In this document: positions 1-64,000 of the stretch, one piece after another
Layout of the letters: each line of letters begins with the position of its first letter
Numbering within the stretch: position 1 is the first letter of the stretch
IMG/VR virus record: IMGVR_UViG_3300030687_000017
Source of the DNA: a virus
Length of the DNA stretch: 64,000 nt
Strand: one strand, 5' to 3'
Program-made: the position numbers and the translations under genes
Notes under the pieces: model-generated
What the model saw: the letters and a program-made list of their open reading frames with translations, nothing else
What the model was told of the DNA's origin: nothing
Databases searched by the model: none

Positions 1-1
1 G

Positions 2-94
2 AAGGCGATGAAAGAAGGCCCGTTCTTCATCCAGGAAACGACGGAGAGCGGCGCGGAGCGCACCATACCAGTGAAGAACCTGCGAAGGTATTAG
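2..94 (+). CDS. 3' end of an upstream gene (partial, product unknown)
   Basis: Open frame from the window edge to TAG at 92-94; frame-2 translation ...KAMKEGPFFIQETTESGAERTIPVKNLRRY*; next gene RBS follows. Confidence 0.3.
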   Translation, partial: KAMKEGPFFIQETTESGAERTIPVKNLRRY

Positions 95-108
95 ATCGAG
101 GCGCGTCG

Positions 109-315
109 ATGCCATACACCAAGATGTCCTACTGCCGCGCCCGCGTGCCATTCCTTTGGAAGTGGACGCGCGAATGCGGCGTGCTGTACGCGCCGGGGGC
201 GGACCATTGCGGCGTCTGCGGCGCGCCGCGAACCGAGCTCGTAGTGCCGAAGCCCATCAAGATCCCGCCTGGCATGGTCTACATAATATACGAAAGCAAG
301 AAGGAGAAGCAATGA
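109..315 (+). CDS. small zinc-ribbon-like protein
   Basis: 68 aa with Cys pairs (C..C ... CGVCG); GAGG 9 nt upstream of ATG; stop overlaps next start (ATGA). Confidence 0.45.
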   Translation: MPYTKMSYCRARVPFLWKWTRECGVLYAPGADHCGVCGAPRTELVVPKPIKIPPGMVYIIYESKKEKQ

Positions 316-464
316 TTGTAATTATTTTGGTAGTTCTCATCCTCATGAACGGCGTCGGATTCGGCACCGCCCCGGTCGGTGGCTACCGCTACGGCTACGG
401 CGGCCTCGGGTTCCTGCTGCTGATCCTGCTCATCCTCCAACTGCTCGGCTTCATCCATGCCTAG
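312..464 (+). CDS. small hydrophobic (membrane) protein, 50 aa
   Basis: ATG at 312 after GGAGAAG RBS, ATGA-coupled to the upstream gene; MIVIILVVLILMNG... one TM helix plus a Gly/Tyr-rich segment. Confidence 0.4.
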   Translation: MIVIILVVLILMNGVGFGTAPVGGYRYGYGGLGFLLLILLILQLLGFIHA

Positions 465-657
465 AGGCGTCAAACGAAAAGTGGAAGAAGTGCTGGTGTT
501 CGGCCGTGGTCGTTTCACCGCCGCACCGGACTTCACTACCAAACCCTGTACTAACGGCAAGCACCACAAATGCTACAGCCTGAAGTGCGCATGCGACTGC
601 CACAAGGCCACCGCAGATAAAGTGAAGTAGCAACCACACTTACAAGGATACCGCCAC

Positions 658-1842
658 GTGCCGATGCCCAACGTGTCAGACGAAAAACTGGCAGCCATAA
701 CAGAGGACGTCAAGTCTAGGCTGTATTCCAGCGACGAGATAATCGTAAGGAGACAGTGCGGAAGCGGTACGGTCGCGAAGGTGCGACGTCAACTGAAAGC
801 GGAAGGATTAGACGTGTCGCTACTGCGACGCAACACTCTGCCGGACATCACAGAATCTATGAAACCGGCAGTGCCCGAGACCGACCACCAGCAACTGCTG
901 CGCAAGGCCCTGAAGAAGGGGCCGAAGACGGCCGAGGAGTTGGCGGACATACTTGACTGCGGTCCATCCAAGGTGCGCGCGCTGGTGGAGTCTATGCAAC
1001 TGGGCGGCTCCATGCTGGCTTCGCGCAAAGATGGACTCATCCAGCTACTCGAGGGTGTGCACATTGAGCCGGCAACCACCGTGTTCAAAGGTGTTGTCGG
1101 CACGCAGCGGTTCGGACTGGTGTCCGACAACCACCTTTGCAACAAGCATTCCCGTCTCGACGTTCTCAACGCGGCATACGATCACTTCGAGCGCGAAGGC
1201 ATCGCGGTCGTATACAACGGCGGCAACTGGATCGACGGCGAGGCGCGCTTCAACAAGACAGAGCTTATCACGCGTCCGGGCATGGACGCCCAGTGCGACT
1301 ACATGATCGACAAGTACCCGATCCGCAAGGGCATCGAGACGCAGTACATCGCCGGAGACGACCACGAAGGCTGGTACCAGCAGCGCGAGGGCGTCGAGAT
1401 CGGCCGCTACCTGGAGCTTCGTGCGCGCGAGCAAGGACGTACAGACCTGAAATACCTGGGTTACGGCGAGCACGACATCAAGCTGCAGGTCAAGGGCGGC
1501 GGATCGGCTCCCATGCGGCTGGTGCATCCGGGCGGCGGCTCCAGTTACGCCACCAGCTACACGGCACAGAAGCTAGTTGAGAGCTACCAGGGCGGCGAGA
1601 AGCCGAAGGTGCTGCTCATCGGCCACTACCACAAGTTCGAGTACGGCTACCCGCGCGAGGTGCACGCCTTGCAGCTGGGATGCACCACCGACCAGAGCCT
1701 GTTCATGCGCAAGCTGAAATTGCAGGCCCACGTCGGGTACAGCGTCGTCTCCATCACGCAGGACGAGACTGGCACCGTGACGCGATTCGCCGTGGAGTTC
1801 TTCCCGTTCTACAACCTGGCGCTGTACGAGAAACGCTTCTAA
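658..1842 (+). CDS. calcineurin-like metallophosphoesterase with N-terminal wHTH-like region
   Basis: Metallophosphatase motifs seen in translation: DNH (VSDNHL), GGNWIDGE, GDDHEG, HPGGG, GHYHK. N-terminal ~130 aa has two HTH-like segments. Confidence 0.7.
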   Translation: MPMPNVSDEKLAAITEDVKSRLYSSDEIIVRRQCGSGTVAKVRRQLKAEGLDVSLLRRNTLPDITESMKPAVPETDHQQLLRKALKKGPKTAEELADILDCGPSKVRALVESMQLGGSMLASRKDGLIQLLEGVHIEPATTVFKGVVGTQRFGLVSDNHLCNKHSRLDVLNAAYDHFEREGIAVVYNGGNWIDGEARFNKTELITRPGMDAQCDYMIDKYPIRKGIETQYIAGDDHEGWYQQREGVEIGRYLELRAREQGRTDLKYLGYGEHDIKLQVKGGGSAPMRLVHPGGGSSYATSYTAQKLVESYQGGEKPKVLLIGHYHKFEYGYPREVHALQLGCTTDQSLFMRKLKLQAHVGYSVVSITQDETGTVTRFAVEFFPFYNLALYEKRF

Positions 1843-1853
1843 GGAGGCCGCTC

Positions 1854-2168
1854 GTGCACCTGTCCCACACGAAACTTCGCCGCGCGTTCCTGAAGTACAA
1901 CGAACTGTACTTCGACAACAAACTGCCGCTAGATACGGACGTGTTGTTTCGTCCACTGGACGGCAAGCACGCCTGCTGCGACTTCACGGACAGGGAAAAC
2001 CACATCATCGAAGTGGACACCATGCGCGCCATCTGCCGCACGCTGTGGAAGCAGGCGTTGCTGCACGAGATGGCGCACATCTCGAGCGGCGACTGCACGC
2101 ACGGACGCAGGTGGCAGGCGGAGATAGACCGGCTGTACACTGTCGGTGCGTTCAAGGGACTGCTGTAG
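1854..2168 (+). CDS. SprT-like / HExxH zinc metalloprotease-like small protein
   Basis: GTG start 6 nt after AAGGAGG; contains HEMAH (HExxH) in ...ALLHEMAHISSGDCTHG...; ~104 aa. Confidence 0.55.
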   Translation: MHLSHTKLRRAFLKYNELYFDNKLPLDTDVLFRPLDGKHACCDFTDRENHIIEVDTMRAICRTLWKQALLHEMAHISSGDCTHGRRWQAEIDRLYTVGAFKGLL

Positions 2169-2226
2169 CAACCTCGTCGTTCTAAACGACTGAGAAACTG
2201 AGTACGACTTTAGCAAGGAGTATTAA

Positions 2227-2520
2227 ATGCCTCAAGGAAACTTCGCAGTGTCCGGTGCGACCGGAACTTCATTTGGCTTCGCAAGTACGGCGGTCGTCCT
2301 GCCCGGATCGGGAACGCTGCTTCGCGTGACGAACCTCGGTCCATGCCACATCACCGTGGCCATCGGCGGTTCCGGCGTAACCGTGAACCAAGGCAATGGA
2401 CTTGTGATCGCAGCCGGTCAGACCGAGTGGCTTACAGTCACGGCGGGTCAGTTCATCGCCGGAGTCGCGGCAGGTGGTCCCGGCAACGCGTCCACATGCA
2501 ATTTGGCCACTGGTACTTAG
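2227..2520 (+). CDS. hypothetical protein (Gly/Thr-rich, 97 aa)
   Basis: Strong RBS AAGGAG then ATG; clean ORF ending just before the tRNA. Confidence 0.55.
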   Translation: MPQGNFAVSGATGTSFGFASTAVVLPGSGTLLRVTNLGPCHITVAIGGSGVTVNQGNGLVIAAGQTEWLTVTAGQFIAGVAAGGPGNASTCNLATGT

Positions 2521-2521
2521 C

Positions 2522-2595
2522 TTCGGCCTTGTCCAATGGTAGGACAAACGGTTTTGATCCGTTGAATCGGAGTTCGAATCTCTGGGCCGAAACCA
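2522..2595 (+). tRNA. tRNA-Gln (anticodon UUG)
   Basis: Manual cloverleaf: acceptor TTCGGCC/GGCCGAA; D-arm GTCC-AATGGTA-GGAC; anticodon stem AACGG/CCGTT with loop TTTTGAT (anticodon TTG); variable loop 4 nt; T-arm CGGAG-TTCGAAT-CTCTG (one G-U); discriminator A and encoded CCA. Confidence 0.8.
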
Positions 2596-2615
2596 ACATA
2601 GAAAAGGAGGGCGTC

Positions 2616-3887
2616 ATGCCCATGAAGAACGGAAGACGAGTGGGCGACGACATCGAGCCGGTCGGCGAGGCCGACCCCGAGCGCGCCCTTGCGTTGGCGA
2701 AGCATGAGGAGGGCCTGACGCAGTCGCAGGACCGGCACAGGGCGAAGGACGTCCTCCCCGTCCCCATCAAGACCTCCAGCCTGGTTCCGCTTCCCTCCGG
2801 AGAGCGCAACGAGGTCTCGTACGCGTCCGACCTGGCCGACCCCGACGACATGACGCTGCCCGAGCTCGAGAAGGAAATCAACTCGCTGCTGTCCAAGTAC
2901 AAGCGAACCAAGCTGGAAGAGGCTCGCTTGCGGTTCCTTACCGACGCCGAAATGGACAAGAAGCGCAAGGCCACCAAGACCACCGACGGGCGTTCGCGCG
3001 ACCGCGGCCGTTTCGTGAAGATGCGCGATTCGAAAGAAAAGACAAAGGCGACAGACATGCTACGAACCAACCTGAATGAGCAGCGCAGTGGCTCCGAACC
3101 GGCCGACCACCTCTTCCGCGCCGCACAGTACGAGATCGGCGGCGACCGCGCTCGCGCCCTAGACTCATACCGCGCCGCAGCCGGTGGCTACCGTCGCGCG
3201 GGCGATCAAGCTGGCGAGCAGAAGGCCAAGGATGGCATCATGTTTTGTCAGTCCGCGTTCGACACGCAGTACGACCACCCCGGCATCGGACGCGTCCGCG
3301 TGTGCGACTCGGTTGACATCGCGCTGCGTACTGCGCTGGAGCGCACCCGCGCCGGAGAGCAGGTTCACGTCGAAGGCAAGACGGTTCGTCCGGGGTTCGC
3401 GCGCGCCAAAGATGGTGCACTACACGCCTACGTGCCCGACAAAGATGACCGATGCGCAATTTGTGGCCGTCCTGCTAATGACAGTTCTACGCACAAAGAC
3501 GCCGCACAATATGACGCGCATGGTCGTGATGCTGCCGGAGCTTGTGAAAACTGCGGTGCCAAAACTTCGGGAGACAATTTCCTGTGTGGAAAATGCCGTG
3601 CTAAGGCAAAGGACGACACCGGCGGACCTCCTCCTGTGGACAATCCAGCCACTCCCGCCGTGCCGGATCCGGTGCCGACGGGGGATGCCATCACACCCGA
3701 GGAGAAGAAAGAACTTGCCGAGTTGAAGTCGTATCGCGGTCCAAACGGCAAATACTCGCTGACGAAAGAACAACGAGCCCGTGAAGTCGAGCTGTTGAAG
3801 AGAGCAAGGCAACCGTTCAAAGACTCAGACTTGAAGGCCTCAGACAAAGCCAAGGCCAGCGACAAGAGGGAGGTTCAACCCGTATGA
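2616..3887 (+). CDS. hypothetical virion-module protein (charged, with Cys-rich zinc-ribbon segment)
   Basis: ATG at 2616 after AAGGAGG, start MPMKNGRR. The longer ORF 2343.. would overlap the tRNA. Internal CAICG...CENCG...CGKC cluster; K/E/D-rich termini. Confidence 0.55.
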   Translation: MPMKNGRRVGDDIEPVGEADPERALALAKHEEGLTQSQDRHRAKDVLPVPIKTSSLVPLPSGERNEVSYASDLADPDDMTLPELEKEINSLLSKYKRTKLEEARLRFLTDAEMDKKRKATKTTDGRSRDRGRFVKMRDSKEKTKATDMLRTNLNEQRSGSEPADHLFRAAQYEIGGDRARALDSYRAAAGGYRRAGDQAGEQKAKDGIMFCQSAFDTQYDHPGIGRVRVCDSVDIALRTALERTRAGEQVHVEGKTVRPGFARAKDGALHAYVPDKDDRCAICGRPANDSSTHKDAAQYDAHGRDAAGACENCGAKTSGDNFLCGKCRAKAKDDTGGPPPVDNPATPAVPDPVPTGDAITPEEKKELAELKSYRGPNGKYSLTKEQRAREVELLKRARQPFKDSDLKASDKAKASDKREVQPV

Positions 3888-5617
3888 CCGAGACAGAGGA
3901 AGAACTCTCCGTCCTCTCCGCGACCAAATCGCCACACGGCTACCTGACCAGCCCGCTCACCGACAACATCCACATGACGGACGAGGGCTACCTCGTGGTC
4001 GTCGGGTGCCCCATCGCGCGCACCGGTTGGCAGAAGTACGCCATCAAGGACCTACCGCAAGAGCGCGCGGCCGACCTCGGCGTGGACATGAGCAACCCGC
4101 ACGCCACCATCGAGCTCTACCGCTCGGAGAAGGAGGTCTTCCATCCGGAGTTCCTCGCGTCGCTGAACGGCAAACCAATCACCAATGGCCATCCTCCCAA
4201 CGGCGAGTTCGTCGATCCGAAGAACTTCAAGAAGCTAACCTGCGGGCATATACAGAACGTGCGCAAGGGTGCGGAGCCGCTGGAGGACGGGGAGTGGCCG
4301 ATCATCGCCGACCTCATCATCAGCGACCACGAATTGATTGAGAAGGTCAAGAACAAGACGGCGCGGGAGATAAGTCTCGGCTACGACTTCTCGATTGACC
4401 GCATGGGCGACAAGATCGTGCAGTGCGGAATGATGGGAAACCACAACGCCGTGGTTCCCAACGGCCGAGCCGGTGACTTCGTATCCATCGTCGACGCCGC
4501 GCCGGAAGACATCAAGACCACTGCCCCACTCGCTGAAGTCAAAGAGCTGAGCGTGGAGACCGCAGTGCTAACAAGTTTACCCTTAGAACCTACTGCGTCG
4601 GTGGAAGTCATCGAAACCACGTACAAACCAATAGTACTTCCACCAATCCCCAAGAAGGAGAAGCAAAACGTGGCCGAGACAAAGCCGAAGAAAGACTGGC
4701 TTCGCATCTTCAAAGGAAAGCATCTCATTGAGATGGCGCGAGCCACCGATGCTGACCCCGAGGAGGTTCTTGATGCTGCCGCAGCGTTGAACGACGACGC
4801 CGAGGAGCCCAAGGACACCGAGAAGAACGAATTCAAGTCTGAAGACAAGAAGGGCGCTAAGGACGGAGAATTGCCCGAGGCGCTAAAGGAAAACGAAATC
4901 AAACCAAAAGCGGAGGACGCTAAAGTGGCAGATGCACGGAAGAAGATGCATGACGCCCTCGACCGTGCACTCGACGCCAAGGCAACCGATGCGAAGGCTT
5001 CGGACTCCAAGGCGAAGGACGCCGACATTGAAGAGCTCAAGGAGTTGCTTGACGAGTTCCTAGACGAGGAAGAGAAGGAGCCCGAGCACGTTGACGATGT
5101 AGCTGATTCGTCCGAGCTCGAAGATGCGCTCAAGGGTGGCAAGGACGCTGAGAAGTGCGAGGAATGCGGCGAGGCGCACGACTCCGAGGAGTGCCCCGGC
5201 GAGGAGATGGACGAGAGCGGCGAGGAAGACATCGACGACGAGGAAGGTGAAAGTCCCGACCCCGACTCCGACGATGACCAAGAGGACGTCGAGGACAAGA
5301 AGGGCAAGGACGCCCGCGCCAACGACCGCGCCCGCGCGGCCGACAGCGTGAACGCCGTTCTCCGCATGCTGCGTCCGGGCGTCGCCCGTTCCAACGACAA
5401 GGCGCTGAAGGCCTCCTTCAACCGCGCGCTTGATGCGGTTAAGAAGTCCAGCCGTGCATCCAGTGGTAGCTACGGTGCGTTTGCCGGCTCGGCGCGCGCC
5501 CGTGACAAGGCTCCGCGCAACCCCAACCCCGATCGTGCCCGCGCCGCTGACGGTAAGGCTGATCCCATGACTAAGATGCAGGAGTTCTACAACTCCGCGC
5601 ACAAGGGAGGTAAGTAA
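3884..5617 (+). CDS. putative prohead protease / scaffolding protein (DUF2213-like N-domain plus acidic low-complexity C-terminus)
   Basis: Position upstream of the capsid gene; C-terminal ~300 aa extremely D/E/K-rich, typical of scaffolds; N-domain resembles phage prohead protease-like families (from memory, not searched). Confidence 0.5.
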   Translation: MTETEEELSVLSATKSPHGYLTSPLTDNIHMTDEGYLVVVGCPIARTGWQKYAIKDLPQERAADLGVDMSNPHATIELYRSEKEVFHPEFLASLNGKPITNGHPPNGEFVDPKNFKKLTCGHIQNVRKGAEPLEDGEWPIIADLIISDHELIEKVKNKTAREISLGYDFSIDRMGDKIVQCGMMGNHNAVVPNGRAGDFVSIVDAAPEDIKTTAPLAEVKELSVETAVLTSLPLEPTASVEVIETTYKPIVLPPIPKKEKQNVAETKPKKDWLRIFKGKHLIEMARATDADPEEVLDAAAALNDDAEEPKDTEKNEFKSEDKKGAKDGELPEALKENEIKPKAEDAKVADARKKMHDALDRALDAKATDAKASDSKAKDADIEELKELLDEFLDEEEKEPEHVDDVADSSELEDALKGGKDAEKCEECGEAHDSEECPGEEMDESGEEDIDDEEGESPDPDSDDDQEDVEDKKGKDARANDRARAADSVNAVLRMLRPGVARSNDKALKASFNRALDAVKKSSRASSGSYGAFAGSARARDKAPRNPNPDRARAADGKADPMTKMQEFYNSAHKGGK

Positions 5618-6414
5618 TGCCACAGTACAGCTTTGGCCAAGTTATCGGTGTAACAGGACCGAATAACGGCTTCCAGGGTACGGTCAGCCGGTTCGGCGAT
5701 CGCGTCATTACGGCGCGTGAATTCGTTCCCTACACGACCACCAACAACCTCAACTTCGGCGACCCTGCGGTCATCATTCCGAACAACCTCGGTGGTTACT
5801 TCGACTCCGTCGCCGACTTCGTAGCCCATTCGGCCGCGAACATCGGCCTCGTTGCCGCGTACTTCGCCGGTATGGCCGTCCGCGAGGTCAAGACGCAGCT
5901 CACCTACCCCGCCGGTCAGGCTCCTGGCATCCAGCAGGTCGGCTACTACGCCAACCTGCAGATGGCTGAGGTTCTGGAGCGCGGCAGCGGCACCATCGCG
6001 CTGGCCGTCGGCGCACCCAACTCACAGGCGCAGGTTTACACCCGCGTGGTTCTGAACGGTGCCGTAACCGCTGGCACAGTCGGCGATTGGGAGACCAACC
6101 CCGCTGCTACTGACCTGTTCAGCACGACCGGTACTGCTGCTGTCAACGCCACGGCGCTCACCATTGCGTCGGCGACCAACACGCAGAACGGTCAGGTCGT
6201 TTCCGGCGCTGGCATCCAAGCTGGCACCTATGTCGTGTCGGGCGGCGGTACGGTGAATATCGTACTCAGCCTTCCCACCACGCAGGCGGTCGCGGCTGGC
6301 ACGCCCGTAACGTTCAGCAACTTGGTTGCGTTGACCGACGTGGTCGCGCGTACCGGCAACCTGGACGTCAACAACATCCTGGAAATCACACTCAAGGGAC
6401 GCCACGCGGCGTAA
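5617..6414 (+). CDS. hypothetical head protein (possible decoration/cement protein)
   Basis: RBS GGGAGG; sits between scaffold and major capsid gene; Gly/Thr/Ala-rich. Confidence 0.45.
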   Translation: MPQYSFGQVIGVTGPNNGFQGTVSRFGDRVITAREFVPYTTTNNLNFGDPAVIIPNNLGGYFDSVADFVAHSAANIGLVAAYFAGMAVREVKTQLTYPAGQAPGIQQVGYYANLQMAEVLERGSGTIALAVGAPNSQAQVYTRVVLNGAVTAGTVGDWETNPAATDLFSTTGTAAVNATALTIASATNTQNGQVVSGAGIQAGTYVVSGGGTVNIVLSLPTTQAVAAGTPVTFSNLVALTDVVARTGNLDVNNILEITLKGRHAA

Positions 6415-6423
6415 GGAGAACCA

Positions 6424-7470
6424 ATGAAGCGTACTATCCCAAATCGCGTACGGGCATTCGATGCCTCTGGCGCGTCAGGTCTGGCGTTCCTTCAGAGCCA
6501 ACTGGAACTGATCGATACGGACCTCGTCCGTCCTTTGCAGGCTGTCACGCACAAGCGCGACATCGCTGTTGAAGTAGGTGGAGGCTTCCCGGAGTTCATC
6601 TCCGCGTTCAGCTCCAACTACGCCTCCACTGGTACCTCGTCCTACGGACTCCAGGGTACCAACAACACGGACATCCCCGAAGCACAGGCGGACATCCAGA
6701 AGGGCATCTGGCGCACGTACACATGGGCGATGGGCATGACCATCACCTGGATCGACCTGCGCCGTATGGAGACTTCCCTTCGCACCGGCCAGGCACCGCC
6801 GTTCAGCTTGCAAGAGCTGTACGAGGAGTCGGTCGAGACCACATGGGGCAAGGCTTTGGACTTCGTCACCTACGCTGGCTTCCTCGGAGACGCCGGGTTG
6901 ATCAACAACCCCAACATCTTCGAGTCGGTCGCTCCGGCTGGCGCTTCCACCTTCACCACGTGGGCCAAGAAGACTCCACAGGAGATTCTCGCGGACATCA
7001 ACTTCGCGCTGAATCAGACCGTGCAGAATTCTGGCTACTCGGCCGAGGAGGGCATGGCGGACCGCTTGCTGATCCCGTACACCCAGTTCGCCACGCTCAC
7101 GCAGCCGATCGCAATCGGCGGCGCGCCCGTGGCGATGAGCACCATCGAGTACGTCGAGAAGAACTGCGTCGCGGCGCACCACGGCATCGACTTCAAGATC
7201 AACTTCCTGCCCAACCCATGGATCAGCGGTACCGGCTCCGGCAACACCGCGGCTCCGGGATCGCCCACGGGCGGCAACGGGCTTGATCGCGGGTTCTTCT
7301 ACAAGAACTCGAAGAAGAGCGTGTACCTCAAGGTGCCGCAGCCGTTCATCCAGGCCATCACCGTCCCCACGACCCGCGCAGGCGGGGCGTACGAGACTAT
7401 GTTTGCCGGCTGTATCAGTCAGGTAATCTACAAACGGACCACGACTGCATACTATTTAGACGGTATCTAA
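6424..7470 (+). CDS. putative major capsid protein (DUF2184/encapsulin-like family)
   Basis: RBS AAGGAGAA; 348 aa; synteny protease/scaffold -> small protein -> capsid; recalled family resemblance only. Confidence 0.55.
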   Translation: MKRTIPNRVRAFDASGASGLAFLQSQLELIDTDLVRPLQAVTHKRDIAVEVGGGFPEFISAFSSNYASTGTSSYGLQGTNNTDIPEAQADIQKGIWRTYTWAMGMTITWIDLRRMETSLRTGQAPPFSLQELYEESVETTWGKALDFVTYAGFLGDAGLINNPNIFESVAPAGASTFTTWAKKTPQEILADINFALNQTVQNSGYSAEEGMADRLLIPYTQFATLTQPIAIGGAPVAMSTIEYVEKNCVAAHHGIDFKINFLPNPWISGTGSGNTAAPGSPTGGNGLDRGFFYKNSKKSVYLKVPQPFIQAITVPTTRAGGAYETMFAGCISQVIYKRTTTAYYLDGI

Positions 7471-7500
7471 AATGCCGGTGTCGTAGTCAAATTCGCTAAG

Positions 7501-7518
7501 ACGAGCTATAATTAATGC
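7501..7518 (+). promoter_or_regulatory. -10 element ACGAGCTATAAT immediately upstream of the HNH gene (leaderless-type arrangement)
   Basis: TATAAT at 7507-7512, ATG at 7519 only 6 nt downstream; the same GAGCTATAAT+N6+ATG geometry recurs at 9743-9761. Confidence 0.45.
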
Positions 7519-8046
7519 ATGGCTAAACCTAAGCATTCTATAGCTCGTCTACGCGAAGTTCTTGACTATAAACCACGTAAAGGCATCTTTGTATGGAAAA
7601 TTCATACAAAGTGTCAAGGTAGATTTATAAACCCTGGTGATCGGGCAGGCAGCACTCCAACTGGTAGATCTGATGACAGAATAGGCATAGGATTTGAGGG
7701 TAGGCAGTATCGCGCTCACATCTTAGCTTACGCTTTTATGAAAGGTCGTTGGCCGCCTAAAGGAAAGCTCGTTGACCATCACGATGGCAACGGCGCTAAC
7801 AATAAGCGGACAAATTTGCGCGAAGCAACGCGCACACAGAATCGCTGGAACACACGTCGACTTCGTAAGAGTAATAGTAGCGGTAAGGCCGGTGTTTCGT
7901 GGAATTCACACAACCAGAAGTGGCTGTCGCAAATTGTCGTTCATGGTAAATGCCATGAGAACAAGCTGTTCATAGATAAAGACAAAGCGATTGCGCATCG
8001 TCTAATGCTGGAGAAGAAGTACTTCGGCGAATACGCACCACAGTAA
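7519..8046 (+). CDS. HNH homing endonuclease with AP2 DNA-binding domain
   Basis: HNH motif VDHHDGNGANNKRTNLREAT..QN; AP2-like GKAGVSWNSHNQKWLSQIVVHGK; gene lies in a visibly AT-richer island between structural genes. Confidence 0.8.
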   Translation: MAKPKHSIARLREVLDYKPRKGIFVWKIHTKCQGRFINPGDRAGSTPTGRSDDRIGIGFEGRQYRAHILAYAFMKGRWPPKGKLVDHHDGNGANNKRTNLREATRTQNRWNTRRLRKSNSSGKAGVSWNSHNQKWLSQIVVHGKCHENKLFIDKDKAIAHRLMLEKKYFGEYAPQ

Positions 8047-8059
8047 ATTAACCGCCGTA

Positions 8060-8094
8060 CAAATGCCCAACGACATAAACGCGTTGGGCATTTG
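8060..8094 (+). terminator. stem-loop (13-bp perfect stem) downstream of the HNH gene
   Basis: CAAATGCCCAACG ... CGTTGGGCATTTG inverted repeat; no clear T-tract follows, so the terminator role is uncertain. Confidence 0.35.
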
Positions 8095-8228
8095 TACGTT
8101 CGGACTCGATTTTCAACACAAGGTTGCGTAGGCAGCGTGGCGCTGAGTAAGGTGCCTCCTTGCCGCCAGGCTCTTCTGCCCCTGTCTACGCAGCACTACA
8201 ACCCAAGCAGCAAGGAGAATACAACGTT

Positions 8229-8666
8229 ATGCCAATGCAGCTAGTATTCAAGCGTTCGAAGAGCTTCGTCCACGAGGACGAGGGCACCAAGAGCTTTCTC
8301 GCGCAAGCCAATCCGTCGCAGTCCATAGCCGTTCCCTTTTGGGTTGCTCTCACGCCAACGTTCAAGTATGGCATCAAGGACGGCAGCATCATCAACCTCA
8401 CGCCTGCTGATCAAATGCCGGGCTACAAGGCCGCGCTGCCAGCGCCCGTAATCGTGGAGAAGCCGACGGAGCCTGAAGCGGAAGTAGAGCTGTCCGAGGA
8501 AGATAAGCTCAAGGCCGAGATCGCCGCGAAGGACGATGCAGAGGGCGCGGAGCAGGGTCCGGATGATAAGCCGAAGGCACCGTTCGGCGGGCAGCCCATG
8601 ACTCCCGTGCAGCCCGCGCCGAAAGTCGGTGGCATCACTGCCAGCGTCGGTCGCACCAAGAAGTAA
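8229..8666 (+). CDS. hypothetical protein (145 aa, acidic/Pro-rich C-terminus)
   Basis: ATG at 8229 after AGGAGAA; the longer ORF from 8160 lacks an RBS. Confidence 0.5.
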   Translation: MPMQLVFKRSKSFVHEDEGTKSFLAQANPSQSIAVPFWVALTPTFKYGIKDGSIINLTPADQMPGYKAALPAPVIVEKPTEPEAEVELSEEDKLKAEIAAKDDAEGAEQGPDDKPKAPFGGQPMTPVQPAPKVGGITASVGRTKK

Positions 8667-8724
8667 GCCACAGGGCGTTCGTTGAATCTGCGCGGACGCC
8701 CGACATATTCAGAGAGGATTCCCC

Positions 8725-9726
8725 ATGGGCGGTTACACAAGCGGTCTGACGTTGAACACGCCGAATTTCAATGCGTGGCTTGGCACGGCATGGGGAGCGG
8801 GTCACTCGTATGAAGTTGCTTGCGCCGAATTCTACGGTGCAAGCAACTTCGTATTCGGCCAGAATCCGCCATACTACATGGATCAGTTCAAGGCGATCCA
8901 TCCAAAGTTCTTTGGCACGCCCACCGCATTGAGCGGCTGCAGCACGGAGATCGGACAGCCGACTGTCACCGTACCGTCAACGAACGGTTTGGACTACGGG
9001 CAGTTTCTGCAGGCGTGGGGAGTGTTCCCTCAGGGTACGTTCATCATCGGCATATCGGGCAACGTGATAACGCTGAATAACTCGGCCATCGTCACCAACG
9101 TCAACGCCACGTTGAACGTGTACGCGTCTACGCCGATTCCCACCGGAGTAATCCAGATGTACTTGAATCTGGCTGTGGCTTCGCTGGTGCAGGCTCGCTG
9201 GTGCGAGATGTGGTGCGTGGCGATTGAGTTGTACATAGCGCACTTCTGCACGCTGTACGCTCGCTCCGACTCTAGCGAGGTGTTCGAGTCGCTGCAGACC
9301 ATCGTGCACGGCGAGACGCCAGCCGGTATAGTGCCTGGCACCGTCTACACGCTTAGCGCAGCGCCTCCAGGCGGAACTTTGCAGTCGTTGAACATCAACG
9401 GCGTGTTCAAGATACCGGGGGTAGACTACACGCTCAGTGGAAACACCGTTACTTTGACGACGACCACCGTAATTGGTGACGATCTGTACGCTACATGGCT
9501 AACGCAGGAGTTGGTGTTGCAGGCTGCTCCGCTCAACGGCGCGCAGATCGCGTCGCAGGGATTAGCGTTCGGACTGCAAACGTCCAAGAGTGTTGGTGAC
9601 GTCAGCGTTGGCTACACCACACTGGAAGCTTTAGCCGACTGGGGGTCGTGGAACTTGACAATATACGGCCAGCAGTTGATCACGTTCGCAAGGGTCGTCG
9701 GCATGGGGCCAGGATTATTTTGGTAG
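8725..9726 (+). CDS. hypothetical structural protein (333 aa), possible head-tail/neck component
   Basis: Position between capsid genes and the HK97 gp10-like gene; no recognisable motif. Confidence 0.45.
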   Translation: MGGYTSGLTLNTPNFNAWLGTAWGAGHSYEVACAEFYGASNFVFGQNPPYYMDQFKAIHPKFFGTPTALSGCSTEIGQPTVTVPSTNGLDYGQFLQAWGVFPQGTFIIGISGNVITLNNSAIVTNVNATLNVYASTPIPTGVIQMYLNLAVASLVQARWCEMWCVAIELYIAHFCTLYARSDSSEVFESLQTIVHGETPAGIVPGTVYTLSAAPPGGTLQSLNINGVFKIPGVDYTLSGNTVTLTTTTVIGDDLYATWLTQELVLQAAPLNGAQIASQGLAFGLQTSKSVGDVSVGYTTLEALADWGSWNLTIYGQQLITFARVVGMGPGLFW

Positions 9727-9760
9727 GTCCTACGGGCATTTAGTGAGCTATAATAGCTGC

Positions 9761-10624
9761 ATGCCTGGTTTAGTGTATTTACTGGTTCACAGACCTACTC
9801 GTAGACCATATGTTGGTGCTACTGAGTCCACCTTAAAGAAGCGCCTTTTAAATCACATAAGAGAAGCTAAACGCGCGTTCAGAAAAATAGACGAAATGCA
9901 TTTACTGATGTCTGATGCTCTTTCTGATTGGGACTATGCCGTCCTAGAAACGGTTACCGATGGAGATAAACAGTATTTATGGAGTCGTGAGTCATTCTGG
10001 ATAGAACGACTCGGTAGTCTCGTACCACTAGGCTTTAACATCGCACAACGTGGTAACGTAGCTACTGGACGGCGTAATCCGTTCTTTGGCAAACATCATA
10101 AATCTACTTCGATTGAGTTAATAAGAACAGCCCGTATTGGCAGTAAACTAAGCGACGAGACGCGCAGAAGAATAAGTAAAAAAGGTCTTGGTAGAAAGCT
10201 TACGCCAGAACATTCTATTAATATTGGCAATGGTAGGCGCGGTAAGACCACCAAAGCACTAGGAGTACCAAAGGCATCTGAACACGCCAGAAAAATAGCT
10301 CTGGCAAGGATAGGCAGTAAACTTGTAGACGGTAAATTTGTAGAAGACAACGGAACTTACTTAGTAAGCAAGTCAACCTGTGTAGAGTGCAATAAAGTAA
10401 TAGTATTTGGTAAAAAGTGGCTACATTTAAACCCCAGCGATGGACACACAGCACGCCCCACAACGGTGAGTACTGTAAACTGGCGTAAACTGCGTGCTTC
10501 AGCGTTGGTAGAATGCAAGAATGTACTACGCTTTGAAAAAGCGCCATGGGTAAAAGTTTGCAGAAGCTTTAATACACCAAATAGAACCACTTGTTCAGAG
10601 TGTAAAGCCCGACTACGCGACTAA
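9761..10624 (+). CDS. GIY-YIG homing endonuclease with NUMOD3 DNA-binding repeats
   Basis: N-terminal GLVYLLVHRPTRRPYVG...KKRLLNH (GIY-YIG). Repeated basic motifs ARIGSKLSDETRRRISKKGLGRK and ALARIGSKL (NUMOD3-like). AT-rich island. ATG 9761 preferred over GTG 9743 because GAGCTATAAT (9746-9754) is then a -10 element. Confidence 0.8.
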   Translation: MPGLVYLLVHRPTRRPYVGATESTLKKRLLNHIREAKRAFRKIDEMHLLMSDALSDWDYAVLETVTDGDKQYLWSRESFWIERLGSLVPLGFNIAQRGNVATGRRNPFFGKHHKSTSIELIRTARIGSKLSDETRRRISKKGLGRKLTPEHSINIGNGRRGKTTKALGVPKASEHARKIALARIGSKLVDGKFVEDNGTYLVSKSTCVECNKVIVFGKKWLHLNPSDGHTARPTTVSTVNWRKLRASALVECKNVLRFEKAPWVKVCRSFNTPNRTTCSECKARLRD

Positions 10625-10645
10625 ACCTAAGTTCGAAAGGAACTT

Positions 10646-10670
10646 GCCTCAGCCTCGACATGGCTGAGGC
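10646..10670 (+). terminator. hairpin (9-bp stem GCCTCAGCC/GGCTGAGGC) followed by ATTCTT
   Basis: Directly after the GIY-YIG stop; the stem also contains the GAGG used as RBS by the next gene. Confidence 0.45.
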
Positions 10671-10676
10671 ATTCTT

Positions 10677-11231
10677 ATGCCTAAGACAGGACCCACCATC
10701 ACCGTAGCGCGTAAGTCTGGTGCCACCGCGTTGGCGAAGCGCATGGCTGGCCTTACGAAGCTGGCCGCTTATGTAGGGGTTCCAGCAGCTGGTAAAGACG
10801 CTCGTAAGCAGCAGTTGCTTGAGATGGCCGGCAAGACCGCCTCCAAAAAGAAGAAAGCCAAGCTTGCAAAAGCGGCGAAGGAAGACATCAACAACGCCGA
10901 GCTACTTTTTATCTTCGAGAAGGGCTCGCCCATCAATAAGCAGCCAGCGCGCCCGGTGTTGAAGCCGGCAATTGAGAACAACAAGGACTCCATCAATCGC
11001 GAGCTCAACGCCTCCATCAAAGCAAGCCTGGATGGAGACAAGGAGAAGGCCGCGAAGTTCATGCTGCGCGCCGCGCTCGCTGGTCAGAACGCCGCGCGTC
11101 GCATCTTCACCGAAGCGAATGGTTGGGAACCGAACGCCAAGTCGACGATAGCGCGCAAGGGCAGCGACGTGCCTGGCATCGACACCGGGGCGATGAGGGC
11201 GGCGATCGTAGGGGTCGTGAGAGAGGAATAG
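10677..11231 (+). CDS. HK97 gp10-family head-tail joining / tail completion protein
   Basis: Segments ARPVLKPAIENN and PGIDTGAMRAAI resemble the HK97 gp10-family signatures (RP(F/V)L(K/R)PA.. and ..DTG.(L/M)R). Confidence 0.5.
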   Translation: MPKTGPTITVARKSGATALAKRMAGLTKLAAYVGVPAAGKDARKQQLLEMAGKTASKKKKAKLAKAAKEDINNAELLFIFEKGSPINKQPARPVLKPAIENNKDSINRELNASIKASLDGDKEKAAKFMLRAALAGQNAARRIFTEANGWEPNAKSTIARKGSDVPGIDTGAMRAAIVGVVREE

Positions 11232-11233
11232 CC

Positions 11234-11542
11234 ATGTTGGATTGGGGAGCACGGCAGCGCAAGCTCAGCAAGATTCGCGGGTATGATGCGCAGGAACAAT
11301 CTACTATTACACTCACCATTACTGGTCCCAAAGATTTCGTAGACAGGTTGGCGCGCCACATTTCATTCATCAAATGGCTGGGTGATATTGGTCATTCCTG
11401 CGTAGCCGGGATAAGCGTAGACGGCGATGGCAGCGATCGAATCAAGGTGGCGGAGGAGCTCCCATCCATCAAAGAATCGGCGGTTAAAACGCACGGAACC
11501 TACCCAGACCAATGGGAGAATGCTGAGAAGATGGACCTGTGA
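11234..11542 (+). CDS. hypothetical protein (102 aa)
   Basis: ATG at 11234 after GAGAGGAA; coupled to the next gene (GTGA overlap). Confidence 0.45.
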   Translation: MLDWGARQRKLSKIRGYDAQEQSTITLTITGPKDFVDRLARHISFIKWLGDIGHSCVAGISVDGDGSDRIKVAEELPSIKESAVKTHGTYPDQWENAEKMDL

Positions 11543-12114
11543 TCTCAGTAGCCGATGTAGTCGTCGATCCCGACATGATAGCGCCGAAGCCGTTCACCAT
11601 ATTCCGCAGCACGGATACGTGGGTGCTGGGCGGAGTGCAGTCAACAGTTACACCGCTGCAGGCATTCGGTCCAGTCCAGCAATTGTCTCCGAAAGAAATA
11701 CAGATGCTGCCAGAAGCCGACCGCGTAGAAGGTGTGCGTGCTTTCTGGTGGACGCAAGCCTTATACGTAACGCGCGGAACTGCTCCGGTTCCCAGCACTC
11801 ACGGTGAGGTTCCAGCTGGTTCTGGTACTACCTACACACTATCAGAAGTACCGCCTGAAGACACCGCCACCGTGTACGTCAACGGTTTGCTGCAGATTCC
11901 TGGCATCGACTACATGATAGTCGGCAACGTACTTACATTCACGAATTCCGTCGTCGGCACGCTCTACATCACGTGGCCATTCACGGCCTACGTAGGCGCG
12001 GCGGCCAGCGACATCTTGCAGTATGAGCATGAGCAGTACCGAGTGATCTCGGTCTACAGAGATCCAGGGGGCGGGTACTTCAAAGCCTTGGCCCGCAGAA
12101 TGGACGCCGCCTAG
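11539..12114 (+). CDS. hypothetical virion protein (191 aa)
   Basis: GTG start overlapping the upstream stop; coding-like composition. Confidence 0.45.
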   Translation: MISVADVVVDPDMIAPKPFTIFRSTDTWVLGGVQSTVTPLQAFGPVQQLSPKEIQMLPEADRVEGVRAFWWTQALYVTRGTAPVPSTHGEVPAGSGTTYTLSEVPPEDTATVYVNGLLQIPGIDYMIVGNVLTFTNSVVGTLYITWPFTAYVGAAASDILQYEHEQYRVISVYRDPGGGYFKALARRMDAA

Positions 12115-12716
12115 TGCCGACTTCTACGCCCTATCCCAATGGTCAAACACTTGTTTCCAGCGCACTTACGGTGGCGCAAATCAACGCCATCATACAGCCT
12201 ATGACGTGCGGCATGATTGGCATCAACCCACCGGATTACAGCGTGGTGCGTGTGGACTGGCAGACCGAGGGGCAGCCATTCATCGCTCGTCCAGATGTTG
12301 ACGTCTGCTTCATCAGCTGCGTGCCAGAGAACGTGGACTACCGGCTGGTAAGAGATCGGACATTCTCTGGTACTGGGCCAGTGGTCGAGACATGGATGTA
12401 CACACGCGGCTGGCGTGTCAACTGGGTGCTGTATGGGCCGAACAGCACGGACCGAGCACGCGCCATCCACTCCGCATTCTTCATGGATTACTTCAACGAC
12501 CTGCTTTCGTTGCAGCAGCTTTATCCAGTGTCCGACTTCGCCGAACCGACGCGCATCCCTGAACAAACAAATGCACAGTGGTTCGATCGGTCCGACTTCA
12601 GCGTAGTCATGTATGAGCAAATCACAGAGACCATATCCGACGGCGCTGTTATAAGCGTTGAAAACAAGGTATTCACAGAAGACGGCCTGCTGGCCGACGT
12701 AACAACGAACGAATAA
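12114..12716 (+). CDS. hypothetical virion protein (200 aa)
   Basis: GTG start overlapping the upstream TAG (TAGTG); start uncertain. Confidence 0.4.
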   Translation: MPTSTPYPNGQTLVSSALTVAQINAIIQPMTCGMIGINPPDYSVVRVDWQTEGQPFIARPDVDVCFISCVPENVDYRLVRDRTFSGTGPVVETWMYTRGWRVNWVLYGPNSTDRARAIHSAFFMDYFNDLLSLQQLYPVSDFAEPTRIPEQTNAQWFDRSDFSVVMYEQITETISDGAVISVENKVFTEDGLLADVTTNE

Positions 12717-12725
12717 AGGAGAACC

Positions 12726-14354
12726 ATGGCCGTTACGCCGCCTCTGGCGCTATCCAACATCATTGACATCACGGTTACGGTGTCTCCCACAGCACCAGCC
12801 GTCAACTCTTTCAACGTAGGATTGTTCGTAGGACCGAGCACCATCATTCCTTCGTACGGAGCCAACAGCCGCGTGCAGTTGTTCACCAGCACGTCGGCCA
12901 TGCAACTTGCCGGATTCACAACCAGTTCACCAGAGTACATTGCGGCACAGATCTACTTCTCGCAGAGCCCTGCGGCGGCCCAGTTCGCTGTCGGTCGGCA
13001 GGACCTCACCGCCATAGGCACCGTCGTCCTGGACGGGCGCACCGTGAACGACGGCGCGATGTCCAGCGTCACCAACCCGACGTTCCTCACCTCCGCCACC
13101 GCCGCCTTCGTGTCCGGCGACGTCGGAACCCCGGTCATCGTGGCCGGAGCCGGAGTGGCAGGGGCCGCACTGGTAACGACCGTCGCGTCGGTCACCAGCG
13201 GCACCGTCGCCGTACTGGCGGCGCCAGCCACCACCACCGTCACCACCGCGCAGACGAGCGTGGGCTACGTCGGCGAGGGCTTCGACGTCGGCGACCAGTT
13301 CAACATCGTGCAGGGCAGCGCCAACTACGGCGTGGGCCAGGCGCTCACGGTCGGCTCGACGGGGCAGATCCTGACGTTCAGCGTGCCGACGCAGGGCACC
13401 GGCTACAGCATGGCCAACGGTCTGACGTGCACGGCGATCTCGCCATCCACCGGAAACGGCCTGAAGGTGGACATCACCGCCATCGGCGAGTCGCTGCTGC
13501 AGGCCGCCACGGCGTGCCGGATCGCCAGCGGCGCGTGGTACGGGCTCACGGTGAACGCGCCCGCTGACGCAGACAACATCGCCATCAGCGAGTGGGCCGA
13601 CCCGCTGTGGCAGAGCACGCGCTACTACCCGTATTCGAATTCGGTCGGCATTCCAGCTGGCACTGCGAACAATGTAGCTCTGCAATTGCAAACGCTGTCG
13701 CTGCGCGTACTTGGCCAGTACGGCACGACGCAGGGCGGATTGTTCCCGAACAATGTCTATGCGGCTGTGGCGTTGATGGGCGTGGAGATGGGCCTTAATA
13801 CCGGACTCGCCGGGAGCTTCTTCACAGTGGCGCACAAGACACTGGTAGGTATCGCCCCAGAGCCGCTGTCGCAGACCCAGTACGCCAATATCCTGTCGGC
13901 CGGCTTCAATGTGTTCGGCAACTTCCAGAACTTCGAGTTGGAGGAGCCGGGTTTCATGTCCAACGGGTCACCATCATACTTGTGGCTGAATCTGGCCATG
14001 TTGGTGGCGCAGATCCAGAGCGCGGAGATGGCCGTACTGCAGTCGGAGGCAGCTGTTCCGCAGACGAATGCTGGCGAGCATCTGCTTATCCAGGCCGCGA
14101 ATTCGGCGTGCACGTTCATGGCGAATATCGGCTTCCTCGCCGGCAATACTTGGCAGGGCGCTTCGATCAACATTACAGGGTTGTCGATTACGAATGGCCA
14201 AGCTCTTCCTTCTGGCTTCCTGAACTTGTCACAGCCGTATTCGCAGCAATTGACGGCCGATCGCGACGCCGGCAAGGCCATGCCGATCTACACGTTCATC
14301 ACCACGGCGGGTGCGGTTCAAAGCTTGACAATCGGAGTGTTTGTTCAACTGTAA
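12726..14354 (+). CDS. putative tail sheath-like protein
   Basis: 542 aa, RBS AAGGAGAA; followed by a ~150-aa tube-like protein, chaperone and TMP, the canonical contractile-tail gene order. Confidence 0.5.
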   Translation: MAVTPPLALSNIIDITVTVSPTAPAVNSFNVGLFVGPSTIIPSYGANSRVQLFTSTSAMQLAGFTTSSPEYIAAQIYFSQSPAAAQFAVGRQDLTAIGTVVLDGRTVNDGAMSSVTNPTFLTSATAAFVSGDVGTPVIVAGAGVAGAALVTTVASVTSGTVAVLAAPATTTVTTAQTSVGYVGEGFDVGDQFNIVQGSANYGVGQALTVGSTGQILTFSVPTQGTGYSMANGLTCTAISPSTGNGLKVDITAIGESLLQAATACRIASGAWYGLTVNAPADADNIAISEWADPLWQSTRYYPYSNSVGIPAGTANNVALQLQTLSLRVLGQYGTTQGGLFPNNVYAAVALMGVEMGLNTGLAGSFFTVAHKTLVGIAPEPLSQTQYANILSAGFNVFGNFQNFELEEPGFMSNGSPSYLWLNLAMLVAQIQSAEMAVLQSEAAVPQTNAGEHLLIQAANSACTFMANIGFLAGNTWQGASINITGLSITNGQALPSGFLNLSQPYSQQLTADRDAGKAMPIYTFITTAGAVQSLTIGVFVQL

Positions 14355-14385
14355 GTCCGCCTGAGCGGAAGAAAAGGAATCTGTC

Positions 14386-14841
14386 TTGGGACAAGGGGCA
14401 ACTTATTCATTCAAGAGTCTGACGGGCGTTCTAACGAACGACGTCTTTGGCGTAACCATCCCGCTGACCGGCGGCAACATCGGAGCCGGCAGCTTTTCCA
14501 TTCGTATGTCGACCACCCGGTCGGCGCACGATGTGGCGGCAGATGGTACGGTAATGGTGTCGTACATCGCTGGTGATAACGGCGAGCTCGACATCAACGT
14601 GCAGGAGTCGTCTTCACTGCACTCGGACCTGCTGGATCTGTGGAATCAGTGCTTGCTGGCCGCGAACAACGACGACGTCAGCGGCTGGGCGGCTACATCC
14701 ATCAGCTTCCGTATGCTGACGGACGGTACGCAGCACACACTGACCGGCTGCAGTTTTGACAAGGTGCCAGACAAGCCATACGAGGCCAATGGCCAGCGTG
14801 TGACCTGGAAGCTGATGGCGGCCAACGTAATCAACCAGTAG
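14386..14841 (+). CDS. putative tail tube protein
   Basis: 151 aa directly after the sheath-like gene and before the chaperone/TMP. Confidence 0.45.
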   Translation: MGQGATYSFKSLTGVLTNDVFGVTIPLTGGNIGAGSFSIRMSTTRSAHDVAADGTVMVSYIAGDNGELDINVQESSSLHSDLLDLWNQCLLAANNDDVSGWAATSISFRMLTDGTQHTLTGCSFDKVPDKPYEANGQRVTWKLMAANVINQ

Positions 14842-14854
14842 TAAGGAGCAAGAA

Positions 14855-15340
14855 ATGTCACGAAGCAAGGTAGTGGAGTTGAAGGGCGCGTCGTACGAGG
14901 TCCGCAAGCTGTCGCCAGACGTGGGCAGCTTCATCTTCATGCGTATGATGAGCATCAGCATGCGAATGATGCAGGAGCGCGCCGAACGGGAGTTAGAGGC
15001 AGCTTCCAAGCGGCGCGGGTCTGTAGAGCAGGTCGCGGAGCAGCCAACCGAGGAACAACCGGCCATCAGCGGCGAGGACCGGGTGCGCGCTCTGGCGTTC
15101 ACTGTCCTGTCTGGTGGTGTGGAGTTCTCTGACTTCCAGTTCATCCAGACGGCGTGCTTGAAGGTGGCGTCGAAGAAGGATGAGAACGGAAATGCCATGC
15201 CCATTATGACGGACGGCGGTGTATGGACCAAGGATGGTTACGGCGTGCGGGACGACGTCGGTCTCGTGATGCAGCTGGTGTCCGAGGTCCTGGTGTTCTG
15301 CTTCGGCGCTTTTTTCGAGTCCACCGCCCCTGGTTTGTGA
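14855..15340 (+). CDS. tail assembly chaperone (gpG-like, short form)
   Basis: 161 aa immediately upstream of the TMP; carries slippery heptamer T_TTT_TTC near its 3' end. Confidence 0.6.
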   Translation: MSRSKVVELKGASYEVRKLSPDVGSFIFMRMMSISMRMMQERAERELEAASKRRGSVEQVAEQPTEEQPAISGEDRVRALAFTVLSGGVEFSDFQFIQTACLKVASKKDENGNAMPIMTDGGVWTKDGYGVRDDVGLVMQLVSEVLVFCFGAFFESTAPGL

Positions 15341-15558
15341 TGCCGGGTGACGACGGGGACGGACCAGGATTCGAGGTGGCGGGGTTTCCAACCCTGAACG
15401 CCTTCCTGTGGCAACCCGTCGCTGCCGGTCTCTGGCGGCAGCATGAGATGTTCGACGGTACATACGACATCGGGGACTTGCTCGATGTGTTGGAGTACCT
15501 GGACACCAAAGAAGAGAACATGCGGCGCGTCAGGGCGCATGCGGCGAAAGGAAACTGA
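14855..15558 (+). CDS. tail assembly chaperone -1 frameshift fusion product (gpGT-like)
   Basis: Slippery site TTTTTTC at 15310-15316 in the 0-frame as T_TTT_TTC. The -1 frame is open to 15558, where its TGA overlaps the TMP ATG; a GC-rich potential stem follows 6-8 nt downstream. Confidence 0.55.
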
Positions 15559-17135
15559 TGGCAACGAGCTTCGTCGATGAATATCTAGTCAAGCTCGGTT
15601 CTAGCGTGGATCAGAGCGGCATGGCCAGGTTCGCGCAGGCGCTGAAGGAGGCCACCTCCGTGGCCGGCAACAGCGCGTCCGCCATAGCGGGTGCGTTCTT
15701 CAAGGCGCAAATGGAAATCACCGGTGGATTCCTGGCGATCGGGACAGCCGCGGTCGGCATGGTGGACAAGGTCGCCATGGCAGATCAGTCATACCGCCTG
15801 CTGGCCTTGAACATGCACATCAGCAAGGAAGCCGCGCGCGGTCTCCAAATCTCCATGGACGCGCTCGGCGCCACCCTAGACCAGATGACGTGGGACCCAG
15901 AGCTGCGCGCTCGCACCGCCGTGCTGATGCACGACATGCACGCCATGGCCCCGGACGGCGATTTCGACGCGCAGATGAAGAAGGTGCGCGACATTCGCTT
16001 CGAGTTCACGCGCATGGAGGTCGAGGGCGAGTTCCTGGCCATGAATGTGGTGAACACGTTCATGAAGGCGCTGGGTCTGGGTCCCGACACGCTGCTGGAG
16101 AAGCTGCAGCGCTTCAACAACTGGGTGACCACCAGCATGCCGGAAATATCGGCCAAGATCACCAGCGTGTTCCTTCCGGTGTGGAAGGACGTCAAGGACG
16201 TGTTCCATACGGTCGGGAGCGCGGTGTCCGAGACCGCCTTGGCGTTCACCAATTTGGTCGGAATCTTCGACCATTCCGTCAGCGGCAGTACGTTCAATTT
16301 TCAAAAGTTCGCCAAGGCCTTGATCGACGTGATCCACCTGTTCGCGGTGTTCGTGGAGGGCGTGGCCACCGCCGAGGAGCGAGTGGCGCGCCTGTTCACG
16401 GCGGCGGCGCTAGCGTCCCATGGCAGATTCTCCGAGGCCGGATCGGTGCTGAGCGCGCCCGTCAAAGACGGCTCTGGGGCCACCACCACGAACAGTCCGA
16501 TACTGCCGAACATACCGGGGTTCAGTAGTGGAACGCAGGCGCAAGCGCAGGGCAATGCAGGCATCAACATACACGAGATGATAACGCATGTCGCTGAGCA
16601 GTTGGGAATCGATACGGACGTGGCGCACGCTCTCGCGCGTGGCGAAAGCGGCGAACGCCAGTACGACTCCAGCGGCAATTTGCTGCGCGGAAAAAACAAG
16701 GACGGCTCGCACACTTCCGCCGCCGGGGTGTTCCAGTTGCTGAAAGGCACGGCGCGCGGCCTTGGCGTAGATGCCGCTGACACTGGGCAGAACATTAAGG
16801 GCGGACTTACATACTTGGCGCAACTTCTGAAGATGTTTCACGGCAATGTCTACGAGGCCGTGGGCGCGTACCATGACGGTCCTGGCGCCATGAACAAGGC
16901 GCTGTACCGCCACGGCGCGCTAAGCTCGGAGGCGCAGGCCGAGATAGCGGCCATCGCGCGCGCCAAGGGAGTGTCGGGCGACATCCACGTCGGATCTATC
17001 GTGATCCACATAGACAAGCCGGGCCACACCAACGAGCACGTCGCGAACGCGGTCGTCTCCAAGCTGAACTCACTGAAAAACAAGCAGACGCAGCGCAACC
17101 TTTATGAGTTGCAAGATGCGGGAGCTACGGGGTAG
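15558..17135 (+). CDS. tail tape measure protein with C-terminal lytic transglycosylase (SLT) domain
   Basis: Position after chaperone; C-terminal motifs ...ARGESGERQYDSSGN...SAAGVFQLL...AYHDGPGAM match the SLT family pattern E-S / GLMQ-like / AYNAGxG. Confidence 0.7.
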   Translation: MATSFVDEYLVKLGSSVDQSGMARFAQALKEATSVAGNSASAIAGAFFKAQMEITGGFLAIGTAAVGMVDKVAMADQSYRLLALNMHISKEAARGLQISMDALGATLDQMTWDPELRARTAVLMHDMHAMAPDGDFDAQMKKVRDIRFEFTRMEVEGEFLAMNVVNTFMKALGLGPDTLLEKLQRFNNWVTTSMPEISAKITSVFLPVWKDVKDVFHTVGSAVSETALAFTNLVGIFDHSVSGSTFNFQKFAKALIDVIHLFAVFVEGVATAEERVARLFTAAALASHGRFSEAGSVLSAPVKDGSGATTTNSPILPNIPGFSSGTQAQAQGNAGINIHEMITHVAEQLGIDTDVAHALARGESGERQYDSSGNLLRGKNKDGSHTSAAGVFQLLKGTARGLGVDAADTGQNIKGGLTYLAQLLKMFHGNVYEAVGAYHDGPGAMNKALYRHGALSSEAQAEIAAIARAKGVSGDIHVGSIVIHIDKPGHTNEHVANAVVSKLNSLKNKQTQRNLYELQDAGATG

Positions 17136-17138
17136 GCC

Positions 17139-17981
17139 ATGTCGACCGCACCAGCACCGATCGCCCAGTATCGTCCTCCGCAATGGGCCAAGATGCCGAT
17201 GGTTTCCGTAACCGTACCGGCAAGTTACGGTCAGAGCAGCGTGGGAACGGAAGTCTCTGGTAGCAGTCCTGACACTCCGTTGCAGTTGTCGGTGACTTCG
17301 TCCACTACTTACGTATTCGACGCCGTCTTATCACTAGAGCATGGACAGACGCTCACCAAGACCATGCACCCGGTGCAAAACGGCGCGGCCATAACCAGCC
17401 ACGCCTACCTCAACCCGGCGTCGCTGGTCATATACGTGCTCATGTCAGACGTGACTCCGCAGTACGTCGCTTCCAATCAGACCAGTCCCCCTTACGTTCA
17501 GCAGTGGACCGGCAATTCGTCCAAGAGCGTGTCGGCGTACCAGCAGATGCTAGCGTTACAGGCTTCACGTGTGCCTCTTCAAGTTACTACTCGTCTGCGC
17601 ACATATTCAAACATGCTGATAGCGGATATCTCGCCGCATGAGGACAATAAGTCCATAACCGGAGCGCGCTTCCGAGTCGAATTTAGCCAGTTGTTTTTGG
17701 CTGACGTGCAGACGGCACCCACAAGTTCTCGTCCGAATGAGACGAATCAGACCGGACTTGGCGAGGTCAGCACCGCACCAACGACATCCACTATCGACAG
17801 TCAGTTCCTTGTGCCCCCAGGCTCCATGATCAATACGCTGAATGCCGATAGCATCAACAACCAGTTTCCGGCGATGCCTGGAACCTTGATAGGCAGTGCG
17901 CAGCAGAATCAAACTGCCGTTAACGTGCCGGGAGCTGGGTCATACAGCTCCACGCCGCAGCAGTTCGGAGGGTCGAACTGA
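17139..17981 (+). CDS. tail/baseplate-associated protein (280 aa)
   Basis: Synteny directly after the TMP; Ser/Thr/Gln-rich. Confidence 0.4.
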   Translation: MSTAPAPIAQYRPPQWAKMPMVSVTVPASYGQSSVGTEVSGSSPDTPLQLSVTSSTTYVFDAVLSLEHGQTLTKTMHPVQNGAAITSHAYLNPASLVIYVLMSDVTPQYVASNQTSPPYVQQWTGNSSKSVSAYQQMLALQASRVPLQVTTRLRTYSNMLIADISPHEDNKSITGARFRVEFSQLFLADVQTAPTSSRPNETNQTGLGEVSTAPTTSTIDSQFLVPPGSMINTLNADSINNQFPAMPGTLIGSAQQNQTAVNVPGAGSYSSTPQQFGGSN

Positions 17982-18316
17982 TGTCGTCGCAAATCATACC
18001 GCTAACGCAGAATCCTAACCAATCATTCTCAGTTCAGTTGACCGTAGATGGTAACCCACTTACATTAGGATTCTTCCTATCATATTCGGTCATGTCCGGT
18101 TGGTGGCAGCTGCAAGTGACAAGTGCGCAGAATGCTATTCTAATCGCTTCACTGCCATTGGTCACCGGCTACTATCCATCGGCAAATATACTGGCGCAGT
18201 ACGGTTACTTGAAGATCGGCAGTGCGTACATCTTGAACACTGGCAATGCGTCTTCCGATTACCCAGGTGCTGCTAACCTTACCAACTTCTCATTGTTGTG
18301 GGGCGATACCGCATGA
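17981..18316 (+). CDS. small tail/baseplate protein (111 aa)
   Basis: ATGA-coupled to the upstream gene; synteny. Confidence 0.4.
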   Translation: MSSQIIPLTQNPNQSFSVQLTVDGNPLTLGFFLSYSVMSGWWQLQVTSAQNAILIASLPLVTGYYPSANILAQYGYLKIGSAYILNTGNASSDYPGAANLTNFSLLWGDTA

Positions 18317-19374
18317 GTACCACATCTCAGATTCCGTTCTTCGGGCAGGCATGGGAGCTGATCATAACGTACACGGACGCCAACGGCGTAGACCAAGACC
18401 TTACCGTGTCCACCAACGCATGGGAGCCGGAATCGCTGCGTATAACGTTTGAAATAGTGCAGTCCACGATACCGTCTCCTTGGTGGTACGCTGACATCGT
18501 CGTATACAACCTTAGTCAGGAGACAATCAACAACATAGTACTGGCGGCTACTAAGGTCAGGCTTAAGGCGGGTTTCCAGACCGGCCCAGCGCTGAGTTCG
18601 GTGGTGTGGGACGGCCCCATATTCCAGGTATTGCTGGATGAAGAGAACGTCATCGACACGCGCGTAACACTGCACTGCGTGGCCAATCCGATATCCATGG
18701 CCAACCCGGTGGCCTTCTCCATCGGCCCGTACGCGCAGCAGGCTCAGCTGCTTACACAGATGGCCGGCAACATTGGTCTGCCTCCTATGGAGAACAGTCA
18801 GAATACAGCCACGCTGAGCGAGCATGCGCAAGCAGCATTGACAGCCAAGCAGTATCCGCGTGGAAACACCGTGTTCCATACGATGGGCGACTACCTGGAC
18901 ATCGTATCATCCGACCAGAACCTGTCAACGTTTCGCAAAGGCAATGCGGCGTACATGACCGAGATCGGCAATATCGGTTCTGGCCTAGCCACGCCTGCTC
19001 CTGATCTTATCTATGCATTGCCCACTCCAATAGGAACTGTAGCGTCGGGACTGCCGGCCGGAACTACGCAGAGTATCATAGGCACTCCTCGCCAAACTCC
19101 GCAAGGAATCATATTCACGGTGCTGCTAGACCCACGTCTCAAGGTGACACTGCCAGTGCAAGTAGTGCAGTTGGCCGGCAACCTGCTCATAACGCAACAA
19201 GTAATTCAAGTAGGTCAGTTCCAGAACCCGCTCAACACGCTGCAGTTCGTCGTACAAGTAAGGCATGTCGGCGACTCACGTGGAAACGACTGGTACACGG
19301 AAGTAACCGGCTGCAGTACCACGTTCGCCTCCAACCTGCTGGATGGCCTGCTGTCGGCCACATCGCCAACCTAG
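18298..19374 (+). CDS. putative baseplate hub protein (P2 gpD / XkdQ-like)
   Basis: 358 aa; position before the spike-like gene; weak recalled similarity only. Confidence 0.4.
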   Translation: MGRYRMSTTSQIPFFGQAWELIITYTDANGVDQDLTVSTNAWEPESLRITFEIVQSTIPSPWWYADIVVYNLSQETINNIVLAATKVRLKAGFQTGPALSSVVWDGPIFQVLLDEENVIDTRVTLHCVANPISMANPVAFSIGPYAQQAQLLTQMAGNIGLPPMENSQNTATLSEHAQAALTAKQYPRGNTVFHTMGDYLDIVSSDQNLSTFRKGNAAYMTEIGNIGSGLATPAPDLIYALPTPIGTVASGLPAGTTQSIIGTPRQTPQGIIFTVLLDPRLKVTLPVQVVQLAGNLLITQQVIQVGQFQNPLNTLQFVVQVRHVGDSRGNDWYTEVTGCSTTFASNLLDGLLSATSPT

Positions 19375-19381
19375 GAGTCGC

Positions 19382-20137
19382 ATGTCAAGCACGCCCAACA
19401 CGCCCGGTCTTACACTGGCACAGGTAACGGCCTCAGACACCAGTCAGTGGAAGCTGATTGTCAAGCAAGCCTTGGCCAAGGCGCGCGTTGCCACACCGGC
19501 GTTCCTAACAGAAGACATCAACGGCAGCGCGCAGACCGTAACCGTGCAGATAGCCATACAGGAGCGAGTGCGCTACAACGGGCAGCAGCAGTGGTGGGAC
19601 GTGCCGCCCATCATCAACGTGCCAATCCTATTGCCGCGCGGAGGAGGATTTAGCGTGACATTGCCCTTGAAGAAGGGCGACCAGGGGATGCTGATATTCT
19701 GCGACACTTGCTTCGACAATTGGTGGCTGCACGGTCAGCAGAACGCCCCTCCGGCTCAGAATCCAAAGCCGGTGTCGTGGCCTATACCATCCGGCACGCA
19801 GCGCCAGCTTGAAGTCCGCAGGCACCATGTGCACGACTGCGGGTTCTTTCCAGGCATGTGGAGCCAGAACAACCTGCTTTCAGACTACTCCACCGACTCA
19901 CTGCAGATTCGGTCAGACGACGGTAATACTATCATCGACGTGGCAGAAGCAGGAGTCACCATCAGTGGAGCGTCTGTAACAGCTAAGAACGATGGTATGG
20001 CATTGGCGCTAGTAAACGATACCTTCTACCAGTGGTTCGTTACCAATATCATGCCATATCTAGCTACACTGTCGCCGCCTTATACTGGTCCTGCCGTGCC
20101 TACAGGCTCAGAGACCACCATTTTGAAGGGACAGTAG
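19382..20137 (+). CDS. putative baseplate central spike (gpV-like, OB-fold N-domain)
   Basis: ATG 19382 after AGGAG; segment VTVQIAIQERVRYNG..WDVPPIINVPILLPRGGGFSVTLPLKKGDQGMLIF fits the gpV/gp5 N-terminal OB-fold pattern. Confidence 0.5.
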   Translation: MSSTPNTPGLTLAQVTASDTSQWKLIVKQALAKARVATPAFLTEDINGSAQTVTVQIAIQERVRYNGQQQWWDVPPIINVPILLPRGGGFSVTLPLKKGDQGMLIFCDTCFDNWWLHGQQNAPPAQNPKPVSWPIPSGTQRQLEVRRHHVHDCGFFPGMWSQNNLLSDYSTDSLQIRSDDGNTIIDVAEAGVTISGASVTAKNDGMALALVNDTFYQWFVTNIMPYLATLSPPYTGPAVPTGSETTILKGQ

Positions 20138-20140
20138 TTC

Positions 20141-20539
20141 ATGGCCAACGTAGCCCCTACGATGCAGTACCTGCTGCTGGACGCAGGATACGACCCTATA
20201 TTTGACCCCAACGCCAATCTTACAGATACGTCTGCAGTAGCACAGGCCATCAAGACCCGTTTGAATCTGTTCCTTGGAGAGTGGTGGGAGAACCTGAATA
20301 TCGGGCTACCAGTGTTCCAAGCCATACTTGGGCAACTCGGAACACCGCAAGGGCTGGCCGCCATGGAGCTGGCCATACGCCAGAACATCGAGGGCGGACC
20401 ATATGTAACCGGCACCAACAACGTGCAGGTGACGTTCACGAATGGTCGACTAGGCATAACGGCCAACACCACCACGCAATTTGGTCCGGTTGCCATAAAT
20501 ACAGCACCAGCCTTGAGCGAATCAAGTCTAGACGCGTAA
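20141..20539 (+). CDS. putative baseplate wedge protein (gpW/gp25 or XkdS-like)
   Basis: 132 aa, position before the J-like gene; GEWWENLNIGLP loosely resembles the gp25 family motif. Confidence 0.4.
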   Translation: MANVAPTMQYLLLDAGYDPIFDPNANLTDTSAVAQAIKTRLNLFLGEWWENLNIGLPVFQAILGQLGTPQGLAAMELAIRQNIEGGPYVTGTNNVQVTFTNGRLGITANTTTQFGPVAINTAPALSESSLDA

Positions 20540-20555
20540 AGCAGCAAGGAGAATC

Positions 20556-21974
20556 ATGAGCACACCCGCCTATGCTCCACCGTCCGTAACGGCGAGCGGA
20601 CTCACCGTTCCCTCGTACCCGTCGATCCTTGCCGACAACCTGCAAGCGTTCTTGAACATATATGGCATCAATCAGTATGTTGGCCCAGACTCGGCCATCT
20701 ACCAGCTGTTGAGCATCATCTCCCTGAAGCAATCCGACACCATGCAGGCTGCACAGTTGGCGTACAACCAGTCATCGCCACAAACGGCCGTGGGAGCTGG
20801 CCTAGATAGGCAAGTGAAGATGAACGGGCTGGCGCGCGAGGCGTTCACATTCTCTACCGTACTGCTGAATCTAGTTGGCACAGGATTGTCGACTATTACG
20901 AACGGATTCGCACAGGATCAGAATGGTAACCTGTGGGCACTTCCTTCGACGGTTACATTTCCTCTCAGCGGGATAATCAGCGTAACGGCGACTTGCACCA
21001 CTCCAGGAGCTATTGCCGCCGAGCCGGGGCAGGTCAACGTCATCAACACGCCGACGTCTGGTTGGAGTACTGTCACCAATCCAACAGCAGCGACTGTGGG
21101 CGACGTAGTGGAGTCCGACTCCAGTCTGCGTGCGCGTCAAGCGGTGTCAGTGGCGCTGCCATCTCTAACTCCTGTGGCATCCACCATAGCTGCCATTTTA
21201 GCCGCACCCGGAGTCATTCGCGTTGCTCCGGGTTACCCCACGCCAGGTGGCCCAGGGTCTTCTATCGAGAATCCGACGGGAGCCGTGGACAGTTGGGGCA
21301 ACCCGCCCCACTCCATCTCAATGGTCGTGCAATGCACCAACGTACTAAGTGTGGCCACGGCGATCTACCAGAAAAAGACGATCGGTTGCTTCACCAACGG
21401 TACCACGACGAATCCAGTGATTGATCCAAATACTGGCGTGACCGAGGACATCAGCTTCTTTTTGCCAACGGTGTATCCCATATTCGTGCTCACCACGTTG
21501 ACTGGCTACGGTACTACGCCTAACAGTGCCGTGCTAAGTGCGGTGCAGGCTGCGTTGGTAACGTACCTAAACGAACTGGCCATTGGCGAGACTGTGTCCA
21601 TCGGAGCTATTTATTTCGAGATCATGAACGTGAACACCAACCTGATCGCGCCGAACTTCGGAACAGTATCTGTACAACTTGGTGTAACAACGGCTTCTAC
21701 CACGGGCACGTATGGCCTTGCCGCATCGTCTATGGTAGTGGCCTCAGCTACTGGCATCATAGCCGGTCAACTGGTCTCTGGTCCCGGCATCGCGCCTGGA
21801 ACATTGACTGGAACCCCGTCAGGCACTACCATACCGTTGACAATTCCAACTACAGCTGCCAGTACCGGAGGCGCGGTTTCGTTCTCCACGCTCGGCGTCG
21901 TCGACATCGTTATGCCAAACTTCTACTATGCCGCTGAGGGTATCGCCGGCAACATAGGAGTGGTCACGGTATGA
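20556..21974 (+). CDS. putative baseplate J-like protein
   Basis: 472 aa after the W-like gene; ATGA-coupled to the next gene; synteny. Confidence 0.45.
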   Translation: MSTPAYAPPSVTASGLTVPSYPSILADNLQAFLNIYGINQYVGPDSAIYQLLSIISLKQSDTMQAAQLAYNQSSPQTAVGAGLDRQVKMNGLAREAFTFSTVLLNLVGTGLSTITNGFAQDQNGNLWALPSTVTFPLSGIISVTATCTTPGAIAAEPGQVNVINTPTSGWSTVTNPTAATVGDVVESDSSLRARQAVSVALPSLTPVASTIAAILAAPGVIRVAPGYPTPGGPGSSIENPTGAVDSWGNPPHSISMVVQCTNVLSVATAIYQKKTIGCFTNGTTTNPVIDPNTGVTEDISFFLPTVYPIFVLTTLTGYGTTPNSAVLSAVQAALVTYLNELAIGETVSIGAIYFEIMNVNTNLIAPNFGTVSVQLGVTTASTTGTYGLAASSMVVASATGIIAGQLVSGPGIAPGTLTGTPSGTTIPLTIPTTAASTGGAVSFSTLGVVDIVMPNFYYAAEGIAGNIGVVTV

Positions 21975-22606
21975 GTAGCAACCCGTACTACGGCACGCAA
22001 GGTTATGGCACCGGAGGCTACGGCAATGAGCCGCTGGAAACACTGCCCATCGGATACTATATAGGGCTGCTGACGAGCCAGTACGCCAATTCCAAGAAGC
22101 TGAACGCGTTGCTCTACGTTCTGCTGAAGAAATTCGATGACGCCAGCCAGTGCCTGGTTCAAATGGACACGTCGCTCGACCTGGACAGCGCCATTGGCGC
22201 GCAACTGGACATGCTAGGAGCCACGGTCGGCGCATTCCGCACGGTGAACTTCCAGCCAAGCGGCGGAGTCAGCCCAATCCTGGACGACGCCACATTTCGC
22301 ATCTACATCAAGGCGAAGATCGCGACCAACCAGTGGGATGGTACGATTGTCAGCCTGTACCCAATCTGGAAGCAACTATTTCCTGGCGGTACAATCGTGG
22401 TCATCGACAATCAGAATATGACTGTGGATCTCACCCTTACAGGATCATTCACATCTATACTGCAGGATCTAATCGTGCACGGCTACATCGTACCGCGTCC
22501 CGAGGGCGTGCTCTATACGTACCTGTTCGGTGTCTTGCCCTTCTTCGGATTTGGCAGCTCGCCGGGATTCATATCTGGATTCGACACGGGACACTGGGCC
22601 GGCTAA
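21971..22606 (+). CDS. putative tail protein I-like / XkdU-like
   Basis: 211 aa following the J-like gene, preceding the tail fibre gene. Confidence 0.4.
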   Translation: MSSNPYYGTQGYGTGGYGNEPLETLPIGYYIGLLTSQYANSKKLNALLYVLLKKFDDASQCLVQMDTSLDLDSAIGAQLDMLGATVGAFRTVNFQPSGGVSPILDDATFRIYIKAKIATNQWDGTIVSLYPIWKQLFPGGTIVVIDNQNMTVDLTLTGSFTSILQDLIVHGYIVPRPEGVLYTYLFGVLPFFGFGSSPGFISGFDTGHWAG

Positions 22607-22624
22607 CCGCGGGCAAGGAGCTAC

Positions 22625-23665
22625 ATGGCAACCACCAATCTTCTGCAGTGGAATCCCACCGCAGCGAATCAAGAGAATGATGCGGCCTACTTGGCCGACT
22701 CACAGCGCGCGGGAGGAGCGACGGACCCCTCCCTGTTCCTTTCGCCGCTAGCGAACAAGGTGTTCTACCAGATGTCCACGTATCTGACTGCCCTGTTCAC
22801 GGCGTTCGCTGCCAAGGGCTTCACTACGTCGGACTCCAATCTGTCTACGCTTACCGCCCAGTGCGCCAACTTCCTGACGTCGGCGGACTTCAGGGCCAAT
22901 TTGCAGCTGGTGACGTACGCGCCAAATGTAACGTTCGACATGTCGCAGTCGCTGGGATTCGAAGTAAGACTCACCGGTAATGCGGATATAACGATAATCA
23001 ATCAGCAAGTTGGCGATTTACTGACTGTGGTACTATCTCAGGATGCCACGGGCGGGAGAACAGTCACGTGGTCCGGCGATGTAATTGGCGCAGGCGCTCT
23101 GGATACGTCGCCGAACGCGGAGTGCATATTGCTGTTCAAGGTCGACGTCAACAGCAATCTGGTTCCAGCCGCGCCCGTGCTATCCGATATTAACGGTATA
23201 GTAGGCACCGCCATAGGTGCCGCCGCGCCGTCGACCGGAGCGTTCACCACGCTGACGTTGGCCGCACCGGGTGCGGCTGGCCAGGTGCTGACGAACGTCG
23301 GTGGGTTCTTTGTGCCGCAATCGCCAGGTTTTTCACGCGTAACAAACTCAAACGGTAGTTACAGAATCTCTCCTGATGGAACCATAGAAGTGTGGGGTAG
23401 CATCAACGTCCCATCCACCGGCAACCAGTTTGCGAATGCTGCTATTGTCTTTCCACACGGTTTTACAGCAGTGCCAGGACTGCAGGTAACCGTACAAGGC
23501 TTGCCAAGTCCTAGCGCACACGCCAACGATATAGCTTCCGCCAGCGCGGTGTCAGTAACCACCACCGGAGCACAAGTATTCCTACAATGCTCCGTTCCTA
23601 CAGGTGGTGGTGGTGCAAACTTCGACCAGGCAGTCACACTGGCGTTCTACGCGATAGGAAACTAA
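22625..23665 (+). CDS. tail fibre protein
   Basis: 346 aa, Gly/Thr/Ala-rich with motif ...APSTGAFTTLTLAAPG... shared with the downstream giant proteins. Confidence 0.55.
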   Translation: MATTNLLQWNPTAANQENDAAYLADSQRAGGATDPSLFLSPLANKVFYQMSTYLTALFTAFAAKGFTTSDSNLSTLTAQCANFLTSADFRANLQLVTYAPNVTFDMSQSLGFEVRLTGNADITIINQQVGDLLTVVLSQDATGGRTVTWSGDVIGAGALDTSPNAECILLFKVDVNSNLVPAAPVLSDINGIVGTAIGAAAPSTGAFTTLTLAAPGAAGQVLTNVGGFFVPQSPGFSRVTNSNGSYRISPDGTIEVWGSINVPSTGNQFANAAIVFPHGFTAVPGLQVTVQGLPSPSAHANDIASASAVSVTTTGAQVFLQCSVPTGGGGANFDQAVTLAFYAIGN

Positions 23666-23668
23666 ATC

Positions 23669-24049
23669 ATGGCCAGTGAGACGACGACTCCGAATATAGG
23701 ACTGCAAATTCCGGCGTACAACCAGCCGAACTGGCAGGTTCCTACAAACTACAATTGGAACCTGCTGGATCTGATGCTTGGCGGCATCATACCGATGCCC
23801 GCCTTGGCCGACTTCATCATCACGAATCTGGGCGAACAGATTGCCGCCAACGCCGTCACGGAGACCCCCGTGGGGGTCATACCTGGAAACTCTTACACAT
23901 GCAGCCAGGTGCCTAACTTCATATTCGGATTCTACTGGAACGGCATCCTACAACGCGACGGTATTGATTTTACGCTCTCCGGAGCCGTTATCACGATGAC
24001 CAACAATGCAACTGCTACTGGAGACAATGTTTATGTCAAGTACATCTAA
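23669..24049 (+). CDS. small tail-fibre-associated protein (126 aa)
   Basis: Immediately after the fibre gene; function unknown, possibly a fibre assembly/adaptor protein. Confidence 0.4.
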   Translation: MASETTTPNIGLQIPAYNQPNWQVPTNYNWNLLDLMLGGIIPMPALADFIITNLGEQIAANAVTETPVGVIPGNSYTCSQVPNFIFGFYWNGILQRDGIDFTLSGAVITMTNNATATGDNVYVKYI

Positions 24050-27000
24050 GCGTGCGCTGCTTTGCTTTCTGCTCTTCTTTTGCGCCGCTTTCGCCGTCTC
24101 CGCGCAGACTGTGATAAACCCCGCGTCGCAAATTCGGTGGCCGGCAATCACAGGCACGGTGGATCCGGTGTCGCCATTGTGGACGTGCACCTCGGTCAAC
24201 TATGGGCAACCGTACACCAACACTGTAAGCAACACGTTATTCGTGTGCTCTTCCGCCGGATGGGTGAATACGGCTGGCGCTGGAACGGCCATTAGCGTCA
24301 ATGGCTCAGGCCCGCTGTCGTCACCCGTGAACTTCGCCAACTCGAGCGGCAATGGGGCGATCAACGTCACCAACCCTTCGGGAATCAATGTACTAGAGAC
24401 TCTGGCGAACCCCTTCTCTCTCATCAACGGGGTCAATTGCCCCCTGGGTAGTGCCGGATGCGCCATACCTCCCTTCTGCGCTGGCCCAACCTGCGCTAAT
24501 CTCGACCAGAATAACCCCGGATTCAGCGTCGGCGCAGCTCTTACTACGACTGCCTCAATCACCTCGACATCCCTTGTCATTCCAGTAGCGTCCACCGCAG
24601 GATGGCCGTCTACGGGATGTGGATGGACGAACGGAGCGGTGGAGTTTATATGCTGGGATTCGACAACCCCCACGTCGCTTGTATTGAATCAGCTAAGCCT
24701 TCGTCGCGGAGGTAACGCATACGCGGCTGTGTCTCATCCGATCAACACCAATATTATCGGAGCCGTCTACACACAGGCATCTAGTCCCACGACCCAGCAG
24801 AATTTTCAGGTGGCCTCGTCGGGTCAAGGTGGCTTGTTCAATGGAATCAATCCGGGCGTAACATTCCAGACGTCATTCGGCGGCACGGTTTACATGCCCG
24901 ACCTGCTCGCAGCAGAGGGGGGGATATACGCTCCGAATGGAATCGCGTTCCAGCCGGGTGGAGGAAACTTCGTTAATAGCAAGTCGAGCGCTACGTCGCA
25001 GTTCGTCACCTGCACGCCCGTAGGAACGCCCAGTGGGCTGTTCTGTAACGATGAGGGGAACTGGGTTGCGGCGGGTGGCGGATTCTCTTTGACGGCGGGA
25101 TTTCTCCCCTATGCTGTAACATCTTCTACGCTCGGTGACTCGCCCATCGACAACGGAATCACCAACCCAGGCGATGTGACCATATCCCTACCCCTGACCG
25201 TGGGTCCCCAAGACAATACTAATCAACCATCTCTCTATGTTTACGAAGAGAACTTTGGATCAGGCGGAGAACTTTCTCCGATGTTAGGAGTGCAAGGTGC
25301 CGCAGGAGTCCCGTTCAGGATAGAGGGAAGCTTGGCGACAAATAGCGCGTGGACGGATGTGGTAAATGGGATTTACATGGGTCCACTTGACGACGAATCC
25401 GAAAGCTCTTTCCCAACTGGTAGTATCTGTTCATCGCAGGCTCAAGTCGGCGGGGGGAATCCTTTTGCTTGCGAAACATTTCTGACCAATACGATCACAT
25501 TCAACACCGCAGCGGTTAGTGGTGCGCCCGGCGGCTCCGTTACTTTTCAGAACGCCGGATCTACAATCACCACGATTGTACCTACCGGCCTAGAACTCAA
25601 CTACCTAACCCCCAGCACCAGCCCGCTCTGCTATCCCGCAGGCTCTCCTGCGGTGGTAACTAACGTTGGCTGCACGGGCGGTGGACTCTCCGGCCTCACC
25701 ACGGGATTCTTTCCGATTGCAACGTCATCCACGACTGTGGGCAATTCCCTGCTCGACTACAACGTTACAAATCCAGGCTACTTCACGTTTGGAGCGCCGA
25801 TTCTCGCGGCTACGGGTAGCGAGGTAAACGGATCGCTAATCTGCACGGCGGCGAACGCGGTATGTCCAGCGACCGCAGGAATAACGTCCGTCATCGGCCC
25901 TGTCACGACCGTTACCGGCCCTTCAATCTCCATCGTTGGAGCCGGGGTAACGCAGACGGGAAGCACCTTCACCATCGGTGGGGGAGGCTCGGGCTGCGCT
26001 ATCGGAACTTGCGTGAACAACGCCGGAACCAGCAATCAGTTCGTCACGCAGTCAACTGGCACGTCCTACGGATTCACCGAAACCAACACGACGCCGAGCA
26101 ACAGCTTCCAATTCGATCAGACGGCGTTCGACAGCTTCAGCCCCGGTCACAATAGCGGTCAGAGTTTCAACGGCAACAGCGACTGGTCGGTGTTTTCGGT
26201 TCACCCGGGTTCATTCGAGTCCGCAACTGCTGGCATCAGTCAGTATGAGGGCTGTCTCTTCGCGCACACCTCCGAGGGCGACACCCACTGCAGCTACGAC
26301 TACATGTCCGCGGTCATAAACTTGGTGAACGCTAATGACGAGGGCGGCTGCTGGAAGTGCGTCCACATCAAGCAAGTGGGCGAACTATTCGGTCCCGTGG
26401 TATCTGCCACCTCGGGGGCCAATAGTACTACGCTGCTCGTGGTTACCGGGCCATCGCAGGCGGGCGACTGGAGTGAAATGCCCGCTAATTCCAACCAGTT
26501 TCCGGTTGGGCTGTTTATGGTCAATCAGACCACCGGGGTCTCGGGGCCATATACGGTAAGCGTCTACACGCCCAACGTGGACGGAGCCAATGAGTACACC
26601 CTAAGTTCGGGTACCGTAACGCCCTCGACGGCCTATGGAACCATCGCGAGCTGCACGAGTTCGCTCCAAGGAAACTTCGGCGTGTACGGCGCGCAGAACT
26701 GCACGATCAACGTCCTCGGTGGAACGAACGTAGCAGGCTTCGCGACGGGCTCAGATATCTTCCAAGTCGGAACGAAGGAGGAAGAGGACACTGTCACCAG
26801 CGTCGGGACACTCGGCGGCGGAACTCAGACCATCGTGCTTGAATCGCAGTATCCATTCCACACGGGAGACTTTATCGGGCAGGGCGGCCCGGGCGGGCAG
26901 GTTCTAGGCCCGAACGGTTCAACAGTGGCCACGGTCGATTTCATCGCTGGCGCCATCGACTCCACCCATGTAATCTTCGGGCATTGCGTAAAGGGAAGCT

Positions 27001-28550
27001 GCGCGGGCAACGGAAACGTCGTCAAGCCAAGCGCGAACCTCCTGCCCAACCTGTCGCTCTCACGCAACAGCGGCACGGGCGTGGTGACGGCCACGGCTCC
27101 GAACACCAACTTTCCCCCCTACTTCTGGCCCGCCGGTTCGACCATCGTCGTCAGCGGGGCGACACCGTCCGACCTGAACGGGACTTTCACCGTCGCTTCG
27201 AACACGCTAAACCTCTACAACATCGTCCTCACGTGGACACAGTCCGGAGCGACCGAGACGGGCACCGGAGCCACCATCACGTCGCCACTGCCCCAGATCA
27301 AGATGTACGGGGCTGCAATGATCTGCGGCACCAACAACGGCACGCAGGGCGACGCTAACCTTTGCACCAACCACGCGACTTGGAACGTGGCTGACTCGGT
27401 CGTTGGTTCCTCCTCGTCTGAGTACGAGGCCCAGGGTGCGACGATACGAATGGCGCAGTATACGGGGATCGACTTCAGCTTTCCCAGCGTCGGTATTACG
27501 CTGAATGACATCGGGCCGGTCGACGTCCTGTATGGGATGCGCGTGCAAAACAATCCGGGAAATGGGGTCGCCAACACTGCGTATGACATCGACGGCTCAT
27601 ACTCCCAATTCATCCATTCGTACTTCACGCCAGGCAACAACGGGTGCGTGCTGTGCGTTGTCGACGCGAATCCTAACGGCGGAACCCCGCTCCCGTACTT
27701 TATCTTCGACGAGCTGGGCTCCAACGGCGGCATCCTCTACACCTACTCGGCGAACAGCTACACGTTCGGAAACAACGGCCCCACTGGAACGGTGATAGCC
27801 AAGGAGGTGACTGCCACAAGCGCGGCGAGTTCCTTCGCTGCGGGAACGACCATCGGTGGCATCCTTCCATGCCTGCAGAATGGAACAGATTGTCCGAGCG
27901 TAAGTATTCCATGGGCGACCCCGGGTGCAATCGGATCCACGACGCCGAATAGCGGAGCGTTCACCACTTTGACGGCAACGAGCCTTGCGCTCGGTTCATC
28001 ACCTCCGACCTGTGGCGCTGGAGTATCTGGTTGTGGCGCCTTTGCGGAAGCAGGAACGCCCGTTACCGCAGCGGCTGGTGTGGACACTATCCGCGCAGAC
28101 TCCTCTCACTTGTTCAAGCTGACTCTAAACGGCGGGTCGGAATTCACGTCCCTCATGAACTTCTCCACCGTCAATTTGGCCAGCGGCTCGGCTGGAGGAG
28201 TCACCGGACTTCTACCGAACGCGAACATAGCGCACCCATACACCGCCATCTCCAATCCGATCACCTCCGCCGGAGGCGGCAGTGGAACGGGAACGATCAC
28301 CTGCCTGACGGCGACGTGCACGAATCTGCGAGGAACTTACTCTGTCGCGGGTGGCACGTTTGCGACTGGTACGTTCTTGACGTTGGTGTGGCCCACGACT
28401 ACTACGGCGTACGCTTGCACCGCTACGCAGAACGGCGGGGCTAGTCTAGGCATCGGGAACTCAGTCGCAACGGCAACAGGCGTCAGCTTCACCAACACCG
28501 CCACAATCCTGGGCACCACAGTAACCATTAACTACCAGTGCCAACCTTAA
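24033..28550 (+). CDS. giant (about 1505 aa) secreted beta-rich protein with cleavable Sec-type signal peptide; fibre/tailspike-related repeats
   Basis: Start MSSTSKRALLCFLLFFCAAFAVSA|QT (n-region, h-region, AxA site). Extremely Gly/Thr/Ser/Asn-rich; C-terminal ~130 aa homologous to the N-terminal region of the next protein and to the tail fibre motif. Confidence 0.6.
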   Translation: MSSTSKRALLCFLLFFCAAFAVSAQTVINPASQIRWPAITGTVDPVSPLWTCTSVNYGQPYTNTVSNTLFVCSSAGWVNTAGAGTAISVNGSGPLSSPVNFANSSGNGAINVTNPSGINVLETLANPFSLINGVNCPLGSAGCAIPPFCAGPTCANLDQNNPGFSVGAALTTTASITSTSLVIPVASTAGWPSTGCGWTNGAVEFICWDSTTPTSLVLNQLSLRRGGNAYAAVSHPINTNIIGAVYTQASSPTTQQNFQVASSGQGGLFNGINPGVTFQTSFGGTVYMPDLLAAEGGIYAPNGIAFQPGGGNFVNSKSSATSQFVTCTPVGTPSGLFCNDEGNWVAAGGGFSLTAGFLPYAVTSSTLGDSPIDNGITNPGDVTISLPLTVGPQDNTNQPSLYVYEENFGSGGELSPMLGVQGAAGVPFRIEGSLATNSAWTDVVNGIYMGPLDDESESSFPTGSICSSQAQVGGGNPFACETFLTNTITFNTAAVSGAPGGSVTFQNAGSTITTIVPTGLELNYLTPSTSPLCYPAGSPAVVTNVGCTGGGLSGLTTGFFPIATSSTTVGNSLLDYNVTNPGYFTFGAPILAATGSEVNGSLICTAANAVCPATAGITSVIGPVTTVTGPSISIVGAGVTQTGSTFTIGGGGSGCAIGTCVNNAGTSNQFVTQSTGTSYGFTETNTTPSNSFQFDQTAFDSFSPGHNSGQSFNGNSDWSVFSVHPGSFESATAGISQYEGCLFAHTSEGDTHCSYDYMSAVINLVNANDEGGCWKCVHIKQVGELFGPVVSATSGANSTTLLVVTGPSQAGDWSEMPANSNQFPVGLFMVNQTTGVSGPYTVSVYTPNVDGANEYTLSSGTVTPSTAYGTIASCTSSLQGNFGVYGAQNCTINVLGGTNVAGFATGSDIFQVGTKEEEDTVTSVGTLGGGTQTIVLESQYPFHTGDFIGQGGPGGQVLGPNGSTVATVDFIAGAIDSTHVIFGHCVKGSCAGNGNVVKPSANLLPNLSLSRNSGTGVVTATAPNTNFPPYFWPAGSTIVVSGATPSDLNGTFTVASNTLNLYNIVLTWTQSGATETGTGATITSPLPQIKMYGAAMICGTNNGTQGDANLCTNHATWNVADSVVGSSSSEYEAQGATIRMAQYTGIDFSFPSVGITLNDIGPVDVLYGMRVQNNPGNGVANTAYDIDGSYSQFIHSYFTPGNNGCVLCVVDANPNGGTPLPYFIFDELGSNGGILYTYSANSYTFGNNGPTGTVIAKEVTATSAASSFAAGTTIGGILPCLQNGTDCPSVSIPWATPGAIGSTTPNSGAFTTLTATSLALGSSPPTCGAGVSGCGAFAEAGTPVTAAAGVDTIRADSSHLFKLTLNGGSEFTSLMNFSTVNLASGSAGGVTGLLPNANIAHPYTAISNPITSAGGGSGTGTITCLTATCTNLRGTYSVAGGTFATGTFLTLVWPTTTTAYACTATQNGGASLGIGNSVATATGVSFTNTATILGTTVTINYQCQP

Positions 28551-28551
28551 G

Positions 28552-31374
28552 GTGAAACCGATGACTATGAGAAAGCTTCTCTTCTTGCTGGGGCTGCTCT
28601 TTGCGGCAGCTCCAGCCGTCGTTTCTGCGCAGACCAACCTGCAGCCTGTGCAGTATCAAAACTACACGCCTACCGGCGCGTGCACGCAGCCAAATTGGCT
28701 CGTCGTTACGGTCAATGTTGGAACGTTTCAGTGCATCAACGGCGCGTGGGTTCAACTCGGTAGCGGCACGGTAAACTGGGCATCACCCGGCGCGATCGGC
28801 ACCGGCACGCCTAACTCTGGCATATTCACGTCCCTAGCAGCCACGGGTGGCCTAGCTCTGGGAACCACACCACCTACATCCTGTTCGCACACCACTGGAT
28901 GCGCTGCGTTTGGTGAATCCGTCACGTCAGGAGCACCCACCGCGGGCGTCGACTACATTCGAGCAGACGCCACCACGCACAGCTTTCTTCAATCACTGAA
29001 TGGCGGCGCGGAGACGCCTTTAAGCATTGGATTGACTAGCTTTACCGTGGCCAATCTTTCGCCGCTGTTTACGGCGGCCTTGGGGGCTAATCCGACTACG
29101 GCACCAGCCCTGGCATTTACGCTCAGCAATGCGTCCGGGAGCACACTGTTCGGCAACTGCACAGGCTCTACAGCGGCACCGAGTTACTGTGCGCTTACGG
29201 TGGCCATGCTGCCAACAGGAATACCGAATAGCAACCTAGCGACTCCCTTTGTGCAACTCTCTGGCGATGCAACCAGCACCTCTACAGGCGGAGCCACTAC
29301 AGTAAAGGGAATCAACGGCACGCTGCTGTCTGGGTTGGGGACTGGGTTGCTTTGGAATACAACTTCTACCGGAGTGCCGTCCATTGCAACAGCCGCGCAG
29401 GTGCTTGGATCGTTCAGCACTAATGTCGTCTATGCATCCAAGATCATCGGCGTGACTCCCGGAGTTGCAGTAGTGCCGGGAAGTTCAGCAACCGGAACCG
29501 TCGACTCGGCAGGGCCAATCAATTCCACCCTCGCTTCGGGGAACATCCACTTGATGATGGATACTGGGGTTGCTCTGAGCACATCTTTAGTCGTTGGATC
29601 GAATACATGGATTGAATGTACGTCCCCTCAGTACGGATTCATCATGCAGGCGGCGGCGAACGTTCCGGTTATCGTCAATGCCCATCAGAACGCCCCGACT
29701 ACTACGAGCGGAACGGGTGGTTATTTAGTCTCGAACCAGACCGATTCCAATATCCGAATCACGGGTTGCACGCTAAATGCGAACTCGCTTCAAGCGGTGA
29801 CAGGCAGTGGCAACGGACAAGGAACGGCGCACACCACAAACGGGTCGAATCTTTGGATCTTCGGCGTCCAACTGCTCAGTGTAAATGGCGTCGTCATGGA
29901 CTATGACGAAATCTATGACTCAGGCACGTACAGCGCGATGTTCTCGAACGATTCGAACGTTTGGCTGAACCACAATTATCTACATCAGATCGTTCCGATG
30001 GTTCTCAAGAAGAACACGGATGGCTTTCACTTCACCGGCCCTGACTCTAATATCTACGAGAGCGAAAATGTCATCGTGTCTGGAGACGACGCCTTAGCTT
30101 GGAATCCCGACGACGGGAACGAGACCTGCTCGACGTGCTATCCAACTGCCATTCACTTTGGATGGATTCAGCATGTGTTCGCAGATAACAACTTGATCGA
30201 CGGGGCCGCTGCCGGGCCTCTTGTCTACAGCAGCACCGAACTCGCCGATGATATTCATATCAACAATACGAGCGGGACAGTGCTTGGCAACGACATAGAG
30301 ATTGCCAAGTTCACGACGGGGAACGGAAATGTTGGATCGGTGCATATCCACCAACACACATCCCAGTCCAACGGCTCTCAAAATCCATATTCTCAGCCTT
30401 ATCTCGGCTACTATATCAATGCGAATTACAAACTAATCGACATCGATGGGCCGACCCTGGTGAATCCAGCGGCTGCCGTTTCTGGCTGGAATTGGATCAC
30501 GCACAACGTAGTCACTCCGGGCGTTCTTTCTATTCACAACGCGACCATCAACACGACGGCAACCACAGTTACGGCGAACCTGATTCAAATCACCGGAGGC
30601 GCAGCTCCGCAGATTCAACTTGGTGGAATCAACTGGGAGGACATCAACACTGGAGCCGCAGCGGTGCTTGGTGGGAGCGTAGTACCGACAAGCCTCACGG
30701 CTTCGAATTGCAGCCTACCGGGTGCTGGACGACTTCTTGCCGGAGGCTTCGCCCCGACCTACCAGAACGGCGATTGCTTCACCAACCTATACCCCGGCGG
30801 TGCGACAGTCTACGTAAACACGATATTCAACGAAGCTGGATCAGGTACGTTGCTTGCAGGAACTGTTCCTGCTACCTGTACGGCGGGCAGCGGCTGCACA
30901 TGGGCTTTGACAGGTGGACAAGACTTCGCTTATGCATCCGGCGGTGGCGTGTCCATCTCGGTACCCAACACCACCGGCAACGAAGACCTAATCAACACCG
31001 GCCAGACAAACGAAACGATTCGTTTCAATCTAGCCACTTGCACTGGGACTTCCACTTCCGCTGTGTGCCAGATTGGAGTGCGCTGGACTAACTCCTCCAA
31101 CTTCACCGCCATCAATATATTGGCAACGACCGGGGCTTACCAAATCTACGATGTGGTGAGCGGAACCGCGAACCTAAAATACACCAGCGCCACAGGTACT
31201 GGAACTGGCAACTACACCATTACACTTTCCAGCACAAGCATCACAGTTGCAGGCCCACAGGCCACAAGCCCTGCCGAGACCATTGCAAACACCGGGACTG
31301 ACATGGGCATCACGATGCAGGGATCGACAGCTACCGGCATGAAGCTGTCATCCATGTCGGCAAAGAGCTTCTAA
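28552..31374 (+). CDS. large (940 aa) secreted beta-rich protein with Sec-type signal peptide
   Basis: MKPMTMRKLLFLLGLLFAAAPAVVSA|QT; the segment PGAIGTGTPNSGIFTSLAATGGLALGTTPPTSCSHTTGCAAFGE..GVDYIRAD aligns with protein 1's C-terminal PGAIGSTTPNSGAFTTLTATSLALGSSPPTCGAGVSGCGAFAE..GVDTIRAD. Confidence 0.6.
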   Translation: MKPMTMRKLLFLLGLLFAAAPAVVSAQTNLQPVQYQNYTPTGACTQPNWLVVTVNVGTFQCINGAWVQLGSGTVNWASPGAIGTGTPNSGIFTSLAATGGLALGTTPPTSCSHTTGCAAFGESVTSGAPTAGVDYIRADATTHSFLQSLNGGAETPLSIGLTSFTVANLSPLFTAALGANPTTAPALAFTLSNASGSTLFGNCTGSTAAPSYCALTVAMLPTGIPNSNLATPFVQLSGDATSTSTGGATTVKGINGTLLSGLGTGLLWNTTSTGVPSIATAAQVLGSFSTNVVYASKIIGVTPGVAVVPGSSATGTVDSAGPINSTLASGNIHLMMDTGVALSTSLVVGSNTWIECTSPQYGFIMQAAANVPVIVNAHQNAPTTTSGTGGYLVSNQTDSNIRITGCTLNANSLQAVTGSGNGQGTAHTTNGSNLWIFGVQLLSVNGVVMDYDEIYDSGTYSAMFSNDSNVWLNHNYLHQIVPMVLKKNTDGFHFTGPDSNIYESENVIVSGDDALAWNPDDGNETCSTCYPTAIHFGWIQHVFADNNLIDGAAAGPLVYSSTELADDIHINNTSGTVLGNDIEIAKFTTGNGNVGSVHIHQHTSQSNGSQNPYSQPYLGYYINANYKLIDIDGPTLVNPAAAVSGWNWITHNVVTPGVLSIHNATINTTATTVTANLIQITGGAAPQIQLGGINWEDINTGAAAVLGGSVVPTSLTASNCSLPGAGRLLAGGFAPTYQNGDCFTNLYPGGATVYVNTIFNEAGSGTLLAGTVPATCTAGSGCTWALTGGQDFAYASGGGVSISVPNTTGNEDLINTGQTNETIRFNLATCTGTSTSAVCQIGVRWTNSSNFTAINILATTGAYQIYDVVSGTANLKYTSATGTGTGNYTITLSSTSITVAGPQATSPAETIANTGTDMGITMQGSTATGMKLSSMSAKSF

Positions 31375-33536
31375 TGAGACTCCTACTCCTATCTACGCTG
31401 CTTCTGATGTGCTCGGCCCCCGCGTGGGGCACGACTTGGTTCGTCCGCCCTGGCGGCGGAACGAGGTACTCGACCTCGGTGACCGCAGGCCAGTGCAACG
31501 GGCAGGCGGACGCCGATTATCCTGGCACGGGCACAGATCAGCCATGCGCCTACAACGACATCCGATACCTATGGAGCGACAACAGCGGGAGCAACCCGGC
31601 ATGGGTCATCGCTGGCGGGGATACGGTAGTCATCCGTGGATGTCACGCGCTCGCGGGGCAAACAAACCCATCGAATCCCAACTGCCGGCTGGGCTACGAC
31701 AACGCGTTGAACGGCAATCCGCCCAACCAATGGTGCGGTTCCGGCAACGGTAACACAGGGTGCTTCAACCCCCCAATCCCAGCGGGAACCTCGGGAGCGC
31801 ACACGAAGATCCTCGGAGGCTGCGCGTACGGGACCTACACATGCACGCCAATCAACAACAACTACCCCTATGGCGCTACCAATGAGACACAGTTGTTCGG
31901 GGGCTTCGGGCTTGTCTTCACGTTCAACCTGCAATCGACGCAGCATGTGGACATCCAGGGCATCGAGTTGACGACGCACAACGGCGTCTGCACCTACCAG
32001 ACGGGTTCCCCGGCCTATCCGCGCGGCTGCTCCAACAGCCCTCCCTACGACGACTACGCGGTGACGGGCTTCATCTTCAACAATCAGTCTGCGGACATCA
32101 ACCTTCAGGATGTCTATGTTCACGGATTTACGGCCTCGGGACTGTTCGGACCTATTGGCGGAACGATCAATTTAACTAGGGTTTTCTCTGGCTTCAACGC
32201 ATTTGCTGGATGGAATTTCGACGATGCCAACCTCTTTAATAACAACAGCACACAATATTCCATAGACAGTAGCAATAACGTAACTATAATTGCTCCCGCA
32301 GGCACGCCAAACCCTACAAATGGCTTGAATCCAGGAATGATCGTAACCCTCTCCGCCTTTGGAACCTCAACGTTCCTAAACGGTCAAGTGATCTCTATAA
32401 CTTCTGTTACTTCAACACAGTTCACTGGTCCCCTCCAAACACCTCATGCCGCTGTGGGTCTCACCACAGAGAGCGGTCATTGGATCAACAATTCTACCCC
32501 TGACTATCCAGGGTCAAGCATCAACGCACAGTACGTGACGCAAATCTTCAATGGCTGCTACGAGCAGTATCCCATCACCAATACCTACCCGGCGCAGGTC
32601 TGCTACGACACCAACTCAGCAGGCTTTGGAGATAGTTGGAGCGGGCAGAACACGCCCTTGGTCTCGTTCACCTGCAACTATTGCGTGGACGACTACAACA
32701 CGAAGGACGGCTTCATTGGCCCACACGTCGAGACCGCGAACATCACGATCACCAACTCCGTTGCAATTGGCAACATGGGATCGAACTGGAAGTGGGGCGG
32801 GGACGACTCGGTGGTCAACACGACCCTATTCGAGAACAACCTCACGGTCAATAACTGTTCAAGGATGAGCGCGTCCATCACCGGAGCTCCGTCAACCTAC
32901 AACCAGTACCTGACGGGCTTCTGCCGCGCTGGCGGCAACGGCATGGCCTCGGTGATCCCAACGGGCTCGACCTGGAACCTGATCAACAACACATTCATCA
33001 CGGCTCAGCAGATAGCCATATTCGTGGCCTGCAACGGCGCGGACTCCACCTGCCCATCGACCATCAACTCCACCAACAACGTGTTCCTTGGCTACGTCGA
33101 TCCGAACAACCCCTACGGTGGAACCAACGTCCCCACGGTCTACGACTTCACCAACGGGCCGGGAACGGGGCCATCGGGCATCACGCTGAACGTCTCGCAC
33201 AATGATGAGTTTGGCATGCGGAGTGGAACATGTCCATCGACTACGAATGGAACGATTTGCGTCAGTCCGCTTCTGTTGAATCAGCCCTCGCAGACGTGGG
33301 TGAGCGAAGCGGCTCTGGACGTGTTCAACCCCCTTGTAGCAAGAAACTCCTTCTACCCAACATCTGGCAGCCCCCTGCTGGCGTCAGACACGACAGGCGG
33401 CCCGTCAACCGACTACTACATGGTGACCCGGCCAGTACCGGGAGCCATCGGAGCGGTTGAGTACCTTGCACCACCCGCCTTCATAGGCTCCCAGTTTTCC
33501 AGCGGCTCGGCATTCAGCAAAGGAACTTCATTCTAA
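31374..33536 (+). CDS. large (720 aa) secreted protein, probable right-handed beta-helix (pectate-lyase-fold) carbohydrate-active protein
   Basis: MRLLLLSTLLLMCSAPAWG|TTWFVRPGGGTRY (signal peptide then a W[FY]VxPxGxD/G-type beta-helix N-cap); Asn/Gly/Thr-rich repeats, many Cys. Confidence 0.55.
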   Translation: MRLLLLSTLLLMCSAPAWGTTWFVRPGGGTRYSTSVTAGQCNGQADADYPGTGTDQPCAYNDIRYLWSDNSGSNPAWVIAGGDTVVIRGCHALAGQTNPSNPNCRLGYDNALNGNPPNQWCGSGNGNTGCFNPPIPAGTSGAHTKILGGCAYGTYTCTPINNNYPYGATNETQLFGGFGLVFTFNLQSTQHVDIQGIELTTHNGVCTYQTGSPAYPRGCSNSPPYDDYAVTGFIFNNQSADINLQDVYVHGFTASGLFGPIGGTINLTRVFSGFNAFAGWNFDDANLFNNNSTQYSIDSSNNVTIIAPAGTPNPTNGLNPGMIVTLSAFGTSTFLNGQVISITSVTSTQFTGPLQTPHAAVGLTTESGHWINNSTPDYPGSSINAQYVTQIFNGCYEQYPITNTYPAQVCYDTNSAGFGDSWSGQNTPLVSFTCNYCVDDYNTKDGFIGPHVETANITITNSVAIGNMGSNWKWGGDDSVVNTTLFENNLTVNNCSRMSASITGAPSTYNQYLTGFCRAGGNGMASVIPTGSTWNLINNTFITAQQIAIFVACNGADSTCPSTINSTNNVFLGYVDPNNPYGGTNVPTVYDFTNGPGTGPSGITLNVSHNDEFGMRSGTCPSTTNGTICVSPLLLNQPSQTWVSEAALDVFNPLVARNSFYPTSGSPLLASDTTGGPSTDYYMVTRPVPGAIGAVEYLAPPAFIGSQFSSGSAFSKGTSF

Positions 33537-34057
33537 TGGCCAACTTCGACGTCAGCTACGCATGGATCATGACTTCGGAAGACCCGACATATCATTACGC
33601 CATGGTGCCCGATCCGCCACCTGGCGCGCACGCCATCTCCGGCATCAACAGTCACTCCTTCCCGTCTGAATTCGCCGCCATAAACGCCGTACCACAAGCA
33701 GATCGCGGACCAGCCGTGCGAAACTTCTATCAGACCAAGTTCTGGAACCAGTGGTACGCGGCGCTGGCTACCGACGACCTAGCCAAGCGAGTATTCGATG
33801 AGGCGGTCAACGGCGGACCTGGTACGGCGGTATTCATGCTGCAGCGCGCCGTCAACACGCTGCTGCCGGAGGATGCTCAGATAAATGTGGATGGCGGTTG
33901 GGGCTCGAATACGGTAGGAGCGGCTAACTACTGCGACCAACCAACCCTGGTAGCAAACTTCATCACGGCGCGCATCACGCACTACAAGGCGATAGCGTCC
34001 GGCAACCCAACTCTCGCATCTGACTTGCCTGAGTGGATAGCGAGGGCAGAACGATGA
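33536..34057 (+). CDS. endolysin, GH108-family lysozyme domain
   Basis: Motifs FDEAVNGGPGTAVFMLQRAVN...VDGGWGSNTVGAAN match the GH108 pattern (fDxxvNxG...LQxalg..DGxxGxxT). Confidence 0.6.
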   Translation: MANFDVSYAWIMTSEDPTYHYAMVPDPPPGAHAISGINSHSFPSEFAAINAVPQADRGPAVRNFYQTKFWNQWYAALATDDLAKRVFDEAVNGGPGTAVFMLQRAVNTLLPEDAQINVDGGWGSNTVGAANYCDQPTLVANFITARITHYKAIASGNPTLASDLPEWIARAER

Positions 34058-34296
34058 ACTCACACACGTACGCATTGACCGACCCGGTAGCGCTGGTCGC
34101 CAAGCTGCGATCACTGGGCGGTCCAGCCGTGGATCCCACGCAGCCCACCGGAACGGCCACCGCCGACGGCGTGACGCTGGCATGGTCTGTCACTGCGAAG
34201 CAGGTCACCATCATCATAATCAAGCTGCCGTTCTTCGTCTCAAATGACGAAGTCTGGAGCCACGTAGAGAAAGTACTAGGAGACCCAATCGCATGA
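34054..34296 (+). CDS. hypothetical small protein in the lysis cassette (about 80 aa)
   Basis: ATG 34054 after GGGCAGAA; overlaps the endolysin 3' end by 4 nt. Confidence 0.35.
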   Translation: MNSHTYALTDPVALVAKLRSLGGPAVDPTQPTGTATADGVTLAWSVTAKQVTIIIIKLPFFVSNDEVWSHVEKVLGDPIA

Positions 34297-34574
34297 ACCT
34301 GACCATCAACGGCAAAGCAATCAAGAAGCAAACCCTGATCATCCTGGGCTTGATCGCCACGGGTGCCGCCGCGAGCCAAGTTACGGCCGTCAACCATTTT
34401 CTCAGCTACCATCCACGCCTAGCGCCGCTCGGTCAGTTTCTATTGGCCGCGATCGCAGTTCTGCACACTCCATACGTCGAACAGATCCTGTTTCACCAAC
34501 AGGAGCAACAACCGGACGGAACGGAAGTAGACACCAAGGTGTCGGTTACCCCTGGCGCACCACCAACCAAGTAA
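34293..34574 (+). CDS. holin-like membrane protein
   Basis: 93 aa with two hydrophobic helices (LIILGLIATGAAA..., FLLAAIAVLH) and a charged C-terminus; adjacent to the endolysin. Confidence 0.45.
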   Translation: MNLTINGKAIKKQTLIILGLIATGAAASQVTAVNHFLSYHPRLAPLGQFLLAAIAVLHTPYVEQILFHQQEQQPDGTEVDTKVSVTPGAPPTK

Positions 34575-34589
34575 GCAAGGAGACTGAAT

Positions 34590-35129
34590 ATGAAAAATCT
34601 TATCGCAGGAATTACAAAGGGCTCGGTAGTCGCCGCCCTTTGCCTAACACTGTGCGCCGCGCCAATGGTGGGCTGCACCGGCTCGCAAGTGGTCAATGAG
34701 GTCAACGTGGTACTGACCGAGGCAGTGAACATTCTGGCGGTAGCGCAGCCTAATGCTCCTTGGGCACCGCAGTTGAAGGCTGCAGTGGCCGCACTGCAGA
34801 CCGCAGAGGCGACGTGGCAGGCTGGCGGTACGGTGGTCATCGTAGAGGACGCGCTCAATACCATCGTAGCTATTACGGCAGCCATCCCGCTTACGGCCGC
34901 ATACTCTCCGCTGATCGATGTGCTAGTTGCCGGTATTGAGGCAATCCTGGCTGCACTGCCGCCGAGCACTGTGGCGCCTACACCAGTAGTGGCAGCCTCC
35001 CATAACCCGCACATCGGGCGCGTGCAAATCAAGCACCACATGCTGCATAGTCGCGTCAGTGACTTCAAGGCAGCCTGGAACGCCGCCGTGAAGGCCGACT
35101 CGCGTTTGGCCGGTGCTGAACTAAAGTAA
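34590..35129 (+). CDS. lipoprotein (possible spanin component)
   Basis: N-terminal signal with lipobox-like ...AAPMVGC (and LTLC); Ala-rich helical remainder; lysis-cassette context suggests a Gram-negative host. Confidence 0.45.
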   Translation: MKNLIAGITKGSVVAALCLTLCAAPMVGCTGSQVVNEVNVVLTEAVNILAVAQPNAPWAPQLKAAVAALQTAEATWQAGGTVVIVEDALNTIVAITAAIPLTAAYSPLIDVLVAGIEAILAALPPSTVAPTPVVAASHNPHIGRVQIKHHMLHSRVSDFKAAWNAAVKADSRLAGAELK

Positions 35130-35204
35130 CCTTCGGCAAGCAGGGAGTCGGCCTTCGGGTCGGCTCCCTTTCTTCTTTGCACGCAACATTGGAAGGACTG
35201 AAAC

Positions 35205-35966
35205 ATGGGATTCAAATACGGAAAGAACGCCCCGAAGCGCAGGCTGAGTATGCCGTCACTTAGCGATTTCCTGGACAAGGCTGATACGTGGCCTGTCGCG
35301 CCCGCGCACGGCTGGGAGTACGCCGTGCCAGACGCCGCGCTCAGCATCCTGGGTAACGACCAGTGGGGTGACTGTGCGTGCGCCGGGGCACTGCACCTTA
35401 TACAAGCGCAGAGCTACAACACTGGCCGTCCAGTGCAGCCGACCACCGCCGATGCGCTCAGTCTGTATTCCGCCGTAACCGGGTTCAACATAAACGCCGG
35501 TCCATCCGGAGACAACCCGACCGACCAAGGCACGGCTCTGACCGACCTGTTGACCTACTGGCAAAAGATTGGCGTGCAAGTGGGAGTCTCCGCGCACAAG
35601 ATACTCGCCTACGCGGCGCTGGATGTATCCAGCCTTGCGCAGATGAAGTGGGCCGCGTACACGTTCGGTGGACTGTACCTTGGCATACAGTGCCCGGAGC
35701 AGTGCCAGCAGAACACGTCCAATTGGAACTTCGCGCCGGGTCTGAAGCCCGAAGGTGGCCACTGCATCGTGCAGCTCGGCGAAGGTGCGGCCGGCGGCAC
35801 TGTCAATAGCTGGGGCATGAAGATTCCGATGTCGAACGAGTTCATGCTTGGCTACATCGACGAAGGGTACGTCATTGTCACGGAGGACTGGGTGAACCAA
35901 AACAGCGGCAAGACGCCGTCTGGACTTGACCTGACCGGCCTGCTGGCAGCGGCCAAGAAGGTGTAG
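35205..35966 (+). CDS. papain-family (C1-like) cysteine peptidase
   Basis: Catalytic-site pattern visible: Q..WGDCAC (Gln-x5-Cys), GGHCIVQLGEG (His), VNSWG...GY (Asn in NSWG), order Cys-His-Asn as in papain. Confidence 0.55.
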   Translation: MGFKYGKNAPKRRLSMPSLSDFLDKADTWPVAPAHGWEYAVPDAALSILGNDQWGDCACAGALHLIQAQSYNTGRPVQPTTADALSLYSAVTGFNINAGPSGDNPTDQGTALTDLLTYWQKIGVQVGVSAHKILAYAALDVSSLAQMKWAAYTFGGLYLGIQCPEQCQQNTSNWNFAPGLKPEGGHCIVQLGEGAAGGTVNSWGMKIPMSNEFMLGYIDEGYVIVTEDWVNQNSGKTPSGLDLTGLLAAAKKV

Positions 35967-35968
35967 CC

Positions 35969-36511
35969 ATGACTGAAAGCACGTACGCTCTTGTGTGGGA
36001 TCGCAGCTGGGCTCTGCAATTCGACCAGAACCAGAAATATCTGGTAATACGCTTTATCGATGAACCAGGAATAATATCCGGGCTCATCACGTGGACCACC
36101 GACAGTAAGTGGTGCCACACCGAGGCTCTAAGCCGCGATGGTCAACACTGGGTAGGGGCACATTCCGGAACAGGAGTTAACTCTAGGCCACTGAACTGGT
36201 GCAAACCGACGCGGGAACGCCGCTACGCCATACCGGTCACGGATGCCGAGTACGAGACGGCCATGACCTGGCTGGAATCGAAGATCGGGTGCCCGTACGA
36301 CTACGCGGACATAGTTGGTCTATTCATACACGCGCGCATCGGTGTGGACAACCATCTGCTGATATGCTCCGCGTTGATGACGCTGTTCATGCAGCAGGCA
36401 GACAAGTGGCCGCTCAACTGTCTAGAGGACGAAGACAACCTCGTCACACCCGAGACGCTGCACCTGAGCCCTCTATTCATGAACCACTGCATTTACGCGT
36501 TGGCAGCGTAG
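35969..36511 (+). CDS. permuted papain-fold peptidase-like protein (YiiX/C92-like)
   Basis: CHTEAL...GAHSGTGV followed by ...YDYADIVGLF...LICSALM (His before Cys, permuted order); recalled family pattern only. Confidence 0.4.
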   Translation: MTESTYALVWDRSWALQFDQNQKYLVIRFIDEPGIISGLITWTTDSKWCHTEALSRDGQHWVGAHSGTGVNSRPLNWCKPTRERRYAIPVTDAEYETAMTWLESKIGCPYDYADIVGLFIHARIGVDNHLLICSALMTLFMQQADKWPLNCLEDEDNLVTPETLHLSPLFMNHCIYALAA

Positions 36512-36519
36512 ACAAGTAA

Positions 36520-36578
36520 GACCCGGCTGGCTGGTACTCAGAACATCGAGTGCCAGCCAGCCGGGTCTTTTGTCGTTT
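36520..36578. terminator. bidirectional rho-independent terminator at the convergence point of the two modules
   Basis: 15-bp GC-rich stem GACCCGGCTGGCTGG/CCAGCCAGCCGGGTC with 18-nt loop, followed by TTTTGTCGTTT on + and preceded by an A/T-poor but stable context on -. Confidence 0.7.
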
Positions 36579-36861
36579 AAGACTTCTCATCCGGATAGTA
36601 CACTTCGATCAGCTTCTGTAGGAAGTGCTGTGCTTTCTTCAGGTCTTCCAGGCCGTTCTTACCGAGGAAGCGTAATGTGTACTTGGCCACCTGTCCAACC
36701 AAGTATGGCATCTTGGCATACAGATCCCAGTGCTGAATAATTTTATGACAGTGAGGACACACCGCCGACGCCTCTTGATAGTGACTACCTCCTACCTGCG
36801 TATCGTTAGCCTTGCTACTCGAAGACGTTGAATTCCGGACCTGCTTCACTACGGGTTTCAC
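36577..36861 (-). CDS. DUF3310-family phage protein
   Basis: Hallmark VGGSHYQ motif and KYTLRFLGK...DLKKAQHFL. Confidence 0.55.
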   Translation of the reverse strand: MKPVVKQVRNSTSSSSKANDTQVGGSHYQEASAVCPHCHKIIQHWDLYAKMPYLVGQVAKYTLRFLGKNGLEDLKKAQHFLQKLIEVYYPDEKS

Positions 36862-37423
36862 GATAGATCTCCTTTATAGCTTCGTACATGTTAGAGGCGC
36901 GCAGCGCGATGTCCAAGGGTACTTCCGTATTTACCGTGAGTGTTTCGATGTATGAACAGAATCGCTTCCAGATCAGCATGACGTTCTTGTTACCTAAGGC
37001 AAGCTCACGGCAGCAATACAGCAGACCATCAAAGCAGTCAGCCAGCTTAAGGATGAGCAACTCCTCCGGATCCAACCATTGCTCATAATCCAGGTCGTAC
37101 TTACGCAGCGTCTTCTGCTCCCAGTCATGGACTAGGTCAGACAGGCCCATCATGCGCTTGGCTGGAGCGCTGATGTCTGACGCTGCTTGCTCGGCCAGAT
37201 CATGCGTTAGCGCTGCCATAAGCAACATGGCGCTGGCTTGCGTACGACCCTCGGCATCTTTGCCGGCCAGTAAACTGCACCAAAGAGCAACGCCGAACGA
37301 GTGTGACGCATCGGTGTCTGTGCGTAAGCCTGGACGTGCGTGGTAGCGAATTACACTACCGCCCTCGTAAATGAATTGCAGGAGTTCTTTCACTTCCGCC
37401 TCCGTTCTTTCCACTCGTAGCAC
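36815..37423 (-). CDS. HD-domain phosphohydrolase (YfbR-like 5'-deoxynucleotidase type)
   Basis: RYHARPG...TDTDASHSFGVALW (H..D) and LTHDLAE (HD) motifs. Confidence 0.7.
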   Translation of the reverse strand: MLRVERTEAEVKELLQFIYEGGSVIRYHARPGLRTDTDASHSFGVALWCSLLAGKDAEGRTQASAMLLMAALTHDLAEQAASDISAPAKRMMGLSDLVHDWEQKTLRKYDLDYEQWLDPEELLILKLADCFDGLLYCCRELALGNKNVMLIWKRFCSYIETLTVNTEVPLDIALRASNMYEAIKEIYRETRSEAGPEFNVFE

Positions 37424-38481
37424 GCGCGCTTCCAGTCCGGCGCGTCAATGCCATCGAGGCAAGTGTTGCTGCTGTATTCATCCTTCCACTTTCGGAACAC
37501 CCAGAACAGGAACATCGGAATGGCTACCGCATGGAAGAATGGCGTCTTGCAGGCGGGGACGTTCGCTGCAAGCTGCGTAGCTTCTGGTAATACGTCTGAC
37601 GGGAACGTTGCCGGCGGTGGGGTGGCACGTATCACCTTCAGCGCCCACGGCATGAACAGCTTCAGGTCGTCGTCGAATCCTTCTGTGATAGAGGGTCCAA
37701 GAGGTTCCAACTGATCGAGCGTAACGCACTCGTATTCAATGGCGTTCAGCTTGTCAATACTGAACTTGTCGGTATACGTATGCAGATTGTTCGTGAACTG
37801 ATAGTAACTGCCCATCGGCACACCGATACGCATCGCCATGTACTCCAACAGGAAGCTGAAGTGGACCGCGTTCGCGCCGAATGCGCCCCACATACTGTCG
37901 TTGCTGCGGTTCATGACGGTCATGTTCAGCTTGCCGGCTCGTATGGCGAAGTAAGCGTGCGTGTTGCACGGAACGGCTTTACCACCGTTGCACGCAACGC
38001 CAAGATCATCGCTGTACTGTACGCCACTTTTCGCCTCCCATTGCGGGGCGCTTGGCGCAATATCAGCGTTCCACATCGCCAATACGCAGCGCCTGCTTCC
38101 CGGATTCGACTTGAGCTCCTCCACTATGGCATCGAGCTGGTCATAGCCGAAGAATTCTCGCCAGCGCCATCCGTAAGAGTCCCACATAGTCTTGCCATCA
38201 TCTGAAAACTGCGAGTATGAGGCATTAAAGAAAACCGGAAACTCCAGTTCGTTGCTCCCCGAGAAAAACCACAACGCCTCCATCACATGGAATACGTGGT
38301 TCGCATCGCGCGTTGGTGAATACAGCACTCGCTGCCTTGGGTCGGTATACTCGATACACACCGGCCCTGGCGCTACTAGCACTGGACCTACTCTGGAGTC
38401 CTCTTTGATTCCACTGTGTAACAAATGCTGTAGTCCAAGTGAAAGCGCCTCATTTACGTCTCTAGCTTTGTAACTGTACAT
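37390..38481 (-). CDS. thymidylate-synthase-fold enzyme with ~90-aa C-terminal extension (candidate dUMP hydroxymethylase, or divergent ThyA)
   Basis: Translation aligns by eye to E. coli ThyA: DQLDAIVEELKSNPGSRRCVLAMWN vs [25 protein letters not shown]; catalytic PC(N)TH vs PCHAF; NRSNDSMWGAFGANAVHFSFL vs [20 protein letters not shown] (Asn at the uracil-specificity position). ATG 38481 with AAGGAA RBS preferred over GTG 38487. Confidence 0.7.
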   Translation of the reverse strand: MYSYKARDVNEALSLGLQHLLHSGIKEDSRVGPVLVAPGPVCIEYTDPRQRVLYSPTRDANHVFHVMEALWFFSGSNELEFPVFFNASYSQFSDDGKTMWDSYGWRWREFFGYDQLDAIVEELKSNPGSRRCVLAMWNADIAPSAPQWEAKSGVQYSDDLGVACNGGKAVPCNTHAYFAIRAGKLNMTVMNRSNDSMWGAFGANAVHFSFLLEYMAMRIGVPMGSYYQFTNNLHTYTDKFSIDKLNAIEYECVTLDQLEPLGPSITEGFDDDLKLFMPWALKVIRATPPPATFPSDVLPEATQLAANVPACKTPFFHAVAIPMFLFWVFRKWKDEYSSNTCLDGIDAPDWKRACYEWKERRRK

Positions 38482-38506
38482 CTTCACTTCCTTTCGCTGC
38501 TATGGG

Positions 38507-39379
38507 TTAATTATAAGCTTCGCCGCTGGCGCGGAACTTCTGCTTCGCTCTGCCGCCGTTGTACTTCACCTTGCAGTATTTGCTGAATTCACACAGACAG
38601 TTCTGTAGATTCTGCGCATCCAACACTGGGCATTTCAACTTTGGCTGAGCTACCTTCATCAAATCCAGCAGCGTAGCATGCCATTCCTCTTCGTTCCAGC
38701 GCGCAGTTGGTTCTCTTCCCACGAGCCAGTTTAACCCTCTACGACTTCCTGGCCCTGACATTGCGAACGTCATCCAGTCTTCAGCCTTCTTCATAGAAGG
38801 CAGGTGCTTAATATCCGCCACGACCTGCGCACTCATGAACCCACCTCCGAAGCCGTGATGTAACATGAGCGCTTCTTGCAACGTACTAAGCTCACACCCG
38901 GTACGCACCAAGTTACCTAGCAGCTTACGGCTGTTCCACAACGGCCCAAGCACCTGGTCGGCCAAGTACGACGCCTTGGACTGTCCTTTGGTAGCACCGA
39001 CGGCGTTTATCATGTATGCCCCTGTGAACGTCGCCATGCCGTCCTTCTTGCGCGCCTCCATCAGCTTCACAAACCGCTTCGGATTCCATTTTGATGGATA
39101 ACCGAGCGCTTCCAGGCTCGCCGGCAAGTTCACCAACCGTGCCAGCGCCATTGCGAAGACTACCGTGTCGTAGTCCTCCGCGTGCGGCTGTAACCAGTTT
39201 TCGTGTATACACTTAGTGACCCTGTCGTCTTCGCGACGTACGTTGGTAAAGCGGTATTCCAACAGGATAGGATCCTTCGTCCACGGAGCAGGCTTCCCAG
39301 CCAATCGCTTCTGATGTATGGACCAACGCTCGTTCACGAAGTACACGAACTCTTCAAGCCTTGGGAACTGCTTGCTCAT
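38507..39379 (-). CDS. hypothetical protein (290 aa) in the nucleotide-modification cluster
   Basis: Clean ORF; no motif I can name; overlaps the nucleotidyltransferase gene end by 26 nt. Confidence 0.5.
   Translation of the reverse strand: MSKQFPRLEEFVYFVNERWSIHQKRLAGKPAPWTKDPILLEYRFTNVRREDDRVTKCIHENWLQPHAEDYDTVVFAMALARLVNLPASLEALGYPSKWNPKRFVKLMEARKKDGMATFTGAYMINAVGATKGQSKASYLADQVLGPLWNSRKLLGNLVRTGCELSTLQEALMLHHGFGGGFMSAQVVADIKHLPSMKKAEDWMTFAMSGPGSRRGLNWLVGREPTARWNEEEWHATLLDLMKVAQPKLKCPVLDAQNLQNCLCEFSKYCKVKYNGGRAKQKFRASGEAYN
38510..38518 (-). promoter_or_regulatory. -10-like element GCTTATAAT upstream of the TS-fold gene
   Basis: Reverse complement of attataagc; 28 nt upstream of ATG 38481. 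Confidence 0.3.
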
Positions 39380-40073
39380 ACGCCTCCAGTTCAGCCGGTG
39401 TGCCTACGTGGTTGAATTCATCGGCTGCGATCACCATGGCCGTGGTCAACTGCAAATTGTTGTGGCACGGTGCCAGATAGTACTCACCGTTAGTCATCGT
39501 ACTGAGAATCACCATCTCGTAGATGGCGCGCTTGGCAAGCTCCCACGACTGGAATGCATGAACGCCGCAAGAAGCAATACCGCTTATGCGCTGCTTCTCC
39601 ACCACCTGCGTCACTAAGTGATCCTTCATGATAACGAAACTGTAGCGCTCGCTGTCATCCTTAGGACGGAAGCACAGCATAGAAGACTGCACGCCAGACT
39701 TGAAGCAAGCCTCACTAAACTCAGAGAACTTAGCAAGCACACCACTCTTGAAGATGGTGTCACAGTCCATGACCAGCACCGGATCGGTATCGCGAATCAC
39801 ACCTGACGCCGCCAACAAAGACATGGCCGCACCCTTCTGCACGAACCGAATGGGCACGCGGATCGGATGCATGTTCTTCGGCGTTTGCTTGTGAAGCTCA
39901 CTGTACAAATCCACCAAGCACACAACGACAGGCGTCTTGATGATTTCAGACGCCTGGACCAGCGCATGCTGTATCATCGTGCGACCGCGCGCTGGGAGCA
40001 GCGGTTTAGGCGTCATTACCCCGTTACTGACAAATCGTTCACCGCGTCCTGCCGCCAGAATAACTACTTGCAT
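39354..40073 (-). CDS. nucleotidyltransferase (sugar-1-P / phospho-alcohol NTP-transferase fold, RmlA/IspD/LicC-like)
   Basis: N-terminal ILAAGRGERF....PKPLLPARGRTMIQH signature (GxGxR...PKxL...G). Confidence 0.65.
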   Translation of the reverse strand: MQVVILAAGRGERFVSNGVMTPKPLLPARGRTMIQHALVQASEIIKTPVVVCLVDLYSELHKQTPKNMHPIRVPIRFVQKGAAMSLLAASGVIRDTDPVLVMDCDTIFKSGVLAKFSEFSEACFKSGVQSSMLCFRPKDDSERYSFVIMKDHLVTQVVEKQRISGIASCGVHAFQSWELAKRAIYEMVILSTMTNGEYYLAPCHNNLQLTTAMVIAADEFNHVGTPAELEAYEQAVPKA

Positions 40074-40801
40074 GCATCCACTCTCATTTCCGTGCGAAGT
40101 TCTTCCGCCAAATTACGCAGGCCCGATACGACGTCAATGGCCCATACACGCGCCTGCGGCTGCACACCATACAGCCGAATGATGTGCGTCAGCATGTAGT
40201 AGATACAGAGGTCCAGGTTCAATTTTTGCTCGACCAAGAACTTACGTATCATGTAACGTTCCGACTCCAGGCAAGGGCGACCGTAGTGGAAGTACGACTG
40301 CAGCAGCTTGCCGCCGTCAAGCTCGGCCTCTTGTGGCAATGGACGCGTACTAGGGTCTAGCCAATAACCGTCGCGTACGTAGTTCTCCAGGGTGGGATCA
40401 CCATGTACGACCTGTGCTCCTTTGCTTTGCGTACTACCAATTCGTTCGTACCACGTCGTCAGCGCCGACCGGATAATAGGCGGAAAGCCTTCTGTGCGAG
40501 TGAACGGCTCTACTTGGACTACGTGGTGGCGACGGCGGCCCTCATAATCGTAGACATGCGCCACCGGCAGGTCCCATAAAGCAGCCAACCGGGCCAGCGC
40601 CAACGGCAGGTCCAGTACCGGCGATGGTTCGCCCATTACCGGCATGACGTAGCCGCCAGTCGTTATACCTAGCACCGGCACAAATACGTCCGGATAGGCG
40701 CGCATCTTAGCGCCTTGCGTCGGCACACCATGGCCACTCTTATAGATACACGGCTCTAGGGCTGCTCCGCTGTTGCGCTGAATCTTGTGGTGAATGATCA
40801 C
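40064..40801 (-). CDS. small-molecule kinase of the aminoglycoside-phosphotransferase/choline-kinase fold
   Basis: Brenner motif VVHGDPTLENYV (HGDxxxxN) and a downstream D-rich segment; GTG start overlapping the upstream stop (GTGA). Confidence 0.55.
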   Translation of the reverse strand: MIIHHKIQRNSGAALEPCIYKSGHGVPTQGAKMRAYPDVFVPVLGITTGGYVMPVMGEPSPVLDLPLALARLAALWDLPVAHVYDYEGRRRHHVVQVEPFTRTEGFPPIIRSALTTWYERIGSTQSKGAQVVHGDPTLENYVRDGYWLDPSTRPLPQEAELDGGKLLQSYFHYGRPCLESERYMIRKFLVEQKLNLDLCIYYMLTHIIRLYGVQPQARVWAIDVVSGLRNLAEELRTEMRVDACK

Positions 40802-40965
40802 GCCGTGCCTCCCATCATCTTCCGTACGACGACGCGGTAATCCTCCGTGCCGCTCTTGTGCGCGTCCTCCACCAGTTTGCGATTACCACGCCGCACCCAC
40901 CGGTTGAAGCAGCCAAGGTTACAGAACCGATTCGCACACTTCTTCTTGCAATTTTCGCACTTCAT
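40798..40965 (-). CDS. 55-aa Cys-rich (zinc-ribbon-like) peptide, translationally coupled between glycosyltransferase and kinase
   Basis: Own translation: MKCENCKKKCANRFCNLGCFNRW...; ATGA overlap with GT stop and TGA/GTG overlap with the kinase start. Below the 60-aa cutoff of the ORF track. Confidence 0.3.
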   Translation of the reverse strand: MKCENCKKKCANRFCNLGCFNRWVRRGNRKLVEDAHKSGTEDYRVVVRKMMGGTA

Positions 40966-41885
40966 GCCGTCACCGCTTTCTTTGCTGCCTTCCGTACGCT
41001 TGGAACCTTGGGCTGAGCCAGAGAGGAGAGGTAAGCCTTCTTCCAGGCTACCACGACCTCCTTACGCACAGCCGTCGTGGTGTACGCGCGGTCCACCACC
41101 TTCACGAAGCCGGGGTGTAGCTTGGCCAACTCGAAGCACTGGGCGTCGCTGTACTCCATACTGCGCTCGCCGCTGCACCCTCCCGCCGCGCCGAATGTGC
41201 CGTACTCGTTGTTGAGTAGCTCGACGTAGTTGTGGCACTCATGGCCTTTACGCAACATGGACAACACCACGTGGAAGTCCTCGCGCAGACCTATGGCGTC
41301 GAAGCGAATCTTCTCTTTGAGATAGAGCTCTCGGTTGACACCGAAAGCATACATCATCCTTGCGTTCTTCTCCCACGCCGCTTTCTTCTTGTCAGAGTGA
41401 CGCCGATGCGCGATGCCGATCATACCGAGGTCGTGCTCTTTACCAGCGTAGGAATCCATCTCCTGGAATAGCTTCAAGAGGACCTTGTCCTTAGGATAGC
41501 GACGCATCATCAGCGAGGTTCCAGCCGGTGCGTCCGGAGCTACGGCGTACGCCTTGCGATGCTCCTCCCACACGCGCCACTTAGCCGGGCAGCGCTCGAA
41601 GAACGCCAGGTCGTCGTCCATCATAAATAGAAACTTGCCGGCTACGTTCTTCATAATCCAGTGACGCTTCGTAGCGATGGATGTAGTGCCCTTGGCTGTA
41701 AGCACTTGGTTAGCCGGGTACAGCTTCTTCAGCGCCTTGGCTTCGTCAGGCAACGAAGCCACGAGGATGACCTCGGCCTGGAGCGCAGTCGGCAGCGCCT
41801 GGAGCGTTATCTGCTTGTTAACACGACCGTGCGTGGGGATGATGAGTGTTAGGTTTTTCAGGATCGTTCTCCTCTTACGTGGCAA
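40962..41885 (-). CDS. putative GT-A fold glycosyltransferase
   Basis: N-terminal LTLIIPTHGR (GT2-like start) and acidic FLFMMDDDLAFF (DxD-type) motif. Confidence 0.45.
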   Translation of the reverse strand: MPRKRRTILKNLTLIIPTHGRVNKQITLQALPTALQAEVILVASLPDEAKALKKLYPANQVLTAKGTTSIATKRHWIMKNVAGKFLFMMDDDLAFFERCPAKWRVWEEHRKAYAVAPDAPAGTSLMMRRYPKDKVLLKLFQEMDSYAGKEHDLGMIGIAHRRHSDKKKAAWEKNARMMYAFGVNRELYLKEKIRFDAIGLREDFHVVLSMLRKGHECHNYVELLNNEYGTFGAAGGCSGERSMEYSDAQCFELAKLHPGFVKVVDRAYTTTAVRKEVVVAWKKAYLSSLAQPKVPSVRKAAKKAVTA

Positions 41886-41916
41886 AGGCGTCTAAGACAC
41901 CCGGGGAAATACAAAG

Positions 41917-41940
41917 ACGCCCGATGTTCTGGGCGTCTCA
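41917..41940 (-). terminator. hairpin AGACGCCC-N8-GGGCGTCT between the 64-aa gene and the glycosyltransferase gene (possible attenuator/terminator)
   Basis: 8-bp perfect inverted repeat; T-rich TTGTATTT follows on the - strand. Confidence 0.3.
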
Positions 41941-41971
41941 TACTCTTCGTGTTCAGGCTATCTGTAGTGGT

Positions 41972-42166
41972 TTACTTGCTTCTAGCCGACTTGCGCGCCG
42001 CCAGAAACTTCGCATGACGCGGCGCTCGTTCGGCTCGTATGGCGTCTTCCATCTTAGAACGAGCAGACGAGCTCATTTCCTCGAAGCGACGCTTCGTAAC
42101 GCCGTCAACGGTTATGGAAGGCAGGATGCCAATGCGGCGGATACGACGAGCTAGAGAGGTAGGCAT
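41972..42166 (-). CDS. small basic protein (64 aa)
   Basis: ORF in the gap between larger genes; Arg/Lys-rich. Confidence 0.3.
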   Translation of the reverse strand: MPTSLARRIRRIGILPSITVDGVTKRRFEEMSSSARSKMEDAIRAERAPRHAKFLAARKSARSK

Positions 42167-42232
42167 GATGTCAATCCTTTTCAGGCTGAGATGTGTCCGG
42201 ATAACGCGCCGGACTCGCGCTACTACGCTGAA

Positions 42233-43792
42233 CTACTCGATGACGGACAGGTAGCCCTGCTTCACCAGCCACGCCACTTCCAGCTTGCGACCGCTGGGAT
42301 TCAGCTTGGACTTGTCCAGCTTGGCCTGAGCCTCGCTCACGGTCTTGGAGCCGATGATGGCCTCAACTTGACCGTAGCAGAAGCTGCCTTCGCGGGGCAA
42401 CGACTCCGACTTCAACGTTACTAACGCCTTGATCTTGCGATCGGCGGCTGCGGCGCGCGGTGCCTTGTCGGCCTTCTTGGTTACGGTTGCCTTGACCTTG
42501 GTCGTGACAGCGTTCTTCGCGGTCTTCTTGGCTGTTCCAGCGGGAGGTGCGAATTTCTGCTTCTTGGTTTCAACGGTTGCAGTGGTCATGATGTTCTCCT
42601 TGCAGTGATCTAACACCGCTGTAAGGTGGCGTTCAGCCACGGACGAAACTACAACTCCAGCCGTAATGGGGTGTAGTAACTGATTTACGTCTCTCACTAG
42701 ATCGCTACTTGTGATCTGACGCAGTGTTCTCAGAACTTCTGTCGGTACTACTCCGGCAGCAACGCGACTCCCGTTATTATACACGCAAATCGCGCCCTGC
42801 GAATTGGGTTTTTCCAACTGTAGCAAAACGATACCATTATTGGGATCTTCCAGCAGGAATATCTCGTCCAGGTTGACGTAGATATCAGCATCCGACTTCG
42901 GCTGCGCCATTGGCATGTTCGCCGTTTCGCGCTCCGCACGCTTGACTCGTGCCGCCAGTTCCAGCTTGAAATCGGCGCTGTCCTTGGCTTCTTGCTTCTT
43001 GTTCATCTTCTTGGGCGCGTCCAGGATCGGCTTGCCATCGAATACGACGCGGGTGTGTACCGTCTTCCGAAGCTCGTCAGCGATTACAGCCTTCTCTACC
43101 TTCGCTACCGCGCGCTCCGTCTTGCTGGCACTCTTCGCGAGCTCCATGCACTTCGCGCTGAATGCCGACTCCATACCGGCCACGGACGACTTCGCGATGC
43201 CGAGCGCGACGTAGAACTCGGTCAGCACTTTGTTGACGCCGCTCTCCTTGACCAGTACCTTGTCAGTCTTACGTAGCAGCTTCAGAAGCTGCACGCGCGC
43301 CTTGTAGTTGGCGTCGCCAGCCAGATCGCTGATGCGATACTTGCCAGCCGTCAGCTTACGTAGCGCGTCCAGCGCGGCCACGACGTTGCTAGGTAACGGA
43401 GCCGGTCCCTTAGCGTCGTACATGGTCTTTACGAATTGCTGAGCGTTCTTGCCTTCAGCCGTGGAGCCGTCCGCAAACTTCACCTGCCACGCGGTGTTGA
43501 TGCTGGACGAACTGCCAGCGTGCGTGAATAGAAGCGCCGCACCGTCTTCGCGTGTATAGCCATGAGCGGTATTGTTATCTACCTCCTCAGTGCGGCTGTA
43601 TACGAATCCGGCCTTGACGAACGCCTGAGTCAGCGGCGTTACGGGCGCGGTGGGAGCGAGCGACTTATTGTGGATGTCGTGCGTGGCTACGACTGTTTCG
43701 CCCTTAGCCGTCTTGATCAACTTCTTGCCAACAGCCTTGACAGCTTTCGCGCTCGGTGCTGCCTTGATGTTCTTCAGGATTGACTTTGCCAT
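42233..43792 (-). CDS. hypothetical Lys/Ala-rich protein (about 519 aa), possibly nucleic-acid-binding
   Basis: ATG 43792 (MAKSILKNIK) overlapping the upstream TAA preferred over GTG 43804; long basic low-complexity C-terminal region. Confidence 0.45.
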   Translation of the reverse strand: MAKSILKNIKAAPSAKAVKAVGKKLIKTAKGETVVATHDIHNKSLAPTAPVTPLTQAFVKAGFVYSRTEEVDNNTAHGYTREDGAALLFTHAGSSSSINTAWQVKFADGSTAEGKNAQQFVKTMYDAKGPAPLPSNVVAALDALRKLTAGKYRISDLAGDANYKARVQLLKLLRKTDKVLVKESGVNKVLTEFYVALGIAKSSVAGMESAFSAKCMELAKSASKTERAVAKVEKAVIADELRKTVHTRVVFDGKPILDAPKKMNKKQEAKDSADFKLELAARVKRAERETANMPMAQPKSDADIYVNLDEIFLLEDPNNGIVLLQLEKPNSQGAICVYNNGSRVAAGVVPTEVLRTLRQITSSDLVRDVNQLLHPITAGVVVSSVAERHLTAVLDHCKENIMTTATVETKKQKFAPPAGTAKKTAKNAVTTKVKATVTKKADKAPRAAAADRKIKALVTLKSESLPREGSFCYGQVEAIIGSKTVSEAQAKLDKSKLNPSGRKLEVAWLVKQGYLSVIE

Positions 43793-43793
43793 G

Positions 43794-43949
43794 TTAGCGT
43801 CCACCCTTCGCGATGGCGGCTTCGGTGAACTGGATCATGCGGGCGAGGTTCTCAGCCTTCTTGAACTCTTCCTGCGCGATGCGGCTGATGAGTGCTGACT
43901 TGAGAAGTTCGAGGGAGTTCTTGCGCTTCTGTTGCATGGACTGTGGCAT
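43794..43949 (-). CDS. 51-aa hypothetical peptide
   Basis: AAGGAGAAAC RBS then ATG 43949; MPQSMQQKRKNSLELLK... Confidence 0.3.
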   Translation of the reverse strand: MPQSMQQKRKNSLELLKSALISRIAQEEFKKAENLARMIQFTEAAIAKGGR

Positions 43950-44015
43950 TTTGTTTCTCCTTAGCGGCCTGTACCGCTATATCTACGAAGGTTAGAGAGG
44001 CGTGAAGACGAGCTA

Positions 44016-44399
44016 CTAGCGGCTGGAAGCAATGAACGACTGCGCGGCGTCCAGGGTGGTGAATGCAACCAGCGTGGCACCAGCGTGAAGGTGAGCGTAC
44101 CACGTACCGTTAGGAGAGCAATCGACCGTCGCGATCAGCTTGCCGGCCGAACGGAACTCGTACGTAGTGGGCGACGCCTTGTACCAACCGTTACCTACCA
44201 CTACGAGCTTCGCACCCGGCTTGATCGGACCGTCGTTCGCGAAGAGCGACGCGGTAACGGGCTGAGCGGTAGGCACTACGAATGACGTAGACGGCGCGGT
44301 GGTGGCGAGCGACACCGGCTTGACGGTCGGGGTCTGTGACAGACCGATGGAGGCGATTCCAACTAGGGCGGCGATTGTGAGTTTATCGGTGAGGTTCAT
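44016..44399 (-). CDS. small secreted protein (signal peptide), operator-controlled
   Basis: MNLTDKLTIAALVGIASIGLS... signal-like N-terminus; RBS AAAGGAGC; preceded by -10 AGTATAAT plus inverted-repeat operator. Confidence 0.5.
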   Translation of the reverse strand: MNLTDKLTIAALVGIASIGLSQTPTVKPVSLATTAPSTSFVVPTAQPVTASLFANDGPIKPGAKLVVVGNGWYKASPTTYEFRSAGKLIATVDCSPNGTWYAHLHAGATLVAFTTLDAAQSFIASSR

Positions 44400-44448
44400 T
44401 TGAGGCTCCTTTTGAGTGGCTTCTTGCCACTGAAATGATTATACTCCA

Positions 44449-44494
44449 GAAAACAGAGAATCTGAAAACTATTTTTCTGGAGTGCAACTGGCCC
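44449..44494 (-). promoter_or_regulatory. promoter (-10 TATAAT at 44454..44449) with overlapping operator CTCCAGAAAA-N19-TTTTCTGGAG
   Basis: Perfect 10-bp inverted repeat at 44456-44465 / 44485-44494 immediately upstream of the -10; same half-site as the 45579-45608 element. Confidence 0.5.
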
Positions 44495-44506
44495 AATTTC
44501 AACGAC

Positions 44507-45538
44507 TTAGCTTAGATTTCCAGCAGTCTTACCAGACTTCAGCTGGTCGTCAAGGCCGATTTTCTCCGCCGTTGCCGACCCGGCCCGATACGCTCCGTGG
44601 TCACGTCGCGAAGCTTCACGATACGCCTTGCGATCCTGAGCCTCCCAATACCGTTCGCTGTACTTAGCGCGCCGTTCCGCTTCACGCGCTTCCGCTTTCA
44701 GACGCTTGGCTTTCTGCGCAGGCGTTTCCAGTGCCAATTTCGCTTCCAGTTCCGCGAGCTCCTTGGCTTCGCGTTCAGCGTTCAACTTGTCCTGCGCGGC
44801 CCAACGCTCTTCGTTCGCCTTCATACGTGCGGCGCGCGCCGCCCACGCACCCGCGCCGTTCTGGAAGTCGTAGTTCCCGATCTCCTCAGCGGTAGCGACG
44901 TTCCGTAACGCGATGGCCGTGGTGTAAGCAGCTTCTCCCTGAGTGGCGTAATCCGCTTTCTTCATGGCTTCGGCCTTCGCCTGGATGCGCTGAATCAGAC
45001 GATCAGAGCAGCCCTCGCGCCAGCTGCTAGCCGACCGGCTGAGTCGCTCTTTCTGTTCGTACGGTAGTAGACGTTCAATCGTGTCCATCAAGTAGTCCAC
45101 CATCATCAAGACCGACATCGTGTTGGCGGTGCGTCCAAGCACCTTATGACGCTTCACCCAACGCTTCTGCATGGCCTCGTCATCATCGTACTTCCGTTTG
45201 CTCTTCGGAATGTAGAGCTCTTCCTGTACCTCGGCCGTCCAGTAGATGCAGTAGTTCGCCTCGGCCAAAGCGCGCACAAGATTCCGCTGCCACTGGTACA
45301 TGGCTGAACGCTTCGTTACGGCGTAATCACGCTTCGCCATGGCGTCGTCCGGCGTGTTCGTACCGCCCTTGACGACTTTGTCTTGTACGGTGGCGAGGTC
45401 CAGGTTGTACTGTGCTAGAAGCTCTTGAGCCTTCGCCATGGCGGCGGCGGCTTCCACTTCGTTACCAGCGGCGCGCTCTGCGAGTTGGAGGAGGAGTTGA
45501 ATCTTGCGGACGATGTTTTCTGAGATCACTTCAGGCAT
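44507..45538 (-). CDS. hypothetical protein (DUF2786-like N-terminus; coiled-coil K/E/A/R-rich C-terminus)
   Basis: IVRKIQLLLQLAERAAGNEVEAAAAMAKAQELL resembles the DUF2786 start; RBS AAGGAGCG. Confidence 0.45.
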   Translation of the reverse strand: MPEVISENIVRKIQLLLQLAERAAGNEVEAAAAMAKAQELLAQYNLDLATVQDKVVKGGTNTPDDAMAKRDYAVTKRSAMYQWQRNLVRALAEANYCIYWTAEVQEELYIPKSKRKYDDDEAMQKRWVKRHKVLGRTANTMSVLMMVDYLMDTIERLLPYEQKERLSRSASSWREGCSDRLIQRIQAKAEAMKKADYATQGEAAYTTAIALRNVATAEEIGNYDFQNGAGAWAARAARMKANEERWAAQDKLNAEREAKELAELEAKLALETPAQKAKRLKAEAREAERRAKYSERYWEAQDRKAYREASRRDHGAYRAGSATAEKIGLDDQLKSGKTAGNLS

Positions 45539-45567
45539 TGGGTAGCGCTCCTTGTGCGCTGATTAGG

Positions 45568-45608
45568 ATTATAGCTCGTTTTCTGGAACTACGACTTTCT
45601 CCAGAAAA
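45568..45608 (-). promoter_or_regulatory. promoter (-10 CGAGCTATAAT at 45578..45568) with adjacent operator TTTTCTGGA-N12-TCCAGAAAA
   Basis: Inverted repeat 45579-45587 / 45600-45608 directly upstream of the -10, over the -35 region; 29 nt from the -10 to ATG 45538. Confidence 0.5.
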
Positions 45609-45757
45609 TCTGGATTCGCGAACACCAACCGGCCATCCGCTTTGTGCCGAATCGCCAAAAGCCCGTCATCCTCCAGACGACCATTCACTACGACCGCCTG
45701 GAACGACGTTCCATTGGGCGCTGTATACACGACCTCAGTCCCACGATCCGGTGTCAT
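45569..45757 (-). CDS. hypothetical small protein (62 aa)
   Basis: ORF ending inside the operator region; weak. Confidence 0.3.
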   Translation of the reverse strand: MTPDRGTEVVYTAPNGTSFQAVVVNGRLEDDGLLAIRHKADGRLVFANPDFLEKVVVPENEL

Positions 45758-46050
45758 CCCGCCCTCCTCAGCGCCGCGCGGAACAGGTCGTCGAACGTCG
45801 TCCAGCCGTTGCCGACCACCTCAGTTACCGCACGCTGCGCTACCTTCTTCTTGTAACCGAGATTCATCAACGCGCTGATCACATCGTCGGTCAACGTGGA
45901 ATGCTCTACGCGCTGCGTGCGTTCCACTTTGAGCTCAGCCGTAATCAGTGGGCGCTTCTTCGCTTGATGCAGGCGGTAGATCGCCAGCCACAGCAGCCAC
46001 ATCGTGAGTATGTTCGTTACGAATAGTAGGAAGATCATCGCCGTCTCCAC
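45754..46050 (-). CDS. small membrane protein (N-terminal TM helix)
   Basis: METAMIFLLFVTNILTMWLLWLAIY then a hydrophilic tail. Confidence 0.4.
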   Translation of the reverse strand: METAMIFLLFVTNILTMWLLWLAIYRLHQAKKRPLITAELKVERTQRVEHSTLTDDVISALMNLGYKKKVAQRAVTEVVGNGWTTFDDLFRAALRRAG

Positions 46051-46226
46051 TCATTCAGTGCCAACCGCACAAAGTACGCCGTCTTCACGCCGTACTGCGT
46101 TTGAAGTTCGTGGAGGGTCGTGGTCATAGTCGCAGCGTGCTTATCGCTGGAAAGCGTGATTTCTTGTCCATGCGGTATGATCAGGTTGTACTCCGTGCCG
46201 TTGACGACCACGCGTTGTTTAGCCAT
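46035..46226 (-). CDS. hypothetical small protein (63 aa)
   Basis: ORF with coupled neighbours. Confidence 0.35.
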   Translation of the reverse strand: MAKQRVVVNGTEYNLIIPHGQEITLSSDKHAATMTTTLHELQTQYGVKTAYFVRLALNEWRRR

Positions 46227-46398
46227 GGAGGAACTCCCTCTTCGTTGGCTGTACCAGCCGCGCGTTCTTTCCGCCGATGCGGATGTACGCGTCCTCTACA
46301 GTGGACCGCCACTTGTCAACTTCGAATGGCGAATCCAGTACGCGCGCTAGGACGACTTCAAGCTCTTCCAAGGTGATTGGATCGCTCAAGAGTTTCAT
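46219..46398 (-). CDS. hypothetical small protein (59 aa)
   Basis: Own translation MKLLSDPITLEELEVVLARVL...; overlaps the next start. Confidence 0.3.
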   Translation of the reverse strand: MKLLSDPITLEELEVVLARVLDSPFEVDKWRSTVEDAYIRIGGKNARLVQPTKREFLHG

Positions 46399-46615
46399 GC
46401 AAACCCCTTGTACTCCGAGAGATCCAAACGCTCCGGTTCGCGGTAGAACTTCTTACAATCGCTGCAGAATCCGCTGGATGGTAGCTTCCGATGATGCGTT
46501 GGGCACGTTGGATATTGCTCCCAATGCGGCGCGCACGACGAACAGAAGTCGCGCATAGAGTGGCCGGCAAGACCGTCGTTGGTAACGCCGGGGCAAGGAA
46601 CCATGACGGAGAATG
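46395..46615 (-). CDS. Cys-rich small protein (73 aa)
   Basis: MSKPFSVMVPCPGV...CSSCAPHW...CPTHH...CSDCKK; ATGA-coupled to the upstream gene. Confidence 0.35.
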
Positions 46616-46621
46616 GCTTAC

Positions 46622-46822
46622 TCATCTCGCTCCAATCCGCGCTTTTGCCAGCGCCAGTAAGCATTGTTCCATGTTGATAAGCAACTTTTCTTCGCTGATG
46701 TCTAGAGTTTCAAACTGACTGTCACGAAGCGAGTTAATGTGATCGGCCATTGTCTTGAAACGCTTAGAGAGAATAGTGGAGCGTCTTTGCTCTGCAGCTA
46801 TGCGTCTAGATTGTTCACTCAT
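46622..46822 (-). CDS. hypothetical small protein (66 aa)
   Basis: ORF; part of a run of coupled small genes. Confidence 0.35.
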   Translation of the reverse strand: MSEQSRRIAAEQRRSTILSKRFKTMADHINSLRDSQFETLDISEEKLLINMEQCLLALAKARIGAR

Positions 46823-47043
46823 AGCCGCGCCTCCGCATCCACTTCAAACTCGTGCTGGTGGTAGTGCCATTTGACGTAGGAGCCGATGGTACCGTCGAAC
46901 GACTCCTTGAACTTCAAGCCCTGTTCCCGCCAGCGCGGCTCGCGGCCCTTCCAGTCCACGACGGCGGCGAACTCGGCGAACTGCTCGGATGAGTAGACGC
47001 CTATCGGATAGTCGTTCAGGCAAAGGACGGTGAGCTTAGGCAT
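46819..47043 (-). CDS. hypothetical small protein (about 75 aa)
   Basis: Start taken at internal ATG 47043 (MPKLTVLCLNDY...); the Arg-rich upstream extension is judged non-coding. Confidence 0.35.
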   Translation of the reverse strand: MPKLTVLCLNDYPIGVYSSEQFAEFAAVVDWKGREPRWREQGLKFKESFDGTIGSYVKWHYHQHEFEVDAEARL

Positions 47044-47253
47044 CGCTGGCCGCCTTCTTTGCGCACGTGCAAGGCTGCGCGGTCCAGCCACTAGTCTTCG
47101 TCGACTTCTGAGCTTCTGGACACCAATAAGCCCACACACCGTATTCAGAACGTTCACCACGCATGCGCCCTTTACAGTTCGCAACGCGTGTCTTGTGATG
47201 CCGTGCCATTATCTTTGTCATGTCTTGGCGGCCCCTTCAGTCCGCTGAAAACA

Positions 47254-47445
47254 TTATACCTCTGAACGCAGCTTCTCGCGGAGTTTACGTAAAACTCCAA
47301 GAAAATACGCATTGTGCTTGACGAACGGCTTGTTGCCGTCACGCACGGCAACGTACTGCGCTTGACGCATCTCAGTTGCCAACAGGTCTAATCCGCGCAG
47401 TAACATCGTGACCTCTTCTTCGGTGTACTCTTGCTCAAAGGTCAT
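47254..47445 (-). CDS. hypothetical small acidic protein (63 aa)
   Basis: ATG 47445 after GGGAGGA RBS; MTFEQEYTEEEVTML... Confidence 0.4.
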   Translation of the reverse strand: MTFEQEYTEEEVTMLLRGLDLLATEMRQAQYVAVRDGNKPFVKHNAYFLGVLRKLREKLRSEV

Positions 47446-47936
47446 ACCATCCTCCCTGCACACTCGGGGCCAAGACCCGCCGCGATGGAGCCTGGAACCG
47501 TAAGCTTCCGACCGCACCGACCGCACGCTCCCTCATGCCAGACCGCCAGCGTATCGCCAAGCACCTCGCGCCCACACTTCATGGCGTCCACGAACCAGAC
47601 CAGCGCCTTGTACGCCGCCGCTTGCCGGCCGACCTTGCCGCTGGTAGCCGTCCAGAAGAAGCGCGCCGGGTCTTTACGAAGAACACCCATGTACGCAAAG
47701 TCCGACGTGTTGTCGGGGCCACGCAGTAGGTTTGCGAAGTACACAGTGTCGTCGGCCGGATTCTCTTTGCGCTTGGTGACCTTGTACGTGAAGCGTACGC
47801 CCGTCTTCAGCGACACCAGGGTGAACGTCGCCTTGCCGGCAAAGATGAATGCCTGGACCTCGGCCCACGTAGCCAAGAGTCCAGGCTGCGGCACTACTTC
47901 TACCGCGTTTACGGGGAGTTCCAGCTGCTCAACCAT
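47442..47936 (-). CDS. hypothetical protein with C-terminal zinc-ribbon (CGRCGRKLT...GLGPEC), DUF6011-like
   Basis: ATG 47936 after GGGAGG RBS; C-terminal CxxC...GxGPxC pattern. Confidence 0.4.
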   Translation of the reverse strand: MVEQLELPVNAVEVVPQPGLLATWAEVQAFIFAGKATFTLVSLKTGVRFTYKVTKRKENPADDTVYFANLLRGPDNTSDFAYMGVLRKDPARFFWTATSGKVGRQAAAYKALVWFVDAMKCGREVLGDTLAVWHEGACGRCGRKLTVPGSIAAGLGPECAGRMV

Positions 47937-48219
47937 TGGAGACCTCCCGCAGGAACTTCTCAACGTCCTTGTTCAACTTGCTGTCAACGCGAAGCTGGGC
48001 TTGCGCACGTTTCAGTAGCGCAATAGCGCACGGTAGACAGCTAAACTTCTTTACGCGCTCCTTCTGCGCGGCATCCCACTTGGCGCTTCGCTCTTCAGCT
48101 TTCCTAGCCACATTTTCTGGATTGTGCTGCGTACAGTAACCGCCCACGCATGCGGCGCGTAAGCACGAGCGCATACTAACGCTGCGCCCACCCATGGGAA
48201 CTCTCGCGATGCAGTTCAT
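47929..48219 (-). CDS. Cys-rich hypothetical protein (96 aa)
   Basis: RBS AGGAGG 10 nt upstream; preceded by -10 GCGCTATAAT. Confidence 0.4.
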   Translation of the reverse strand: MNCIARVPMGGRSVSMRSCLRAACVGGYCTQHNPENVARKAEERSAKWDAAQKERVKKFSCLPCAIALLKRAQAQLRVDSKLNKDVEKFLREVSNG

Positions 48220-48250
48220 TTTCAGAGCGCCTCCTTCTGACGCTCTTTGA

Positions 48251-48258
48251 ATTATAGC
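48251..48258 (-). promoter_or_regulatory. -10 element GCGCTATAAT
   Basis: Reverse complement of attatagc; 31 nt upstream of ATG 48219 with AGGAGG RBS between. Confidence 0.4.
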
Positions 48259-48707
48259 GCCTTCGCTCTTGCTGCTTTATTTATCGCTCTGGTGATGTGG
48301 CCAAGCTTCACAGCGGCAGACTTCGCTGCGAGCTCTTCTTTAGTCCACACTTTCTTCGCGTAAGCATCCTTTATACGCTTCTTCTGTGCTTTGTGAAACT
48401 TCGGATCGGCCCACATACTTCTAGATGATTCAGCTTTCTTAGCACGCATTTCAGACGTCCACTCTACCTGTCGTTTTCTACCCTTGCGAATCATGTCACG
48501 AACATTGTCAAGCTGCGTACCAAGAAAATGATGCGTATCCACGATACATTGCGGTTGATCACATTTATGGCAAACGTATATGTGACTGGGTACGTAGCCA
48601 TGACGTAGAATGTAAACGCGTCTGGCTACATTTCGCGAAGGATGAAGACGACACTTGCCTACTTTCGTAGCTTCGCGTAAGTATTGTGCTTCAGTTTTAC
48701 TGCTCAC
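48252..48707 (-). CDS. HNH homing endonuclease (HNH_3-type)
   Basis: HIYVCHKCDQPQCIVDTHHFLGTQLDNVRD (CHxCDNPxC...HL..GT..DN pattern); locally lower GC. Confidence 0.7.
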   Translation of the reverse strand: MSSKTEAQYLREATKVGKCRLHPSRNVARRVYILRHGYVPSHIYVCHKCDQPQCIVDTHHFLGTQLDNVRDMIRKGRKRQVEWTSEMRAKKAESSRSMWADPKFHKAQKKRIKDAYAKKVWTKEELAAKSAAVKLGHITRAINKAARAKAL

Positions 48708-50200
48708 TTCTTCCCTTTCTTACCACCAGCTCTTTCTTCCGAGTACTCCTTCATGGACGCTAGAAACGCCTTCTGCCCAGTTTCCTTAGACCTTAAATTT
48801 CGAATCTTTGGTATGTCCACCGTATTGTTGACGACGAAGTGGTGCTTCATGACCCACGCCGATTTGTTGCCTTGGCGCAATACACGCAGGAAGAATTGGT
48901 GATAAAGATCGTAGTTGTCTGGTATGTCGAAGTAACCGACGTGTCTAGAGCTGAACTTCTGCATATTCAAACTATGCGCCATGCTGGCCGGGTGACCTAG
49001 CAGCAACGGCAATTGGCCCTTATTCCACCGCTCGATGTAGTCCGCCGCTTGCGACCGTGTGGTTTGCCCGTTGATGCATGGAACGTCCTTACCCAGCGCC
49101 AACCGCAGCGCCGTTACGTCATGCTGGAAACCGATACCAAGTAGTAACGGCTCACCCTGTAGCTCACGTACAAGGTCCACTACCGCTTCCACCTTGGCCG
49201 TGTGCACTACCTTAACTGGTCGTTGCTTGTTACCCCAATTCTCTTCCGGGTCGTAGTCCAGGTATACCGATCCGTTGGCAATCTGGCAGCACTTCGACCG
49301 CGCGCTGGCTGAATTCACCAACGGCTGCGTGAAGAGTGTACTGAGTAGCGAGTTCTCAATCTTGTCATATTCAACGCGCGCCGCCGTGGGTAGATCAACC
49401 CGGTGGGTGCGCTCCATCTCCTTAGGCAGCTTCAGATAGTCCTTGGCGTCCAGACGCATCATCATGGGCGCTACCAGCGCGTCGATCTTCTTCTCAGCAC
49501 CTGGCAGTATCTGCCACTCGCGCATCTGGTAGCCGGTAGGGAAGAAGTACGTATTGCGATAGCTGGATATGTACTCTCCCAGCGCTGCACCCTGATCCAG
49601 TAGATACACCTGCCCATGCAAGTCCAGATAGTTACGAGGACGAGGGCTACCTGTGAGTATATGTCGCCGCTTAAACGTACGCAGGTGCTTCCGCAAAGCG
49701 CGGAAACGCACCGTTGCACTACTCTTCCATAGAGACGATTCATCAATATCCAGCACATCAGCTTCCAGCAATTTAGCGCGCTTCATGGTCTCGAATAACC
49801 ATGGAATGCCCTCAGGATTAATAATGCAGATCTGATGCTCTGGTTGCAAATTGCGTAGATTCTTCTCCTTGTCGGCACCATGCAACAGAGCGATACGCAT
49901 GTCTTTGAAGTCTGTCCAATCACACACCTCCGCTGGCCAAGTATAGTAGCACGCCCGTAACGGTGCGATGACCAACATGCGCTTGGCTAACTTCTTCTTC
50001 AGTAATATCTTGAACATAGCCAATGAAACGCTTGTCTTGCCCATTCCAGGATCGAGCAGCAAGCCAGACCGAGGATTCTCTAGCATGAACTTCAGTGTGC
50101 GTTCCTGATACGGCCATGGCGTCCACGGTTTAGCCGCTTTCCGCCACTGCTCCATCTTCAGAGCCAGTGATTTTGGTACGAGGTCAGTCGGCAAGGTCAA
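48704..50200 (-). CDS. SF2 (SNF2/DEAD-like) DNA helicase
   Basis: PYQ...LLLDPGMGKTS (Walker A), VIAPL, LDIDESS (DExx), later helicase C-terminal-type motifs. Confidence 0.7.
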   Translation of the reverse strand: MTLPTDLVPKSLALKMEQWRKAAKPWTPWPYQERTLKFMLENPRSGLLLDPGMGKTSVSLAMFKILLKKKLAKRMLVIAPLRACYYTWPAEVCDWTDFKDMRIALLHGADKEKNLRNLQPEHQICIINPEGIPWLFETMKRAKLLEADVLDIDESSLWKSSATVRFRALRKHLRTFKRRHILTGSPRPRNYLDLHGQVYLLDQGAALGEYISSYRNTYFFPTGYQMREWQILPGAEKKIDALVAPMMMRLDAKDYLKLPKEMERTHRVDLPTAARVEYDKIENSLLSTLFTQPLVNSASARSKCCQIANGSVYLDYDPEENWGNKQRPVKVVHTAKVEAVVDLVRELQGEPLLLGIGFQHDVTALRLALGKDVPCINGQTTRSQAADYIERWNKGQLPLLLGHPASMAHSLNMQKFSSRHVGYFDIPDNYDLYHQFFLRVLRQGNKSAWVMKHHFVVNNTVDIPKIRNLRSKETGQKAFLASMKEYSEERAGGKKGKK

Positions 50201-50426
50201 GTCCCTTCCTACTGGTTATGCTTACGCTGTTTTCTTTAACAATTGCGTAATCCTTCGCCGTCTCAGCCGTTACCGTCTGCACCCACTGCGCGCCCTTCTC
50301 ATAACCCACAGCGCCTCGCTCCAGGTACACGTGACCATTCTTCTCGTTCAACGCTGCCACACGCCACTTGATACCGTGCGCCTTCACCTCGTCGCCAATC
50401 TTTACGCCTTCAATTACTGGAGTCAT
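50184..50426 (-). CDS. hypothetical small protein (80 aa)
   Basis: ORF overlapping the helicase start by 17 nt. Confidence 0.35.
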   Translation of the reverse strand: MTPVIEGVKIGDEVKAHGIKWRVAALNEKNGHVYLERGAVGYEKGAQWVQTVTAETAKDYAIVKENSVSITSRKGLDLAD

Positions 50427-50468
50427 TTCTAACCTTCCGTCTCAGTTTCAAAAGTTCATGCAACAGTT

Positions 50469-50852
50469 CTACGATGATAAAGCCGTCTTGCGTTTGCTCG
50501 ACGCGATCGATGATTTCTTCGACTTCTTCGTCCTGGATGGTGCGGTTTGCGGACATTCCAGCCTACCTTTCATGACCTCTAGAAACGCTTCCTTGGTGTC
50601 CCAGCAGTACGCCTCGTAGCCGTATTCAATCAGCTTAGTCAGGTAGTACGGTTGAGTCTCAGCCTGGAGCCCCTTACCCTTCTTACCTTTGGCTTTGAAC
50701 TCGCCGATGATTGGCGCTCCACTGGGTAAGAAGAAGATACGATCCGGAATGCCATTACAGCCGGTCATCTTGGCCACTACGACACCACGGAATCGTGCCC
50801 ATGCCACGCACCACGCCTCCGTGGGGGATTCACGCCTATACCGCGAGGCCAA
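50469..50852 (-). CDS. VRR-NUC domain nuclease
   Basis: GIPDRIFFLPSGAPIIGEFKAKGKKGKGLQAETQ matches the VRR-NUC (PD-(D/E)xK) pattern G.PD...G...iE.K...g.ls..Q. Confidence 0.55.
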   Translation of the reverse strand: MASRYRRESPTEAWCVAWARFRGVVVAKMTGCNGIPDRIFFLPSGAPIIGEFKAKGKKGKGLQAETQPYYLTKLIEYGYEAYCWDTKEAFLEVMKGRLECPQTAPSRTKKSKKSSIASSKRKTALSS

Positions 50853-51090
50853 AGTGAACCTTCCCAGCAGATGTTAGACGTCCCTCAAGGTAACTAGATT
50901 GTTCGTCTACTTCAATTAACTCTAAGCGCAACCAACCTTGCTCTTCTCCATAGCCTGCACTTCGCACTAGAAATTCACGTCTACGATCGTCCAGACGTAT
51001 AAAATCAGCTTTGCCGTCAACGAATACTCGGCGCAAACTCGCTTCGAACTCTTCTTCTATCGTTTCGTACCCAGCACTAACTTTTAGCAC
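50836..51090 (-). CDS. hypothetical small protein (84 aa)
   Basis: ORF. Confidence 0.35.
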   Translation of the reverse strand: MLKVSAGYETIEEEFEASLRRVFVDGKADFIRLDDRRREFLVRSAGYGEEQGWLRLELIEVDEQSSYLEGRLTSAGKVHFGLAV

Positions 51091-51252
51091 GCCGCTTCTC
51101 CCTTCGTAGCGCCTTCTGATACTGCGCGTACATGCTCTGTAGATCCGCTATCCATTCTCCTAGTTGCTCTACCTTCGGCGGTACAGCCTTGGTCAAGAAG
51201 AACAGATCAACTAGGAGTGCGTCCGACGAGCGATACTTCGCAGTTCTACCCA

Positions 51253-52044
51253 CTAGGACTTCTGCTCCGCCTCGCAAGGCCCACCGTTAGAAGCCCTAAA
51301 CCTGCACCACCGACAATGGTAACCCGGCTTCGGCTCGTACTTTGTATCGGCCATCATTTGCTTGGTACGCGTCAACCACTCACTCTTCAGCGGCTTCAGA
51401 TCCTTGAGTGAATACTCCTCCGTCGCCGACTGGGTGGTGTCGGTGTATAGATGCTCGGCTACTACCTTGGTATCCTTGTTTCCACCGGCTAGTAAGCCGA
51501 GCTCGACTAGCTGCAGTCCTCCCAGCGCGTACAGGCTACGCTGTTGCTTATGCTCCTCATACACCTTACCGCTCTTCCAATCCGTTATATGTACCAGCGG
51601 TGGCGCCTTCTTGGTGGCTTCCGTAACCGCGCAGACGTCAACCTTGATACGCAACCAGCAATGAGTCCAATCATTCCACTTGGTGGGAACCCATTCTTTC
51701 GTGAACGCCCAGTCTTGCTCCACCATGGCTTTGACCTTGCGATACGTAGTCACACGATCTTGCACTTGCTTTAAGCCTGGATGGATTGGCTCCTTGGCCG
51801 GAAGTCTTCCGGCGATGTAATCCTCGGCAAATTTGTGGACAGCGTTGCCCTTGACGAATGCTGGGTTCTCCGGCTCGAATATCTTTATACGTTTAATCTT
51901 GTCGTAGCACACCGCTGCTGGGCAGCGCAGCCACGAAGTGTACACCGAATATGACCACGAGGAAAGGGTCGCTAACTTCTGCGGCACTGTGAATGTAGTT
52001 GTTGTCTTCTTGACCTCGGGTGCGGGTACTTTCTTAGGTGCCAT
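51253..52044 (-). CDS. PD-(D/E)xK Cas4/RecB-like exonuclease with C-terminal Cys cluster
   Basis: ATG 52044 after AAGAAAGG; SWSYSVYTSWLRCPAAVCY, ITDWKSGK (D-x-K), C-terminal YHCRWCRF...GGPC (4 Cys). Confidence 0.55.
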   Translation of the reverse strand: MAPKKVPAPEVKKTTTTFTVPQKLATLSSWSYSVYTSWLRCPAAVCYDKIKRIKIFEPENPAFVKGNAVHKFAEDYIAGRLPAKEPIHPGLKQVQDRVTTYRKVKAMVEQDWAFTKEWVPTKWNDWTHCWLRIKVDVCAVTEATKKAPPLVHITDWKSGKVYEEHKQQRSLYALGGLQLVELGLLAGGNKDTKVVAEHLYTDTTQSATEEYSLKDLKPLKSEWLTRTKQMMADTKYEPKPGYHCRWCRFRASNGGPCEAEQKS

Positions 52045-52192
52045 TGTGCCTTTCTTACTCAGTGGTTGGTTCGCCGTCGTCTTGCGTACTTGGCAAGTGA
52101 TAGACATGCTCAGGATCAAGCAGTGAATCTACTTCATGCAGTAACCCGGTCAGCACAGTGGTCCAGGCTGCCTCTTTACTACTGCTAATGTT

Positions 52193-54172
52193 TTAATCCT
52201 GCCATTTTGTCAAAGTCCCCCAATTAACACCAGATTCGCCTTCCGACAACATGGGAACGTCGGTGGCGATACTACGCATACAATCTTGCATTATTTTCTG
52301 TTCTTCTTTCATTGCTTTAGCAGGTGCACTGAAATTAACTTCGTCATACACAGTGACGACGAATCTGCTATTCTTCTTGGCTTCGTTATAACGTATCAAT
52401 GTTTCTTTCGTTACATCAGCTCCGCTACCTTGCATGAGGTAGTTGAGAAGTTTATATGAAAATGTCATGTCTCTGCCATACAGAGGACTGTACTTCGGCT
52501 CTTCACAATAGTACAGACGTGACCCAAACGTGCGAATCGGCAAGCCTTCATCCGAGAGCGCCTTCAAACGATTGTCCAGTTCCTTGATCGATGGCACAGC
52601 CGCGTTGATAGAAGCCTGGATGATCTGCGCAATAGGCTTCTCTTCATCTAGTAGCTGTAGAAGCTGCATCAGGCCGGTTATACCCTGGCCATACAGACGA
52701 CCGAACACGCAACTCTTGGCAGTGTCACGGTCGAATCCTTCGCGTAAACACGCTTCAATCAAACGCCGTTCTACTTCTGCACGCACCAGTTCATGGATGT
52801 CGTATTTGCGTTCTGCGTGAAATTTGCCACCAACGCATTGTTTACCTACAGGTGCGCCGCACTTAGAGCATGGCAAATCTATTTGGGCAGATAAGAAACC
52901 TGCCATAACGGGTCCTTCTTCAAAGTGGCCGAACAATCTCAATTCTTGTTGATCGAAATCCCTTTTGCCCCACCGCTGACCCTTATCCGGTAAGCAGTAA
53001 CTACGTACGTACGGCAATTCTGGAACCTTCAAGAATGCTGGATGGACGTAACCGGCAGAAGCTGCGCGCTTCCATTTCTTCGGAATATTTAAGAAGTTAG
53101 GCTTTGAGCAAATGATGCGACCGCTGCGCGCTCCTCCTGTATCGTTGTTACCCTTCGGACTGCGCACCTGCGACCAGTTAGGGTGAATGGTACCCTTGCC
53201 GGCTGTACCAAGTTCCAACCAAGGCTTGATAAACATCGAGATGGACGTACTCATCTGACCGCGATACTGCAGGGCTTGATACACCTTCGGGTCTTTGAAC
53301 TTATTCAACGTAAGTGTCTTCTTACTCACCGACAGATGGCCCTTGGCTGTCTTCTTAAAGTCGCTTACGATTCCTTTATTGTAAAGCGCCTCGCCAAGCT
53401 GCCGATCACTGTCGATGTTCTCAATACCCAGCTTCTTGCGCAGCCAGACATCGGTCTTCTCTACGCCAGCTATCATCGCCGGCAAGTCACGCTCTAGGCC
53501 ATTCATGTCCACGCGCATCCCCACCCGCTCGTTCTCCAGCAGTATTGGCATGAGCTTCAATTCACGTTGATACGCTTCCAGCATTCCGGACTCGACGATA
53601 TACGGGTAGATCTTATTGAACAACCGACCCATGCGCGTGAGATCGCCTTTGTGGTAGGGCTTGACAATTCGATAAGGCGCTTCGCAGATATACGCACCCC
53701 ATGTGCTGGGCTTCTTACGCGCCGCCTCGATGTTGGCTAGGATCCACTCCTTCAGCTTGTCCTGCTCCTCAGGCGCAATCCCTAGTATGCGCTGGGCCGA
53801 TTCCTTCAACGCTAGAGACGGAGCATGAGGGTTCTCGAGGAAGAGAAGATACATAGTATCGTGACGCTTCCGCCAATCCGGGATTGGTAGTTCCCAATGT
53901 ATTTCGGCGACGTCCAGATCGAATTTCTCGTTCTGCCAAAGCACTGGATACTTGCTTTCCTGTGCCTTCTTGAGCTCGCCGCGCGCTTCCTTCTCTGTGC
54001 AATTGTTGTCGAACGCACGCGTTCCATCCCCATGACCCCATGCCATGAGTTTGTAATCTGACTGATCGGGCCACTTAAGAGCGAGCGAACCCGGCTTCGG
54101 TGGGTACTTTGGCCGCGACTGAATACCCTTCGTTTCAAAATCTGCGAGAATCACCTGCGGCGCACGTGGCAT
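52193..54172 (-). CDS. family A DNA polymerase (3'-5' exonuclease plus polymerase domains)
   Basis: ExoI ILADFETKG; motif A DFDQQELRL; motif B RDTAKSCVFGRLYGQG; motif C VYDEVNF. Confidence 0.85.
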   Translation of the reverse strand: MPRAPQVILADFETKGIQSRPKYPPKPGSLALKWPDQSDYKLMAWGHGDGTRAFDNNCTEKEARGELKKAQESKYPVLWQNEKFDLDVAEIHWELPIPDWRKRHDTMYLLFLENPHAPSLALKESAQRILGIAPEEQDKLKEWILANIEAARKKPSTWGAYICEAPYRIVKPYHKGDLTRMGRLFNKIYPYIVESGMLEAYQRELKLMPILLENERVGMRVDMNGLERDLPAMIAGVEKTDVWLRKKLGIENIDSDRQLGEALYNKGIVSDFKKTAKGHLSVSKKTLTLNKFKDPKVYQALQYRGQMSTSISMFIKPWLELGTAGKGTIHPNWSQVRSPKGNNDTGGARSGRIICSKPNFLNIPKKWKRAASAGYVHPAFLKVPELPYVRSYCLPDKGQRWGKRDFDQQELRLFGHFEEGPVMAGFLSAQIDLPCSKCGAPVGKQCVGGKFHAERKYDIHELVRAEVERRLIEACLREGFDRDTAKSCVFGRLYGQGITGLMQLLQLLDEEKPIAQIIQASINAAVPSIKELDNRLKALSDEGLPIRTFGSRLYYCEEPKYSPLYGRDMTFSYKLLNYLMQGSGADVTKETLIRYNEAKKNSRFVVTVYDEVNFSAPAKAMKEEQKIMQDCMRSIATDVPMLSEGESGVNWGTLTKWQD

Positions 54173-54604
54173 CTACAGCGCCCCCGTAATGGCCACTTGG
54201 CCCTGGTACTTGCCGCGATAAGGCTCGGTGGCGCTGGTAAGCTTCGCGAAGATGACGTGGGCGAATCGCTGTCCAACAGGCACGTAACCCGGCGCGCCGA
54301 ACTTGGCTATCTCCAGGGTGATACTGCCCTGGAAGCCAGCGTCTATCACAGTCGGTGGCATGATGAAGCCCATACGCGCCCAAGTGGACCGTATTTGCAC
54401 GAACGCCATAAGGTCGTCAGGCATGGTTATAATCTCGCGCGTACGACCTAACGTGAATCCACCTGCGGCCAACAAGTCGCTCTCCACCTGACTCACAATC
54501 ATGTCAATGCCGTTTTGCTGAAACTGATCGTCAGCCAATGCTGGCTCGAACCGTAGCGCACCCCGCTCTACGTACTTCATAAGATCTTGCCGCGATAGAA
54601 TCAA
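54173..54604 (-). CDS. dCTP deaminase / dUTPase-family protein
   Basis: TTG start 6 nt after GGAG gives (M)ILSRQDLMKYVERGALRFEP..., like Dcd MRLCDRDI...; C-terminal VPVGQRFAHVIF...GKYQGQ. The longer ORF from 54931 is Arg-rich and overlaps the next gene, so it is rejected. Confidence 0.5.
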   Translation of the reverse strand: MILSRQDLMKYVERGALRFEPALADDQFQQNGIDMIVSQVESDLLAAGGFTLGRTREIITMPDDLMAFVQIRSTWARMGFIMPPTVIDAGFQGSITLEIAKFGAPGYVPVGQRFAHVIFAKLTSATEPYRGKYQGQVAITGAL

Positions 54605-54770
54605 AACAATCTCCGCTTCGTAAATAGTGCAGGGCCAAAAACCAACGCAAAAGGAATCAAACAAATGATGAGGAAGATGCGCGGGATCAGTAAGATCAGT
54701 TTCATAGTACTCCTTTCTTCGCCGTACTTGGCCAGCAGTGAGGGCTACCGACCAAGTACGACTTAGAATT

Positions 54771-55589
54771 CTACCGCCGTGTAGTCTTCTTGCCGGCGAA
54801 CTTGGAATTGGACTTCGACGCAGCCGGAGCCTTCTTCGCGGTCTTATCGGCCACGGAGAACGGCTTCTGAAGTTGCTCCTGCACCTTGAGCACACGCTTC
54901 TCAAGAGCCTGGAGAACGTCGTCGTCGTCAATCAGAGACACCATCTTGAACTCCAGACGAATCTGTGTCTTCGGATCATCGTAACTGGCAATCTCCGTCA
55001 CCACGGCCCACGGCGGACGACCATACTCCTCTTCCAACAGGTCGGTGTACTTCTTGTAATGGTTCAGGTTGGTAGGGCTGACACCGGCATTGGCCATCTC
55101 CGCAGCGGCGACGCTGTCAGCGTCCTCGGTGGCGTCATTGCCGGTCAGCAGGCCGAGACGAATAGTATTGCCGCATGCCTTGCCCTTGCCAACGCGCGCC
55201 GTACCGAACTGGTTCTTTTCACAATCGGCGCACTTCACAGCTTGCTTGTCAGGTGCCGACGGGTGAGGAGCCATCTCTGGGTCGTCCGAGATGACAGAGA
55301 ACGCGTAGCAATCCGGCGGCAGCGGATTGGACGCATCAAACGGCTGCTCGTTCCAGCGATTGAGCGCGCAGCTGCCGACAATGACGCACTCCAGCTTGCC
55401 GCCCTTGACTTCGACGTCGCCGATAGAGATGCGTCCACGGCCGAACTTAATACTGACGCCGCCGACTCCGATGTTCTTGGTCTGTTCCTTTGTTTCTTTG
55501 GCGTACTTCGCAAATTTTTCCGTCCAAGGAATTATCGCCGTGGACGTTGTCTTCTTACCTTTGGCTGCTGTCTTCTTTACTACTGGCAT
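54771..55589 (-). CDS. hypothetical protein (272 aa; Cys pairs; possible ssDNA-binding role by position)
   Basis: ORF with Lys-rich termini and CADCEKNQ...KACG cluster; no assignable motif. Confidence 0.4.
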   Translation of the reverse strand: MPVVKKTAAKGKKTTSTAIIPWTEKFAKYAKETKEQTKNIGVGGVSIKFGRGRISIGDVEVKGGKLECVIVGSCALNRWNEQPFDASNPLPPDCYAFSVISDDPEMAPHPSAPDKQAVKCADCEKNQFGTARVGKGKACGNTIRLGLLTGNDATEDADSVAAAEMANAGVSPTNLNHYKKYTDLLEEEYGRPPWAVVTEIASYDDPKTQIRLEFKMVSLIDDDDVLQALEKRVLKVQEQLQKPFSVADKTAKKAPAASKSNSKFAGKKTTRR

Positions 55590-55651
55590 TCAGTTCTCCT
55601 TGTGCTGCGTTCGTATTGGTGCTTGGTTTCTGCGACGCTGAGCAACCCGAC

Positions 55652-55912
55652 CTAATCGAGCTCGATCATAGCAGCAATGCTGATACTGTGAATGTGCATA
55701 ATCTGCGCCTTCTCAAAGTCAGGACGATTGGGCATACCGACGACACGTATCGAGCCGCCGTATATAAAGTCTCGATTCTTGTCTTTCACTTCGGCAATCA
55801 CCACTTCCGTAAACACCGGACTACCAGCAATCATGACGGCAACCGGACGGCCGAACGTGATCAACATTTTCTTTTGGTACAATTCCACTTCATCGCTTGC
55901 TTCGTTGTTCAT
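55652..55912 (-). CDS. hypothetical small protein (86 aa)
   Basis: ORF. Confidence 0.35.
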   Translation of the reverse strand: MNNEASDEVELYQKKMLITFGRPVAVMIAGSPVFTEVVIAEVKDKNRDFIYGGSIRVVGMPNRPDFEKAQIMHIHSISIAAMIELD

Positions 55913-55924
55913 ACTTTCTCCTTA

Positions 55925-56836
55925 TCACTTCGCCGCCAGCATATGCAACTGCGCGTTGGCCATCGTCGCCTGGAAGTTCTGCAAGCCCTCCGGTCCAGAG
56001 GGCATAAAGACCATGGTGGTGTTGTCAGAGCCGCCGACCTTCTGCATCATGTCGGTCCAGTTGGTGAACAGCAGCAGGAACGTAGCGTCGTTATCCGACA
56101 GGTCGGTACTGCCCTTTATCTTGTCGATCGAGTCAGCCCACCCGTCAGCGATGGCCTTACGCTCGTTAGCCACGCCCAAACCTTCTTGGCGCTTGACCTC
56201 GGCATCAGCCTCAGCCTGCCGCACCTTGAGTATATACTCCGCGTCACCTTGTGCCTTATTAGCCACGGCCAGCCGGGTCTGCTCGTTGATACTGTTCATG
56301 GCCTTGACCACTCCGGCGTCCGGTTGGATGTCAGTGATCATTACTTTGGTGATTTCGACACCGAACTTGGACATCTGTAGTTCAAGTTCTGCCGACGCCT
56401 TGTCCGATACCTGCTGCTGCGACGTGAAGAGTGTGTCCAGGTCCATGTCCGGAATGTGTCCCAACAGGATGTTGGACAGGTAGGAGCTGATCTGCTCGTT
56501 GTTGGTTAGCTTGTAATGATAGTCCTGGATGGCTTGATCCGAACTACCCACCTGCCACTGGCAGGACACCGGCAGCGTGACGAACACGTTGTCCTTGGTC
56601 TTCGTCTCAATGGTGTCGTCTAGCTGGTACGTGGCCAGCCTAACTAACTCGACAGAGTCCACGAATGGCCGCTTGAAGTTGAGCCCTGGCCGTGCGATGT
56701 GACTGAACTTGCCGAAGCGCGCTACTACAGCCGCTTCCTGCGTAGGCACCGTGTAGAACGACCCGAAGAATATGCTCAGGACTATGATGGCTAGAACGCC
56801 CAGTCCCACGTACATTGCGATTGTTGCGAAATCCAT
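55925..56836 (-). CDS. SPFH/band-7 (stomatin/HflC-like) membrane protein
   Basis: ATG 56836 after AAGGAG; N-terminal TM (MDFATIAMYVGLGVLAIIVLSIFF) then VVARFGKF...PGLNFKRPFVDSV, and a coiled-coil region rich in A/E/K/Q. Confidence 0.6.
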   Translation of the reverse strand: MDFATIAMYVGLGVLAIIVLSIFFGSFYTVPTQEAAVVARFGKFSHIARPGLNFKRPFVDSVELVRLATYQLDDTIETKTKDNVFVTLPVSCQWQVGSSDQAIQDYHYKLTNNEQISSYLSNILLGHIPDMDLDTLFTSQQQVSDKASAELELQMSKFGVEITKVMITDIQPDAGVVKAMNSINEQTRLAVANKAQGDAEYILKVRQAEADAEVKRQEGLGVANERKAIADGWADSIDKIKGSTDLSDNDATFLLLFTNWTDMMQKVGGSDNTTMVFMPSGPEGLQNFQATMANAQLHMLAAK

Positions 56837-56849
56837 AATGCTCCTTGCA

Positions 56850-57074
56850 CTACATTTTCTTGGTGTGTTTTGGTATCGTGAACGTTGCATCGGTAGTAGT
56901 AAGATCGCTACCTGACGACGTAATGCTAAGTACGGTACCATCTTCAAATTCAAACGTGTAGGTACCGGGTCCATCGCAGTTGACCTGCGCCTTTGTGATT
57001 CGCTGACCGACCAGATGATTCAACTGAATTCGTTCGTCTCGACAGTCTTCGCAGAAATGTTCTCTCATTAGCAA
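56850..57074 (-). CDS. hypothetical small protein (74 aa, CEDC..C pairs)
   Basis: ORF. Confidence 0.35.
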   Translation of the reverse strand: MLMREHFCEDCRDERIQLNHLVGQRITKAQVNCDGPGTYTFEFEDGTVLSITSSGSDLTTTDATFTIPKHTKKM

Positions 57075-57119
57075 TTCCTTAGTAGATGGAGGGAAGAATA
57101 TCTTCTGGATCGACCGGAG

Positions 57120-57638
57120 TTACTTCCCGCTCAACTTCGTCACACTCACTTTCTTTGCATGGAACTTGTCTACGCCCGGAACTTGCTTCTTCGCGTCCCA
57201 GCGCTCCTGTACCGCCGCTCGGTTCACTGCTCGATTGAGTAATTCGAATTCCCCCTTCTTCTTGATGTGGGCGTAGAACTTCTCCCAATCCTTCACAACC
57301 GGAATAATGGACTCCGTCACCTGCACGCGGCTCTTCAGCCCTTGCACGCCGCTGGACTCGCCCACGGCCAGCTTCTGCACAAAATGCTCTTCCGTAGCTT
57401 TCACCGACGGAAGTAGTAGGTCGTCGAATGGTACTGTAATACTGTTGAGAATCTTGCTGAGTTGTTTCAGATCATAGAGCGAATCGGCAAGTGCGCCGTA
57501 CGGAATGCTGTCGGCGTCGAATCCAGCCAGTATCTTCGTCAGTCGCTTCACAGCCGGAGACAGTGCCTTGCTGGCCGCTGTAACCTCCGGAGTGATGTCC
57601 AGCTTGAGTGCGGTCTTAGTGGCCACGCGCTTCACCAA
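57120..57638 (-). CDS. hypothetical protein (172 aa)
   Basis: ORF. Confidence 0.4.
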   Translation of the reverse strand: MVKRVATKTALKLDITPEVTAASKALSPAVKRLTKILAGFDADSIPYGALADSLYDLKQLSKILNSITVPFDDLLLPSVKATEEHFVQKLAVGESSGVQGLKSRVQVTESIIPVVKDWEKFYAHIKKKGEFELLNRAVNRAAVQERWDAKKQVPGVDKFHAKKVSVTKLSGK

Positions 57639-57942
57639 CCTCGCTCGTACGAGCCGACGTAGTGTGCAGTTCCAGACTCAGACGAGGTGCCTGCGCCCTC
57701 GACGCCTTCAGCACCAACGCTTGCTGCTTGCCGTCAATCTGCTCCATCGCCAAACGAGCCTTGGACCAAGTCTGCCGAACTTGCTTTCCGTCGGCGAACA
57801 AGTTCCAACGCTTCGTTGTAGGATGCTCAAATAGCACGAAATGAATCCCCTGCCAGCTTGCTGTGTAATCATTGCCTTGCTGTTTCCACTGCATGATCAT
57901 TCTGTAGTCCTCGGCTTCTGAGTTACGGTGTAGTTTGGTCAC
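57616..57942 (-). CDS. hypothetical protein (108 aa)
   Basis: ORF; preceded about 70 nt upstream by a GGTTATAAT -10-like element (57997-58005 region). Confidence 0.35.
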   Translation of the reverse strand: MTKLHRNSEAEDYRMIMQWKQQGNDYTASWQGIHFVLFEHPTTKRWNLFADGKQVRQTWSKARLAMEQIDGKQQALVLKASRAQAPRLSLELHTTSARTSEVGEARGH

Positions 57943-58004
57943 GTACGTCTTGGTATCTAGTTACTGTAAAGTTTGGTTGCTGGCTTAATTATAACCCGGA
58001 TGGG

Positions 58005-59003
58005 CTACAGGTCGCGCGGGTCCCGCCAGCCCAGAAATATCGGCTGTCTAGGTGCGTCCTTGGTGCCTATAAGCTGGTAGCGGAACTTGATGATCTTACC
58101 CGGTAGCGTATTACGCTTCTTCCAGAGCTCCAGGCGCACCGCGTCCGTAAGACCCTGACCGGTGCCGATGCTGAACTGTCGCAGACACGCCTCGGACCTG
58201 TCACGAAGACATGCTTCACAAGCACACGCCAACGGTCTTACCGTGAACCCTCCCAGTGTCCCCTTCCCGACCTTACCGGCCTTGTGGCTGGAGCGCTTCA
58301 TCTTGCCGAGTTCGTTAACCACCCGCTGATTCGTGTTCTCCATTTGCTCGTACGTGCCGATCACCACGGCCTCGGCGTCCACGAACCGCTTGACGGCGAT
58401 CAGCCCGCCCTCCTTGACCGTGGAGCGGCCGTGCTTGTACGCGCCGATTGGGTCGCGCAACATGATTCCTTCGTGGCCTAAGCCTGTCTGCTTTCCTTCG
58501 TAAGAGGCCAGCTGCTCCAGAGTCTTGATAACCGTGTGCGGCACGCGACGTATGAAGCGCTCAGTAGTAGAGTGGTTACCAGCAAGATTCATGAATGGTC
58601 GTTGATCGGCCGTCGATGTCGCATTACTCAGTCGAATCTCGAAGGGCTCCATCTCGTCGTAGCAATCAAATATGTTGAACGTAGCATCGTCGGCTGGTTT
58701 ATCCCGGCTCATGACCACGCTGGTGGAGCGATTGAAGCAGTCCTCAGCCGTGGGCGATCCAACGATAACTTCTCCATCAAGACCGTCGAGCTCCTCACGC
58801 CCCCATAGCTGCTGCATGGCCTTATTGGGGATGAGCTTCAACGATCGGCTGTACAGCCTGCCGTTCTGCACCGTTACGCGTATGCCGTCCAGCTTCGGCG
58901 ACGCCAGCCACGTGCGACCGAGCGTGAAGAGCTTCTCCAGGGTGGCGTCTAGTTCCTTGGGATCGGGTTTGGCGGCGAGCATAGGTTTCCAGAGGTTAGC
59001 CAC
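58005..59003 (-). CDS. ATP-dependent DNA ligase
   Basis: Motif I KLDGIR (KxDG) near the N-terminus, adenylation/OB-domain-like remainder; 332 aa as in T7-type ligases. Confidence 0.8.
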   Translation of the reverse strand: MANLWKPMLAAKPDPKELDATLEKLFTLGRTWLASPKLDGIRVTVQNGRLYSRSLKLIPNKAMQQLWGREELDGLDGEVIVGSPTAEDCFNRSTSVVMSRDKPADDATFNIFDCYDEMEPFEIRLSNATSTADQRPFMNLAGNHSTTERFIRRVPHTVIKTLEQLASYEGKQTGLGHEGIMLRDPIGAYKHGRSTVKEGGLIAVKRFVDAEAVVIGTYEQMENTNQRVVNELGKMKRSSHKAGKVGKGTLGGFTVRPLACACEACLRDRSEACLRQFSIGTGQGLTDAVRLELWKKRNTLPGKIIKFRYQLIGTKDAPRQPIFLGWRDPRDL

Positions 59004-59268
59004 GCGGCACCTCGAGAAATACGTGCCAAACGAAGGGTTCCATCACGACTGAACCTAGATACTTCTTTTGTAGCATGCCGTTAATTTCACGCCCAGTACC
59101 ATGAATAAACAGCTTGTGCGGCTTCTTAGCCGCGTTTGGGTTCAGGACCTGTACCCAGATACAAAGCTCGCCATTATTCGCGCCAGTGAATAGTATGGTA
59201 GAGCATAATGGCAGCTCCACCGTTTGCTCATCCTCTATCTGTAGTGCATACTTGAAAATCTTCACCAC
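58996..59268 (-). CDS. hypothetical small protein (90 aa)
   Basis: ORF overlapping the ligase start. Confidence 0.35.
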   Translation of the reverse strand: MVKIFKYALQIEDEQTVELPLCSTILFTGANNGELCIWVQVLNPNAAKKPHKLFIHGTGREINGMLQKKYLGSVVMEPFVWHVFLEVPRG

Positions 59269-59280
59269 AGCCTCCAGAGT

Positions 59281-59439
59281 TTACTCATCGGATTCTTCCT
59301 CCCCACAGGTTACACACCGGCCCTTGCCATCCTCATTGCCGACATCCTTGTACTTATGACTGCCGATAAGACAGCGCAATGCCTCTATCTCATAGTCAGT
59401 TAACGGCGCACCGTAGTCCGTGCCATGCTCCCTTGTCAT
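59281..59439 (-). CDS. 52-aa hypothetical peptide with CxxC
   Basis: Perfect AAGGAGG RBS then ATG 59439; MTREHGTDYGAPLTDYEIEALRC...CVTCGEEESDE. Confidence 0.35.
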   Translation of the reverse strand: MTREHGTDYGAPLTDYEIEALRCLIGSHKYKDVGNEDGKGRCVTCGEEESDE

Positions 59440-59440
59440 C

Positions 59441-59629
59441 TCAAACCTCCTTCTTCACCCTCGTCCTGAACTTCTTCGGCTTTTCCTGCGTGGCAGTCCA
59501 CTTGAACCGCACGCCCTTGCGGTCGCGTCGCTTGTAGCCGCGCAGCACGGTCTGCCTGTTCTCGTCCGTAGCCTGCGTGATCAGCTCCCATTCGTCCTTC
59601 GGCACCGACCATCTCCACAAGTGCGCCAT
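59441..59629 (-). CDS. small basic protein (62 aa)
   Basis: ATG 59629 overlapping the upstream TGA (TGATG). Confidence 0.35.
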   Translation of the reverse strand: MAHLWRWSVPKDEWELITQATDENRQTVLRGYKRRDRKGVRFKWTATQEKPKKFRTRVKKEV

Positions 59630-59976
59630 CAGCGTTTCACCAAGCTTTTCCAGTCGACGACACACCGCGCGGCCTGCGCATCGGTGAATGCCGTAACTAC
59701 GTTGTCGCCAACTTCGCCGTTAAGCGGTCTCCATTGCACCTTTGGCTTGAATCCTGCCGGGCACCGCACACAGACCTGCCATGTATCGTGTTTTCCGCAA
59801 TAAAGGTGAACGTCCAGACTTGGACGCAAAGAGCAACCGGTCAAGCCAACTACTACTAACAGAAGTGGTATCAGCTTCATGCTTGTATTCCGCTTCTTGA
59901 CTGGATGGCTGCGCAACCACACGTTCAGGCCGAACAACAATACGAACAGCGCGCTTAGAATCTTGATCTCCGTCAT
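59629..59976 (-). CDS. membrane/lipoprotein (N-terminal TM plus internal lipobox LTGC)
   Basis: ATGA-coupled to the DHH gene; MTEIKILSALFVLLFGLNVW...MKLIPLLLVVVGLTGCSLRP; may start at the internal ATG 59880 as an 83-aa lipoprotein. Confidence 0.4.
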   Translation of the reverse strand: MTEIKILSALFVLLFGLNVWLRSHPVKKRNTSMKLIPLLLVVVGLTGCSLRPSLDVHLYCGKHDTWQVCVRCPAGFKPKVQWRPLNGEVGDNVVTAFTDAQAARCVVDWKSLVKR

Positions 59977-60900
59977 TTTGTCCTCTCATAGTCGTACAAC
60001 CCGAGCATGTGATTCACCAACTCGATGCGGAACCCAGCGGCATGCTTGTGGCCTCCTCCGCCGTACTTCTTGGCTATCTCGCTGACGTCAGCGCCATCCT
60101 CCCTGGAGCGCAGGCTGAACACCGCAAAGCCGTCCTTGTCGCTGTAGTACGTGGCGGCGAATGGCTTACCCTCCGCCATCAAGTTCGCTGCATCCGAGGC
60201 CAGCGTATACGGCATGTTGGCACACGGCACCATGATTCCGCCGATGCTACGACGCATCTTCGTCATGCCGATAAGCTCGCGAACGTCCTTGTCCTGCTTG
60301 CGAAGGATGGCTCGACCGGCCTCCAGCATGCTGGCAAGACCAGGAATAGACTCCATTTGTCGCGATAAGGAACCCCATATTTTGAAGTCGTAGTCGTAGC
60401 TGAACAATACGGCGTTTAGTTCTTTGGTGTACGCGAGAGAAAAGCGCCACAGGTCGCGGTCCTCCACTGCCCTGACCAGCATGGGAACCTCGGTGTGCGG
60501 ATGGAACCACTCCCATGCCAACCGCGCGCCGGACTTGGTCATGTCGAAGATGCACGTCACGTTCGTGACCCCCTTTGCAGTCGTTCAGCGACCAGAGATT
60601 GGACAGGTCCTTCTCGGCCGTCTTGTGGTGGTCCAAGATGGTGATGCTCTTGGCGACACGCTGCATGGCGTCGATGACTTCCAGCTTGTAGCTGAAGTCC
60701 AACAGGTACACGTCACGATCGGTGCAATCCGGAGGAGCCTGTCCGTACACGCCCGGCACGAACTCGGCGTCAGGGTACTGCAGCCACATGGCCCACGCAG
60801 CGGTGAAGCCGTCAAGACATGGACTGTGGTGTATTACTAGAGGCGGCTTAGACGTCAGGTTCAAACCTACTCCTTGGTCGTACATTGCGTCAAATGGCAT
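59973..60900 (-). pseudogene. DHH/DHHA1-family phosphoesterase (RecJ/NrnA-like) interrupted by a frameshift at a G5 homopolymer
   Basis: N-part (60900..~60575) has HHSPCLDG, LLDFS, ILDHHKT motifs. C-part (60560..59973) has the DHHA1 motif GGGGHKHAAGFR in the -1 frame. The junction CAAAGGGGGTCAC at about 60573-60580: deleting one G fuses the frames. Confidence 0.55.
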
Positions 60901-60922
60901 GCTACTTCTCCTTCTGCACCGG

Positions 60923-61369
60923 TCAGACGTACTCCAGGTCTGCCGGCTCCTTCCAGTTGAACTTCCCATACCACGCTGCATCCTTCCGCAGTAGATTGCT
61001 GCGATGCGACGCATGGAACTTCCTACTACCTAGCCACGTTGGACTCGTCGATGTCTTTATCAAGCGCACAGCGACTACGTTGAACAGCCGCAGAAGATTA
61101 GCCTCCATGGCCTCGTTCTTGAATCCGCGTCGCTTCCACTCGTCGCATACAATGCAAGCGTATTGGTACAAAACGCCTTCATGGCCTTTCCACATCAACG
61201 CTGCCGGATGGTTGGTCCATCCTTTGCGCACGGCGGATCCTGGCTTGTGCGTCAAGCCTAGCAGCGCGTTCAGCAGCTGGTAGGCTTCCACGCGCTGCTT
61301 GCCCAACCGCTTATTATCCAGGCACGCGGCCGATTTGACGAACGACTTGTAGGGAAGGAAGGTCTGCAT
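60923..61369 (-). CDS. pyrimidine-dimer DNA glycosylase (T4 endonuclease V / DenV-like)
   Basis: MQTFLPYKSF...LDNKRLGKQRVEAYQLL...GHEGVLYQY...KRRGFKNEA aligns by eye with T4 DenV (ADQHLMAEYRELPRV...GAGHVTFFYDK...KRGFNIKDT). Confidence 0.5.
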   Translation of the reverse strand: MQTFLPYKSFVKSAACLDNKRLGKQRVEAYQLLNALLGLTHKPGSAVRKGWTNHPAALMWKGHEGVLYQYACIVCDEWKRRGFKNEAMEANLLRLFNVVAVRLIKTSTSPTWLGSRKFHASHRSNLLRKDAAWYGKFNWKEPADLEYV

Positions 61370-61370
61370 G

Positions 61371-61838
61371 TCAGCCCCAGTAGCTTGTAAGCCACCACTT
61401 GAATTCAGTGGGTAGGTTGTACTTCTTGCAAAATTCACGCAGCACTATCTGCCTCAGTGGGCGGATGCGCGTGTCCAGCGTCAACTCCTTCGGATATCCA
61501 CGATTGGCCGTCTGCACCGTTCCAGGCACGGCCAGTATGTACATGGGGCAATCACCGCTGCGGTAATTAACCAATTCGAACGGCAATGGGTTCAGCTTCA
61601 TCCACGCGGTTTTGTGCGCGTAGTACTCACGCACCTTCGCACGCGGCGGCTCTACACCGCCGATGTAGTCGCCATCTTCTGTGAAGAGCTCAAACGGCGG
61701 CTTGTAGCCGTTCACCTTCAGCCACCACTCCTCTTCGTCACAGTCAACGTCTGCCGCCATCCAAGGCAGCTCAAATTCCTCCGCCTCGTCATTTAGCAGT
61801 ACTCCAAAGCAAACTTCTCCATTCGTTGTTGTGCTCAT
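61371..61838 (-). CDS. hypothetical acidic protein (155 aa)
   Basis: ATG 61838 after AAGGAGAAAGAG; MSTTTNGEVCFGVLLNDEAEEFELPW... Confidence 0.4.
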   Translation of the reverse strand: MSTTTNGEVCFGVLLNDEAEEFELPWMAADVDCDEEEWWLKVNGYKPPFELFTEDGDYIGGVEPPRAKVREYYAHKTAWMKLNPLPFELVNYRSGDCPMYILAVPGTVQTANRGYPKELTLDTRIRPLRQIVLREFCKKYNLPTEFKWWLTSYWG

Positions 61839-62074
61839 CTCTTTCTCCTTGATCTTACGCTTCTCTGGACCTACCACTCACCACTCGCAGCGCACCCGGA
61901 TGGAAAGGGCACCCGCGTCCCGCGCTGCTCTGTCCGAGAGAACCCTCCGGACACTCGGTAGGTTGTTGCGGTAGGTCCAGAGAAGCGTACGTCCAGTTTC
62001 CTGGTCCGTAGCTCCTTAGTCGGCAGACACTTCGCACCCGGTCTGCCAGCGAGCTGAGGTCACGCATTGCGAAC

Positions 62075-62329
62075 TTAGTGCACCGCCACCACGCGCATAT
62101 CGCGTACGTCGACCCACGCGCTCCACCTGTTCAGACCGCGATAGCGTACCACCGGTTGTTGCGTGGTGGCGTCTGCTGCGACCGCGCCAATCGGCCACGG
62201 CCCTTCAATCTTAGTTCGACCAGTTACAGCCGCCATACCGAGCGTGGGTGAGTATGCCACTACGGTCTGACCTTGCTTGATTGCTGCGCGGAGTTCTGTC
62301 TTATTGGCGAAATCGATCGATGCGTACAT
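62075..62329 (-). CDS. hypothetical protein (84 aa)
   Basis: ATG 62329 after AAGGAG (8-nt spacer). Confidence 0.4.
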   Translation of the reverse strand: MYASIDFANKTELRAAIKQGQTVVAYSPTLGMAAVTGRTKIEGPWPIGAVAADATTQQPVVRYRGLNRWSAWVDVRDMRVVAVH

Positions 62330-62483
62330 TCGTAAAGCTCCTTCTTTCAACCAAACGAATTGTTGTTGCTGCGTTAGAGGCCCAGGCGCTTGTAGCGCCA
62401 ATTTCTAAACACTATCTTTAAAGCAAGTTTCCTGCTGGCCCCGTAGTAGCGCGCTATCCGCCATTCCTTACGCAGCGTCTTCA

Positions 62484-62939
62484 TCACTTAGTGATTTCCT
62501 CCTTGAAGTACGATGGTGCTTCGGCGTTCAAATACCACTGCACTAACCCTGGCAAATATCTGTCCTCGTAGCTGACGAGCTCAGTAGAACCGCGTACCAC
62601 GTAGTCCGCCGTGTGCAAGTGGTATTGGTCGAAAATTTTGCACGTCCACATCGGCTCGCGCCAAATAGTGTCAGTCTTGCGAAGAAGAGCCACGTAATCG
62701 TCAATTATCTCAGCTTGATAATACTCACGCGTAACCATGGACAGCATTACGACGTCCAGCAGCGCGGCTGGTGGAAGCCGTTCAACTTCCAACGGTTTAC
62801 CTGCCATGAGTGCAGTAATCAGCTGGCTCCGTAGAACAGGACTACGCTGACACTTGAAGAATACTTCCCAGTAAGGGGCACGGTCGTGGTTGGTTGGCTG
62901 AACTACTGTTTCTTGCTGTTTCTGTTTTCTCTTGGCCAT
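62484..62939 (-). CDS. hypothetical protein (151 aa)
   Basis: AGGAGG RBS; preceded by -10 CACGCTATAAT at 62958-62965. Confidence 0.45.
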   Translation of the reverse strand: MAKRKQKQQETVVQPTNHDRAPYWEVFFKCQRSPVLRSQLITALMAGKPLEVERLPPAALLDVVMLSMVTREYYQAEIIDDYVALLRKTDTIWREPMWTCKIFDQYHLHTADYVVRGSTELVSYEDRYLPGLVQWYLNAEAPSYFKEEITK

Positions 62940-62957
62940 AACGACCTCCTTGCTTCA

Positions 62958-62965
62958 ATTATAGC
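62958..62965 (-). promoter_or_regulatory. -10 element ACGCTATAAT
   Basis: Reverse complement of aattatagcg; 18 nt upstream of ATG 62939. Confidence 0.4.
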
Positions 62966-62976
62966 GTGACCGGTTT

Positions 62977-63321
62977 TCAGCCATCACGCGTGCGTCCCTC
63001 TCCCTTGCAATCCTTGCACTCCGTTATCTTGCCCTTGAACATACGTGTACCGACCACGCCCGAGCCTGCGCACTTGCCACACTGCCCTGACAGCAGAAAC
63101 TGCGACGCCGCCCACTGTGCACGCAGCGCGTCAGTCTTGATGGCTGAGTACGCTTCGGTGATGCGGTGCCACTGGAAGTTCAACTTCTCCTGCGACGCCT
63201 CTGGCATTCCACGCCGCGCATCCGGATGGCAGTACCGCGCCAGCCCATGGTATAATTTACGAATGATCTCGTCAGAGTCGTTTGGCTTCGCCAACAGTAT
63301 GCAGTAGGGCGTCACAACCAC
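62977..63321 (-). CDS. J-domain (DnaJ-like) protein with CxxCxGxG zinc-finger
   Basis: YCILLAKPNDSDEIIRKLYHGLARYCHPDARRG (HPD tripeptide) and CGKCAGSG...CKDCKGEG. Confidence 0.6.
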   Translation of the reverse strand: MVVTPYCILLAKPNDSDEIIRKLYHGLARYCHPDARRGMPEASQEKLNFQWHRITEAYSAIKTDALRAQWAASQFLLSGQCGKCAGSGVVGTRMFKGKITECKDCKGEGRTRDG

Positions 63322-63567
63322 CTCGGTTCCAGCGGTCTGTCCAGCTCTTTCTCTCGCACCAAACTAAGTTGCGTTGGAATGGAAGCCTGCGCCGCTTCGG
63401 TTAGTTCCTTTGAAGAGAAGTAACCAACGTCCTCAATGGTGCCGTATTGGTCACTAACCAGTACGTTCAGAATCCATATCTTCATTGATCACCAAGTCCT
63501 GTGAATAGAAATAAAATAGCGCTCCAGATCATACCAAGCACGCCGATGAACTCGTGCCATAAATGTT

Positions 63568-64000
63568 TCACAGCAAACCCAGCCTCTCTAGTGTAACAAT
63601 CGTCGCTTCCGCCGACTTGTGATGAACGAACACTCCGCCAGCGTCAGTCCAAAATGGTGCGTACTTCACCCGATCATCCACGAGTATGTCTCCAGGCGCG
63701 GTCATGTGATGGCACTTGTCACGCGATAGACAGACGATGGTCGGTACGCCTGGAAAATGCTTGGCCGTCCAACGAATCTTTTGATCCACGGCCCATAGTC
63801 CGCTTGCTGGTCTTCCAGTCAGAATGATCGGATTCAGATGCTTGACGCTATCGTACAGCTCCATGGCGTCCGGCATGAGCGGCAGCTTGAAGTAGTAATC
63901 TTCATGGTCCTGCAGATCTTGCCACAGTCGTTTACTGCCGTGCTCTTCCTCCACCAGTGTCGGATGTCGTCCGTAGTGGTCGATGAAGTATTGATCGAAG
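63568..64000 (-). CDS. HAD-like nucleotidase (5'(3')-deoxyribonucleotidase-like), 5'-partial
   Basis: Frame stays open to the window edge; NPIILTGRP...KHFPGVP..IVCLSRDK...ILVDDRV resembles the NT5C family C-terminal half; the catalytic DxD N-terminus would lie outside the window. Confidence 0.3.
   Translation of the reverse strand, partial: FDQYFIDHYGRHPTLVEEEHGSKRLWQDLQDHEDYYFKLPLMPDAMELYDSVKHLNPIILTGRPASGLWAVDQKIRWTAKHFPGVPTIVCLSRDKCHHMTAPGDILVDDRVKYAPFWTDAGGVFVHHKSAEATIVTLERLGLL

What the first reader, a model, noticed from the sequence alone, without database searches (positions are those of the whole stretch)
37390..38481. Thymidylate-synthase-fold enzyme with ~90-aa C-terminal extension and substituted active-site neighbourhood
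By-eye alignment to ThyA is clear (DRTG.., R-R-x-x-x-S/A-W-N, P-C-x-x-x, Q/N-R-S-x-D, ...FN...). The catalytic motif is PCNTH rather than PCHAF, and QRSCD is replaced by NRSND. ThyA requires its exact C-terminus to close the active site, whereas this protein continues for ~90 more residues including a hydrophobic stretch (PMFLFWVF). That argues for hydroxymethylase-type or other non-reductive chemistry, or a fused accessory domain.
Basis: seen in the sequence. Interest (0 to 1): 0.6.

Follow-up and report, generated by a model that had tools for sequence, protein, structure and literature searches.

The report
Phage dUMP hydroxymethylase, relocated catalytic aspartate
This gene of an uncultured ~100-kb phage most likely makes 5-hydroxymethyl-dUMP, the precursor phages use to replace thymine with decorated bases; its long tail is a helical domain normal for such enzymes, but its water-activating aspartate sits at a neighbouring position.

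Summary
Window 37390-38481 (minus strand) encodes a 363-aa thymidylate-synthase-fold protein whose C-terminus differs from ThyA's.

It is not an odd ThyA. It belongs to the long-form pyrimidine hydroxymethylases:
- Nearest cultured relatives are M6 gp58 (38%, full length) and SPO1 gp29, annotated dUMP hydroxymethylase.
- The best solved structure is MilA, matched over the full length.
- The "extension" is MilA's five-helix C-terminal domain. PMFLFWVF lies in a confidently modelled helix, not a membrane segment.

Published diagnostic residues point to deoxyribose (R130, S193), uracil (N204) and folate dependence (D195).

One rule fails. The hydroxymethylase Asp three residues before the catalytic Cys is Ala169. 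Asp101, two residues before Tyr103, takes its place: in 268 of 270 aligned sequences exactly one of the two sites is Asp (exceptions: misaligned E. coli ThyA, one gapped sequence). T4 dCMP hydroxymethylase has these two positions in contact.

The gene sits in a conserved core (HMUDK_hel, this enzyme, HD hydrolase) behind a swappable cassette. Here the cassette is an APH-fold kinase, a sugar-1-phosphate-type nucleotidyltransferase and a TAGT glycosyltransferase, suggesting glycosylated 5-hydroxymethyluracil DNA.

Function is inferred; nothing was assayed.

The parts
37390..38481 (-). Gene for the 363-aa TS-fold enzyme, predicted dUMP hydroxymethylase (stop codon included)
   Evidence: ORF, ribosome-binding site and stop. 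Pfam PF00303 5.6e-18. phrog_5131 3e-94 over the full length. AF2 pLDDT 95.8, pTM 0.93.
37717..38481 (-). TS-fold catalytic core, residues 1-255. Carries R30, E68, Y103, R130/R131, C172, R192/S193/D195, N204, H234/Y236.
   Evidence: Alignments to ThyA, MilA, SPO1 gp29, M6 gp58 and ViI. These residues are invariant or nearly invariant in 69 homologues. Codons verified.
37393..37716 (-). C-terminal helical domain, residues 256-363. It includes PMFLFWVF (322-329) in helix 314-331 and the invariant W350 and W357.
   Evidence: AF2 helices at pLDDT 86-99. Foldseek aligns the full length to MilA 5jnh over 361 columns, TMq 0.74 / TMt 0.84. MilA alpha9-alpha13 is described as an extra five-helix C-terminal domain away from the active site (PMC5175136). 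Helices are conserved and loops variable; hydropathy 1.41.
38179..38181 (-). Asp101 codon (Tyr103 minus 2): proposed relocated water-activating carboxylate
   Evidence: Mutually exclusive with Asp at position 169 in 268 of 270 aligned sequences. The equivalent T4 dCH Ser94 contacts Asp145 (PMC6400193).
37975..37977 (-). Ala169 codon (Cys172 minus 3). This is the position of E. coli ThyA Leu143 and of T4 dCH Asp145; the published hydroxymethylase signature residue is absent here.
   Evidence: Alignment and motif tables. The rule is stated in PMC6400193 and PMC13326640.
37966..37968 (-). Catalytic Cys172 codon (ThyA C146 equivalent)
   Evidence: Invariant in all alignments.
37870..37872 (-). Asn204 codon (ThyA N177 / MilA D186 position): uracil rather than cytosine specificity
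   Evidence: HMMER alignments to MilA and to a TS. Determinant described in PMC5175136 and PMC13326640.
37987..38064 (-). Variable surface insertion, residues 140-165, ahead of the catalytic strand
   Evidence: Lowest pLDDT in the model (76-84). Column conservation 0.31. Absent from ThyA and much shorter in M6.
38507..39379 (-). HMUDK_hel (PF18723) protein, homologue of M6 gp55. It sits immediately upstream of the TS-fold gene in the window and in all four relative contigs examined.
   Evidence: Pfam 1.9e-41. tblastn to M6 gp55 4e-45. M6 gp55 is itself PF18723. Conserved position in L002, L007, L008 and the P0047 and P0013 contigs.
36815..37393 (-). HD-domain, YfbR-like 5'-deoxynucleotidase-family protein. 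Its GTG start overlaps the TS stop codon. It is the homologue of M6 gp59.
   Evidence: Pfam YfbR-like 5.8e-09. Gene called as 192 aa in L002. GTGA overlap. tblastn to M6 gp59.
39354..40073 (-). Sugar-1-phosphate-type nucleotidyltransferase (GlmU / MurU / RmlA-like)
   Evidence: Pfam NTP_transf_3 6.8e-14 and NTP_transferase 2.7e-10. NCBIfam Arch_glmU 1.7e-18, MurU 1.9e-09, all below equivalog cutoffs. PDB 4evw and 4y7t.
40064..40801 (-). 245-aa small-molecule kinase of the APH / choline-kinase fold, with an invariant HGDPTxEN...D motif
   Evidence: No Pfam, PHROG or NCBIfam hit. AF2 pLDDT 92, pTM 0.88. Foldseek top hits are choline kinases, APH(3') and LicA (E 2e-4, prob 1.0, TMq 0.5-0.6). Invariant H132, G133, D134, N139 and D148.
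40962..41885 (-). TAGT-family (TET/JBP-associated) DNA glycosyltransferase. The gene caller gives 266 aa inside this 307-aa ORF.
   Evidence: Pfam TAGT 1.1e-14. phrog_842 2.6e-43. Homologues in phiRSL1 and, beside a TS homologue, in LuckyBarnes.
54173..54580 (-). dCTP-deaminase/dUTPase-fold protein directly upstream of DNA polymerase A; candidate supplier of dUMP/dUTP
   Evidence: Pfam DCD 3.6e-18, dUTPase 4.4e-06. Same gene called in L013.

Best explanation
**What it is.** The gene encodes a homodimeric, folate-dependent deoxyuridylate hydroxymethylase.

**Proposed mechanism.**
1. Cys172 attacks C6 of dUMP.
2. The C5 enolate takes the one-carbon unit from 5,10-methylene-tetrahydrofolate.
3. 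Tyr103 and Glu68 chemistry eliminates tetrahydrofolate, leaving an exocyclic methylene intermediate.
4. The site lacks ThyA's sealing C-terminal tail and its bulky Leu143. So water adds to the methylene instead of a hydride, giving 5-hydroxymethyl-dUMP plus tetrahydrofolate.
5. In this clade the carboxylate that activates that water is proposed to be Asp101, two residues before Tyr103. In other hydroxymethylases it is the Asp three residues before the Cys. The two positions touch in T4 dCH, so the charge has moved across one contact.

**The C-terminal domain.** The ~110-residue five-helix domain is the integral structural domain also found in MilA. It is not a membrane anchor or a catalytic add-on.

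**Pathway role.** Further phosphorylation yields 5-hmdUTP, which the phage polymerase incorporates in place of T. The adjacent cassette (kinase, then nucleotidyltransferase, then TAGT glycosyltransferase) then decorates the hydroxymethyl group, probably with a sugar.

**Shown:** fold, homology, residue states, covariation and gene context.
**Inferred:** substrate, product, the role of Asp101 and the final DNA modification.
For: **Family placement**
- phrog_5131 matches at 3e-94 over the full length.
- Closest cultured homologues are the M6/Ab19-type proteins, 38% identity over residues 1-364, E down to 2e-64. M6 makes 5-NedU from 5-hmdU (PMC5889632, PMC8989533).
- Next come SPO1 gp29, annotated dUMP hydroxymethylase (3e-32), and ViI (1e-27).
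- True T-even thymidylate synthases score only 5e-6.

**Structure**
- The AF2 model has pLDDT 95.8.
- Its best PDB match is MilA over 361 columns, TMq 0.74 / TMt 0.84. ThyA chains reach TMq ~0.52 over ~246 columns.

**Diagnostic residues**
- R130 and S193 indicate deoxyribose; MilA has K133' and A176.
- N204 indicates uracil.
- D195 is retained, so the enzyme is folate-type rather than a 5-hydroxy-dCMP synthase, whose signature is D169N.
- C172, E68, Y103, H234 and Y236 are all conserved.

**Asp swap**
- Across the 270 aligned sequences the (position 101, position 169) states were: (G,D) 171, (D,A) 77, (A,D) 12, (D,C) 4, (D,G) 2, (S,D) 1, (D,I) 1.
- No complete sequence had both or neither. 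The remaining two rows are the misaligned E. coli ThyA reference and one gapped sequence.
- The swapped state falls into about six groups on a neighbour-joining tree.
- Ser94 contacts Asp145 in T4 dCH.

**Gene context**
- The HMUDK_hel, TS, HD, DUF3310 order is syntenic with M6 gp55, gp58, gp59, gp61.
- A relative with the same Ala/Asp state (P0009, 68% identical) sits beside an amino-acid:DNA transferase, a PLP enzyme and a P-loop kinase. These enzymes need 5-hmdU DNA.
- The swap state is independent of cassette type.
- The window also carries a DCD/dUTPase-fold gene, an HD hydrolase and an NT5C deoxyribonucleotidase. This matches the classical 5-hmU phage toolkit (PMC8989533).
Against: - No enzymatic or nucleoside data exist for this protein or any member of its 45-80% identity clade. 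All are from uncultured sequences.
- The published hydroxymethylase signature (Asp/Glu at the ThyA L143 position) is not met.
- In T4 dCH even D145N abolishes activity. The compensating role of Asp101 therefore rests on covariation and a contact reported for a different enzyme.
- I could not inspect model coordinates to measure the distance from Asp101 to the active site.
- The covariation partly reflects shared ancestry: 77 of the 84 swapped sequences form one clade.
- No dNMP kinase for 5-hmdUMP was identified in the window.
- The best solved structural match is a CMP enzyme, and TAGT glycosyltransferases characterised so far act on 5hmC.
Confidence: 0.75

Rival explanations
1. It is an ordinary thymidylate synthase making dTMP. 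On this view the extra C-terminal domain has no effect on chemistry. This is how databases label its homologues.
For: - Pfam PF00303 is passed.
- Every dUMP-binding residue of ThyA is conserved.
- Position 169 is a non-acidic residue, as in TS.
- Homologues are named 'thymidylate synthase' by JGI and RefSeq.
Against: - All seven NCBIfam thymidylate-synthase equivalog models fall far below their cutoffs, for example 67.5 against 174.55 bits and 58.5 against 327.
- ThyA's folate-sealing C-terminal tail is replaced by a helical domain.
- Ala169 is small, not the water-excluding Leu.
- Similarity to known dUMP hydroxymethylases is far higher (E 1e-32 to 1e-64) than to phage thymidylate synthases (5e-6).
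- The gene is embedded in a 5-hmU-processing context.
Confidence: 0.05
2. It is a cytosine-nucleotide hydroxymethylase (dCMP or CMP), like T4 gp42 or MilA. The neighbouring glycosyltransferase would then make glycosyl-5hmC DNA.
For: - MilA is the best sequence and structure match in the PDB.
- The glycosyltransferase belongs to phrog_842, annotated as 'beta-glucosyl-HMC-alpha-glucosyltransferase', and to TAGT. Characterised relatives of TAGT act on 5hmC.
Against: - The base-specificity position is Asn204, nearly invariant in the family, where MilA, BcmA and T4 dCH have Asp.
- The ribose determinants are Arg and Ser, not MilA's Lys and Ala.
- The invariant neighbour is a 5-hmdU-pathway protein (PF18723).
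- Relatives carry 5-hmdU DNA kinase and amino-acid:DNA transferase genes.
Confidence: 0.07
3. It is a flavin-dependent C5-hydroxylase of the RB69 gp48 / DLP3 gp80 type. The hydroxyl it installs would then be glycosylated.
For: - The cassette (kinase, uridylyltransferase-like enzyme, glycosyltransferase beside a TS homologue) resembles the RB69/DLP3 arabinosylation clusters.
- A TS-fold FAD monooxygenase (9iqc) appears among the fold hits with TMt 0.83.
Against: - The diagnostic D169N substitution of all tested 5hodCMP synthases is absent. Asp195 is invariant in the family.
- Those enzymes also carry N177D, whereas this protein has Asn.
- The closest relatives are in 5-hmdU phages.
Confidence: 0.04
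4. The Ala169/Asp101 variants have diverged in chemistry. For example, the exocyclic methylene might be captured by a nucleophile other than water, giving a different C5 substituent at the nucleotide level.
For: - The canonical water-activating Asp is missing.
- The PCNTH motif, with Thr174 nearly invariant and His175 the majority residue, is specific to this clade.
Against: - Swapped and unswapped enzymes occur with the same downstream cassettes in otherwise syntenic phages.
- Strict retention of exactly one Asp argues for conserved chemistry.
- Position 169 drifts among A, C, G and I, as expected once it is relieved of a catalytic role.
Confidence: 0.05

Closest known systems
Pseudomonas phage M6 gp58 (YP_001294566) and its Yuavirus/Abidjanvirus homologues, the dUMP hydroxymethyltransferase of the 5-NedU thymidine-hypermodification pathway
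   Same: - 38% identity over the full length, including the C-terminal domain.
- PCN and NRSND motifs and the uracil-type Asn.
- Same gene order: HMUDK_hel, TS, HD, DUF3310.
   Different: - M6 has Asp at Cys-3 (KDLPC) and Gly at Tyr-2. The window protein has Ala and Asp.
- M6 lacks most of the 140-165 insertion.
- M6's downstream chemistry is kinase, glycine transferase, radical SAM enzyme and PLP enzyme. The window instead has kinase-fold, nucleotidyltransferase and glycosyltransferase genes.
Bacillus phage SPO1 gp29, dUMP hydroxymethylase (383 aa)
   Same: - 36.8% identity over the catalytic core, E 3e-32.
- Long C-terminal region.
- FSDDG, PCN and NRSND motifs and the uracil-type Asn.
   Different: - Canonical Asp at Cys-3 (KDRPC).
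- The C-terminal region is not alignable at sequence level.
- SPO1 leaves 5-hmU unmodified in its DNA (established knowledge).
MilA, CMP 5-hydroxymethylase of mildiomycin biosynthesis (PDB 5jnh, 5b6d)
   Same: - Best structural match over the whole chain, including the five-helix C-terminal domain.
- Conserved Cys, Glu, His and Tyr catalytic set.
   Different: - 22% identity.
- MilA has K133', A176 and D186 (ribose, cytosine). The window protein has R130, S193 and N204 (deoxyribose, uracil).
- MilA has the canonical Asp at Cys-3.
T4 gp42 dCMP hydroxymethylase (PDB 1b5e and its ternary complex)
   Same: - TS fold.
- No ThyA-type sealing tail.
- Mechanism by water addition to the exocyclic methylene.
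- The Ser94-Asp145 contact defines the two positions that are swapped here.
   Different: - 246 aa with no C-terminal helical domain.
- Cytosine-specific Asp179.
- The Asp sits at Cys-3 rather than Tyr-2.
E. coli ThyA / T-even td thymidylate synthase
   Same: - Fold, catalytic Cys and all dUMP-binding residues.
   Different: - Leu143 becomes Ala.
- His147 becomes Asn.
- The C-terminal tail is replaced.
- 22% identity, and below all NCBIfam equivalog cutoffs.

Membership tests
Thymidylate synthase ThyA (EC 2.1.1.45) | TS/dCMP-hydroxymethylase fold with catalytic Cys and the dUMP phosphate-binding arginines | tested here: met
   PF00303 at 65.5 bits against a cutoff of 24.3. C172, R30, R130, R131 and R192 are invariant.
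Thymidylate synthase ThyA (EC 2.1.1.45) | Scores above curated equivalog thresholds for thymidylate synthase | tested here: not met
   The best NCBIfam hit is 67.5 bits against a cutoff of 174.55. The others score 19-58 bits against cutoffs of 108-427.
Thymidylate synthase ThyA (EC 2.1.1.45) | Short C-terminal tail that closes over the folate, and a bulky hydrophobic residue at position 143 that excludes water | tested here: not met
   The tail is replaced by the helical domain at 256-363. Position 143 is Ala169.
Phage dUMP hydroxymethylase (SPO1 gp29 / M6 gp58 type) | Closer in sequence to known dUMP hydroxymethylases than to thymidylate synthases | tested here: met
   M6-type 1e-58 to 2e-64 over the full length, SPO1 gp29 3e-32, ViI 1e-27, against T2/RB27 td at 5e-6 to 8e-6.
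Phage dUMP hydroxymethylase (SPO1 gp29 / M6 gp58 type) | Asn at the ThyA N177 position (uracil), Arg and Ser at the deoxyribose determinants, Asp at the ThyA D169 position (folate-type) | tested here: met
   N204, R130, S193 and D195. The rules come from PMC5175136 and PMC13326640.
Phage dUMP hydroxymethylase (SPO1 gp29 / M6 gp58 type) | Asp or Glu three residues before the catalytic Cys (ThyA L143 position) | tested here: not met
   Ala169 occupies this position. All seven cultured-phage hydroxymethylase-type homologues checked have Asp. An Asp is instead present at Tyr-2, in strict alternation with position 169.
Phage dUMP hydroxymethylase (SPO1 gp29 / M6 gp58 type) | Genomic linkage to enzymes that act on 5-hmdU in DNA | tested here: met
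   HMUDK_hel is adjacent. Syntenic relatives carry amino-acid:DNA transferase and 5-hmdU DNA kinase genes.
Phage dUMP hydroxymethylase (SPO1 gp29 / M6 gp58 type) | Converts dUMP and methylene-THF to 5-hmdUMP and THF | not testable with these tools
   Requires an enzyme assay or in vivo nucleoside LC-MS.
MilA-type CMP hydroxymethylase | TS core plus a five-helix C-terminal domain | tested here: met
   Foldseek to 5jnh gives TMq 0.74 / TMt 0.84 over 361 columns. Domain described in PMC5175136.
MilA-type CMP hydroxymethylase | Lys133' and Ala176 (ribose preference) and Asp186 (cytosine) | tested here: not met
   The window protein has R130, S193 and N204.
5-hydroxy-dCMP synthase (RB69 gp48 / DLP3 gp80 type) | Asn replacing ThyA Asp169, together with N177D | tested here: not met
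   Asp195 is invariant and Asn204 is present. Diagnostic from PMC13326640.

The most novel reading that the evidence does not exclude
This phage group may replace thymine with a glycosylated 5-hydroxymethyluracil, a base-J-like DNA made pre-replicatively.

The proposed route has two parts:
- A dUMP hydroxymethylase subclass with its catalytic aspartate relocated supplies 5-hmdU.
- A self-contained phage cassette builds its own activated donor (APH-fold kinase, then nucleotidyltransferase) and transfers it with a TAGT glycosyltransferase.

The same genomic slot holds interchangeable cassettes in sister phages: amino-acid transferase with kinase, or GT-B with methyltransferase. That would make the locus a plug-in site for thymidine hypermodification.
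Probability: 0.4. Interest if true: 0.65.

Novelty: new variant of a known kind. Interest (0 to 1): 0.45.

Why it matters
**Annotation rules.** Product specificity of TS-fold enzymes is currently read from a few diagnostic residues (ThyA N177, L143, D169). This clade breaks the L143-to-Asp/Glu rule while keeping a carboxylate at the adjacent contact position. Residue-based annotation would therefore misfile roughly a third of the family sampled here, 84 of 268 sequences. The rule should become "Asp at Cys-3 or at Tyr-2".

**A testable case.** It is also a natural experiment in relocating a catalytic residue, and it can be tested with two point mutants.

**The locus.** A conserved 5-hmdUMP-supply core (HMUDK_hel, hydroxymethylase, HD hydrolase) is followed by swappable decoration cassettes. 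The sugar-type cassette predicts a glycosyl-5-hmU phage DNA. I found no report of such a DNA in phages in the literature searched.

**What is ordinary.** The enzyme's basic identity as a phage dUMP hydroxymethylase with a MilA-like C-terminal domain is unremarkable.

Tried and rejected
- **Membrane anchor or fused accessory domain.** Rejected. Hydropathy is 1.41 over 19 residues, and PMFLFWVF lies in a helix with pLDDT of at least 97. The domain aligns to MilA alpha9-alpha13. It has no Pfam family of its own.
- **Near-identical cultured phage.** Megablast of the locus found only a 96-bp match. No cultured phage falls in the 45-80% identity clade.
- **M6-type downstream enzymes in the window.** tblastn with gp51, gp52, gp53 and gp54 found nothing. 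A Walker-A scan found no plausible P-loop kinase gene. About 36 kb of the ~100-kb genome lies outside the window. Roughly 10 kb beyond each window end was seen through related contigs (L012, L013) and held no such gene. The remainder was not examined.
- **Sequence-based identification of the 245-aa protein.** Pfam, PHROGs, NCBIfam and a PDB phmmer search all failed. Only AF2 plus Foldseek placed it in the APH/choline-kinase fold.
- **Correlation of the Asp swap with cassette type.** None was found.
- **Look-up of the NT5C ORF** failed because the gene runs off the window end.
- **Measuring the Asp101-to-Cys172 distance in the model.** Not possible, because coordinates are not exposed.
Full report
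**1. The observation**

The ORF lies on the minus strand. An ATG at 38481 follows an AAGGAAG ribosome-binding site. The TGA at 37390-37392 overlaps the GTG start of the next gene. The 363-aa product is identical to a protein seen on 43 metagenomic contigs of up to ~102 kb.

Pfam Thymidylat_synt matches residues 59-243 at 5.6e-18. The protein is 99 residues longer than E. coli ThyA. About 20 of these are a variable insertion at 140-165. Most of the rest is a different C-terminus from about residue 256 onward.

**2. What the C-terminal "extension" is**

An AlphaFold2 model built from 69 homologues is very confident: pLDDT 95.8, pTM 0.93. Residues 269-362 form five main helices and one short one.

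Foldseek against the PDB puts MilA, the CMP hydroxymethylase of mildiomycin biosynthesis, first. The alignment covers 361 columns with TMq 0.74 and TMt 0.84. ThyA structures align only over the ~246-residue core.

The MilA paper describes exactly this feature: an extra five-helix C-terminal domain, away from the active site, whose truncation makes the protein insoluble (PMC5175136).

Known or inferred phage dUMP hydroxymethylases are equally long: SPO1 gp29 383 aa, ViI 346 aa, M6 gp58 351 aa. BFVD also holds full-length viral matches.

Within the family the helices are conserved, with W350 and W357 invariant, and the loops are not. The PMFLFWVF stretch lies in helix 314-331. Its 19-residue hydropathy of 1.41 is below the usual membrane threshold. 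The extension is therefore a known, integral domain of long-form hydroxymethylases. It is not an anchor or a novel fusion.

**3. Which enzyme**

Ranking against 50,697 phage genomes gives this order:
- M6/Ab19-type proteins first, at 38% identity over the full length and E down to 2e-64.
- SPO1 gp29 next (RefSeq note "dUMP hydroxymethylase", 3e-32), with CP-51 and ViI-like phages.
- Genuine T-even thymidylate synthases last, at only ~5e-6.

M6, ViI and SPO1 are phages whose DNA derives from 5-hmdU (PMC5889632, PMC8989533). All NCBIfam thymidylate-synthase equivalogs are missed by a wide margin.

Published specificity determinants can be read from the alignments:
- MilA K133' and A176 (ribose) are Arg130 and Ser193 here, indicating deoxyribose.
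- MilA D186, T4 D179 and ThyA N177 correspond to Asn204, indicating uracil.
- ThyA D169 is retained as Asp195. This excludes the flavin-dependent 5-hydroxy-dCMP synthases, whose diagnostic is D169N (PMC13326640).
- Cys172, Glu68, Tyr103, His234 and Tyr236 are conserved.

**4. The unusual feature**

Two papers give a signature for hydroxymethylation. It is an Asp or Glu three residues before the catalytic Cys: T4 Asp145, at the ThyA Leu143 position. This residue activates the substrate water. D145N is inactive, and Asp145 is held by Ser94, two residues before Tyr96 (PMC6400193; PMC13326640).

M6, SPO1, ViI, Lucjan, Ab19, Bhz59 and LuckyBarnes all have that Asp. The window protein has Ala169 (GGKAVPC). 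It does, however, have Asp101 at Tyr103 minus 2 (W-D-S-Y-G).

I aligned 270 sequences: the window protein, M6 gp58, E. coli ThyA and 267 database homologues. The two positions alternate strictly.

| Position 101 | Position 169 | Count |
|---|---|---|
| Gly | Asp | 171 |
| Asp | Ala | 77 |
| Ala | Asp | 12 |
| Asp | Cys | 4 |
| Asp | Gly | 2 |
| Ser | Asp | 1 |
| Asp | Ile | 1 |

No complete sequence has both Asp or neither. The remaining two rows are the misaligned E. coli ThyA reference and one gapped sequence.

On a neighbour-joining tree the swapped state falls into about six groups, one of them holding 77 sequences. The nearest unswapped neighbours are up to 72% identical.

I read this as relocation of the catalytic carboxylate across a direct contact. 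It is an inference. I could not open the model coordinates, and one large clade dominates the counts.

**5. Context**

The gene order is HMUDK_hel (PF18723), then this gene, then an HD/YfbR-like hydrolase, then DUF3310. This is syntenic with M6 gp55, gp58, gp59, gp61. It is conserved in four related ~70-105-kb contigs.

Upstream of this core lies a variable cassette:

| Contig (TS homologue) | Asp state | Cassette |
|---|---|---|
| P0040 | Asp at Cys-3 | GATase-ADDT fusion, 5-hmdU DNA kinase, acetyltransferase |
| P0009 | Ala/Asp swapped | ADDT, PLP enzyme, methyltransferase, P-loop kinase |
| P0013 | Ala/Asp swapped | GT-B, methyltransferase |
| Window | Ala/Asp swapped | TAGT glycosyltransferase, 245-aa protein, nucleotidyltransferase |
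| P0047 | Asp at Cys-3 | Same sugar-type cassette as the window |

The swap state is therefore independent of the cassette. A swapped enzyme serves a cassette that needs 5-hmdU DNA. This is the strongest contextual argument that swapped enzymes still make 5-hmdUMP.

The 245-aa protein has no sequence-family hit. It folds confidently (pLDDT 92) as an APH/choline-kinase-type kinase with an invariant HGDxxxEN...D motif. Its neighbour is a GlmU/MurU-like nucleotidyltransferase.

Kinase, nucleotidyltransferase and DNA glycosyltransferase together look like a self-contained donor-synthesis and transfer module. It is analogous to the AmgK/MurU pair (my own knowledge) and to the RB69/DLP3 UDP-arabinose genes. 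The donor's identity is unknown. A CDP-alcohol donor of the LicA/LicC type cannot be excluded.

Elsewhere the window encodes a DCD/dUTPase-fold protein next to DNA polymerase A. It also encodes an NT5C deoxyribonucleotidase cut by the window end. This fits the nucleotide-pool remodelling known for 5-hmU phages.

**6. Verdict**

This is a phage dUMP hydroxymethylase of the long, MilA-like form (confidence ~0.75).

What is new is modest but concrete. One active-site variant moves the water-activating Asp and breaks a published annotation rule. The enzyme also sits in a plug-in hypermodification locus whose sugar-type cassette predicts glycosylated 5-hmU DNA. Associations between TS homologues and GT-A enzymes were already noted in surveys. 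I found no phage report of glycosyl-5-hmU in the literature searched.

Nothing here was tested biochemically.

Noticed in passing
window 38507-39379 (-): The HMUDK_hel protein (PF18723, M6 gp55-like) is kept directly upstream of the hydroxymethylase in every cassette type. This includes the sugar cassette, where no P-loop 5-hmdU DNA kinase or amino-acid:DNA transferase was found in the window. Its role therefore seems generic to 5-hmdU phages rather than tied to the kinase. M6 gp55 was dispensable in the published in vitro reconstitution.
   Followed up: partly
window 40064-40801 (-) and 39354-40073 (-): A narrow family of only 16 homologues, all on related phage contigs, encodes APH/choline-kinase-fold kinases invisible to Pfam, PHROGs and NCBIfam. 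It is paired with a GlmU/MurU-like nucleotidyltransferase and is a likely phage-encoded activated-donor pathway for DNA decoration.
   Followed up: partly
window 54173-54580 (-): A 135-aa dCTP-deaminase/dUTPase-fold gene abuts the DNA polymerase A gene. A naive longest-ORF call masks it with a 252-aa TTG ORF and a spurious 305-aa plus-strand ORF (54738-55655). The real neighbouring gene is 54771-55589 (-).
   Followed up: yes
window 63568-64000 (-): An NT5C-type 5'(3')-deoxyribonucleotidase gene runs off the right end of the window. It is 156 aa in the related contig L013. It could be a dTMPase-like pool-depleting enzyme.
   Followed up: partly
window 42233-43804 (-): A 523-aa protein with no family hit. 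Proteins of 547-678 aa, also without Pfam hits, occupy the same slot just upstream of the variable cassette in all related contigs. Homology between them was not tested and the function is unknown.
   Followed up: no
L014 (Brevibacterium phage LuckyBarnes) 2448-5612: A cultured phage encodes a 517-aa uracil-type TS homologue (GKDIPCN, GIN) followed directly by two TAGT-like glycosyltransferases. It is a tractable candidate for glycosylated 5-hmU DNA.
   Followed up: partly
window 1-34300 (+) and 52193-54172 (-): The window is about two thirds of a ~100-kb uncultured tailed-phage genome recovered on contigs from many metagenome samples. The left half is a structural module. The DNA polymerase A is closest (36%) to Pseudoxanthomonas phage PW916 and Stenotrophomonas phage AXL3.
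   Followed up: partly
window 55925-56974 (-), 62977-63321 (-), 48704-50200 (-): An SPFH/Band-7 protein, a small DnaJ-domain protein and an SNF2-family helicase are encoded among the replication genes. A Band-7 gene is inserted between the TS and HD genes in the P0013 contig.
   Followed up: no

Follow-up and report, generated by a model that had tools for sequence, protein, structure and literature searches.

The window, i.e., the whole 64,000-nt stretch of DNA analysed here, represents most of a phage genome of ~100 kb. Its structural genes are located on the plus strand up to about 36.5 kb, followed from 36.8 kb onward by genes for replication and DNA modification and small open reading frames (ORFs) on the minus strand. 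The structural Pfam domains of the phage were E217/PB1-like and not T4-like, no close cultured relatives were found, and dozens of contigs from metagenomes carried the identical genome. Some features outside the locus of interest were recorded as well. A tRNA gene (Rfam RF00005, 56 bits) was detected at 2522–2592 (+) inside a listed 514-aa ORF (2343–3887), so that the 5′ part of this ORF is probably non-coding. At 7489–7560 (+), a 22-nt, 86% inverted repeat (GCTAAGACGAGCTATA / TATAGCTCGTCTACGC) surrounds the start codon of gene 7519–8046 together with a TATAAT (7507) and may represent a hairpin that controls translation or transcription within the structural module, and 17-bp perfect arms are found past the same gene (8056–8098). 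Arms of 22 bp with 95% complementarity at 36518–36569, where the plus- and minus-strand gene blocks converge, probably form a bidirectional terminator. Furthermore, the phage encodes a protein of the TAGT (Tet-associated glycosyltransferase) family at 40962–41885 (−), while relatives harbor GATase/ADDT/aGPT-Pplase-type genes in the same place instead (L207, 6548+; L208, 6324+), which points to DNA being hypermodified in different ways within a single phage family.

The locus under study lies in a gap of 107 nt that separates the gene for a 343-aa protein with DUF2786 and DUF7168 domains (44507–45538, −; more than 100 metagenome relatives of the DUF2786 protein) from an ORF of 127 aa (44016–44399, −). 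On the minus strand, the sequence of the gap is TAA-GTCGTTGAAATTGGGCCAGTTGC-ACTCCAGAAAA-ATAGTTTTCAGATTCTCTG-TTTTCTGGAGT-ATAAT-CATTTC-AGTGGCaagaaGCCACT-CAAAAGGAGCCTCAA-ATG. It contains a perfect 11-bp inverted repeat with a 19-nt gap, ACTCCAGAAAA (44443–44453) / TTTTCTGGAGT (44473–44483), here termed IR-1, which starts 24 nt past the stop codon (TAA) of the DUF2786 gene. On the minus strand, the distal box or arm (44473–44483) reads ACTCCAGAAAA and covers about −52 to −42 from the inferred start site, the spacer (44454–44472) holds a −35-like TTCAGA and a degenerate third box (GTTTTCAGA), and the proximal box or arm (44443–44453) reads TTTTCTGGAGT, its last T being the first T of the −10 hexamer. 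All 11 positions of the two arms are complementary, the half-site centres are 30 bp apart, and the dyad, as in an operator, overlaps the core promoter, with its centre (44463) on the −35 hexamer TTCAGA (44466–44461). The consensus of the boxes is a-CTCCAGAAAA. The original prediction had described this repeat as CTCCAGAAAA-N19-TTTTCTGGAG at 44449–44494, with perfect arms of 10 bp ending 1–2 nt upstream of the TATAAT. That sequence is present and its arms are indeed perfect, but it spans 44444–44482, the range given being off by about 5–11 nt, and one extra base pair on each side extends the arms to 11 bp; the arms do cover the −35 and spacer region, while the proximal one runs into the hexamer itself.

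The promoter proposed at this position is well supported. TTCAGA-17-TATAAT (44466–44438, −) was the top sigma-70-like match within 40–50 kb (10/12), and its −10 hexamer (44438–44443) is found 72–74 nt past the stop codon of the DUF2786 gene in seven related lineages (66–76% protein identity), so that the spacing from the stop codon is conserved. A TTGCAC block (44482–44487, −) is conserved in all relatives at 37–38 nt upstream of the TATAAT; it shares bases with the outer end of the distal box. Downstream of the −10 hexamer, a leader hairpin AGTGGC-AAGAA-GCCACT (44415–44431, −) occupies the predicted transcript 5′ end, and a Shine–Dalgarno (SD) sequence AAGGAG (44411–44406) and the ATG at 44399 come next. 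The operon begun at 44443 is closed by a canonical intrinsic terminator at 41914–41939 (−), which served as a comparison for IR-1. A further TATAAT with a TTCGCA as −35 (10/12) at 42776–42781 (−), inside a 523-aa gene, is kept in relatives as well; since it lies within a conserved peptide, ICVYNNG, its conservation may be due to coding only.

The same combination of promoter and leader was identified at about 20 of 26 family promoters and at four to six places within the window, while the stem box is common to IR-1, the repeat IR-2 and, weakly, the repeat IR-3 only. The cassette consists of TATAAT, 6–8 nt, a 4–8-bp hairpin at the predicted mRNA 5′ end, 5–10 nt, and AUG. Its hairpin often has the form GCGGnC...GnCCGC, a purine-rich SD sequence (UGAAGGGA) is located in the loop or the 3′ arm, and the stem varies in sequence while its pairing is kept. 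Cassette sites were recorded in the window at 48256, 47258, 45573, and 44443 (minus strand) and in relatives L002, L066, L068, L071, L072, and L207–L209. RNAalifold revealed no consensus for the leader hairpins because their alignment registers differ, and they were assessed by per-sequence folding.

The 127-aa ORF comprises an N-terminal hydrophobic, signal-like segment, a Pro/Thr-rich linker, and a C-terminal beta domain (predicted model with a pLDDT of about 75). It had been called a signal-peptide protein, and an N-terminal signal sequence does appear plausible by eye. It revealed no protein-family match, its low-to-moderate-confidence model had no significant match in the PDB, and a single close homologue (70% identity) was found among 5.8 billion proteins. 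This homologue (L006) has another context, on a 1-kb contig ending 67 nt upstream, and is uninformative as to whether repeat and gene travel together. Residues ~65–127 have distant matches to a tandem-repeat module, of which giant proteins without a characterised function contain up to 21 copies, namely P0124 (1864 aa, E 6e-13) and P0125 (3525 aa). With one close homologue and neither a family nor a significant fold match, the superinfection-exclusion or receptor-masking function suggested for this ORF is pure speculation; as to superinfection exclusion, nothing speaks for it and nothing excludes it.

Taken by itself, IR-1 is not beyond chance at the scale of the window, since an 11-bp perfect inverted repeat (gap ≤60 nt) is expected 1.09 times in random sequence of 64 kb and the same composition, and 58% of simulated 64-kb sequences contained at least one. 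Its arms could thus have no separate function and consist of promoter A/T tracts, i.e., the UP-like AGAAAATAAA and a T-rich spacer, plus some bases complementary by chance, the other copies of the box being coding coincidences. The A-rich tract (AGAAAATAAA) and a T- or A-tract 4–5 nt before the TATAAT are family-wide promoter features, the AGAAAA and TTTCT tracts occupy the same promoter positions in relatives, and the k-mers enriched at family promoters are generic A/T tracts. Because the AGAAAA/TTTTCT parts of the arms coincide with these tracts, the phage-specific portion of each arm (ACTCC/GGAGT) amounts to only about 5 bp. IR-1 itself is not conserved among relatives (L071, L002, L068, and L207), and three of the five copies of the box described below lie inside ORFs. 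Within its own 72-nt intergenic region, however, none of 300 shuffles reached 11 bp. This result, together with the excess of a 9-mer box and its clustering near TATAAT boxes, argues that IR-1 is non-random, and we consider an incidental repeat unlikely.

The search for further half-sites that had been suggested with the original prediction was positive and revealed a second inverted pair of TCCAGAAAA upstream of the next promoter. The 9-mer TCCAGAAAA occurs five times in the window against 0.28 expected copies, a number reached in none of 100 shuffles. All five copies lie within 3.7 kb (44445–48121), four of them preceding two TATAAT boxes by no more than about 45 nt, and an additional 8.9 kb of this genome, taken from a contig identical to it, contain no copy. 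Such an excess and clustering are not expected of an incidental repeat. The second repeat, IR-2 (45579–45616, −), reads TCCAGA-TTT-TCTGGA-G-AAAGTCGTAGT-TCCAGAAAA and is formed by the last codons of a 62-aa ORF, in translated sequence 8 nt ahead of the stop codon. Its exact 9-bp arms, TTTTCTGGA (45608–45600) and TCCAGAAAA (45587–45579), are separated by N12 with centres 21 bp apart, and it ends 5 nt ahead of a TATAAT at 45573–45568. This TATAAT is followed by the family leader hairpin and has the position of a promoter for the DUF2786 gene (P45573), with a perfect −10 and no −35 match. The half-sites of IR-1 are convergent with a gap of 19/21 nt, while those of IR-2 are divergent with a gap of 12 nt. 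Nevertheless, the dyad centres are located 20.0 nt (IR-1) and 20.5 nt (IR-2) upstream of the first T of the respective TATAAT, an equal placement that also speaks against coincidence.

The copies in IR-2 are written in minority codons: given the peptide, the probability of both 9-mers together is about 0.013 × 0.023. Coding copies of the box are thus under selection at the nucleotide level, which is again difficult to reconcile with coding coincidences. Comparison of the two promoter regions revealed no similarity beyond the boxes and the TATAAT, so that selection on the box sequence is favoured over a recent duplication. A weaker related repeat, IR-3 (47272–47305, −; TTTTCTTGGAGTTT-tacgt-AAACTCCGCGAGAAG), is coding and has the same GGAGT/ACTCC cores, with its centre 31 nt upstream of a TATAAT at 47258–47253; being degenerate, it was given low weight. 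The fifth exact copy of TCCAGAAAA (48113–48121, −) lies within a 96-aa ORF (codons N-P-E-N) with no adjacent promoter. Exact-pattern scans of IMG/VR for IR-1 (the repeat; left arm plus TTGC; right arm plus TATAAT) resulted in unrelated chance matches only, and all available genomes of the source phage are identical, so that no substitution pattern in the arms could be obtained. In two of the TATAAT boxes of this region (47253–47258 and 45568–45573), the TAA also serves as the stop codon of the upstream ORF, as it does in L002 at 1588.

Comparison with relatives showed that the gene slot 3′ of the DUF2786 gene is different in every lineage (compared regions: window 43950–44506; L002 5039–5373; L066 5054–5415; L068 5024–5527; L071 1792–2479). 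Between the DUF2786 gene and a conserved gene of ~520 aa, the phage of the window carries ORFs of 127 and 51 aa, other lineages encode small membrane peptides, and L212 and L213 have no ORFs there. The region behaves like a hyperplastic 'moron' slot with promoter cassettes at its borders. In L211 (1800–1850), a conserved CTAAGTCACTGA at the DUF2786 stop and an inserted inverted copy of it, TCAGTGACTTAG, form a 12-bp perfect hairpin at the gene end. TCCAGA is in weak excess at family promoters (6 against 1.5 expected), which is driven by the source phage.

The position of IR-1 shortly past a stop codon on the same strand, as is typical of a terminator, also suits a different explanation, namely an RNA hairpin ending the upstream transcription unit as part of a composite terminator/promoter. 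Such cassettes were described in T4-like phages as promoter-early stem-loops or PeSLs (Arbiol 2010, PMC2839356; Comeau 2014, PMC4122927; the definition of the latter is followed here). Accordingly, read-through RNA from the DUF2786 gene would fold into an 11-bp stem (−15 kcal/mol) leading to inefficient termination or 3′-end protection, the overlapping TATAAT would restart transcription for the variable slot, and the stem shared by IR-1 and IR-2 would reflect cassette homology. The calculated stability of the IR-1 hairpin (−15.2 kcal/mol) is near that of the bona fide terminator at 41939 (−16.4 kcal/mol), and a 76-nt region around it folds with z = −2.5. At the homologous junction of L066, the stem is a different one, perfect and 12 bp long (GCACCGCTGAAA/TTTCAGCGGTGC), with TTTTTCT behind it. 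This is a terminator of textbook form, and in the alignment its left arm and T tract fall on the two arms of IR-1. A canonical terminator abuts a TATAAT in L207 (2949), and in L208, L209, and L211, perfect repeats of 8–12 bp adjoin the same stop codon. Moreover, the 61 nt upstream of the 26 family promoters fold above background in general (mean z −1.29 vs. −0.25; Mann–Whitney p = 0.0014), and PeSLs share this architecture, flank variable ORFs, and have a stem consensus within a genome (PMC4122927).

On the other hand, the loop of IR-1 comprises 19 nt compared to 3–8 nt in terminators, only four of the 11 stem pairs are G-C, terminator stems being G+C-rich and about 5–14 bp long, no U tract follows the stem (tail AUAAUCAUUU), the T tract TTTTCT being located inside the 3′ arm, and IR-1 is not listed by the terminator scan. 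IR-2 is situated inside translated sequence ahead of a stop codon, and four exact copies of one 9-mer in two arrangements are not explained by structure alone. In L071 and L072, furthermore, the distal box is exact (GTTGCACTCCAGAAAA) and a second ACTCCAGA is present in direct orientation (p = 0.02), so that both boxes are kept while the potential for a hairpin is lost, which counts for recognition of the boxes themselves; L002 has only a weak version of the repeat. We regard the composite terminator/promoter as the main alternative explanation of IR-1, albeit one more doubtful than probable.

If the boxes are recognized, this could in principle occur on RNA, by a phage- or host-encoded RNA-binding protein or nuclease, e.g., at a processing or antitermination signal. 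In read-through RNA, they do lie on the transcribed strand in contexts able to form hairpins, and each contains GGAG/CUCC, which is reportedly the sort of short motif used by some phage endoribonucleases, such as RegB of T4. Since the boxes appear in both orientations, only half of them would present the same RNA sequence, and their fixed positions relative to the −10 hexamers indicate a frame at the DNA level. Searches against Rfam revealed no RNA family at the boxes, either at the gathering threshold in the whole window or at E ≤ 1 in the region of 43.8–48.4 kb. We therefore judge reading on RNA to be very improbable. Some known types of site were also considered and rejected. Hairpin promoters of the N4 type have a 5–7-bp stem with a 3-nt loop and require a virion RNA polymerase, while an 11-bp stem, a 19-nt loop, and an ordinary TATAAT are found here. 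A sigma-54 promoter at the conserved GGTTGCAC lacks a GG at the required 10-bp spacing, and partial matches to CRP/FNR-, Fur-, DnaA-, and IHF-like sites stem from the TATAAT or A/T tracts (both by eye).

We favour the reading that IR-1 and IR-2 are sequence-specific boxes for a trans-acting factor, most likely one repressing two consecutive promoters, although our confidence in it stays somewhat below an even chance. Sequence-specific recognition is preferred because a structure would not need identical stems and because the arrangement of the arms differs between the two sites. Two layers appear to be superimposed at the locus, i.e., a hairpin/promoter junction at the level of the family, which bounds the variable slot, and a phage-specific box, TCCAGAAAA, which occurs four times at two promoters. 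Accordingly, the boxes of IR-1 would overlie the conserved terminator/promoter junction, where the sigma-70-type promoter would drive the 'moron' slot with the 127-aa ORF. A phage- or host-encoded protein would bind the boxes on double-stranded DNA and act there rather than on RNA, and both dyads are positioned about 20 nt upstream of the −10 hexamer, i.e., about −32 from the start site. Bound proximal boxes, located in the spacer and at IR-1 touching the −10, would be expected to hinder RNA polymerase and so to co-repress the two consecutive promoters; this occupancy makes repression the likelier sign. As P45573 has a perfect −10 and no match to a −35, a factor acting around −32 is also plausible.

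Against the box reading, the centre-to-centre distance of 30 bp at IR-1 is unusual, unrelated hairpins occur at the same junction in relatives, and promoter-upstream windows are structured in general. Since orientation and spacing differ between IR-1 and IR-2, one rigid dimer cannot bind both alike. The claim that repression by a dedicated DNA-binding protein is implied therefore goes too far, in view of this non-dimeric geometry, the unrelated hairpins, and the lack of a recognisable binding protein nearby. None of the small ORFs put forward as candidates (45569–45757, 46035–46226, and 43794–43949) revealed a recognisable DNA-binding domain, and no helix-turn-helix, ribbon-helix-helix, or other DNA-binding family was detected in the neighbouring ORFs using Pfam, PHROGs, and NCBIfam. 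The model of the conserved 63-aa protein (46035–46226), of low-to-moderate confidence, displays an SH3-like barrel and two helices and has no significant structural match in the PDB. Tentatively, and with more doubt than belief, one may think of an undescribed system of transcription factor and operator in an uncultivated ~100-kb soil/peat myovirus lineage, whose reader protein would have no recognisable DNA-binding domain. Such a factor might read 9–11-bp ACTCCAGAAAA boxes in either orientation and at various spacings, always symmetric about −32 of consecutive promoters, and might thereby switch a block of middle genes including the variable slot for secreted proteins. Altogether, IR-1 is real but of an ordinary kind, and it probably acts as a small regulatory site, specific to this phage, at a terminator/promoter junction.

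Should the boxes prove to be a genuine regulatory site, they would offer a way to study how genes are regulated in a widespread, uncultured lineage of ~100-kb phages, and a 41-bp bait could then serve to isolate a regulator of unknown fold. The modular cassette of the family (hairpin, TATAAT, SD-bearing leader hairpin, and ATG) resembles the PeSLs, which are thought to drive gene shuffling in T4-like phages, and would extend this idea to unrelated phages. Current understanding is overturned by neither point.

With respect to known systems, the PeSL cassettes resemble the locus in that a stem-loop immediately precedes or overlaps a sigma-70-like promoter, with an A/T-rich part upstream and an SD sequence and start codon downstream, in that stems within a genome share sequence, and in that the cassettes flank small variable ORFs with no known function. 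The source phage is not T4-like, however, and it has two to three related copies instead of dozens; in addition, the stem of IR-1 overlaps the −35 rather than preceding it, the arms are arranged differently at two copies, and an extra conserved 5′-leader hairpin is present past the −10. Compared to an intrinsic terminator joined to a promoter, the hairpin just past a stop codon is alike, and L066 and L207 have textbook terminators at the homologous position, with T tracts extending into the next promoter's spacer, but IR-1 differs by its 19-nt loop, A/U-rich stem, and T tract within the 3′ arm.

The operators of lambda (OR/OL), P22, and 434 are dyads over promoters with half-site centres about 10 bp apart. 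IR-1 is similar to them in its dyad over the −35 and spacer and in the reuse of the half-site at more than one promoter. The differences concern the half-sites, which are 30 bp apart (21 bp at IR-2) and inconstant in orientation, and the repressor gene, none being recognised; with no integrase in 73 kb, the source phage looks virulent. In phage phi29, the p4 sites are A-tract inverted repeats of roughly CTTTTT-N15-AAAATG that overlap or adjoin the −35 regions of promoters. The boxes described here are unrelated to them in sequence, a p4-like protein was not detected, and IR-1 has the opposite polarity and a wider spacing. Nevertheless, both systems display widely spaced T/A-tract inverted repeats at the −35 regions of a virulent phage, and IR-2 (TTTTCTGGA-N12-TCCAGAAAA, centres 21 bp apart) has the polarity and spacing of a p4 site. 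IR-1 belongs to known kinds of elements, i.e., a promoter-overlapping regulatory repeat or a terminator/promoter cassette, in an uncultured phage.
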